A stretch of 49,483 nucleotides of DNA, the filler included, from Jimgerdemannia flammicorona (lineage: Eukaryota), in the NCBI GenBank assembly GCA_003990765.1. It is 2 parts of 2 records of this genome, joined end to end, with 100 filler letters (N's around TTAATTAATTAA, not from the genome) between each part and the next. Parts side by side here need not be neighbours in the genome. Positions count along the whole stretch, not along the records: positions 1 to 24,698 come from RBNJ01000938.1; 1 more part is not named here. One strand, 5' to 3'. Under the pieces are notes generated by a model. The model had not been told where the DNA came from. It ran no database searches and saw nothing but the letters and a program-made list of their open reading frames with translations. The translations under genes and the position numbers were made by a program. Shown here one piece after another: positions 1 to 49,483 of this stretch (the first letter of the stretch is position 1; the number at the start of each line of letters is the position of its first letter).

Positions 1-238
1 GATAGGCTTTATTAAGGGCTTTCAAATGACACCAAGATCATCAAATTTGGATGATTATTCATCAAATTATTGATGTAAACATTTAATTGTCTAATTTGGA
101 AATCAAAACAATGGTTGATTCGAATCCATCCGGATGGGATTCGAATCCCATCCGAGTTGATCCGGATGGGATTCAATCCGAATCAATCCGAATCAATCCG
201 AATCCAATCCGGATTAAATTGACTCGTTAGGAGCACTA
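1..238. mobile_element. Right arm of a non-autonomous hAT-type inverted-repeat element (MITE), inserted in the 3' part of a LINE; truncated by window edge
   Basis: Matches the right arm of the complete element at 16995-17554, ending ...ATTGACTCGTTAGGAGCACTA at 238; LINE sequence resumes immediately at 239. Confidence 0.85.
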
Positions 239-3200
239 CTACCAAACCATGCCATCGCCCCCCCTGAGGACCCCAACCCTCCCGCCATCTCATCAGCAGA
301 TCCCCCAACAGCTCCTCCCACCTTGATACCTTCTTCTGCAGCCCCAAACACTGCCCCTCCTCAAATACAAAAGCCAATGTCCTGTCAGTCCCACTCACAC
401 TGCTAACACCCACCCTACAGTGAGCCAGCTATCACCTACCCCACCCACAAGCCGAGATCTCAATTCCTCCCAGCAGCCACCCTCCCCTGCTGGCCCATGC
501 TCCATACCCAGTCTATTCCCTATTTCTACCCAAAATTCCCCCAAAACCTCACACTCTCCCAACCAATGTTCTGGCATCTGCACAAAACCCCCAGCTTGCC
601 CAACATTGTAGCACTCCTCACAATTGAAATAGCCACCATCCACCAGATGCCCAGTGCAGAAATTCAACATGATATTCCTCTGCAGCATTCTCCACCATAT
701 CACTCAGAACTTGGGAGGAAGCCATCTCCACACCTCTGTACTCTAAGTCCAGATACCTGCCCAGTCCCACTCCTCACCAATCTCTGCCACCTGCCAGCCA
801 CTTGGCCAAAGATCCTGGCCAAGACCCTGCTGATACTCCACTCCATCCCCAATATCAAATATAGCAAGTGGAGTACCCCCCAGGAGCAGACTCTCCCATT
901 ACCACATACCAGGCCCCCACATCATCTCCCCCTCATTACCTTGTCAGTGCAGGCCAATTTGGTGTGCTCCATCTACCACTCCCCACCAAAAGCCCTTAAA
1001 CCACAGTCACTGAATTCCATTCAACCCTACCAGAGAGAGCAGATCACCTGAGGACCCTCAGGGGGAGGTTCTCATCTCCCACACCTTCGAGGCACCCAAC
1101 CCCCTCCCTGCAGTTCAGCAGCTCTCTTCAACCACCAGACTTGTAAGCAGTGCAACCTCATAGGGAAATCTACAAGGCCAAGACCTCCCCTGACCACTGG
1201 TGTTGCAAGAGTATCCCAACTGATCTGGGACCTCCTCTCTGCCCAAATCCAATCTCTAGCCACCTTTGTCAGCCTCTTCACCACCCAAGCTGGAAAGTCA
1301 AGGTGATAGGCCATATACCATAGCTTGGGGAACCAGTATACATTCAGAATTGATACCTGCCCTGCCAGAGCAATATGGCAGCCACCCCAACCTCGAAGGG
1401 CCTCCCCCCAAATGGTCACCCTGCTCTTCCACCACACTTGTGGCCAGACTAAACCATATACAGAAAGGAAGATACTCAGATACCACACCACCTTATCAGT
1501 AGGGACAATTGTTCCAATGATGTCCCCACCCACTAGCCCATTCCCAAGCACCATTGTCTCACACTTATGCTAGTTGAGCTTTGCCCCAGAATGAGCCTCA
1601 TACCATTCCACTGTCTCCCGAAGTGTCTCAACATTTGCCACAGACCCAAGTCCAACCACCATGTCATCAGCAAAGGCCCCCACCTTCTACACTATACCAT
1701 ATATAGAGAGCCCTGCCACCTTCTGGCGAATCCTATCCATCAACAGCTCCAATGAAAGGGCATAGAGGATAGGAGACAGAGGGTCCCCCTGAGGCACTCC
1801 TCTCCCCAAGGAAAACACCAGACCATGGTAACCATTATACATCAGCACTGCCTGACTACTCTCCAGTAGGTTCAACATAGAAGCTCGAAATCCTGGGGGA
1901 ATACCAATATGATCCAAAACCTTGCCCAGCCAAACTTACTGTACATGGTCATAGGCCTTCTCCTGGTCCAAAAAGACCAACCTTCCATCCAGTCCATAAG
2001 CCCAGGCCCCTTCAATGACTCCATGCACCCATGCAGTCCTATCTCTTATAAGTCTACCTCCAACAAAGCCCCACTGCTCCTCCCCCAGCACCTGTTGGGC
2101 AACTTTCTGCGCCTCACAACAATCACCTTAGTCACTATCTTCCTATCCATATCTAGAAGCATGATCAGTCTCCAGTTCTTCCAGTCTTCTCTCCTCCCCT
2201 TGTCTTTGTACAATAAGGCCACTAGCCCAAGGTCCTGCTCTCCCACCTACTCACCACTCTGAAGAATGTGGTCACAGAGAGCAGCCATCTCACCCAACAC
2301 TCCAGGGACCTTCACCATCTTCTTCCAGAAGTCCCATGGTAATCCATCCTCCCCTGGTGCTGTTCCAAGTTTAGTTGCTGCAAGGACACTCTGGATCTCC
2401 TCTCCTTGCACCAGTAAGATCAAGTCACCCAGTCTGTCTACTTGCAGCAGCCCCCACTCCTCTAGCATGTCTGCAATCGCCTCCTCATCAGCACCTCCTT
2501 CTCTCTCACTCTACAAACCCTACCATCTCGCCTTCAGAACCCCTAAGATTTGTTGTGTTCCATACACCATATCCCCATTGGCATCCAGGACCCCATCCCA
2601 CTGATGTCGCACTCTCCTCGCTTTGAGGAGTCTTGATAAGTACCTAGTAGGCTGCTCACCCTCCTCAAGTCCCTGCCACCATAGCCTAGCAGCCATACCT
2701 TGCATATGAGTCTCCTCCTCCTCTCTCAACACCTGTTGCAGTTCCACTATCCCCAATTTTGCCTGCTCTATCCTCTAATCCTCCACCCTATCCAAAGTAA
2801 GCAAATCTGCCCAATCCATTGGCAATCTCCTCAGCCTGCTGGAAGTACACCTTGTGTACTTCCTCCTCTGTCTCCCTGCATCTCTAACAGCTTCTCCCCA
2901 ATAGACCCTCGCAGCCTCTTTCAATCTCATCCAACAGACCCCCACAGACCAACCCTTATGCCTCCAGATATAGATCTTCGCCTGAATGTCCTCTGCTCAA
3001 GAATCCCACAACCCCTTCTTGGCCAGCAGGGAGGAGTTAAGGCACCAATGTCCAGGTCCATCTCCAATCCCCCCAAACTGCCCCTGCCCCAAAAGTCCCC
3101 AGTGATCAGACCATGGGCACCACTCTACCTCCAATGTCTTCCAAACATCGAAACCCCAACACTCCGCTGTCAAAATCCAGTCAATCCTAGTGCCCAGGCC

Positions 3201-3782
3201 ATTCACCCAATGCATGTAGACCCTGGTATTGCCCTACTGTATTCTGCTCATATTTCCTAAGGAGCACAAGTTCTCTACCTCCTCCCAAATATCCAGACCT
3301 CCACTTCTCCCCCCTGCATTCCTCCCTCCATCAGTTCTGTCAAGAAGCTGATCCCAAACCATATTAAAGTCCCTACCGAGAACATCAACCCCTTCCTCCA
3401 AGAGAATACCCTCCTCCAGCAGCTTCTTAATCCATGCAATCCTCTCACCCCTCACTGCTGGACAGTAGTAAGAGCCAACTCTCACTGACTCCCATCCTGG
3501 CTGATGCCAATCTCCCCAAACCAATCAATCCCCCCAGCTCCTGATTTCCTCCAAATCACCTCTACCCTTCCTCACCAGAATCGCCACTTTTCCAAACCAA
3601 GCAGTAGCCCCCCCCCATTCTCTAGTCCATTCTACCCAATTATCCTCATCCTTACATCATACATCCTATAGTTAAAAGAGATCAGCCTTCAATCCCTTGA
3701 GCAAAGTAAAAATGTTCTTATGCCACCCTGCTCCCCTCAATCCATTCATGTTCAGAGAGAAAATATTGGTTGTACTGTTCAT
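239..3782 (-). pseudogene. LINE ORF2 (AP endonuclease + reverse transcriptase), disrupted by stops/frameshifts
   Basis: ATG at 3782 (MNSTTNIFSLNMNGLRG); motifs spread over several short ORFs (3234-3524, 2997-3215, 2247-2468, 2046-2246, 1687-1917, 1072-1554, 395-703). Confidence 0.9.
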
Positions 3783-4287
3783 AGGAAAAATGTTATGTAG
3801 TGATCCCATTCTCTACAAGTCCACATTCAGCTCCTCCTGCCCCAAGTCCAAGTCATGTTCAGCAGCTAGCTCTCTTTTGCCTACCTTCCTTGCCTCTAAC
3901 CCTCCCAGAAGTTTCACCATTGCCCCATCTTCTCTCTCCTCAAAGTTCTCATGATACTCCAGACAGGCCTTCTGCCAGAGCTACAAACCATGATGCTCTG
4001 CCCAACTGTAGGCAGCCCGCTCACTAGCAACACCCCCCAGCTCTACCTTCTTAACCTCATCAACCTCATATCCCTCCTCCTCCAGGAGGATCACAAGAAT
4101 CTCTACCTTCAGTGCCTCCATTACTCCATCTCCATGCAGAATCTATGCCCAATGCTCCTCAGGCATCACACATAGGTCCACTTCCCTCAATGCCTCTGCC
4201 ATAAGGTTATCTATCACCTTGCTCAACCACAGCAGATTCCCCACCTCCTTCCCTCCTGGTATCCCTGGCCACCCTGCATCCAACATT
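239..4287 (-). mobile_element. Degenerate non-LTR retrotransposon (L1/Tx1-like LINE), 5'-truncated within ORF1
   Basis: Minus-strand fragments give APE motifs (SLNMNG, GRDFN, RIDWIL, WSDH) and RT motifs (TAPGEDG, NWRLIMLL, FLDQEKAYD, GVPQGDPLSP, FADD, GGLGL); colinear with copy at 18996-24698; similarity stops near 4287. Confidence 0.92.
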
Positions 4288-6110
4288 AAGCACATCAATG
4301 AGTTTAGGGCATCAATGAGTTTTGAGCAGATGTATATATCAATGAGTTCAGGAAAAAAAATAGTGAACTAGATGAGATAATGGATATAAGTATAGTGATG
4401 AGTTCAGAATATTGATGAGTTTAGGACAGATGGGCATATTGATGAGTTCAGATATAGCAATAATAATAATTATGATAACAGAGATACTAGATAAAATATC
4501 TATGGATGAATGGACAAGGCCTCAGAAAAATTTAAAGAAATCAGACATATCATAGAATAAGTCAATTCAATATGAGAGAAATAGGCATGTCAATGAGTTT
4601 GGAGCATCAATGAGTTCAGGAAATAGTTCAGAGAAACAATGAGTTCAGAAAATCAATAAGTTCAGGACATAAGTTTGAAGCATTGATGAGTTTGAGATAT
4701 TGATAAGTTTGGGGTAGATATGTAGATATGTCAATGAGTTCAGACACAGTAATGATAATAATTATGACAATAGAGATATTAGAAAAAATATCTATAGATA
4801 GATGGACAAGACTCCAGACAAATTAAAGAGAACCAGACATATCTTATAGAATCGGCAAATTTTTAAGAGAAAAGGATATATCAATAAGTTCAGAGCATTG
4901 ATGAGTTTGGAGTATTGATGGATTTGGAGTGTCAATGAGTTCAGGGTATCATTGAGTTCAGGGCTTTGATGAGTTCAGAGTATCATTGAGCCCAGAGTGC
5001 CAATGAGCCTAAAGTATTGATGAGTTCAGGGCATCAATGAGTTCAGATCAATAATGAGTTCAGGGTGTTAATGAGTTTGAGGCAGATGGGTATATTGATG
5101 AGTTCAGATATAGCAATGATAATAATTATGACAATAGAGATACTAGAAAAATTATCTATAGATTGATGAATAAGGCTCCAGAATAATTAAAAAGATCTAG
5201 ATATATATTTGATAGAACAGACTAATTTGATATGAGAGAATTGAGTATGTTAATGAGTTCAGAGCATCAATGAGTTCAGGAAAGGCAACAGGGAATCAGA
5301 TGAGATGATAGATATGGGTACATTAATGAGTTCAGAGTATTAATGAGTTCAGGGCATAAATTTGGAGTATTAATGAGTTTGGGGCATTGATGAGTTTGGT
5401 GTAGATAGACATATTGATGAGTTTGGACATAACAATGATAATAATTATGACAACTAAGATATAAGAAAAAGTGGATAGTCAAGACCCCAGAAAAATTAAA
5501 AAGAACTAGACATACCTGATAGAATAGGTCAATTTATAAGAAAAATGAGTACATTGATGAGTTCAGGACATTAATGAGTTTGGGGTATCAATGAGTTTGA
5601 GACTTCATTGAGTTTAGAGCATCAATGAGTTTAGAGAGCTGGCAAGTCCAGAGCACTAATGAGCCCAGGGTATTGATGAGTTCAGAGTATCAATAAGTTT
5701 GGGACATTAATGAGTTTAGAGAGCTTACAAGTCCAGAGCACTGATGAGCCCAAGGTATTGATGAATTCAGGACATCAATGAGTTCTGGGCATCAATGGGT
5801 TTTGGATATTAATGAGTTTGGAATAGATAGATATATCAATGAGTTTGGATATAGTAATGACAATAATTATGACAATAGAAATATAAGAAAAAATGTCTAT
5901 AGATGGATGGAAGATCTCAGATAAATTAAAAGAAACCAGACATATCTAATAGAATAGGCCAATTCATGAGAGAAATGGATACATCAATGAGTTAGAATAT
6001 CAATAAGGTCAGAGTATCAATAAGTTTAGAAAAAGCAACAGGAAACCAGATGAGATGACAGACATGAGTATGTCAATGAGTTTGGATACAGTAATGATAA
6101 TAATGATGAC
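4288..6110. repeat. Degenerate satellite: ~17-bp units (GCATYRATGAGTTYRGG) within a ~300-420 bp higher-order repeat
   Basis: Dozens of atcaatgagttcagg/attgatgagtttggg variants; block gtaatgataataattatgacaatagagata recurs near 4455, 4748, 5113, 5431, 5853, 6090. Confidence 0.9.
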
Positions 6111-6144
6111 AATAGAGACACTAGGCAAAAAGACAACACACATA

Positions 6145-6245
6145 CCAGAAGATAGCAATGAGATGACCTCCCTTGAAGACAGTAATAAGATGATCTCTCC
6201 AGAAGATAGCAATGAGATAATACCTCTAGAAGATAGTAACAAAGA
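6145..6245. repeat. 27-bp tandem repeat, ~3.5 copies
   Basis: gaagatagcaatgagat-like unit recurring every 27 bp (reads EDSN...EDSN in + frame). Confidence 0.7.
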
Positions 6246-6499
6246 TGAAGTAGTAGATACAATAGACAATAGTAATAATGGTAAGGAGGTAGAAAGAGCA
6301 CCAGGTAATAAAGAGGTAATTAAGGAAGAAAACTATATTAAGGTACCAAGGATATAGAACAGTAATGGTATAGGGTAGGGTGGATAGTTATAGTAGTTAG
6401 AAATGGGGTGGGGGTGGAAGAGGTAGGAGTAGAAGAGGTAGAAGTAAAATTTATAGTTTTAAAGTATATGATATAACTTGATGAAGTATCAAATTTCTC

Positions 6500-8470
6500 A
6501 TATATTAATTTTCTCCTCTATCTCTATATGCTATACTATACTATATTTGAGGGTCGTCTAAAAGCAATATAGGGACTAGGGTATAGTCTTCAGGGTATAC
6601 TTCTTCTTGGGTTTTGGGAGTATTGGCTCTTGTTTTTTCTGTTCCATTTTTTCATCCTTAGATAGTAGTTTATTTATTCAGGGACAAAAAGTAAGAGAGA
6701 CCAGGAGAGAATTTCAACCAGCTCTTCTTTATCTTCTCTATATTCTTTCTAAATAGTTCTTCTACTTACATATCTGGATGTTCTTCTTACTGGTCTCTTT
6801 CTTTTCTCAACAGAGTAAACTATTTTTTAAGAGATGATCTTAGTTGGATAAAGATCTAGATTACTGTAATCTTTACTATTGCTTTCCTCCTTGAAGTCTT
6901 TGAAAGAGTGATCTTCAGTCTTTTTTTGCTGGATTACATTTTTTTAATTTAGTGGCTCCAAGTCTCTTCAGTCGTTTTTTATGCTATTAAAATCTATAGT
7001 ATAGTGTTCAAACTATCCACAATAGAAGTACTAGACTTGGACTCTGTCTTACAATAGATATCTTCTTTCTTCTTATAGCTAGTAGCTTCTATTGTCTCTA
7101 GATAAGTCTTGGTTTCTTTGTAGTATATAATCTCTATTGTCTTGTAGATAGCTCTGATTTTTACCTATAGTGAGTTTTTTGATTTACCTAACCTATTAGT
7201 CTAACTTAGAGTTAAGATCCTGGATTTCATTTTTCTCTTTCTTCTACTCCTTGACTGGCTTGCCTTCTTCTGGTTTTCTATATTCTTGAAGGATTCCTTA
7301 TAGAGTTTTAATCAAGAGGTCATTCTTATTATCTTCTTATTGTGATTACTCCAGATGGTCTCTTTTATGATATTAAAAATCTTTGAGCTACATCTACTTC
7401 TTCTTCGGTCCTTCTGATGCCTAGAGTGTAGATATACTGGGTAATGTTTGGAAAATTCCATTCATGAAGATCATTAGACCTATGATATTCTGGTTGGTGG
7501 CATTAAACCTAGCTACATGTATTCTTTTCTGAATCCTGATGAGAAATGCTCTGAGAGATTCTCCAAGATTCATCATCATCCCTATGATGGATTCTTGGAC
7601 CTTATAGTAGATTTCATTTTCTGTATATTTTTCAATAAGCCAGTAGATGATGACTTCATATTCTCTATCTCAAGATATTACTATCTGAATAGCTATTCCA
7701 AGGTCTGAGTGTATATCATTTGTTGCTCAGTTTAAAATTCCTTTGACTGATTCTCTGAGTTGAGCTTTGAAGATATCAATTTTTCTCTAAGCAGTGAGAT
7801 TATTTAAAGCTGCCATTCTTTCAATTATATTAAAGAATTCTCTAAAGTCTTCTTCTGGATATCATGCAAAAGTTGATATTGGAGTGGTCATTTCATCATC
7901 ACTGTCTTCTGGTTCTGATTCTGGTTCTGATTCACTTTCCAAGTTTTTGCTAGAGCTTGAGATACTTGGATATCCTGGAGATGGGGTTTTGGTCCTAAGT
8001 AAAGTATAATAGGTCTGGGTATTCTTGAAGAGACTATTTCTATTCCTTTAGATATCATAGTTGCTGGTTCTGGTAGTGGTTTAATTTATGATACTTCTGT
8101 AGAAAACTGATATTGGAAAATATAATCTTCAAGTTCTTGTACAAGTTTATCAAAATTTTGATTGTGTTCTTCTCTATTCTCTGGCTAAGTCAGATCACTT
8201 AGTGGTAAGTCTGCTGGTACTTCTGGAGTATTTATGAGCTGAACTCTTAGTGATTGAGCTAATATTGGTTAAATATTCTATGATATACTGACCTCTTATT
8301 AGGATCCTTCTAATGCTGGTTAATTGGTAAGTCTTGAGATAATTACTTCTCTTCCTATCCAAATATCTGTAATGACTTATTCTTCTATAGTGGTAAAGAT
8401 TGGTAATGTATCTAATATATGTAGTTTGGCTATTGAGTTCTTATGAGGTAAAAAGTTATATATATTTTTG
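6500..8470 (-). pseudogene. Ty3/gypsy-type gag relic
   Basis: Minus strand reads PISTFA*YPEEDFREFFNNIERMAALNNL (~7890-7800; retrotransposon gag-like) and YFYCG*FEHYTIDF (~7031-6990), which keeps CX2CX4HX4C zinc-knuckle spacing; lies downstream of PBS and LTR. Confidence 0.7.
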
Positions 8471-8476
8471 AGAATC

Positions 8477-8494
8477 TTTCCAATTGAGCCCCCA
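8477..8494 (-). promoter_or_regulatory. Putative primer-binding site (tRNA-Pro-like) of the LTR element
   Basis: TGGGGGCTCAATTGGAAA begins 2 nt after the LTR end; TGGGGGCTC is the start of the known tRNA-Pro PBS. Confidence 0.6.
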
Positions 8495-8496
8495 AA

Positions 8497-9200
8497 TATA
8501 ATATGCTGGCTTAATAGAGATAATGTACAAAGTTGGAGCTACTAAATAGATTTACTAGAGTCTTTAGATACTTTGTCAAAAGTAACAAAATATTTAATAG
8601 TTTCTCTCAGAAATAGATATAAGTTTGGTTTTACTTAATATAGATAATTTTAGCATTTTTCTTATTACAATAAGTTCCAGACAATTATTGTATAATATAG
8701 ATAACTTTGGTTTTCTTCCTTAATATGATAGATTTGTAGATAAGTAGATAATTTACCAAAATGATATAGATTTCTGAATGATACAGATTTGTATAATGTG
8801 GTACATCAGACAGACTTCTTGGTTGTCACGGATTTTGTATAATATAATAAATTTGGCAGATTCTTTCTAAATTGGCCAACTTCTCAAAAATAGCAGTGAA
8901 GTTCTTCACTTGAGCCTGACAGACTTCTTTATATCAGAAAGAGAACTGGAATAGAAAGTAAGCTCATAACTTCTAGTAGTAGCTTATTGGCAGATATATC
9001 TTCTAAGATTGTAATTCTTTCTGAATTAATTGGCTTTTGACAGCTATTTCTCTTAAGTATATCAGATAATTGGCTTTTGCTTTTAAACTTTTTGAACTGA
9101 GATTTATGCACTCTTTTCTCTGGAATATTTTATATAGTTGTGATTGCTATCTGATTGCTATATAGCTAATTGTAGATTATTATTTCTGATAAAGTTTAGC
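8497..9200 (-). mobile_element. 5' LTR of the gypsy-like relic (far boundary approximate)
   Basis: tataatatgctggcttaatagagataatgtacaaag aligns with tgtaacgtgccagctcaatagaggcaaattacaagg at 16126; further similarity 8915-9170 vs 16410-16670. Confidence 0.65.
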
Positions 9201-9419
9201 TATTTATATTAGGAATATTAATCTCCAATTCTGATATAGTGTCCTAGCTAGAAATACTTTGTGCTCTTATTTGTTTATTTGGATTATTTATATAGATTAG
9301 TACAGTATAGTAGTCCTAGTTATCTAGCATATCTGATATAGTATATATATGGCTAAATTAACTAACTAATTTAGATAATAACTTAGTATAGTTCTCTGCT
9401 AACTATTATAATATATCTG

Positions 9420-10600
9420 ATACTAATTAGTACTATATATCTGCACACTATACTTCCACCCATCATTATCTTCTTTTTATAGTTGAGATTGGCAAAATCT
9501 ATTTAATTCTTATATTCTTCAGAACAATAAAGTTTTCTCTGGTTTTATACCCTTTATAGTAGAAATTAAGATACCAGTAGTACCTTACTTATATCTATGT
9601 TAGTTTTGATATATTGGGTCTATTATCTTGCCCTATATATCTATGATCTACTACTATGAAGTAATATATAGCTTTCATTCATTCAGTTGTTCCAAATTAT
9701 TTCTAACCTTACTAACTCTTTCACAGCTTTTTTGCATTATATATAGTATAAAATGCTAGCTAAGTATATATTTAACTTGATCTCAGCTTCTGATTATAAT
9801 TGGTATCCTATGTCAGCTCCTTTCTCTTTCTCATCTAAATAACAATAATAACCTCAATTTTATTACAACTATATTATTAGCATATGTCAGATTCCTATAG
9901 TCTGGTAAATTTATCTGAGAGAGTCTATTTGATATATCCTTTTAAGTATCTTAGGACAGTATCATATTCTACTCTCATATAATTGATCCAATATATATTA
10001 TATTTATCTTATCTTTTTGAAAATAGATCTCTTTTAATAGAACTATTCTCTGTTTATCACTAAAACCATTTTGAATATACTGTATATAGTGTCTTTACTC
10101 TGACTATTATTCCTCATATTCTCTGGCCCATCTAGTACTCCTTTATTCATATTCTCTACAAGCTATTCTTTCTCCTATAACTCTCCGATCCTTTGTCTCA
10201 GATCTCTGCTTCCTTGGATTAGATTCAATATAGCTCTTTTTGCTAATTATAACTTTCAGATCAGAGTAATATCTGATGTCACAATGGTGGGACTTTCAGA
10301 TTACAAGATTTAAATACTTGATTGATAGTCTACTGATATCTTCAAAGGATATATTTATATATTTATTTCTCATATCTGTAATCTTTAGATATCTCTCACC
10401 CATCTGACTCTACAGTCTTAGCCCTATATATATCTGTAACTTCAGCTAGTTTGTAAGCTTTTTCTTATTTCACATTGACTTATAACACTAGTCTCTCTGA
10501 AGACATACTATATATATCTGCTATTTTCATTACTTTGTACTGCCTGCATCTCTCTCCTTCTGTTTAAATCTATATTCTTTCTTATTCTTCATTTTTCTTT
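9420..10600 (-). pseudogene. Heavily mutated non-LTR reverse transcriptase fossil (different family from the L1-like copies)
   Basis: Motifs in correct order on minus strand: KTVESDG (~KAPGPDG), IQNGF (QxGF), RIYQIDSL (GVxQGDxL), NLTYANNIVVI (YADD, 9873-9884), YIGQ (YLG). Confidence 0.55.
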
Positions 10601-11354
10601 AGGATATTTGTCTTTCTCTTTCTATTTCCTACTTCTTTACTTTATATTATAGTATATAACATTTATTTGGATTAGTTTTCCTATTGTCTGTTTTACTCAA
10701 ATATATATAATTTAATTTAGGGAGAATGATTGCATTCTAGCAGAATGGGGGAGAGAGAGCAGAACCCCATGTGGGATTGGGTGAGAGTGGGTTATTGTGT
10801 AATGTTAGAGTATAGAATAGTTTGGTAATAAATGCAGTAGTCTGAGTAACCATAAATATATAATTTGATTTAAGATTATCTTATTTCCCTCTATCAATTC
10901 TATCATAGTTTTTCTTTCTTATAGATATATTACTAGTTATTAAATGAGTGAGCTCATTTGAGACCACAGGTCAATATATGTAGAAATGTCTTAGAGGCAA
11001 AGATTTCAAGCACTGAATGTCTCTCTCTGTTTGGATTTAACTCATATTTTATCTGAAAATACATAGTAGGCATATATTTTCCTTTTTGGATTGCCTTCTT
11101 TGCTTAATATTATAATTTAGCACTTCATATATTATATACTACTTGTTGTTCTATTATATACATTTGCCTCATATACATTTACTATTATTTTCACTACCAC
11201 CACCCCTCTCTACTCATATATATGATAGAGTTGGTTTTTCTACCATCTGTTTCACATAAATATATATAATTTGATTTAAGATTGTCTTGTTTACCTTTAA
11301 CAATTCTGCTATAGTTTTTCTTTCTTACAGATATTATCACTAGACATTGAGTAT

Positions 11355-12193
11355 ATAGGGCTCTTCTTTTGTTAAATTTGATATTGGGGATGGGGTTGAG
11401 TGTCAGAGGGAGATGGGGTTGGATATGTTGCCAGTCAGTTGGCAGAGTGTTGATATAGGTGAGAAGTGAGACTGAGATAGTATTTGGTCCTAGTGTGTGG
11501 AGGTTAAGCAGTGGCTTCCCCCCAAGTTCTGGGTGGTATAGTAGTATATGCTAAGGAGGAATGTCATGCTGAACTTCTGCTCTGGACATTTGATTGAGGG
11601 TGGAGAGTTTGATTGTGAGGAGTGCCTTAATGTGGGGCAGAAGGGAGGGTTTTGTACAGTTGTCTGAACATTGATTGGGAGAGTGTGAGGTGCTTGGTGA
11701 TTTCTGGATTGCAGTAGGGGAGTACCTGGGAGTCCATAGGAGGAGAGATGAGGTGAGAGGCTGTTTGGAGGATTTGAAGGAGCATCTTGTAGGGGAAGTG
11801 GGGAATGAGTGAATTATGTGTGACTGGGTCTTGGTAATTTGGGTGGGGCTGGCTGGACATTGGCTCTTTGTATTTGAGAAAGGATGGCAGTTAAGCATTG
11901 TGGAGAGGTTGTCAAGATAGGATGGACTGATGGTGGATCTCTTGACTGGCTGGTGGATGGGCTGGGGGCCTTTGGGTGGCCATCACCACTGGCTTGTTGA
12001 GGGGATCTGTGCACAGAGCAGGGGTCAAATGGAGGTGATTGAGGGCAGAGTGGTCTTCAAACAAGTAGGAGTTGGTGGGGTACCTCCTAGGGGGACTGGG
12101 TAGTGGGTTGGGTTGGATATTGTATTTAATATAACATAGAATGTGGTAATAAAGCAAGGAGTCCAAGTGACTATATAAAAAAAAAAAAAAAAA
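11355..12193 (+). mobile_element. 3' fragment of L1/Tx1-like LINE with poly(A) tail (more divergent subfamily)
   Basis: Aligns with ~23880-24698; ends AATAAA...GTCCAAGTGACTATAT then A-run to 12193. Confidence 0.88.
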
Positions 12194-12583
12194 GACATTG
12201 AGTGCGTGTTTAATGATCGTTGGCAGGTCGGCCGATTATCTGAGTATCTGAACATGTGGGTTGAAATCAATTTCAATGTTGTCATCATTCCGTGTCGCCC
12301 ACCGATCGATCCGTTTGACGATGCCAATTCGTGCTGCTCGTGAAATTGCCGATACATTGTGTAATTCTGTCCAACTTGGCGTCGGCGATGGCGGGTGTCG
12401 TCGTTTGGGGCATAGGAAAATTCCGCGTTTGAGTGTCCATATTCCCTTTCGAAATAGATGGCGAAGCTGATCATCAATCCTGTTTATGACATAGCATGCT
12501 ATCTCTACTAACCATTTAAGTGTAAAGCTGCCGACGGTCGCTTCCGTTTCTCTACGTTAATCACAACACCTGAGAAGTATGGG

Positions 12584-13016
12584 ATGATGACGCAGCAAAA
12601 TATGGACGCTTATAGGTGCTATGCGCCAAATCGAGAAGGAATCTATGCACTCCCCAAAGCGAACGACTTCCTCGAAAATCAAAAGAATGAGAGCACCATA
12701 CGGGACGGCAGGTCGATCGAACGTGGGGCCACCGCCGTGCACATAGTGGCCTTCTTTAAACATGAATCCTCCACCGGCATTACGTTAACGCCAGAATTTC
12801 ATGCGGCCGGAGGCCTTGCGTACACCGCCTCCTCACCGGAGACAATAAAGTGAGTAGAGGAAATAGCCATGGCAGCGTGTCATGAGGCTGTACCGAATAT
12901 TGGATTGTGTCTGGAGGCCGGGCTGCTGTCGGTCGGCGAGCAGAGGGTGAGGGTGGCTGATGTTAAGGTTCCCTCCAGGTTAGACTGGATAGAGGCGAGA
13001 GAAAGGGTGCGATGAT
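12584..13016 (+). other. Possible coding relic or exon of unknown family
   Basis: 89-aa ORF continues in frame past a single TGA (VEEIAMAACHEAVPNIGLCLEAGLLSVG...); no recognisable motif. Confidence 0.2.
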
Positions 13017-14597
13017 TAATTGTTTTCCTTTGAAGATTCGGGATAAGAGTCGAGGTGCCAGGGGTAACATCTGCGTCTGCTCGGATGATGTTACGAGGGT
13101 GTTTGGTTCAGTACGAGAGCTAGAGAGCATTCTGTATCTGTAAATCCGACGTCAATTTACCCGCTTGCAACGCCCTATGTTACATGACGACGCAAATGCC
13201 GTATCTATTTCCCATCTGCCCCGAATATCCCTGCTCCGTCCGGCAAAATTACCTTCCCGAGACACATAGCTCCGCTCTTCGATCGTTCGTCCATAGCGTT
13301 GCGGAAACAAGGACACAGACCGTAATCCTCGCGCGCGTCGGAAAATCACTTCGAAAGACCGTATCCAGTCATGACCACGGTCGCTGAATCACAGAAAACG
13401 AAACGCGCTGGGAATAACTAATCCAGCTCCGGATTCAGGAAATTCGGGAAAGCGCCCTGGTCAGGTGAAGGTTAATATGGAAAGGTGTTATTAGCTTGGC
13501 ATAAGGAGGGATGGCAAATGGGTTTGAAGTAGAATTTTGCAATTGTTACTCACCTTAGGGCTGTCGCTTCAAGGAGTCAAACAACCTCCGAGATTCTTCG
13601 ACAGAAGGAATGCTAGTCTACCTTCACCAACGGAACGCCTTCTCCCTGATCCCAGTGCGTATATACGGTGGCAGTATGAAGATGGCCTGACTTGTGGAAC
13701 AGCGCTACCATTTAAATTTTTTGTGTATCTTTTTTTTGGATTGTTTTTTGGAGAAATAACTGGGCCATAGGTTGGATATCTGTGACTTAATCCAGCTACG
13801 TCATCCAAAATCAATTTAAAAAAAGAACTGGAGGCGGTTAAGTTCCAATAATCAATCTAAATTTGAAATTTGTATTGAAACCCGGTCATTTCTCGGCGAC
13901 ACGTCGTCGTCAGATATTGCATGTTAGAACGGCAGTTCAAGCTCACAGAAATCCGACGTGCAGCAGCAATATTTCTTCGGAGGCACCTGCAAGGTAATTC
14001 GAAAGCGATATCATATTTCAGCGTCACTTGCGATAAAAATATAAAAGAAGTTTTCCGTATCAACCTCCTTTGGATGGAGTGTGTTGGGGTCGGGTCGAGT
14101 TTCAAGATTTCAAATCGTTTAAGCATCGAGAAACGTAATTGATCAAGTCCTCTTATGTGCATTATAATTGCGTTCGTGAATGCAAAAAATAAATAAAATG
14201 AAATAAAAAACCCCGGTGTATTCGTTAGCTCGAATTGTGTATATGGAAGAGAATTATAAACCTCTTTAATTACCGGCGGATTTGTTTTATGTTTTAATTC
14301 TTAATGGTAATTTTACGGACGATAATACTGTCAACCGATTCCGTCTTCAATGGTGGCGGAGCTCAACTCCGCTGATTTCACATGTTTGTTTTCATTTCAT
14401 TTATTACCGAAATTTACAAACACGAGAGGTTTTTGCCTCCCGAAAATAAAATAGAAAACCTCGTAGGCGCGATGTCGTTAACGATATAATATATATACAT
14501 GACGCAATGAAAAATCGCGCTAACTAAGCCCTTCAAAACCTCGCCAACACGCCAAAACATCGACCATTGCACCCTTGACGACTGTTTGCTGGGTAGA

Positions 14598-14936
14598 TCA
14601 ATGGTCGTCGTCGTCGCAAGGGTCGTCGCAAGGGTCGTCGCAAGGGTCGTCGCAAGGGTCGTCGCAAGGGTCATCGCAAGGGTCGTCGCAAGGGTCGTCG
14701 CAAGGGTCGTGGTGATGGCAGTCGCAATCGTCGTCATGGTCGCAATCTTTTGTGGACTTCTTTCCCCCCTTCTTCTTCTTCTTCTTCACATCGCTTTTAT
14801 GAACGTGAGGCGCAGGATCTCCTCTGCGTGCGAGGGCGGCACCAGCCTTGTGGCGGATGGGGATTGGGGTGGACACGACAACAGTGGCGAGCATCGCCAG
14901 AAGGACGAAGAGGACGAGGGCGTTGGAAGGTTTCAT
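14598..14936 (-). CDS. Small secreted protein, 112 aa: signal peptide, dibasic (RR) site, Lys-rich tract, Asp/Cys/His-rich (DPCD)8 tail
   Basis: ATG at 14936: MKPSNALVLFVLLAMLATVVVS|TPIP...ARR...KKKKKKGGKK...DCDHDDDCDCHHH(DPCD)8DDDH*; intronless; TATA box upstream; CpG-rich context. Confidence 0.85.
   Translation of the reverse strand: MKPSNALVLFVLLAMLATVVVSTPIPIRHKAGAALARRGDPAPHVHKSDVKKKKKKGGKKSTKDCDHDDDCDCHHHDPCDDPCDDPCDDPCDDPCDDPCDDPCDDPCDDDDH
14613..14708 (-). repeat. 12-bp coding tandem repeat x8 (GACCCTTGCGAC)
   Basis: Eight gtcgcaagggtc units on + strand, with one synonymous variant. Confidence 0.95.
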
Positions 14937-15021
14937 GTCGATGGAGATGAGAGAGTAGGAGGGTATGAGATTATGTGTTGGGCTGATGAGGCTGTTGGTC
15001 AATGAGTGCTGACGATGTGTG

Positions 15022-15029
15022 CTTTTATA
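15022..15029 (-). promoter_or_regulatory. TATA box of the secreted-protein gene
   Basis: TATAAAAG ~86-93 bp upstream of ATG, followed by a C/A-rich leader. Confidence 0.6.
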
Positions 15030-16125
15030 CACGAAATTTGGGCGGATGGCATGTCTGGCGGTAGCTCGACTTGTTTTTGGTATTGTCCACAAGAGCCCAT
15101 TACGGTCTGAATTTTTTTAAAGAGCATTGTTATTTTTGGGTGCATTGATCAAGCGCTTAGGCAGCAAGATTTAATTTTAATTTTATCGTAAATAATACCC
15201 ATTCATAATTATATCGCAAAAAATACACACGTCCCACCTCACCTTCACTTGTTAGTAGTCCGATCTTATTTTAGATCATACAGGTCGACGGTCCAGGTTG
15301 ACAAGCAACCCATGTACTATGGGACACAATTCAAATAGATGTAAACAAACTTATAAAAAGATCACAACATACAGATGTAAAATATTAAAAAAAGAATAAA
15401 ATATTCACTAGATACTAAGCATGCAACAATGCACGTGACAATACATGCGGCAATGGACAATAAAGCAAGCAAAAAAAGTACATAACAAAGTCAATTAAAC
15501 AAACGGATCTTCTCACTATGTCTATGCACATATTCATTGTCGGCGGCCCTTCTTCAACACATAGTATGCCACGCCGACTTCAATATTTAGTAGATGTAGG
15601 TGGTTACCTTACAAAATACGTGTATATATATATACCAAATTAGGATCAAATAAAACGTCACATATTTCAACCTATTTGATTGGGTCCCATAGTTAAACGC
15701 CCAGTTCGAATGCCTGGGTACCTCTATTTATAGATGCAAAGCGCCCACCACCAGTCCAGTTGGCATGTGGTGCGTACTGATATTTCGACTGGCAAAAAAA
15801 AAAAAAAAGAGTTCGCAGGCGACACCTGAAACGGAACGGAACCGTTAAAAAATGTTCCGCTGACCACTTGAGAGTTAAATAAAAATGCGAAAACCGTCAC
15901 TTAAAAATTCTTTCGAGCTGCGCCCTTGGGTGGCTGACGGGAATGGCGTCGATCTCTCAAGTGGATATAATGAATCATTCGGATATTCCGTACCAACTTG
16001 AAAGTTGATTACATGCATGCCCTTTCACAGGATGTATTGAATCGTGTACCGTGATAGTTGGCGATCAATTTTATATACTGGCACATATCCTCATTTTACC
16101 TCAAACGATGGAAATTTCTCACTAC

Positions 16126-16690
16126 TGTAACGTGCCAGCTCAATAGAGGCAAATTACAAGGTGGGGCAGCTATGCGAATTGGCTTGGGCCCCCAGTTACT
16201 TTGTTGAAAAGTAACAAAATGTTCAATGATTTATCTCAGACAGAATATCTCTAAGTTGGCAAAGTTCTCTCCTTAGAACTTTGATAGTAAATCTTCAGGC
16301 TCAGTCTGATAAGTATATCCAAAAGGGAAATATCTTAGACAGATAGAGTTCTTCCTTAAAGCTCTGGCAGCAAGTCTTCTGGCTTAATCTGGAAAGCAGA
16401 CCAAAAATGGCAGACTTCTTTGTATCAGAAAGTGGACTGGAGTGGAATCAGACATTAATGCTCACAATCTCCTTAATAGTAGCTTTAGAGTAGATATTTC
16501 TCTTAAGTATTGTAATCCTTTCTTAATTAAGTGGTTTTTGGCAGACATATCTCTTGAAGTATATAAGGCAGATTTGTCTTTTGCTTTTAACTTGGATTTC
16601 AGACTGAGGTTTATTCACTTGAATCTCTGGAATATTTTATATAAGTATAGTTGCTATCTGATTATTATCTGGATAATTATAAAATATATA
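16126..16690 (-). mobile_element. LTR (probably solo) related to that at 8497; far boundary approximate
   Basis: Starts TGTAACG exactly where CpG-rich DNA ends; aligns with 8497-9170. Confidence 0.65.
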
Positions 16691-16994
16691 TATAATATAA
16701 TAAGTCAGCAGAGAAATATACCAAGTTATCATCCAAATTAGTCTATAATTTAGCCATATACCATATCAGATATACTAGGTAACCAAAACTACTCTACTTT
16801 ATCAGATTAGAGTTTAGATATCATGAGTTATTGATAATATGACTGGATGTTTGGAATGACAAAAGGTGAAAGAATATATATTATAAATTCTGGCATACTG
16901 ACAATTATTCTGGTATTTTTGGCTAAGTTTTCTGGTAAGTTTTGCAGGTTCTCTATATTTTCTGTCAGTATTCTGATATTTCCTAAGTTTTGGC

Positions 16995-17554
16995 TAGTGC
17001 TTCTAATGAGTCAATTTAATCCAGATTGGATTCAGATTAATTCAGATTGAATCTCATCCAGATCAACTTAGATGAGATTTAAATCCCATCCAGATGGATT
17101 CAAATCAACCATTGTTTTGATTTCCAAATTAGACAATTAAATGTTTACATCAATAACTTAATAAATAATTATCCAAATTTGATAATCTTGGTGTCATTTG
17201 AAAGCCCTTAATAAGGCCTATCTAATAATATTAAGAAAATTGAAATTGGATCATACGTTGCTGAGTTATTAAGGAAAACATCTGTCAATTTGCCCATTTT
17301 GGAAATTTTATCAAATAGAACATTTTTCTTAATATCTCAGTAATTTGTGATCCAATTTTAATATTCTTGGTATCATTAGAAAGGCCTTATTAAGGACATT
17401 CAAATGACACCAAGATTATCAAATTTGGATGATTATTCATTGAGTTATTGATGTAAACATTTAATTATCTAATTTGGAAATCAAAACAATGGTTGATTTG
17501 AATCCATCTGGATGGGATTCAAATCCCATCTAGATTGACTCATTTGGAGCACTA
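16995..17554. mobile_element. Complete hAT-type MITE, 560 bp, long inverted arms, 8-bp TSD
   Basis: Termini TAGTGCTTCTAATGAGTCAAT...ATTGACTCATTTGGAGCACTA; TSD GTTTTGGC at 16987-16994 and 17555-17562. Confidence 0.92.
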
Positions 17555-18270
17555 GTTTTGGCAGTCATTTTCTTACTTGGCTGTGGCAGCATTTTAACTG
17601 ACTGAAGTTTTGTGATGATTTTCCAAAGCAATATTAACTGGCAATTAATTCATATCTTGAATAAAATGGTCTTGACTTATATCTTGAGTTTCCTGACAGC
17701 ATTCTGATATTTTCCATAGTCCTGTATCTTGAATTCTGTAATAATTTTTGAGATATATAGCAGCAAAATGGCAAGAGTGATTTATCTTCTCAATTTCTAA
17801 GCTTCATGCTCCAGATAGATATATTGATCTCTAGAACTATTCATTCTCTCAGAGGCAGTGTGTTTTTCTGTAAACTTTCTTTTTACTTCAAACTAAAACT
17901 GACTGTCTTATATCTTGAACATATAGTCTTGTTTTTCCAATTTCTGTGGCAGTCTATAATAAGAGAAATTCTTTAAACTCAAACCTCAAGTGATCATTGC
18001 TCTAGTTATCTTATTTGTTTCTTAGAATTATTTTCATCTCTTAAAGATAGTGGGTTTCTTTATAATCCTTTTTACTTCAAACTCAAGCTAACTGAGATTT
18101 ATTCACTCAAGTTGAGGAGGTATTTATACAAATTTCAGACTAGATATAAGATTATATAATTGGTTGTAACTCACAGTTACTAGAAAATACTATTTAGTAC
18201 ACTTTTGGAAATCAAGTGACTAACTAGCTAGATAAGACTAATTTTATATTTGTGATGAATTTAACTAGTT

Positions 18271-18420
18271 AATAGATAGTTACTGTTTGTATAACTAACT
18301 AACTTACTCAAATTTGACTAGTTAGGTAGTTACTGTTTATACAACTAACTAACTTACTCAAATTTGGCTAGTTAGATAGTCACTGTTTGTGCAACTAACT
18401 AACTTACTCAAATTTGGCTA
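18271..18420. repeat. 50-bp tandem repeat x3
   Basis: gttagatagtyactgtttgtrcaactaactaacttactcaaatttggcta at 18271, 18321, 18371. Confidence 0.9.
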
Positions 18421-18995
18421 ATAGAGCTATCTTTATGCAACTTGAAGTTCAATATGACTGAGATTATATCATCCTTATCTTCCTCCTCATTTTCTTCAAA
18501 GAGTCTGGCCAAATTATTTTCTGCATTCTCTACAATTATGCTGAGATTAGTAATGAGTTCTGTAGATAATAAAAGAGGACTTATATACTCCTCCAGAAGG
18601 TTGTCAAGGTCTTCTTCCTATGAAATAAGTAGTTTACTCTGCTCTGGTTCTTGAGATATCTAATCAATAGTATTATCATCTACAAAGTAGGATATACATA
18701 TCTGTGGAATTCTGAGAGTAGCAGACTCTCAGAGGAGGATCTTGGAACGATATAATCAGACCTTAAAGGAACTGATCTGGGGTATTTTCTAAGATAGGGT
18801 TCCAAAGATCTTGAACCTTATCACTCTTGACTATAATAGTAGACTGGGCTTCTTCTGCAATCATTTCTTCAAGATGGTCTGTAGAGTGGCTTGTCTGTTC
18901 TTAAATATCTGAAATCTTGATATATTCTAAGTTAAGAATGGCCCAGAGTGCATGTCTGAAGATCTGGAAGATTCTCTTGGCTACCTTCTGTTCAT

Positions 18996-21900
18996 ATGCA
19001 TGTAGAGAGAGGTTATAGATTGGAGATGGGGGCTTTTGGAGAGTTGAAGAGTGGCAAAGGCTCTGGAGGAGAACCAGTATCAGGTGGATCTGGGGGAAGG
19101 CCTAGTCCCTCTAGCTTTGCCAATAAGATGAGGGTGAGTGGATGGCCTGCTGGAACCAGGGCTGGTGCTGCTGAGGAGAAGGGCAAGACTAGTGTCGAGA
19201 GGGGGGGTGGTCCTCAGGTGGGAGATGTGAGCATAGGGGCTGGAGGGGCTGTGGCTGGGAGTGTGACTGTTGATGAGAGTGTGATGGAGAATCAGGAAAA
19301 AAAAAGAGATATGATGGCTGATGGCCAGGTGGGGCGGGGTCCCCAATGTAGAAGGGGGACCTGGCAGATAGTGTAATAGGGCTGGCAGTAGCCCTGTTGC
19401 TCAAGAAGTCGATCTCAGAGTTTGCAGCTACCTTGTACTTCTGGGGCTTGGCAGTGACAGCGAGGATGGTCCTGGGGCTTATTTCAAAGCAGGTGGCTGA
19501 GGTAGCCTCAGTGAAGTTCCAGAGGGGCCTGGAGGGGGTTGAGGTGGGCTTTGAGGAGGTGGGCCCATTGGACGAGGCCCTGAAGACTAAAGTAGTGGTT
19601 GAAGAAGTGGTGGTCCCCATGGTGCAGTGCTTGAGGTGGAACCCCAGGGTGGTATAGCTTCTGATGAAGGGGGTGCTTATGGTGACAAAGGAGGAGACTA
19701 GGAGGAGAGTGGAGGAGGTGATGGTAGAGTATGGTGATGTTATGAATATTGGCTTCTAGATGTGGAAGGGGACAACATTTAGGACAGGCGACATTGATAT
19801 CAGAATTCAGCTGGCAGAGAAGGAGGCCACAGGGAAGATGAGTGACTGGCCCTCAGTACTGAAGTGGGGGGCTTGTATCTATAAGGTGTTGAGGGTGAAA
19901 GAGAGTGAAGAGGAGGAGGAGGACTTGTTAGAGGCTCTAGAGGAGTTGAGTGGTGCTGTGGAGAGGAGGGCAAAAGCCTGGAAGCTATTTGAAGAGTTGA
20001 TACATCTGGAGGTCATGGATGGGAAGTGTATCTGTACTGACAGGAGGCAGTGGGAGTGGGCCCAGAGGCGCAAGAGGCAGAGGGAACTTTTGGTAAGTAT
20101 GAAAGGAGGGATGAAGAAGAAGTTGGTTGGGACTGAGGAGTCTGGAGGTATTGAAGCCAGTGTCTGGACTAGTAAAGGAGGAGAGGAGGTGGAGGCAAAC
20201 AAGAAAGAGGCTGGGAAGGCACTGGGTAAGGATCTCTATGCTGACAGTACCTTCAAAGTTTGGGAGCAGGAGGTGGATAGCACTTCTCCCTTACCTATCA
20301 GGAGGGGCCCAGTTGGGAAGAGAGGAGCAGTAGAGGATATGCTGATGCAGGAGGCCCACAAGTTCACTTTGGAGTCCCAGATATGGCAAAAAGATGGTGG
20401 TGGTTAGTGAGGATGAGCTGGTGGATGTCTCAGAGGAGGAGTGGGATGAGGATGCCAGTATGGGAGCAGATACCATGATACTGGATGCAGGGCAGCCAGG
20501 GACTCCTGGAGGGAGAGAGGTGGGGAACTTACTGTAGATGAGCAAGGTGATGGATAACCTCATGGCAGAGGAGTTGGGAGAAGTTGACTTGCATGTGATG
20601 CTGGAGGAGCATTGGGCATAGATTCTGCATGGGGATGGGGTGGTGGAGGCATTGAAGGCAGAGATACTTGTGATTTTCAAGGAGGAGGAGAGATATGTGG
20701 TGGATGAGGTGAGGGAGACTGAGTTAGTGATCATTGCTGATGAGCAGGCTGCCTATTGTTGGGCAGAGCATCATGGGTTGCAACTCTGGCAGGAGGCATG
20801 CCTGAAATACCAGGAGGATTTTGAGGAAAAGGAGGATGGGGTGATAGTGGAACTTCTGGCTAGGTTGGAGGCAAAGGTGACTAAAGAGAAGGTACTGGCT
20901 ACCAAACATAACTTGGACTTGGCACAGGAGGAGCTGAATGCAGATTTATAGAGGGCATGATTGATAACCAACATTATTCCTTATAAATAGTATAACTAGC
21001 ATTTTTTCTCTAAATGTAAATGGGCTACAGGGATCAGGGCAGCATAGGATTATTTTTACTTAACTTAAGAGATTGGAGGCTGATCTCTTTTTACTGCAGG
21101 ATGTGTGGTGTGAGGATGAGAAAGATCAAGTAGAGTGGACTAGAGAATGGGAAGGGGCTACTGCTTAAAATAGCGAAGTGGCGATTCTGGTGAGGAAGGG
21201 TAGAGAAGACTTGGGCAGAATTCAGAACTGGGGAGACTATTTGGTCTGGAGAGTTTGGCACTGATCTGGGTGGGAATTGGTGAGGGTTGGCTCCTGCTAT
21301 TGTAGTTAGGGGTGAGCAGATTGAGTAGATTAGGGATCTATTGGAAGAGGGTGTTTTCTTGGAGGAAGGTGTTGATGTCCTAGGAGGTGACTTTAATATG
21401 GTGCAGGATCCATGGCTGGATAGAACTGATGAAAGAAGGAGTGCAGGTGAGAGGAGTGGTGGACTGCATAAGTGGGAGAAGGTGGAGAACCTTAACTCCT
21501 TAGGAGATGTGGGCAGAACACAGTGGGGTAACAGGAGAATCTATACATACTGAGTAAATGTACTGGGTACAAGAATTGACTGAATTCTGACAGCTGAATG
21601 TTGGAGTGCTGATGTTTGGAGGACTCTGGAGGTAGAGTAGTGCCCTTGGTCTGATCACTGGAGGCTAGTGGGGCAGGGACAGTTTGGGGGGAGTGGAGAT
21701 GGACCCAGACATTTGTGCCTTAACTTCTCCCTGCTGGCTGAGAAGGGGTTGTGGGACCCATGGGTGGAGGATGTCCAAGTGAAGATCACCACCTGGATAC
21801 ATGAGGGATCATCTGTGGGTGTCTGATGGATGAAGTTGAAGGAGGCTGTGAGAGTTTATTAGAGAGGAGCTGGTAGGGAGGCTGGGAGGCAGAGAAGAAA

Positions 21901-24698
21901 GTGAGTACAGTGTACTTCTAATAGACTGATTAGATTGCAGATAGAGTGGGCTGAGTTGCTTCATTCTGAAGGGGAGGAGGATTGGAGGTTGGAATGGGTG
22001 AAATTGGAGACAATTGAGTTGCAACAAATATTATGAGAAGAGGAAGAGATTTGTATGAAAGGAATGGCTGCCAGACTATAGTGGCAGGGGCTTGAGGAGT
22101 GGGAGCAGCCCACTAGGTATCTATCAAGGCTTCTCTAAGCTAAGAGGATACACCACCAATGGGAGGGGGTCTTGGATACTGAGGGTGATATGGTGCATGG
22201 CACACAGCAGATCTTGGGAGTACTGAAGGAAAAATGGAGGAGTCTGTGGAGTGAGGAGGAAGGGGGGACTGATGGAGAGGCAATTGAAGATACACTGGAG
22301 GAGTGGATGCCACCGCAAGTAGAAGGACTGGGGAATTTGATCTTACTAGTCCAAGAGGAGAAGATCCAGAGAGTCCTTGTAGCAACTAAGCTGGGGACAG
22401 TGCCAGGAGAGGATGGGTTATCTTGGGACTTCTGAAAGAAGATAGTGAAGGTTCCTGGTATATTAGGAGAGATGGCTGCCCTCTATGACCATGTTCTTCT
22501 GAATGACGAGTGGTTGGCAAGCAGGACTTGGGGCTGGTGACCTTATTATTCAAAGATAAGGAGAGGAGGGAGGACTTGAAGAACTGGAGACTGATCATGC
22601 TTCTGGATATGGACAGAAAGATGGTGACTAAGGTGATTGTTGTGAGGCTACAGAAGGTTGCCCAACAGGTTCTGAGTGAGGAGCAGCAAGACTTTGTGGG
22701 AGGCAGGCTTATTAGAGATGGGACTGCCTGGGTGCACAGCATCATTGAGAGGGCCCGGGCTTGCAGACTGGATGATAGACTGGTCTTTTTGGACCAGGAG
22801 AAGGCCTATGACTGTGTTCAGCAGGTATGGCTAGGCAAGGTGCTGGATAGAATTGGTGTTCCCCCAAGGATTCAGGCTGCTATGCTGAATTTGTTGGAGG
22901 GCAGTAGGGCAGTGCTGTTGTGTAATAGTCACCAGAGTTTGGCATTTCCTTTGGGAAGAGAAGTTCCTCAGGGAGACCCACTGTCTCCTATCCTTTATGC
23001 CCTTTCTTTGGAATCTTTGATGAATAGGATATGTCAGAGAGTGGCAGGGCTCTCTATGTATGGTGTGGTGTGGAAGGTGGGGGCCTTTGTGGATGATATG
23101 GTAGTTGGACTTAGATTGGTAGCAGACATTGAGGTACTCAAGAAGACAGTGGAATGGTATGAGGCACACTCTGGGGTAAAACTCAACTGGTATAAGTGTG
23201 AGACTATAGTCTTAGGGAATGAGGAGATGTCATTGGAACAATTGTCCCCACAGGAGAGGTAGTGTGGTATTTGGGCATCTTCCTTTCAGTATATAGATCT
23301 GTCTTGCCACAAGTGTGGTGGGAGAGGAGAGTGGCCATCTGGAGAGAGGCTCTTAGAGATTGGGGGGGTCACCACAACTCTCTGGCTAGACAGATATCGA
23401 TTCTGAATGTCTACTGGTTCTCCAAGCTATAGTATATGGCCTATCACTTAGATTTCCCAGCTTAGGTAGTGAAGCAACTGACAAAACTGGCTAGAGATTG
23501 GATTTGGGCAGAGAGGAGGTCCCAGATCAGTTGGGATACACTTGTAACATTGGTGGTTAGGGGAGGACTAGGCCTTGTGGATTTCTCTAAGTGGCTGCAC
23601 TGCCTACGAGCTTAGTGGTTGAAAAGGGCTATTGAACTGCAGGGAGGAGATTAGTTACCACTGCTGCAGAAGGTGTGGGAGGTGAGATTCTCCCCTCGGG
23701 AGTTCTCAGGAGATTTGCTCTCTCTGGTGGGCCTGACTGGAAGCTGATAGTTTCAGTATAAGGACTTCTGGTAGGGGGTGGTAGATGGAGCTCACCGGAT
23801 AGGACTGTGCTAGTGAGGCAATGAGGGGGAGGTGCTATGGGGTCCAGCTATGTGGCGATGGGACAGACTCCTTCTGGGGGGTGTTCTGCTTGCTGAGTTT
23901 GATATTAGTAATGGAGTGGAGTATCAGTGGGGTCTTGGTCAGGATATTTGGCCAAGTAGTTGGCAGGCTGTAGAGGTTGGTGAGGAGTGGGACTGAGCAG
24001 GTGTCTGGTTGTAGAGTGCTGAGGTATGGTAGTGGCTTCCTCCTAAGTTCTGGGTGGTATAGTGGCAGTTGTTGAGGAGGAATGTCATATTGAATTTCCG
24101 GGCTGGACATCTGGTGGAGGGTGGCCATTTTGATTGTAAGGAGTGTTATAATGTAGGGCAAGTTGGGGGATTTGTGCAAACACCTGAATATTGGCTGGGA
24201 GAGTGTGAGGTTCTGGGGGACTTTTGGATAGCAGTAGGGAATCAACTGAGTGGTGAAAGGAGACCAGATAGAGAGAGAGGTCACTGGGAGGATCTGAAAT
24301 CTCAGCTAGTGAGTGGTGTAGGCAATAGTTGGTTCACTGTGGGTGGGTATTAGTAGTGTGGATAGGGCTGGCTGGACATTGGCTCTTTGTTTTTGAGGAG
24401 GAGTGATAGATGGGTTTATAGGAGAAGTTGCTAAGATGGGAGAGGTTGATGGGGGATCTGCTGACTGAGTGGTGGGTGGGTTGGGGTCCCCAGAGTGGTA
24501 AATGTCATTGCCTGGTAGAAGGAATCTTTAAACAGAGTGGTGGGCAGGTAGAGATGGTATTAGACAAAGTGGTCTTTCATCAAGTGGGGTGGATAGGAGA
24601 GACCCCTCTAGGGGGATTGGATAGGGTTGGGCATTGTGTATTATTTAGATGATAGATGGTATTTTAATAAAGAGAGAAGTCCAAGTAACTATAAAAAA
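18996..24698 (+). mobile_element. Near full-length degenerate L1/Tx1-like LINE (ORF1 ~19000-20960, ORF2 ~20983-24652, poly(A))
   Basis: ORF1 has Tx1-like segment (EYGDVMNI..WKGTTFRTGDIDIRIQL..WPSVLKW); ORF2 has GGDFN, SDH, PGEDG, FLDQEKAYD, PQGDPLSP, FVDD; ORF2 ATG mutated to ATA at 20983; AATAAA and A-tail at 3' end; 5' boundary approximate. Confidence 0.92.
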
Positions 24699-24798
24699 NN
24701 NNNNNNNNNNNNNNNNNNNNNNNNNNNNNNNNNNNNNNNNNNTTAATTAATTAANNNNNNNNNNNNNNNNNNNNNNNNNNNNNNNNNNNNNNNNNNNN
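24699..24798. other. Assembly gap/linker: 44 N + TTAATTAATTAA + 44 N
   Basis: Six-frame-stop 12-mer centred in an exact 100-bp N block. Confidence 0.95.
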
Positions 24799-25189
24799 AA
24801 AAAAACTAGACGACGGGTAGCGCTGCCAAAAAAATAAAAAAAATAAAATAAAATAAACAGAAATTCTCTTAGATTACACCGCTTCCCACAAAACTAAACG
24901 GCGCACCACCTGGGATATTTATCGTGGTGTTAAATCTATTAGCTTGCGCACAAGGCGTGTTGTTAACCACGTTTAAATCCCCCGCCTCACTACTCTGATG
25001 ATATAGATCAAGAAGGAGGGTGGATGGGAGCAGAAAAACTGTGCGGGACAGACTGAGTGAAAAGAGATGAAAAATTGCACATATGCTATAATGATTGCTT
25101 AATCGAGTAATGGCGTGTCTCTAACGTACCATCCCTACCAGGATCGCCTCCATATCGTGGGTTCTTGACCACGTGGGTTTATTGAAGGG

Positions 25190-25840
25190 ATCCTGAGGAT
25201 ATACGTATATAATTCAATTATCAAATTCATTGTACGACCAACATCATGTCTTCTTCTCTTTACACTCAATCGTCTTCATAAGGGTTTTCACTCCCACCCA
25301 CCTCCCTGTTTCGTACACCTTATGTAAGTCGGGTTCTTCGAACTGACCGATGCAACGCTTCGAGATTGAAATATTCCTCATGAACGTATACACATACAAA
25401 CATATACTCATCCAATCGATTATCATTTACGCTTTATACATATACGGGTGGCAGTTAATAGAGGGTACGGGTAAGGAAGACGGGAATTTAACCATCACGT
25501 CACGTACGATCGGGCAAGAATTCAGGGATAGCGCGTTAAAGAAACGTTTTAGTCGATTAGGCAATCCATATACGTATATCATTCAATTGTCAAATTCATT
25601 GTACGACCAACATCTGTTTTCTTCCCCTTACGCTCAATCGTCTTCATACGGTTTTTCCCTCCTACCCACCTCCGTGTTTCGTACACCTTATGTATGTCGG
25701 GTTCTTCGAACTGACCGATGCAACGCATTCGAGATAGAAATATACAAACATATACCCATCCAACCGGGTATCACTTACGGTTTATGCATATACGGGTGGC
25801 AGTTAATTGAGGGTATGGGTTATCGGAGAAGGAAGACGGT
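25190..25840 (+). repeat. Two tandem copies of conserved ~310-bp non-coding module A
   Basis: Core GTCGGGTTCTTCGAACTGACCGATGCAACGC at ~25328 and ~25697; also ~28405, ~48480, ~48917. Confidence 0.85.
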
Positions 25841-25919
25841 GCCGCGGTCTGCGGTCTGGGCCAAAATTTCGATCGTATGTCACATGCCACTTAAGGTGAC
25901 GTGCTGTGGGTGACGCTAC

Positions 25920-26400
25920 GAAAAATCCCCAGGCAGTGCACCATTTTATTATTTTATAATAAAATTAAAGGAAAACAACCTAAGGGATTATATATATTTT
26001 TTCGTTACTTCATATTATAATGCTGCCTTTGTTGGACAGCAATTTTGGACACTTTCACAATAGCAAGGTGCAATGCTGCCATCCAAGAGTTGTAAAAGGG
26101 ATCTGGCTTAGCAAGCTAGAAACTATACACAATCCGCACACCGCAGCACAATGCAATGGGTCCACCCACCGTAGTCCCCGATTTTAGGATTAATGCCCTC
26201 CGCCTGTGCCAGAATGGCAACGACTCTGGTGTGGCCGTATACCACTACGTATCTCTTTACCAGATTCAAAAAACACAACTACGATAAATAATTTTCCAGG
26301 AAAATGCCACGGAGTTCACTGTATTTCCTTTTCCCCTTATTTTTTTTATTTTATTTTTATTTTTTAATCAGTTGTTGTCACTGAATCAGAGTATAAAATG
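25920..26400 (+). repeat. Kinase-flanking module B
   Basis: ccaccgtagtccccgattttagga...gtgccagaa... recurs at ~28650-29050, ~47800-48260 (inverted) and 49150-49483. Confidence 0.85.
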
Positions 26401-26910
26401 CCTATGACGTCACTATACAGACACAATATTTGGTTTGTGTGTGTATATTGAAATCAATAAAGAAAACGTTTTATTAATACTAATCATGAAAGACATGAGG
26501 GAAATATGGTGAACATAAGCAGCCTGGCCAATGTCATACAGTTGTTACTATAGTAAATAATGTACTTCCTGTGACAGTTAGACACATCATGCACACACTC
26601 ATTTATTATGATACATATAGTATGGTATCAAAGCATGTATAGTCTTGCCGTATATAGTATTCCAAACATATGACAATGATAGTTCTGATAATTATGCACA
26701 GTGTACAGAAAATATAGCCAAGCATGCTTGTGTCTCTAATAGCAGGAAATTGAATGTTATTGATAAGTGCAAAACAAATTATATTGGAGATATATACTTT
26801 GGGGCAAGGAGACAACAAAAATGTGAAATACATTTAAACAGTGACTGATTCATAGTGTTAACTATTATGTAAAGTAGATAATGTTTATATTAAGTGGTTA
26901 TTGACAAAAA

Positions 26911-26948
<38 letters not shown>

Positions 26949-27029
26949 CAGCATATTGTAAACGACCCGACAGCATATCTTGATTATCAAGCATCTCATT
27001 GTGAACGTTCAAAGAAACAGTGGGTTCGA

Positions 27030-28062
27030 TCACTGCTCTCTCCAGGAAACATGACAACGAATCACGCCATCGGCTCTTTCTCCAGCTCCACCCGAATTTC
27101 CGGAATGATTGCTATCGTCTGCGGCGAGAAGGGCACGGAAATCATCTTGAATGACCTCCGCCATTTCTCCAACCGCACATCGACCTGGGCATGCGTGGAC
27201 GTAACTGAGGGGTTGTCAACAATCTTGTAGCAGAGACGCAAACTCGAGCGATGCGTCAGGAATCATTCGCTCGCGCCTACCGTCCAGGTTTTCCTTAACG
27301 GGTGTAATTTCGGTGGGACCCTGGTGGTGAATTGCCAGAGGACAGCGGCGAGGCAATATACGTCCGCAGACCCAGAAATTGGTTGTTTGTCGGCGATATA
27401 TTCCGGCAAGAGGTGCTCGCAGCGACCGCAGTGGCCCGCTTTGGTGAAAAGTTCATCAAGTGGTGTAGCGAAGCCGAGATCGATAAGGTCGTTTGGGGTC
27501 TCGAGTATGATGTTTCCGAGGTGGAGGTCATTATGGGCGTAGCCGAATGCGTGAAGTTTGGCGAAACAGTATGAGAGACGGGAGGACAACTGTGCAATGA
27601 GGTGCCAGTTATTGGAGTGGTGAGAAATGGCGACTTCGAGGGTGGCGTGTGGAGCGAATTCAAATGCCATTATCTTTAGGATGATGAGACCGATTAAGCA
27701 GACGGTGAATCCTACATCATGGACGGGCAGACGTTTAAGACCAGCTGCGTGAAATAAAAGTGGCAGCAGAAGTTGAATTATGACAAAAGTTGAACATAAT
27801 CGTTTTTCACATATCTCGAAGGGGCACAACTCTACCTCCTCGATTCCACCGTGCAATTCCTAAAGCGCAAAATGCCTCTCGGCATTCCGAATGTCTACAG
27901 AGATGGTTCTTTTTATACACCTTGGCAAACCGGTTCAGTGGGATCCAGACAATGTAGTCCCCGAGCTGTGGAACTCTCAGCCGGTCGAAACAAGCTTTGT
28001 GACGGTGGATGCTTGCTGTTGTAGAATCAATTAGGCTTTTTAGTGATGGGAGGTTTGATCAT
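27030..28062 (-). pseudogene. Protein kinase pseudogene K1 (closest to K8 at 45940)
   Basis: CACCTCAAAATG start; HNDLHLGNI, DLGFA, GRCEHLLPE; several deletions and frameshifts. Confidence 0.9.
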
Positions 28063-28075
28063 TTTGAGGTGAGGC

Positions 28076-28223
28076 CACGTGGATACACGTGCTATGGGTT
28101 AAGTGGCTTATTTAGCAGTCACAGAACCAACTTCCGAGGGTTAGAGCACGTGATGTATGCTCGAAAATTTGAGCCAGACCGCGGCACGTGAAATTTGACG
28201 TGCAAGGTAAACCCTGCCACGTG
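28076..28223. promoter_or_regulatory. Cluster of five CACGTG E-boxes
   Basis: CACGTG at 28076, 28086, 28147, 28185, 28218. Confidence 0.55.
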
Positions 28224-28264
28224 GTCTCGAACGCACTCTAAGTGTTATCTGGACCCACACATAA

Positions 28265-29050
28265 TAGGGATAGCGCGTTAGAGACATGCCATTACTCAAT
28301 TAGGCAATCTGTGCAATTACGCGGCTTCTAGTTCATTTTCTCTTCACTCAGTCCATCCCGCACAGTTTTTCTACTCTCACCCACCTTCCTCTTGTACATT
28401 TTCTGTCGGGTTCTGCGAACTGACCAATGCTTTCGAGACAGAAACATTACTCATGTACTCATTCACCCATAATAATAATAATAAACCAAAGAAATCATCT
28501 ATCTATATCATAAGAGTAGTGGTGCGGGGATTTAAACGTAGTTAACATGCCCCTTAACACCACGATAAATCTTCCAGGCGATGCGCCGTTTATTATTTCA
28601 TAACAAATGAAAAAAAACACAATCTAAAGGGGGGGTTTTTTTTTTTTTTTCGTTACCTCCTATTAGAATGAGACGGCAAATTCCTCGGACACTTGCAGAG
28701 TAGCAGGGTGCAACGCTCTCATCCCTTTCTCGTCAGGTTTATAAAAGGAATCTGTTTAGCAAGGTGGAAATCACCCCAAGTGGCGCACCATATCTGGTGC
28801 AAAAGGTCTGTCCACCGTAGTCCCCGATTTTAGGAATAACACCCTGTGCCAGAAGAGTAATGATTCCGCCGGTATGGTCATATGTCACCGCATACGTCCT
28901 TGCCAAATTCAAAAAACATAGCTACAAAAACCATTTTCTGGGGAAATGCCTGGGGTTTCAATCACTGAGATCTTAGATGCACTTTTTTTTTTTTTTTCAA
29001 CTAGTAGTTGCAACTAAATCAGAACATTAAATGCCACTCAATTGAACGTA
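28265..29050 (+). repeat. Non-coding block (partial module A + spacer + module B) directly repeated at ~48838-49483
   Basis: Colinear shared strings such as ctatatcat.agagtagt, aacaccacgataaatct, ctcggacacttgcagag. Confidence 0.8.
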
Positions 29051-29679
29051 CGTCAATCTATGTCGTTGATATGTGTGGATGTGCGGGAGACGATTACGCA
29101 ATATTCGGTTTGTCCATGTCGAAATCGACAGATGTGAACCATATTTACACAATGTCAAGAAATAATCCGGCTCCTCGATCGCCACAATTAATGTAATAAA
29201 TGTAAGCATCATGGCACCGTATCAGCCTGACACCGTATTTTTCAGAGCTGAACACTTGCTGCCATATACAGCGTCCTGCGACGGTTAAACCCGCCATGCC
29301 CACGCTCATTTATTGCGATGTGCTGTTGTATCAACGCACGATGGCCCCGCCATATATGACATTCCACACAGATATCGACGACAGATGCACGTGTGTTTGC
29401 AGTCACTATGGTTCAAATCTTTGCTTCAGAAATGACCATGACCATGACATTATGTACAGGTACAGGAAACTACAGCCAAAAACGCGGTTGTGTCCGATGG
29501 ATGTTATTGACAATAACGAAACAAATGAAAGGGACAACATATACCATAGAGCAGGGAGAAACTAAAACGTAAAGTACATTTAAATGGCTACTGTTTCATA
29601 GTGTTAACTTTTCTATCATATTATATACTTAAAGTAGAGAATACTTATATTCAGTGAATATTTTAACAAACGAACAAGA

Positions 29680-29713
<34 letters not shown>

Positions 29714-29774
29714 CTGGCATATTTGTAAAAGGTCTGATAGCATATATAAATTCTTAATAATCAATACAATGCTG

Positions 29775-31034
29775 TTAATTTAACACATAACGACGCAACG
29801 CTTTCTCAGTCCATATACCGAAATCAAAAAAGAGCGGGGCAGGAGAAGTGGGAACAGTCATGAAGTGTTTAATGAATCCTATCTCCATGACACCCGATAA
29901 CGAATCATGCGCCACCCGATCTCTCTCAAACTCTACCTGAAGTTCCGTAATGAACGCTATTGTCTGTGGCGAAAACGGCATAGAAATTCCGTTGAATGCC
30001 CTCCGCCATTTCTTCAACCGCGCATAGACCTCCTGCATGGATGGGCGTGATTGAGGTTCAGGTTGCCAACACTCTCGGAGCAGAGATGCAAACTCGAGCG
30101 GTGCATCAGGGATCATTCGCTCGCGTAATCCATCCGAGATTTCCTCAACAGCTATAGATGCATCGCCTTTCGGTGGGACGCCTGTGCTATAATGCCAAAT
30201 GACGGTGGCGAGGCAATATACGTCCTCTGCCGACGTTTGTGATTTGTTGGCAAAAAATTCTGGCGGGAGGTACTCGCGGCGGCCGCAGTGTCCCGGTTGG
30301 GTGACAGGCTCGTCGAAGGGTGTGGCGAGTCCAAGATCAATAAGGAGCGGGTGGTGAGGGGACTTGAGCATGATGTTTCCAGGGTGGAGGTCATGATGGG
30401 CATAGCCGAATGCGTGAAGGTTGGCTAGACGATGTGCAAGACGGGAGAATAGCCGCGCAATGAGGAGCCAGTCATTGGAATTGTCCGAAATTGTGGCTTC
30501 GAGGGTGCCGTGTGTAGCGAATTCGAATACCATTAAGTAACGGTGAGTGGTAGGATGTTGAGATAGGCCGATTAGGGGGACGGTGACGCCTACGCCATTG
30601 GCGGTCAGGCAGACGTTTAGGACAAACTGTGTGAGCCGATTAAGCAGCACGAGTTGGAGTAAGACAAAGTTGAACATAATCGTTTCGCATGCATTTCGAA
30701 AGTGCAAAACTCGTACCTCCTCCATTCTACCATTCATTTCCTTGAGTGCGAAATGCTCCTCGGCATTCCCAATGTTGGCAGCGATGGTTCCTTTATACAC
30801 CTTGGCGAAACCACCCTCGTCGAGAAAGTTGAAGTTTGTGAATTGGTTCGGTGAGATCCAGACAATATAGTCTGCAAGCTGTGGGACTCCCAGCCGGCCG
30901 AGGTGATGTTCAAGGGTGTTAGGATCTGGGAAACGGGCTTTGTTATGGCGGATGCAATTTGTTGCATAATTATTTGGGTTATCGAGTGACGGGAGGCGGT
31001 CTAGTAGTGAAGTGAGGCGATGAGGTTCGATCAT
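29775..31034 (-). CDS. TKL-like non-RD protein kinase K2, 389 aa after removing intron 30627-30716
   Basis: EGGFAKVYKG, FALKE, HHDLHPGNI, IDLGLA, GRREYLPPE, DVYCLA, CWQPEPQSRP; 90-nt GTACGA...ACAG intron. Confidence 0.92.
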   Translation of the reverse strand: MIEPHRLTSLLDRLPSLDNPNNYATNCIRHNKARFPDPNTLEHHLGRLGVPQLADYIVWISPNQFTNFNFLDEGGFAKVYKGTIAANIGNAEEHFALKEMNGRMEEVRVLHFRNACETIMFNFVLLQLVLLNRLTQFVLNVCLTANGVGVTVPLIGLSQHPTTHRYLMVFEFATHGTLEATISDNSNDWLLIARLFSRLAHRLANLHAFGYAHHDLHPGNIMLKSPHHPLLIDLGLATPFDEPVTQPGHCGRREYLPPEFFANKSQTSAEDVYCLATVIWHYSTGVPPKGDASIAVEEISDGLRERMIPDAPLEFASLLRECWQPEPQSRPSMQEVYARLKKWRRAFNGISMPFSPQTIAFITELQVEFERDRVAHDSLSGVMEIGFIKHFMTVPTSPAPLFFDFGIWTEKALRRYVLN

Positions 31035-31107
31035 TGAGTGACAAAGGAGTGAAGGAGGGAGGGGTGAAAATGGAAATGGCGGCAAGGAATGGTATGAACA
31101 TCGATTG

Positions 31108-31180
31108 GCAGTCACAAGATCATTTACGGCAAACTAGTTTAGCAATAGCAGTCACAAGATCATTTACGGCAAACTAGTTT
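31108..31180. repeat. 40-bp-period direct duplication upstream of K2
   Basis: gcagtcacaagatcatttacggcaaactagttt twice. Confidence 0.9.
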
Positions 31181-32035
31181 AAGGAATGAAAGCAATAGCC
31201 GAGATTTGGCGCCGCAGCTCGGACCCGGGTTTCGGATCAAATTTGGCACTGGCTTGGAATTACCCGTGTTTACGAGCTCGTGCCCTTTGAGTAGAAACGG
31301 CGCATCTAGATTCTAGATCCTAACAATGTAGTATAATAATATAATATGTACGCATGCAAGAGTCAAGGGATGAATTGTTCCGACGGAGCTGTTTGTTTTT
31401 CGGGCTCGCTCCTATAAGTCGCTGGGCCGGAATCATCCTGCATTGACCCATTATAATACTGAATCCAAATATAAGGCAAAACCTTCCATTTTCTACGCTT
31501 TTCATTACTCGAATTTCGACCACGTGCCTCATAAACATCTATCATGGGCCTCGTGACTATTGATCATGTGCTACAAATGGTGATACGGTTTTAAGTCTGG
31601 TACAAACCACATCATGTGACCAAATGTTTGTGACTGCTACCATAGCCAAACCATCGGAATCGTGATGTCATAATGTAAAGTTTGCATCTATATCATCTTC
31701 CTATATATATCTATTGTAATATCAAATGTTGACTATATTTCTTACTCTATAATAGAGAACATAGCTAAGCAGGTGATTTTTATTCTGGAAAAAACGGTAT
31801 TTTCAAAAATGTGTTTTTTATTATAAATAACTCAATTTGTTCAAAAATAAAAATTCATTTTTTTGGTAAAATTTTGACCAAAAAAAATTATAAAAATTAT
31901 TAGTAAAAGAAATTTTTCAAAGCTATTACAATATAGTGAATTATCATCTATTTGTCAAATTTGACTATATTATAAAGTAAGGGATATATCAGGCTAAATT
32001 CTTAATCTGAAGTCAATCTCTTTAAATACTATTGA

Positions 32036-32390
32036 TAGTACTTAGAATAAATCAAATCAATCTCAATTTGATTCAAATCAAGGTCCAATTCAATTTAAGT
32101 TTAATTTGAACCTAATTTTTCAAAATCTAATAACTTAATCAAAATATATCAAAATTTAATAAATTTTAGCTCATTAGATAGACCTTATTATAGAAAATAT
32201 AGCACAGTAAAGAATATTAAATTTGGCTGTGTTTTCATTAAGTTATTGTATTTTGAAGTTGGGATAAAGATTTTGAAGCAAATTGGACCTCAATTCAATT
32301 TGAACTCAATTTAATTTGAATTGAAAATCTCCTTTAAATAATCCCCAATTCAATTTGATTCAAATTGATTCAATTTATTTGAGAGTACTA
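32036..32390. mobile_element. Second hAT-type MITE, 355 bp, 8-bp TSD
   Basis: Termini TAGTACTTAGAATAAAT...ATTTATTTGAGAGTACTA; TSD ACTATTGA at 32028-32035 and 32391-32398. Confidence 0.85.
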
Positions 32391-32669
32391 ACTATTGATA
32401 ATAAACTACCTTTTGCTCTGTGAGACTGCAAGGAACTTTGCTGTATTTATCTTTTTTTTTTTTTTTTTTTTTTTTGAACACATTCTAACTGGGTTTTGTA
32501 TTCATATTTTTTAGAGAAAAGGTCCAACTTATATTTTGAAGCTGAAGTTGATAGTGCTCAAGTTATTGCAACTAAGTTAAATTTCCTAAAGGGGAAGCTA
32601 ACAGATTTTTATTATACTTTAAAAATCTCCCATTTCATCTCAATCGTCGTTCCGTCATCTGACTGGTGC

Positions 32670-33125
32670 GGACGGACGATTGTGGCGGACGCGGATGGAT
32701 GATTGAGGCGGACGCGGACGGACGATTGAGGCAGAGGAGGACAGACGATTGAGGCGGACGCGGACGGACGATTGAGGCAAAGACGGAAGGACGATTGAGG
32801 TGGACGCGGACAGACGATTGAGGCGGACGCAGATGGGCGATTGAGGCAAAGGAAGACGGACGATTGAGATGGACGCGGACTGACGATTGAGGTCGGCGTG
32901 GACGGACGATTGAGGCGGACGCAGTTGAGGTGGATGATTGAGACAGACAAATGATTGGGATGGAAAACGTATTATATTTACATTTACATTTCTATATTAC
33001 CTCAAACCTCTGCCCGCGTCCGCCTCAATTATCCGTCTGCGTCCGCCTCAATCGTCCGTCCGCGCCTCAATCGTCCATCCGCGCCCACCTCAATCGTCTG
33101 TCCGCGTCCACCTCAATCGTCTGCC
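32670..33125. repeat. Fold-back array of 23-bp units (GACGATTGAGGCGGACGCGGACG), ~11-12 forward then ~5 inverted
   Basis: Forward units 32675-32945, AT-rich spacer of ~60 bp, reverse-complement units 33012-33125. Confidence 0.92.
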
Positions 33126-33129
33126 TCAT

Positions 33130-34930
33130 TTATTTTATAATTGTTACAGCATTATAAATTTATATAGGATTTCCTTTTTAAGAAGTATATTCTGGCGCAA
33201 AAATCTGATGTATATAATAAAAATATTTTTTCCAAAAATTATATAAAATATAAAAAAAATATATATTAAAATTCTGACTCTATAAAATTACAGTAAATCA
33301 ATCAGAGAATTATTCTGTAAAGTTAGGTTTTTTAGTATTTCTTGCTTTTAAAGTTTATTAAAATTTATTAAAGTTATAGATTCACTGAACTTTATCTCTA
33401 TAAAACTATAAGAAACTCTACTATATATATATATATATTGTTTTTTTTTTAAAAAAAAAATTATTTGGTCTTTGTTTTATTGAAAAAATATTTGTTTTGT
33501 CAAAATTTATATTTTAAAGCTAAATTTATTAGTTTTTAAGTTATTATAACTAGTTAATTTTTTTTATATAAATAAACTAACTAGTCTTTACTTGTATTAT
33601 CTTATTTAAAATATTGATATATTTTAAAAATCTCTCATTTCTCATTTATCTCAATTTTCTTATTTGATTTTTATTTCATTTAACTTTTTATCTTATTTTT
33701 TTATCTAATTTATTTTTCTTTTTTATCTAATTTCTTTATCTATTATAATAATAAAATTTCTTAAAACTCTATATATTATTAAGAGACTTAATGTAAATAG
33801 TTTAAGAGACCTTTTTATTGATTTTTTCTCAGATGAAGAAGTGTAGTTCTTGTAGTAAAAATATTCAATATCTTCTTATAACTATAGTTTAAGAAATTTT
33901 TACTACAATAGACTAAATTTTTTATAATTCAGATTTTAAAAGATTTCAGAAAATTTATATATCAGTTCTCAATAAAATAAAAGTTAGCTAGACTTTTGAA
34001 GTTTAGTTAGAAATCTAAAGTAACTTAAGTATTATTAGCAAGAATATAGAAAAATTATATAAAAATAAAATATTTTCTTTATTTAAAATTAATTTATTTT
34101 AGATTTACTATTGAAATATTTATATATATTATCTAACTAATATACACTGGTTTGACTAAATAATACTAGGCTAAATTGAATATATAACTCATATTTTATT
34201 TGTTACCAAAATCAGTTACTATTTATCTAAGTTTAGAATAAAATATAAGATATATGTACTTATTCAAACTTGAGATAAAATATCAGTTATAGTTATTATC
34301 TATATTTGTATATAAGTTTTTAAGTAATAGATTAAATAATAGATTAAATAATACTTTACTATAGTCTGCATACTTCAGCTCAATATTTAGAAAGTTCAAT
34401 ATATCATTTTGTTAACTCATTTACTTATCTCATTAATCTTTTTATATATTATTAGATTGTTTATAATATTATTACCAGATTATATAATTATCATTTATAT
34501 CCTCTTTATTTAATATAATTCTCATTATATTTCTCCTCTCTTAGAAATCAATGTTTATATTTATTATATCATCTATCTGAAAGATAAGAGTCAGGAGAAT
34601 GAATTTGTTATCTAAGTTTCAGTTCAATCTCTTGATATTATTAAAGATAATGAGATTAGAAAATAGATCTTATGGGCCTTCTTATATATAGAGAGCTTCT
34701 TCAGAGATATGCTAGAGTTCTCTTGTATCAAGTGGGTCTATATTTATTAAATCAATTTCTGATATATATCAGGGAGGTTCAGAGGAAGATCTCTATTGGA
34801 TGTAGTTGGGGCCATTAAAATAGAGTATCTGTCTCATATCTGTTGATATTTTGACATAAGAGTTTAGGCCTTCAAATATACTAGCGAGACTCTGAAGCTA
34901 CTGATCAGAGTTATTATTGGGTACTAGATT
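33130..34930. other. Extremely AT-rich, CpG-depleted degenerate sequence, probably an old transposon relic
   Basis: Composition only (TA-rich, almost no CG, no ORFs); family not identifiable. Confidence 0.4.
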
Positions 34931-34986
34931 ATCAGACCTGTCGGTTTGATTTTAATTTTTATTCACCATTGCCGATTCATATCACA

Positions 34987-35742
34987 CCTGACCAGGTCTT
35001 CGATTTCAATGCAATGTTCAATAGGCTGGGCCAGCCCATTGGGTATCATATTGAACAATTTGTCTTCAAGTTCTCAAATCCCCGCAGCACCATAAACGTC
35101 ACCTTGCAAGCAACGCCAATCTATTGAACAGCCTTCGCCCAGTGCCACCTTACTCTCACCAACCCCCCCCCCTCGCAATGACCCTTTCCGGAACCGCAGA
35201 TTTAAGAAGGGCGTAAAGCCAAATAGCAATTTAGTCACCAGCAAGCCCCCACCCCCACTGAGAAAATACTGCCCTTTTTGAACTTTTTGCTCATCCCCTC
35301 AACCTTCAACTCCTCCTCCCACTCTGATATGCTCATACTGACCCCAGCCACCTACGAACAATTCTTTTCCACACCCCTCTATGCTGAGGAGTATCAAATG
35401 AACGTCAACATCCGTGCCTTTGACCTCCGAGCTGTCCCCATCACTCAAAATGGTAGCTCATTTGTCCTTGCGGTCCCAGGGCTTGCTGAAAGCACCCCTC
35501 TATACTTAGAGGTAATCGAATCTATGTCGTTGAGACTGGTGCCTTACCAGAAATGCATGGATGGAAAGGCTATGTTCACGAAATTCTCCTGACCAACATT
35601 GAGGTATGGCTCAAAAAATCGTTCCAGAGTGTGGGCGGCGGACAAGAGGTGGGACATGTGATTCTCATTCGACTGGATGCCAATTCGGGGGATGCATGCT
35701 GCGATTCAAAGTGTCGCTGGATTAGTGGAGAGGTTTTTTCTG
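34987..35742 (+). pseudogene. Fragment of a MOV10/SDE3/Armitage-like RNA helicase (pre-helicase region only)
   Basis: LRPVPPY...YEQFFSTPLYAEEYQMNVNIRAFDL...FVLAVPGLAE /frameshift/ PSILRGNRIYV...KGYVHEI /frameshift/ FSFDWMPIRGMHAAI matches the family pattern VPGLAExRPSxxxGD...GxVH...FNRxPxRxMHxA. Confidence 0.8.
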
Positions 35743-35814
35743 GTAAGGCCTGAGGACGAGGATTGGGATGAGATGCGACCATTGTTGCTGTCTCATTTCA
35801 TTTTTGTTTTTTCA

Positions 35815-36191
35815 TATTTAAATTTTCTGTCCTTTCCACAATAACTCTTTTTTTTTGGGGGGGGGGGGGGACTGTAAAAGAAATTTAACTTTCTCTGAGC
35901 ATGACACCATCAAGATGTTTCTTCCTCTTTTTTTTCAGATACTGTTATATTATGATGTTCGCTTCGACCCTTTGTTCAATGAACTTTTGAAGTTTTATTT
36001 CGGTGGATGCAATTCGCTGAGTAGCTTGTCGGATCACATTTGCTCGCCTCCGAAGCCAAAGATCTCATTTGGGCTGTGTTGATGGAGGATCGCAAACGAT
36101 ATGGCCGAATTTCTTCTCACACGATTTTTACCCTGATAGTCTATATTAATATTGAAAAATAGAATATTAAAATCGAAATAAGAGGGAGACG

Positions 36192-36272
<81 letters not shown>

Positions 36273-36560
36273 AGAAGGGTGTGTGTATGTTGGGTGTAGG
36301 GGGTGGCGGGTGGGGTGTTATACACAATACATAAGTGCGGCCAGACAAAACACTTTCGCAGACTCCATAATCCCCACACATAATTGCTTGCCCGATTGAT
36401 GATAATGTAAAAATGTTATTCTCCGAAACAAAAGGTTCAACCTTGGACAGAGCCAGACTGTCGGACAATTTGACTACCATGATAAGAACATTGGGATAAC
36501 TGAAGTGCGCTCTCCCTTGAGATGTTCGTCCCTGCTCGGGTGCTGCCAGTGATTCTTCGA
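35815..36560. repeat. Segmental duplication, paralogous to ~39645-40320
   Basis: Shared strings aattttctgtcctttccacaat, gccaaagatctyatttgggctg..gatggaggatcgcaaac, gagatgttcgyccctgctc. Confidence 0.85.
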
Positions 36561-37651
36561 GAACACAATGCCTTGGAAAGATTCTATTCGCGTAAGGATA
36601 TTCGATTTATAAGTAAGCTCTCCACCCAATGGTGAGGCGGCCTACGTAACCCAATCTTTGTGTGGTGAGGTCATTGCTTATGACATAACCCAATGGCGCA
36701 ATTCACATTTTATATACGTCATTTGCCGGGTAAGGAAAAGGTAGTCACTGAGATTTGTTAGTTCCATGTGGGTTCGTGAAAAATACCCGGCTTCCTCATT
36801 GTATGTGGTCTTGCCTGTTACAACAAAAAAATCAAAAGATCAAATATAAAACTATAAATTTACAAAAAGCTATTCTCTGGGAAAATTCCGGGGATTCAAC
36901 CACTCTGCCCTTTTGCACTGTGATTTTTCTTTCTTTCTTTCTTCCCCTTTTTTTTTTTTTCGATTAGTTAATACATACCACTGAATCAGTGCTCAAAACA
37001 GGATTTTTCCGAATATAAGAATTTCACGCGCATTGTTAATACAATGCTTGGACGCAGTATATATGTCGAAATTGACCATGTATTACATGATGTGAAAAAA
37101 TAATTAAGATTTTCAATCACCACAGGCAACCTATTGAATATAAGTAGCCCCAGCGTTTTGGTCTAGAGTCATATTAGCCAATGCCAAACGCTTGCAACTA
37201 TGTACAACATCGTGTTCCCTGCAACAGTCAGACCTGCATGCATACGCTCATTATTGTGGGGTCAACGCATGTATCGCCCCTCTGCATGGCATTCCCTATA
37301 AATATCAACAGAATGCACGTGGATTTATAGACATCATGCGCTTCGTGAGCGACTATGATGACGACAGGTCCGACCATTATGTAATTACAAGACGCAATGG
37401 AAAGCACGTGAAATCAAAAGCCACGTGTCTGATGGCTATTTCAAAGTAGCGAAATGCAAATAAATCTCTTGGAAATGAGAAATTAAAACAATAAATGTAT
37501 TTTAATGGTTACTGTTTCATAATATTTATATTTTTACAAGTGGAAAATGCTTACATTGGTGGTTATTGTATAAAAATAAATAAAATAAAAATTGGTATAT
37601 ATTCCAACTGTCTGACAGCTTGTAGATTCTAGTTGATCAATATATTTAGAA

Positions 37652-38902
37652 TTAGTTTAACAGATAATGACGCAACACCTTGTTAGCCCATATACCGAAA
37701 TCGAAAAAGAGTGGCGCCGGAGAAATGCGAACAGCCGTGAATCTTATCATCATGAAACCCGACAACGATTTACGTGGCACCGGATCCCTCTCGAGCTCTA
37801 CCCGAAGTTCCGTAATGAACGCTACTGTCTGTGGCGAAAACGGCATAGAAATTCCATTGAATGACCTCCTCCATATCTTCAACCGTGCATAGACCTCCTG
37901 CACGGATGGGCGCGAGTGAGGATCAGGTTGCCAACACTCTCGGAGCAGAGACGCAAACTCGAGCGGTGCATCAGAGATCATTCGCTCGCGTAATCCATCT
38001 GGGATTCCCACAACAGCTGTAGATGCATCGCCTTTCGGTGGGACGCCTGTGGTATAATGCCAAAAAACAGTGGCGAGACAATATACGTCCTCTGCAGACG
38101 TTTGTGATTTGTTGGCAAAAAATTCTGGCGGGAGGTACTCGCGGCGGCCGCAATGTCCCGATTGGGTGACAGGTTCGTCGAAAGGCGTGGCGAGGCCAAG
38201 ATCAATTAGGAGCGGGTGGTGTGGGGACTTGAGCACGATGTTTCCGGGGTGGAGGTCATGATGGGCATAGCCGAATGCGTGAAAGTTGGCTAGACGGTGG
38301 GCAAGACGGGAGAATAGCCGCGCAATGAGGTGCCAGTCGTTGGAATTATCCGAAATTGTGGCTTCGAGGGTGCCGTGTGGAGCGAATTCGAATACCATTA
38401 AGTAACGGTGAGTGGTAGGATGTCGAGAGAGACCGATTAAGGGGATGGTGGCGCCTATACTATTGGCGGTCAGGCAGACGTTTAGGACCAACTGTGTAAG
38501 GCAATTTAGAAGTGCTAGTTGGAATAAGACAAAGTTGAACCTAATCGTTTCCCATGTATTTCGAAAGTGAAAAACTCGTACCTCCTCCATTCTTCCATTC
38601 AATTCCTTGAGCGCGAAATGCTCCTCGGCATTCTCAATGTCTGCAGCGATAGTTCCTTTATACACCTTGGCGAATCCACTCTCGTCAAATAAGTCGAAGT
38701 TTGTGAACCGGTTGGGTTGGATCCAGACAATGTATCCCGCGAGCTGTGGGACTCCTAGCCGGTCGAGATGCCTTTGGAGGGTGTTGTTGAGGTCCGGAAA
38801 ACGAGCTTTGTGACAACGGATGCATGCTGTTGTAGAATCAGCTAGGTTTTTTAGTGATGGGAGGCGGGTTAGAAGTGAAGTGAGACGATGAGGTTCGATC
38901 AT
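37652..38902 (-). CDS. TKL-like non-RD protein kinase K3, 386 aa after removing intron 38492-38581
   Basis: Same motifs as K2 (Gly loop ESGFAKVY, HHDLHPGNI, DLG, YLPPE); 90-nt GT-AG intron. Confidence 0.92.
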   Translation of the reverse strand: MIEPHRLTSLLTRLPSLKNLADSTTACIRCHKARFPDLNNTLQRHLDRLGVPQLAGYIVWIQPNRFTNFDLFDESGFAKVYKGTIAADIENAEEHFALKELNGRMEEVRVFHFRNTWETIRFNFVLFQLALLNCLTQLVLNVCLTANSIGATIPLIGLSRHPTTHRYLMVFEFAPHGTLEATISDNSNDWHLIARLFSRLAHRLANFHAFGYAHHDLHPGNIVLKSPHHPLLIDLGLATPFDEPVTQSGHCGRREYLPPEFFANKSQTSAEDVYCLATVFWHYTTGVPPKGDASTAVVGIPDGLRERMISDAPLEFASLLRECWQPDPHSRPSVQEVYARLKIWRRSFNGISMPFSPQTVAFITELRVELERDPVPRKSLSGFMMIRFTAVRISPAPLFFDFGIWANKVLRHYLLN

Positions 38903-39587
38903 TTTGAGGTGGGGAAGGTGGGAACGGAAGGAACAGCACTAATCTGGTGACTGTTATTCTTAAATATTAATCTATCGTGGTGGTTTGCTTGTGTCCCATG
39001 ACGTTCCTGATCCTAACTCCCGCAATTTGTCTGCCCCAGCGTGACCACTGCGATTGGACAGGAATTTCTGAAGCGCCAAAATGGGCATACCACGCTCGGA
39101 TCGGTGTCAACAGAGGCGCTTATGTTGACGGGGACGGCTGTTTGCTAACAACACCATAAATCTCAAGAATGTGCAATGGTGGTCAGTAAGCTATTACCTA
39201 TTGCCTGTGACAGCGGATAACGGATAACATTCCATTGATTCAACCGTTGGACTCACAAAGCTACGAAGCTGCCTTCTAAATTCATCCATACTTCTCAGAA
39301 AAACGAAGTTGAACTGCTATCCAAAAAACCACACGGGAATTTTGAAATAAGCTTCACGCAATCACCTCTGGAGTACTTTTCCACGATAGTCTGTTTTCGG
39401 TGGCATCCGTTGTCTCCGTTAAATTCATTTGAGGGTTCTTGTACGTTACGCTCTCCTCTGCGAGGACTGATCCTTCGGCAAATACACGCTCCTTGATATG
39501 TATGGTTGTGGATTAGTGTTTTCCAGTACTTATACACTTCCAACCTCAACATCCCATCCTGTTTTCCACGACCATTGTCTCCGTCTC

Positions 39588-39645
<58 letters not shown>

Positions 39646-40329
39646 TTCTAATTTTCTGTCCTTTCCACAATTACTTCATTTGGGTACGACTTTTTTCTGT
39701 TGTAAAAGCAATTTAACACTTCCTCTGAAAGAGATGCCATTAAGATGTTCCTCCCGAAGTGGTTCTTCAGATACTGTTATATCTTAAAGTTTGCCTCAAC
39801 CTTTTGGGTGCTCACCTGGTTTCACCACTTGGAATCATGGTACCATTCGCCTTTTGTTCAATTAACCATTGAAATTTTAAACTTTTAATTGGCAGCTACA
39901 ATTCACCGAGTTGCTTGTCGAATAATACCTCATCTGCCTCCAAAGCCAAAGATCTTATTTGGGCTGCGCCGATGGAGGATCGCAAACTGTTCCGCCAAAT
40001 TACTTCTCACACGATTACCACATCTAATAGTCTACTAATATTGACAAAAAAATAGAATAATAAATAGGGAAGAAAGGAAAGAGAAGGGTACATGTGTTTC
40101 CCCAGGGGGCGGGAGGGGGGGAGGGGGGGCGGGGGGGCGGTGAGGTGTTATACACAATCCATTAATTGGAGGCTGACAAAAATTATTTCACGCACTCCAT
40201 AATCAGCATGACAATACTGCAAAATATTCAACCGTGATGGGAACATGGGAATAACTAAGGTGCACTCTCTCCCGAGATGTTCGCCCCTGCTCAAACGGAA
40301 CGACGATGCCTTGGAAATATCGGGGCCAA

Positions 40330-40760
40330 ACGAGCAAATAGTCGTACAAGCTTGGTCGCTGGAGAGGGCCCTGCTGCTTCAATCCACGAGAATTTCAAAC
40401 GCGGGTGGACGTCGCTCGCAAAGCCCATCTGGGTTCGTGGTGATGGCAAGGGAGGCGACGCTTCTGGTAGGGCCAGAATGGCCAGGCTAGAATAGTAAGG
40501 TGGTATACATCCGACACTGAGATTTGTGGGTCTCGGACAGCAGTTACTTGATCGGGCTGTAGAAGCCGCTAGTGGAATAGTTGGTGTCCTCGATCGTGAG
40601 CAGGATGTCTTTGAATATGTACACAATGTTTCCAGAGTGTAGGTCTGCCGAAACCGAATTTCTGGAGGTTGATTATATACGACATTCAAATTGTCAGAAA
40701 GCGTGACAGCGTTCTCCACCCAACCGCAGTGAGATAATGTCATCATATCACTGGACACAA
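40330..40760 (-). pseudogene. Divergent kinase relic K4
   Basis: Across frames: NLQKFGF/DLHSGNIV...SGFYSPIK*LLSE...LAITTNPDGLCER. Confidence 0.7.
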
Positions 40761-41099
40761 TGACGCAGCCCACATAAAGTCATTAACCTTGCCGCAAAAA
40801 TGGGAGTAGTGGAGTCGGGCAGAGTAAGTTGTGTTTGGTAGAATTTCCCTTAATGGAGAACATTCCGGAATGCTGACGTCACCCGAAAGTCAGTTCGGCT
40901 CCGGCGGTGAGGCTTACTCAGCTTAATAAATTATATTTTATTTTCATTTCATTTGCAATAATATCCTCCAGCACCTACCAGCTTCGACTCCACGTATATC
41001 GCACTATCCTCCTCTTCCCGTCCCCCACACTACACACATTCAATACCTAGCCTCGACACTGTTTCCACATCCACATCCACCATGACTCGGCGCGAGCGT

Positions 41100-41560
41100 A
41101 CCAAGGTTGACGTCATACTTGTCATAAAACGCTGTCACGCAAACATATCGGCCCAGCCACCAGTTCTGTTATTCAAACTCCACAAATTCGGCTTCTGCGC
41201 CATGACCTACACTTTGAAAATGTCGTGTATCATCCCGCTCTTGATTTATGGCGGCATTCGATGACCACCAGTGGCTTCTATAACCGGATCAAGTAACTCC
41301 TGTCCGAGTTCTCCAAAGGCCCACAATTCCCAGCGTCGAATGACCACCTACCTAACCTGGCCAAGATGCATCGCCTACCTCGCCATCACCACGAATACAG
41401 ACGGCCTACGCGAGCGACGCCCCTCTCAGCGACCAGGTTCCAATTGTCGCCGATCGTTCCGAGCCATCGCCGTTCCGTTCTCATTGCGTCGAAGGACCAC
41501 AGGAAGCCTTGCGCATCTAGCGATTTATCGCCCCGTCTCGCAGAGTAAGGCGCACCTCAG
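41100..41560 (+). pseudogene. Divergent kinase relic K5 (sister of K4)
   Basis: FKLHKFGF/HDLHFENV...SGFYNRIK*LLSEF...LAITTNTDGLRER. Confidence 0.7.
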
Positions 41561-42009
41561 CTCACCCACGTCGTTCTATATTATGCCTCCATAACGGTTG
41601 TAAAATCGTTCGCCAGTCGGGCTCGGTCTAGGCGTTGGATTTCTGTCCTGGGATAAACAGTGTTTTCGATTATGCACTCGGCCGATTGTAGGGTGTGTGC
41701 AAAGAATACTCTGAAATTATTTTGTCGGTCCACGCCCACTTACGGACAGGTAGAACCCCTTACCATTCTCTCTTTTTTCTCACTTTTTCTCTCTCTTCCT
41801 TCTATATTGTTATTTCCATTTTCTGTGATTTGATACCGAAATCGTATGTAACACATCTACGTTGCGTGGTGAGTTGGTGTGGCGTCAGGCTTGGTGACGG
41901 AAAGGCTACAGTTTGCTGAGGGGCCATATTCGAAGAACAAGGCCAGTATCGAGTCGACCCGGGCGACCATTGTTGGACGGAAAAAGAAATAAAACAGATG
42001 TCCTAAAGC

Positions 42010-42640
42010 ATAACGAACCGTCGCTAGGATTGCATCGCCTTTGGTGAGGCAATATACGTCCTCTGCAAACGTTTGCAAAAAATTCTGGTGAGATGTACTC
42101 GCGGCAGCCGCAATGGCCCGATTAGTCGACAGGTTCGTATGGCGAGGCCAAGATCAATTAGGAGCGGGTGGCGTGGGGACTTGGGTATGATGTTTCCAGA
42201 GTGGACGTCGTGGTGGGCATAGCCGAATGCGTAAAGGTTGGCTAGACGGCGTGCAAGACGGAAGGATAGCTGTGCAATGATGTTTCAGAGTTGTGTGAAA
42301 TTGTGGCTTCGAGGGTGAGAGACCAATTAGGAGGGTAGTGGCGCCTACTTCATTGGCGGTCAGGCAGATGATTAAAACTAGCTGTGTTAGACGGATTTTG
42401 CAGAACGAGTTAGAATAAGACAAAGTTGAACATAATCGTTTCGCATGTATCTCGAAACAACAAAACTCGTAATGCCTCCATTCTACCATTCAATTCCTTG
42501 AGCGCAAAATGACCTCGTCTGCAGCATAGTTTTTAAACGAATCCATTCTCGTCAAATAAATCAAAGTTCGTGAACTGGTAGGGTTGGTCCAGACAATGTA
42601 TTCCGCGAGCTGTGGGACTCCCAACCCGTCGAGTTGTGTG
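42010..42640 (-). pseudogene. Kinase pseudogene K6, internally deleted
   Basis: LGVPQLAEYIVW, FDLFDENGF, homologous intron, HHDVHSGNI, AEDVYCL in broken frames. Confidence 0.88.
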
Positions 42641-43290
42641 GGATCGGACATGTGAGCGGCGGCGGCGTCCCGCATTTGACTCTGCCAGTTTGCTCGAGAT
42701 GGCGGAGAGGATGACGCCATCGAATTTTCCACCTCTGTCGTTCAGTCCACACGTAATAACGTTATTTATTACTCTCAACTGGTTGATACGACTTGGTACA
42801 TTTTACTTGTACCAAAACAATAGCCAGGTCTCAGCTATGCTGGAACCACGTCCCTTTGAAAGAATATAATACGCTATCCCGTCTGCTTCAAGCCACAACA
42901 TCCAAGCGCCCTACTTAAACTCTCCACCCACGCCACTTTATCGAGGGTTTTCAATCTCCTAGCCTTTCCTAGAATTTGCCGAGACAATTGTGACCGACTT
43001 CGACTGGCTTGGTCGCCGCCTAGTCAAACACGCTTTGGCCAAGTCGGTCAAAAAGGCAGCCTACAAAGAGCTGCGACACTTATGCGCAGGACCCCGTCAG
43101 AGAAGCTTGCAATCTATTTCCAGGTGGGATTTTCCCTCAGTGATTCGATATTGGGCTTTGGTTGGTTGAAGTCGTCTAGTGTAATGCGATTCAGTTGCAG
43201 TTAAAGATTCGGAGTGGCGACGGAAATGACATTCGATCAGCTATCATCCAGGAGTTCGTGGGCTATATCGGGGCTTAGTGCGAATTGGAG

Positions 43291-43330
<40 letters not shown>

Positions 43331-43992
43331 GTTTTAATTTAAATAGAATAGAATAAAATAGAAGAATATAATCACCAAGCAGCCCAATTATAACCAGCTA
43401 AACATGTAGAAGCACACGCCGAAGCGACCAAACCGACGCTGCTGACGACAAAGCAGACCAAAACCCTTCTCGCTTATAAACCAATATCGCCGGCTCACGA
43501 AGCGCAAGGCACGACAAATATGCACTTAAACCATTGAGCAGCAAAGCGACGCGCATCCACCAACTCGTTATAACGCAAGGAACGACAAATATCACTGTAA
43601 CCATTGAGAAAAAATGCGACACGCATTCGGCAACGCGTTACAAAAGGCGATCTCGGAAATTATACCGATAACATATGCATGTCAGAGGGCCATCATTTGT
43701 TCACAAAGATTGGGTCCGGTTGCGATTGGGTTGCGGAAAAGAAATGAAAAAGAAACGCGGGTTGAGGAGCAAGTAGGAAAAGCACGCGGACTAGAATAAA
43801 AACTCTTACATATATAGCACAAAATACAAGCCATCTGCGCGAGTTATGAAATGCACTTTCAGTTAATCCATTGTCAAAAAATTCTGGCGTTTTGCATCCT
43901 TCCACAATATATAATAAAATAAATAAAAGAGGGATTTTCCATAACATCAACCCAGTAATAGATGAAATGCCATTTACGCATGTTCCCCATTT

Positions 43993-45634
43993 TTATTTCT
44001 TCATGATTTCCTTCATGCTTTTGTTCATTTCCATCGACAACCCTATCTCCATGAAACCCGACAACGAATCACGCGGCACCGGATCCATCTCAAGCTCTAC
44101 CCGAAGTTCCGTAATGAACGCTACTGTCCGTGGCGAAAACGCCAGAGAAATTCCATTGAACGACCTCCGCAATTTCTCCAAACGCACATAGACCTCCTGC
44201 ATGGATGGGCGCAAGTGAGGGTCGAGGTGCTAACTCTCGGAGTAGAGAAGGAAACTCTAGCGGTGCTTCAGGAATCATTCGCTCTTGCAATCCGTCCGGG
44301 TTTTCCTCAATAGCTATAGATGCATCGCTTTTCGGTGGGATGCCTGTGGTATAATGCCAGAAAACGGTGGCGAGGCAATATGCGTCCTCCATAGACGTTT
44401 GTGATTTGTTGGCAAAAAATTCCGGAGGGAGGTACTCGTGGCGGCCGCAGTGGCTCATTTGGCTGACGGATTTGTTGAGAGGTGTGGCGAGGCCAAGGTC
44501 GTTCAAGAGTGGGTGATGTGGGGACTTGAACATGATGTTTCCAGGGTGGAGATCGTGATGGGCATAGCTGAATGCGTGAAGGTCGGCTAGACGGTGGGCA
44601 AGACAGGAGAATAACTGCGCAATGAGGTACCAGTCATTGATGCGATGGGAATTGGTGGCTTCGAGGGTGCCGTGTGGAGCGAATTCGAATATCGTTAAGT
44701 ATCGGATATTGAGTGAGGCCAATTAGGGGGACGATGGCGCCTACATCATTGGCCGTCAGGCAGACATTTAGAACCAGCTGTGTAAGACGAGTTTTGCAGC
44801 ACGAGTTGGAATAGGACAAATTGAACAAAATTGTTTCGCATGTATTTCGATATGCCAAAACTCGTACATACCTCCTCCATTCTACAATTTAATTCCTTGC
44901 GCGCGAAATGTTCCTCAGCATTCTCAATGTCGGCAGTGATTGTTCCTTTATACACCTTGGTGAATCCGCCTTTGGTAAATAAAAGGAATTTCGTAAACCG
45001 GTGGGTTGGATCCAGACATGTATTCTGCGAGCTGTGGGACTCCTAGCCGGTCGAGGTGCATTTGGTGGGTGTTGGCGTCCGGGAAACGGGCGTTGTGACG
45101 ACGAATTAATGTTGTAGAATTAGCCAGGGTCTCGTGTGACGGGAGGCGGTTTAGCACCATGGGTTCCAAAATTGAGGTCCTCTTGCCTCCTTTAACAATC
45201 CAAATTTGATATAGTGACACAACACAAATACCATTCTTATTGACCTATTATTCGAACGTCGAAAGTGACGACAAATTTGTGCGACACACGTTCTATAGGA
45301 TATGCAGATCAAAACTATGCTAAGGGAGTAAACTATAAGATATACAGAAACAATGATCACATTTTCTGCCACCTATTCTCAATATTGCACCAGTTGTGTT
45401 GCAAGGTCATGAGTAGGACGTGGTGATTTTGTGTCGCGATATCACGAGCAGGACGTGGTGATTTCGTATGGTGATTTCGTGTCACAACCATGAGACAAAT
45501 ACAGATTACAAAATGTATCAGTATTTATTCATATGTATTTTAAAACTTTACTTTTCATCTATTATTGATGAATTTCAACTAAAGGAGGCAAGGGACCTCA
45601 GTTTTGGAACCCCATTGAGGCGATCGGGTTGCAT
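43993..45634 (-). pseudogene. Kinase pseudogene K7, frameshifted and interrupted by a MITE
   Basis: ACCTCAAAATG start at 45634 (MQPDRL), resumes at 45160; HHDLHPGNI, DLGLA, YLPPE in 44090-44722; several frameshifts. Confidence 0.9.
45161..45612. mobile_element. MITE, 452 bp, ~33-bp TIRs, apparent 3-bp TSD (CAT); possibly PIF/Harbinger-like
   Basis: GGGTTCCAAAATTGAGGTCCTCTTGCCTCCTTTA...TAAAGGAGGCAAGGGACCTCAGTTTTGGAACCC; CAT on both sides. Confidence 0.85.
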
Positions 45635-45679
45635 TTTGAGGTCAACATGCCGGTCTCTGCGCTCGCGTCACGGGATCTG

Positions 45680-45860
45680 TGACTGCCAATGTCGATTGCT
45701 CAGTGCTGCTCTGTGCTGCTGCTCTGTGGCTGCTAATGTCGATAGCTCTGTGACTGCCAATGGATATTGCTCCATGACTGCCAATGTCGATTGCTCTTGA
45801 CTGCCAATGGATATTGTGCCAATGGATTTGCTCCGTGACTTCTCAATGGATATTGTAGCT
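45680..45860. repeat. ~23-bp imperfect tandem repeat containing CCAAT, between divergent kinase starts
   Basis: tgactgccaatg(tcg/gat)attgctc x6-7; TGACGTCA at 45871. Confidence 0.8.
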
Positions 45861-45939
45861 ATTTCTCCGATGACGTCACAGAGAAGTCACTTAAGTTGCA
45901 ACTACCTGACCGTTACCCTTTCCACTTTTTCACCTCAAA

Positions 45940-47172
45940 ATGATCGAACCTCATCGCCTCACTTCACTACTAGCCCGTCTCCCTTCACTAAAAAGCCTAG
46001 CTGATTCTACATCAGCATGCATTCATCGTCACAAAGCCCGTTTCCCGGACCTCAACAACACCCTCCAAAAGCATCTCGACAGGCTGGGAGTTCCTCAGCT
46101 CGCGGGGTACATTGTCTGGATTCCACCGAACCGGTTCATAAACTTCGATTTATTTGACGAGGGTGGATCCGCCAGTGTGTATAAAGGAACCATTGCTGCA
46201 GACAATGAGCAAGCCGAAAAGCATCTCGCACTCAAGGAATTGAACGGTGGCATAGAGGAGGTATGAGTTTTTGCTCTTTCGAGATATGTGCGAAACCATT
46301 ATGTTCAACTTTGCCTTATTCCAACTTGTGCCGTTATATTTGTTTGCGATGTCACGTTCTATTTCAAACTCATTACGCTGTCACTCTCCATTTCAAACTC
46401 GCTTGCGCAGCTAGTCTTAAACGTCTGTCTGACTATCCTTGATGTAGGATCCACCGTCCGCTTAATCGGTCTCTCTCATCATCCTAAAGACCCCGAATAC
46501 TTAATGGCATTTGAATTCGCTCCGCATGGCACCCTCGAAACCGCCATTTCTCACCACTCCAATAACTGGCACCTCATTGCACAGCTATCCTCCCGCCTTT
46601 CCTACCGTCTCGTCAAACTCCACGCATTCGGCTACGCTCACAACGACCTCCACCTCGGAAACATCATACTCGAGACCCCAAACAACCCGCTCCTTATCGA
46701 TCTTGGCCTCGCTACGCCACTTGATGAACCTTTCACAAAAGCGGGCCACTGCGGCCGCCGCGAGTACCTCCCGCCGGAATATTTCGCCGACAACCAACAA
46801 ATTTCTGCGTATGCGGACGTATATTGCCTCGCCACTGTCCTCTGGCAGTACACCACGGGGGTCCCACCGAAAGGTAATTCATTCGCAGCCGTTAAGGAAA
46901 ACCCGAACGGATTGCGTGAGCGAATGATCCCTGATGCACCTCTCGAGTTTGCGTCTCTGCTGCAAGATTGTTGGCAACCCGACCCTCAGTTACGTCCATG
47001 CATGCAGCAGGTCCATATGCGGTTGGAGGAATGGCGGAGGTCATTCAAGACGATTTCTGTGCCGTTCTCGCCGAAGACGGAAGCATTCATTACGGAACTT
47101 CAGGTGGAACTGGAGAGAGAACCGATGCCGCGTGATTCCATGTCGCGTTTCCTGGAGAGAGCAGTGGCATAA
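45940..47172 (+). CDS. TKL-like non-RD protein kinase K8, 360 aa; exons 45940-46260 and 46411-47172
   Basis: EGGSASVYKG, LALKE, HNDLHLGNI, IDLGLA, GRREYLPPE, CWQPDPQLRP; 150-nt GTATGA...GCAG intron at the same position as in K2/K3. Confidence 0.92.
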
Positions 47173-48164
47173 TCCACTGTTCCTTCGAATTTTCATAATG
47201 AGATGCATTGATAATCAAGATATATGCTGTCAGACCATTTGCAAATACGATGGTTTTTCTTTCTTTCTTACTTTCTTTTTTATTATTTTATTATTATTAT
47301 TAACTATTGAATGTAAGAATTCTTTACTTTAAGTATATAAATTATGGAAAGGTTAGCACTACAAATAAGTGACATTTTCAATTTATTTGACATTTTTTTT
47401 GTTTTTTGTTTTTAATATAAAGTATATGTATCCTATATAATTTTGATTTTCTACAATCGGAAAAAATTCTCTGTACCTGTGCATAATGACCTGAACTGGC
47501 ATCATTGTCATATATTTGTGTGGAATGCCATACATGTCAGAGTCATACCCACACCACATCAAAATAAATGAGTGTGTGCAGTACGGGTTTAATTGTCGCA
47601 GGAGGCATATTGTTTGCTGTATAGTGACAGGTTTTTGGCATTGGCCAGGCTGCCTATATTCATTTCGTGCTTGTGGTGATCGAGAATCTAAAACATTTCC
47701 TTCGCATCTCGTAACATATGGTTTGTACTAATAAAACGATGTCTTGACATACGCGCAAACCAAATGTCGTGTCTGTGTCATGACGCATAATGCGCATATC
47801 GACGCGTTCAATTGAGTGGTACTTATTCCGATTCAGTGGCAACAACGAATTGAAGAAAAAAAAAAAAAATACAGTAGACCCTAGGGTGTTTCCCAAGATC
47901 GTTATCGTAAGGATATATGTGGTGATATATGGGCCGTTGCCCTTCTGGCGCAGGGCGAGGTGTTAATCCTAAAATCGGGACTAGAGTAGACGGACCACTT
48001 TGCACCAAACTACGGTGCACCTGTTTAAGCGTAATTTTCAGCTTGCTTAGCAAGATTCCTTTTATAACTCTGGGATGGCAGCATTGCATCTTGCTATTCT
48101 GAAAGTGTCCGAGGACGTCGTAAAATTCAGTCCAAAAAAGGCGTCATTATAATATGAGGTAACG

Positions 48165-48198
<34 letters not shown>

Positions 48199-48319
48199 GA
48201 AATCCCTTAGGTTATTTTGTTCTTCATTTTATTGCAAAATAATAAACGGCGCACTGCCTGCTGATGTTAAATCTATTCTTAGCATGTGTTCGTGACGTAT
48301 TGTTAATGAAGGGATCCCG

Positions 48320-48660
48320 AAGGGATAGCGCGTTAAAGGCACCTTTTACTCGATTAGGCAATTATATATAATATATATATATATCAAATTCATTGTATGA
48401 CCAACACCCCCTTATGCTCAATCGTCTTCATACGGTTTTTCACTCCCATCCACCTCCCTGTTTCGTACACCTTATGTATGTTGGGTTCTTCGAACTGACC
48501 GATGCAACGCATTCCATTCGAGATAGAAATATTCCTCATAATTCACCAAATATACATATAAAAATATACTCATCCAATTGGTTATAATTTGCGGTTTATA
48601 CATATATGGATGGCAATTAATAGAGGGTACGGGTTATTGGAGAAGGAATACAGGGATTTA
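48320..48660 (+). repeat. Module A copy
   Basis: Aligns along its length with 25525-25840. Confidence 0.85.
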
Positions 48661-48685
48661 ACCCATGTTGCATGGTAGACCACAG

Positions 48686-48795
48686 CACGTGTAACCACGT
48701 GGCGAGGTTGGAGCTTAAGTCAGCACGTGATGTACGATCGATATTTTGGGTCTAGGACGTGGCACGTGAAATTTGAATTAAGTTAGGACCACGTG
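48686..48795. promoter_or_regulatory. Second cluster of five CACGTG E-boxes
   Basis: CACGTG at 48686, 48696, 48724, 48763, 48790. Confidence 0.55.
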
Positions 48796-49483
48796 GCAAA
48801 TCGAGGCTTGGGTCTAGAATCGTCACGTAACTACGCAGGATAGCTCGATTAGACAATCCATAGTCTGTCTCGCGCGGGTTTTCGGCTCCTACCCACCTCC
48901 CTCTTATACATTTCCTGTCGGGTTCTTCTTCGAACTGACTGATGCAACGCATTCGAGACAGAAATATTGCTCCCTCATAATAATAATCTATATCATCAGA
49001 GTAGTTAGGAGGAGGATTTAAATGTGGTTAACAACATGCCACATGCACATGATAATAGACATAACACCACGATAAATCTCCAAGGTGGTGCGCTATTTTA
49101 TTATTGAAAAGCAAAACTATCTAAGAGATTTTCATTTTTTTCACTCACTACCCGTAGCCTTTTTTTTTTTACCTCCTATTCCAATCCGCCTTTGTTGGAC
49201 AGCAATTTCTTGACGTCCTCGGACACTTGCAGAGATTTTCAGGTTTACAAAGGAATCTAGGTTAACAAGATGGAAAACACGCACAAGCTGCAAGGTGCCT
49301 CCTGCAGTCTCCGATTTTAGAATTAACACCCCCCGCCTGCGCCAGAAGGACAACGACTCTGGTGTGGCCATATATCACCGCATACGTGCTTACCAGATTC
49401 AAAAATCACAACGGTAAACATGTTTCCAGTGAAACTCCCCGAGTTTCAATCACTTAGCACTTTTTTTTTTTTTTTTTTTTTTT

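Follow-up and report, generated by a model that had tools for sequence, protein, structure and literature searches.

A candidate secreted protein with a lysine tract and a periodic Asp/Cys tail from an Endogone-like soil fungus

Mycorrhizal and soil fungi commonly encode small secreted repeat proteins that are orphans. To our knowledge, few such proteins have been described in the Endogone-like Mucoromycotina, a lineage that is old, plant-associated and little studied. Environmental Cys-rich proteins have reportedly been obtained from soil eukaryotic metatranscriptomes by Ziller et al. in 2017. In repeat proteins processed by KEX2 (KEPs), as they have been described, identical or near-identical repeat motifs are separated by KEX2 dibasic sites (PMC6339444), and cleavage by KEX2 after RR has been reported in vitro for MiSSP8 of Laccaria bicolor (10.1101/218131). 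SP7-like proteins are described as specific to Glomeromycotina, with 6–11 imperfect hydrophilic repeats that each end in a conserved island (PMC11333574). Metallothioneins are characterised by recurring CxC, CxxC or CC motifs, the classical ones being described as having no signal peptide (PMC13578184), and ‘small secreted metallothioneins’ have been reported as strongly expressed in rust haustoria (PMC2441471). For Pra1, a secreted zincophore, flexible C-terminal His-rich regions together with a Cys/His motif have been proposed to forage zinc (PMC12663325).

Here we describe a locus within a window of 49,483 nucleotides (i.e. the whole stretch of DNA that was analysed), where an initial annotation had proposed a gene for a small secreted protein (Table 1). 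To judge from its sequence, the host is a Mucoromycotina soil fungus whose genes around this locus are closest to Endogone; the kinases beside the gene had their nearest match in Endogone sp., with none closer than 45% identity. Translation recovered every element that had been noted in the 112-residue ORF, namely a hydrophobic N-terminus, A-R-R at residues 36–38, the Lys tract, an Asp/Cys/His block (residues 64–76) and eight DPCD units (residues 77–108), which are followed by DDDH. Within the N-terminus, Lys2 precedes a hydrophobic core of 16 uncharged residues, and V-V-S stands before the likely cleavage site; the best 12-residue Kyte-Doolittle mean is 3.12. At 112 aa the product falls within the size range of small secreted proteins (<∼300 aa), it passed a crude signal test, and it has no hydrophobic segment beyond the signal. 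Neither a GPI-type hydrophobic C-terminus nor a Ser/Thr-rich glycosylation region was found in the 112-aa sequence, and a GPI-anchored wall protein was rejected as a candidate, the C-terminus being acidic rather than hydrophobic.

The 11 Cys, their four-residue period within the repeat and the acidity of the tail were likewise as first reported. All 11 Cys of the protein lie within residues 65–107, and the tail (residues 64–112) contains 25 Asp, 11 Cys, 5 His (in two clusters), 8 Pro and no Lys or Arg, with Asp, Cys and His together making up 41 of its 49 residues and Cys 22% of them. Eight of the ten Cys-Cys intervals are C-x3-C; there is one CxC (C71-D-C73), and neither CxxC nor CC occurs. 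When AlphaFold2 was run without an alignment (mean pLDDT 53.4), the signal helix alone was modelled: helix 5–22 was the sole confident element (block pLDDT 77–87), nearly all of residues 32–100 scored below 50, and the tail was modelled as disordered. On this model, the chain is predicted to be intrinsically disordered.

Table 1. Positions of features at the locus, counted along the whole window.
Feature	Position	Strand	Basis
CDS in one exon: 112 codons and TGA stop (14598-14600)	14598-14936	-	translation, standard code
Signal-peptide-like N-terminus, residues 1-22	14871-14936	-	sequence, crude test, AlphaFold2 helix
Short, basic, pro-like segment closing with L-A-R-R, residues 23-38	14823-14870	-	sequence, pI 12.0
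Possible kexin site, R37-R38	14823-14828	-	sequence
Basic segment, residues 39-63, 10 Lys, pI 10.4	14748-14822	-	composition
Lys tract, residues 51-60, mostly (AAG)6-encoded	14757-14786	-	sequence
Acidic Cys/His/Asp tail, residues 64-112, pI 4.05	14601-14747	-	composition
12-bp minisatellite, 8.4 copies, 97% identity	14610-14710	-	Tandem Repeats Finder
Eight DPCD units, residues 77-108	14613-14708	-	translation
TATA box TATAAAAG, 86-93 nt 5' of ATG	15022-15029	-	sequence
AATAAA, likely polyadenylation signal, 193 nt 3' of stop	14400-14405	-	sequence
Minimum RNA-contig extent: 3' UTR, CDS, at least 17 nt of 5' UTR	14398-14953	-	strand from sequence signals
Unique island with normal CpG content, holding the gene	12181-16407		CpG and repeat analysis

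At the DNA level, Tandem Repeats Finder recovered the tail repeat with a score of 195 (period 12, 8.4 copies, 97% matches). A single synonymous change (GAC to GAT, codon 88) distinguishes the eight DPCD units, which indicates that the array is either young or homogenised. The same tool reported CTT x 6.3 at 14769–14787, corresponding to the (AAG)6 microsatellite of the Lys tract. The opposite strand is also open across the repeat (14511–15005), as a mirror effect of the repeat itself, and a plus-strand ORF at 14601–15005 was rejected as the gene because it mirrors the repeat and carries no secretion or start signals. A first-order Markov control with the composition of the island produced 6.2 ATG ORFs of at least 112 aa per 49.5 kb, and the length of the ORF alone is thus no more than chance. 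The repeat and the signal-peptide-like start are beyond chance; the signal test, which was crude and home-made, was passed by one of the 89 ATG ORFs of at least 60 aa in the window, namely this ORF, with 0.085 expected per 49.5 kb.

The gene had been placed in a CpG-rich island among dead transposable elements, and the base composition of the region bears this out. The ratio of observed to expected CpG was ∼0.9–1.9 over 12001–16000 versus 0.0–0.26 over 1–12000 and 17001–24000, and the island is the sole stretch without internal repeats in that part of the window, bordered by degraded, CpG-depleted LINE-like copies with RVT_1. GC3 was 0.67 in the ORF versus 0.52–0.57 in the neighbouring kinase ORFs. 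The upstream TATA box noted at the outset was found, and the first ATG beyond it is the start codon of the ORF.

RNA-library evidence came from four RNA-type runs of four studies: X1, from organism A, whose RNA status was guessed, and X2, X3 and X9, which are soil metatranscriptomes from three studies. These four were taken from 18 listed runs, the remaining 14 of which include three labelled root metagenome (shares 0.06) and two DNA-type soil runs. Contigs of at least 99% identity were present in all four runs examined and cover the locus over the extent given in Table 1 with no joint; there is no intron in the contig-covered part, and the span fits between the TATA box and AATAAA. The contigs of X2 (14399–14618), X3 (14398–14618) and X1 (14683–14895, 213 nt) contained no other letters, while X9 contributed 14661–14756 (no other letters) and 14803–14953 (two other letters). 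Those of X2 and X3 stop at 14399 and 14398, respectively, near AATAAA and with no loose end, which is a weak hint only. Word depth in X1 was 1019 over 14683–14895 versus 2.96 in a near-identical flank contig (15260–15557), depth being a poor measure. No contigs of X2, X3 or X9 were found on 13600–14397 or 14954–15900, where an uncovered part proves nothing. Variant contigs carried 1-nt indels solely 3' of the stop (14572 and 14574) and a 3-nt insertion in the ORF at 14604. Upon hand translation, diverging contigs with loose ends at 14808 and 14810 ran on in frame and stop-free into another Lys-rich stretch, and a variant 3' end again gave Asp/Cys units, ending in Asp-His-stop. The initial annotation had taken the lack of a minus-strand transcript as the finding that would count against it; RNA-library contigs do hold the gene, with the proviso that contigs give no strand and do not separate contaminating DNA from RNA. 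From the sequence signals we infer that the RNA is of the minus strand, and 14598–14936 is very probably a real gene.

A phmmer search of 1,835,955,588 representatives found no homologue of the non-repeat part of the protein. There were 20 matches at E<=0.001; in 15 of the 16 with an aligned stretch this was confined to query residues 57–110, and the remaining one (P0016, residues 23–109) was a low-complexity Ser/Gly/Asp/Pro region. The Pfam scan at E<=10 listed PF05887 and PF04886 alone, both below cut-off. The former, procyclic acidic repetitive protein (14.2 bits against a gathering cut-off of 100, E 0.043), was rejected as a mere composition match of Asp-Pro repeats, PF04886 reached 11.9 bits against a cut-off of 26.2, and thrombospondin type-3-like calcium repeats were rejected as absent from the Pfam listing. 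NCBIfam returned only sub-threshold matches, among them TIGR04114 (9.8 bits against a cut-off of 20, E 1.1) and TIGR04117 (7 bits against 50, E 6.1); these bacterial families of Cys-Xaa-Xaa-Xaa repeat radical-SAM targets were rejected as below their cut-offs. PDB sequences gave no match at E<=10, a homologous-protein search of 783 candidates gave one low-complexity match only (E 1.2e-3), and the protein atlas gave no usable match. Among metagenome contigs, 239 pattern matches yielded no confirmed relative, and an exact 27-mer of the signal-peptide region had no match. Searching the window by tblastn with the protein and with its first 64 residues returned the gene itself and otherwise poly-Lys encoded by poly(A) tracts (E>=0.037), and the sole Rfam match, to CRISPR-DR6 (E 0.63), lay outside the gene and is attributable to chance. 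The repeat motif, in its four rotations, had no mention in a full-text literature search. The family had gone unrecognised in the initial annotation, and no characterised family was matched in Pfam, NCBIfam, PDB or the 1.84 billion representatives. The gene appears to be lineage-restricted, and the Endogone-like lineage is poorly represented in the libraries searched. As no orthologue was found, conservation is unusable as evidence of function.

The signal peptide (approximately residues 1–22) of the 112-residue pre-protein would direct it to the secretory pathway, and the product is probably secreted. Kexins prefer K/R-R, and one of them might remove the short basic pro-segment at R37-R38. 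The earlier proposal of Kex2 processing therefore stands to the extent that the one RR before the repeats may be a kexin site, and fails in that this is not a Kex2-processed repeat protein. STE13-type trimming after RR was rejected, the next residues being G-D and not X-A or X-P (following the rule given in PMC6339444). The mature protein would comprise ∼74–90 residues, disordered and in two oppositely charged parts, a Lys-rich segment and a polyanionic tail in which Asp and Pro flank a Cys at each fourth position. Asp, Cys and His are classical metal ligands, and outside the cell the tail could act as a high-capacity, low-specificity cation binder, in which Zn, Cu or Cd-type ions, and possibly Ca or Fe by way of Asp, would be bound by thiolate, imidazole and carboxylate groups. 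With its Lys segment anchored on anionic wall or soil polymers, the protein could then buffer or scavenge metals at the hyphal surface.

A main role in binding metals or cations is, we feel, plausible, if somewhat short of probable. How long the tail is depends on a 12-bp minisatellite prone to slippage, so that its length can change quickly; with one Cys per 12-bp unit, a change in copy number flips the Cys parity (11 in this allele), which argues against fixed intramolecular disulfides and for thiolate chemistry or intermolecular links. Against metal binding, the Cys may be disulfide-bonded in the oxidising extracellular space, their spacing (C-x3-C with Pro) departs from the CxC, CxxC or CC motifs of metallothioneins, and the near-perfect DNA repeat may have arisen by slippage so recently that it has yet to be tested by selection. 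A narrower reading, which we hold quite tentatively, is that of a secreted, gene-encoded analogue of phytochelatins, with a disordered (Asp-Pro-Cys-Asp)n chelating soil metals outside the hyphae. Such a protein would serve in Zn, Cu or Fe scavenging or in Cd/Cu detoxification, copy-number change in the minisatellite would tune its capacity rapidly, and its abundance would suffice for assembly from bulk soil metatranscriptomes. If true, it would represent a new class of extracellular protein metallophore from early-diverging plant-associated fungi. The roles that had been suggested at the outset, in metal binding or biomineralisation, in cross-linking of the wall or in the host nucleus, are all putative, and the initial interpretation as a whole was partly supported.

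Mucoromycota walls are rich in chitosan, and a structural or adhesive hyphal-surface protein, fixed by intermolecular disulfides and electrostatics without a specific metal role, would be a rather unlikely alternative, in which the Lys segment binds anionic polymers and the Asp tail cationic chitosan-type polymers. An odd Cys number (11) set by repeat copy number and a two-part charge layout with predicted disorder are both consistent with it. Precedents are MiSSP8, described as a 70-aa unstructured protein with a C-terminal four-residue repeat that is required for mantles to form (10.1101/218131), and Ustilago Rep1, described as a small secreted repeat protein in wall/hyphal aggregation (PMC4617103); however, wall-anchor signals (a GPI-type C-terminus or a Ser/Thr-rich region) are absent. 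Such a structural role and metal binding could coexist, and present data do not tell one from the other. The ORF could also be transcribed with no selected function, having arisen de novo or being in decay and extended by slippage, or the RNA could be non-coding or of the other strand, both of which we regard as improbable. A 97% perfect DNA repeat, two strands open across it, no homologue in any collection searched, contigs without strand and a chance expectation of ∼6 ORFs of such length per window all agree with a young or non-functional ORF. Yet a well-formed signal peptide begins exactly at the first ATG past the TATA box, diverged transcript forms (read by hand) keep the frame, the Lys-richness, the Asp/Cys tail and the ending, and the depth of the X1 contig is high. 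With respect to an RNA of the other strand, the plus-strand ORF would reach 15005, past the RNA contigs seen.

The classical nuclear localisation signal (NLS) pattern is K-K/R-x-K/R, which the Lys tract fits when checked by eye, and it is conceivable, albeit quite improbable, that the protein is a host-translocated effector that enters plant cells and uses this tract as an NLS. Its relatives, the Endogonales, include root symbionts (PMC12574304, PMC5729711), and the comparison with SP7 that had been drawn earlier holds for the layout of signal peptide, NLS and hydrophilic repeats (PMC11333574, PMC4617103), but not for the type of repeat or the genomic context, which is Endogone-like. Furthermore, SP7-like proteins are reported to be specific to Glomeromycotina (PMC11333574), phmmer detected no sequence similarity to SP7-type proteins, and the 11 Cys in a polyanionic tail are without an SP7 counterpart. 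The Lys tract is a plain (AAG)6 microsatellite, and the three environmental libraries with the gene (X2, X3 and X9) are labelled soil, not root. In precursors of the defensin type, cationic peptides are masked by anionic pro-pieces, and here a cationic segment (pI 10.4) adjoins an anionic one (pI 4.05) with a dibasic site before them, such that the protein might be the precursor of a cationic antimicrobial or signalling peptide, its Lys segment being the active part and its tail neutralising it until processing. This is very unlikely: the Lys segment and the tail are not separated by any processing site, since K/R pairs are absent after residue 63 and basic residues from the whole tail, and the Lys segment lacks a hydrophobic face.

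None of the small secreted repeat proteins compared combines a signal peptide with a periodic Asp/Cys tail after it. Should the tail bind metals extracellularly, soil hyphae would have a protein-based means of scavenging or detoxifying them, and the minisatellite would offer a simple, countable view of how binding capacity evolves between strains. The finding is an ordinary one if the product does no more than fill the wall or if the ORF is merely young. Since near-identical sequence was assembled in soil RNA libraries from three studies, the gene is also a possible field marker for the fungus.

With respect to the described systems, the protein is not a metallothionein, an SP7-like effector, a Kex2-processed repeat protein or a MopE-type repeat. 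It shares with metallothioneins a small size, low complexity, a Cys-rich tail with plausible thiolate ligands and presence in soil RNA libraries, but differs in its C-x3-C spacing with Asp/Pro between, its one CxC, its signal peptide and its Lys tract; membership was rejected on the Cys motifs and because no such Pfam family was listed at E<=10. As with SP7-like proteins, there is a signal peptide, a basic NLS-like stretch and hydrophilic tandem repeats (PMC11333574, PMC4617103), whereas the repeats here are eight identical four-residue Cys units with no separate island, a distinction that follows the published description; SP7-like membership was rejected on repeat type, the lack of a sequence match and the Endogone-like context. 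A KEP was rejected in that the only R/K-R site before the repeats is R37-R38 and residues 64–112 have no Lys or Arg. The bacterial MopE-like and acidic double-disulfide repeats (PF11617, NF033662) are also secreted Asp/Cys-rich tandem repeats read as cation-binding, but they are ∼30-residue repeats with paired disulfides in bacterial surface proteins, and neither family was listed at E<=10 in the Pfam and NCBIfam scans.

Candida albicans Pra1, like the present protein, is a secreted fungal protein with a flexible, His-rich, Cys-carrying C-terminus (PMC12663325). It differs, as described, in its 299 aa, glycosylation, folded core and conserved His motifs, whereas no folded core is seen here, and no similarity to any solved chain was found in PDB (E<=10). 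Sequence homology to MiSSP8 was absent from the phmmer search of 1,835,955,588 representatives, and MiSSP8 is described as a basidiomycete protein without Cys periodicity and with RR inside each DWRR repeat, by which the repeat is cut into peptides, whereas the Mucoromycotina-like genome studied here encodes a single RR before repeats that have no basic residue (10.1101/218131). In both proteins, as far as MiSSP8 has been described, a signal peptide and an RR site accompany an acidic mature protein of the same size class (70 versus 112 aa) with no predicted structure, a C-terminal run of four-residue repeats and almost no relatives (10.1101/218131).

The DPCD-repeat ORF on the minus strand is very probably a real protein-coding gene, as judged by minus-strand flanking signals, RNA-library contigs, the start of the protein and variants that keep the frame; translation and composition analysis recovered every sequence element of the initial annotation in place, including the upstream TATA box (see table). 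By itself, the open frame carries little weight, because the minisatellite keeps several frames open on both strands; a first-order Markov control with the composition of the island (the unique, CpG-normal stretch containing the gene) gave 6.2 ATG ORFs of at least 112 aa per 49.5 kb. A crude home-made signal-peptide test (positive n-region; 12-residue uncharged window with mean hydropathy ≥2.4; small-residue −3/−1 site) was passed by one of the 89 window ATG ORFs of at least 60 aa, that of the gene, and random sequence of the same composition gave 0.085 passes per 49.5 kb. The sole element modelled by AlphaFold2 without an alignment was a helix at residues 5–22 (block pLDDT 77–87), the rest of the protein being disordered (pLDDT <50). 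At the DNA level the eight DPCD units differ by one synonymous change (codon 88) and the Lys tract is mostly (AAG)6; Asp, Cys and His make up 41 of the 49 tail residues. On the opposite strand, 14511–15005 (+) forms a 164-codon open frame, in which translation from an ATG at 14601 would give 134 aa with a (VVAR)n repeat; it was rejected as a second gene, being, so far as visible, the mirror image of the minisatellite.

Features of the gene, the RNA-library contigs and the surrounding sequence (window positions)
Feature	Position	Strand	Description	Basis
ORF	14598-14936	minus	ATG to TGA, 112 codons	translation
Residues 1-22		minus	Lys2, 16-residue hydrophobic core without charge, V-V-S	translation
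Residues 23-38		minus	basic stretch, pI 12.0, ending L-A-R-R	translation, composition
Residues 39-63		minus	basic segment, 10 Lys, pI 10.4; Lys tract at residues 51-60	composition
Residues 64-112			acidic tail, pI 4.05; 25 Asp, 11 Cys, 5 His, 8 Pro, 0 basic residues	
Residues 77-108			eight DPCD units back to back, within acidic tail	
12-bp minisatellite	14610-14710		encodes DPCD units; 8.4 copies, 97% matches, score 195	
TATA box TATAAAAG	15022-15029	minus	0 other ATG between box and ORF's ATG	
AATAAA	14400-14405	minus	193 nt past stop	
X2 contig	14399-14618		0 other letters	
X3 contig	14398-14618		0 other letters	
X1 contig	14683-14895		0 other letters	
X9 contigs	14661-14756; 14803-14953		0 and 2 other letters, respectively	
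LINE-like copies	236-4282; 24521-20482		two, inverted, ~4 kb, 77% identity	
Kinase-like genes/fragments	27036-28053; 29694-31046; 37572-38911; 42042-42636; 44039-45154; 45925-47662		at least 6 paralogues from 25 kb on	Pkinase / PK_Tyr_Ser-Thr

Part of 14200–15400 was found by k-mer index in 18 sequencing runs, 15 of them recorded as RNA, from 15 studies and with shares up to 0.25. Contigs of four runs from four studies were compared with 13600–15900: X2, X3 and X9, which are soil metatranscriptome libraries, and X1 (organism A), classed as "RNA?" by guess. All four runs held contigs at least 99% identical to the window sequence; combined, these covered 14398–14953 with no joint, and thus no intron is present there. 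Lack of a transcript, which the initial annotation held to be incompatible with its reading, is not what was found: RNA-library contigs span the gene, although contigs carry no strand information and do not fix whether the molecules were RNA or DNA. In X1, word depth was 1019 for the identical 213-nt contig versus 2.96 for a near-identical flank contig (15260–15557), which hints at high abundance, contig depth itself being a poor measure.

The contigs also include diverged forms of the gene. A second 3′-UTR form shows 8–10 differences across 14493–14615; the 1-nt deletions of the variants fall only past the stop (14572, 14574), and within the ORF there is a 3-nt insertion at 14604. Hand translation of loose contig ends at 14808 and 14810 runs on in frame into a second Lys-rich stretch and meets no stop, and that of a variant 3′ end gives Asp/Cys units that lack Pro, again closing with Asp-His-stop. 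The organism, or strains occurring with it, would thus have several alleles or paralogues with the N-terminus, Lys-richness and Asp/Cys tail in common; the forms may be alleles, paralogues or strain variants. A further diverged form departs from the window sequence at 14842. At the listed variant places, 3′-UTR cover in X1 was of the variant form only; X2 and X3 had both forms.

No relative of the non-repeat part was found in any library searched, in keeping with the initial remark that the family was not recognised. Pfam gave two matches (sub-threshold and compositional), NCBIfam three (all sub-threshold), PDB sequences none at E ≤10, the 5.8-billion-entry word-indexed protein library a single low-complexity match, JGI metagenome contigs no confirmed match and the protein atlas no usable one. 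An exhaustive phmmer search of 1,835,955,588 representatives returned 20 matches at E ≤0.001, of which none reached 1e-10. An aligned stretch was available for 16, and 15 of these stretches fell inside query residues 57–110. Seven matches were inspected, among them the one spanning residues 23–109, and all proved to be unrelated proteins whose repeats are of the x-D-P-x or P-C-D/E-E-P-C type. Judged from sequence, membership was negative for every family tested: a metallothionein (no family-model match, wrong Cys spacing), a Kex2-processed repeat protein (no dibasic site between repeats), and, with scores short of the cut-off, procyclins, MopE-type repeats and radical-SAM targets of the Cxxx kind. 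The initial interpretation is partly supported, as regards a real gene for a probably secreted orphan protein; its comparison with SP7 extends no further than layout, the SP7-like effectors of Glomeromycotina having another repeat type, another lineage and no sequence match. "Orphan" here means without a relative detectable in the libraries searched, because coverage of the lineage is sparse and gene callers often pass over small ORFs.

The kinase-like copies are 64–87% identical to one another in DNA, several appearing truncated. From 6492 candidates, one of them matched 22 proteins at E ≤0.001. Endogone sp. FLAS-F59071 accounts for four of its six best matches, each named as kinase-like (E 3.8e-54 to 1.1e-39), and holds the closest named relatives, at only 32–45% identity; protein-atlas look-alikes fell in clusters with Mucoromycota as the commonest phylum. 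These matches indicate a Mucoromycotina lineage related to Endogonales, with no close annotated proteome in the libraries. Long poly(A)/poly(T) tracts adjoin kinase copies (∼26900–26970, 36177–36290, 39574–39654), with Lys/Phe runs in the ORF list, and could be retroposition tails or microsatellites.

The CpG-rich island among dead transposons is real, being a stretch of normal CpG content (12181–16407, 4.2 kb; observed/expected ∼0.9–1.9, 1.26 over the gene), repeated nowhere else in the window, between degraded transposon copies with ratios of 0.0–0.26. CpG is two-state across the window, at 0.0–0.26 in transposon-derived 1–12000 and 17001–24000 and mostly 0.8–1.5 in gene-bearing 12001–16000, 25001–33000 and 36001–49000; (CpA+TpG)/(ApC+GpT) is mostly raised to 1.4–2.1 in transposon-derived parts. 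The pattern looks like methylated-CpG decay restricted to repeats, unlike Neurospora-type RIP. The LINE-like copies carry reverse-transcriptase remnants (RVT_1, E 2.7e-24; 22507–23262, plus strand) and a very strong GC skew, ∼0.3–0.5 in absolute terms (sense strand G-rich and C-poor, ∼50% GC). Two 44-N runs at the edge of a copy (24699–24742 and 24755–24798; 88 N in total) are probably assembly gaps. Two other minus-strand ORFs of ∼150 codons in the island (12025–12483, 13857–14300) had no Pfam match; a low-depth X1 contig fits 13856–13934 in part only.

The anatomy, the predicted disorder, the cover by RNA-library contigs, the fast-evolving repeat and the multiple gene forms are established, whereas the mode of action is inferred. 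Tentatively, the preferred reading is an extracellular binder of cations or metals, kept at the hyphal surface by its Lys segment. The signal peptide would carry the protein into the secretory pathway, and kexin may cut at L-A-R-R; KEX2 cleaves after RR in vitro in MiSSP8, a secreted repeat protein of Laccaria bicolor (10.1101/218131). The mature chain would combine a cationic Lys segment, holding the protein on the hyphal surface, with a polyanionic tail binding cations or metals outside the cell. Because every 12-bp unit brings in a single Cys (11 in the present allele), a change in copy number flips Cys parity and makes a fixed intramolecular disulfide map unlikely; tail thiols may remain free or metal-bound, or form intermolecular links.

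Such links would have a place in a structural or adhesive wall protein, a rather unlikely reading and one compatible with metal binding. With the signal peptide and in-frame variants set beside frames open on both strands, it appears improbable that the ORF is young or lacks a function, or that the strand is the wrong one. Signal peptide and Lys segment could also serve a host-nucleus effector, which, beside the lack of an SP7 sequence match, we consider quite improbable, and the opposed charges of segment and tail could be those of a precursor of a masked cationic peptide, a very doubtful reading.

The ligand set of the protein resembles that of secreted or wall-side metal binders. One such binder is Pra1, the Candida albicans zincophore, with its flexible C-terminal His/Cys regions (PMC12663325); others are the "small secreted metallothioneins" mentioned from rust haustoria (PMC2441471). 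A further lead is the set of Cys-rich environmental proteins that Ziller et al. in 2017 reportedly described from metatranscriptomes of soil eukaryotes. In working terms the protein stands closest to lineage-specific, small secreted repeat proteins, among them MiSSP8, in which a signal peptide is likewise combined with an RR site and a C-terminal repeat of four residues in an unstructured chain (10.1101/218131). It belongs with these secreted repeat proteins, known from single lineages of plant-associated fungi, as a variant whose tail chemistry is unusual and open to direct testing.
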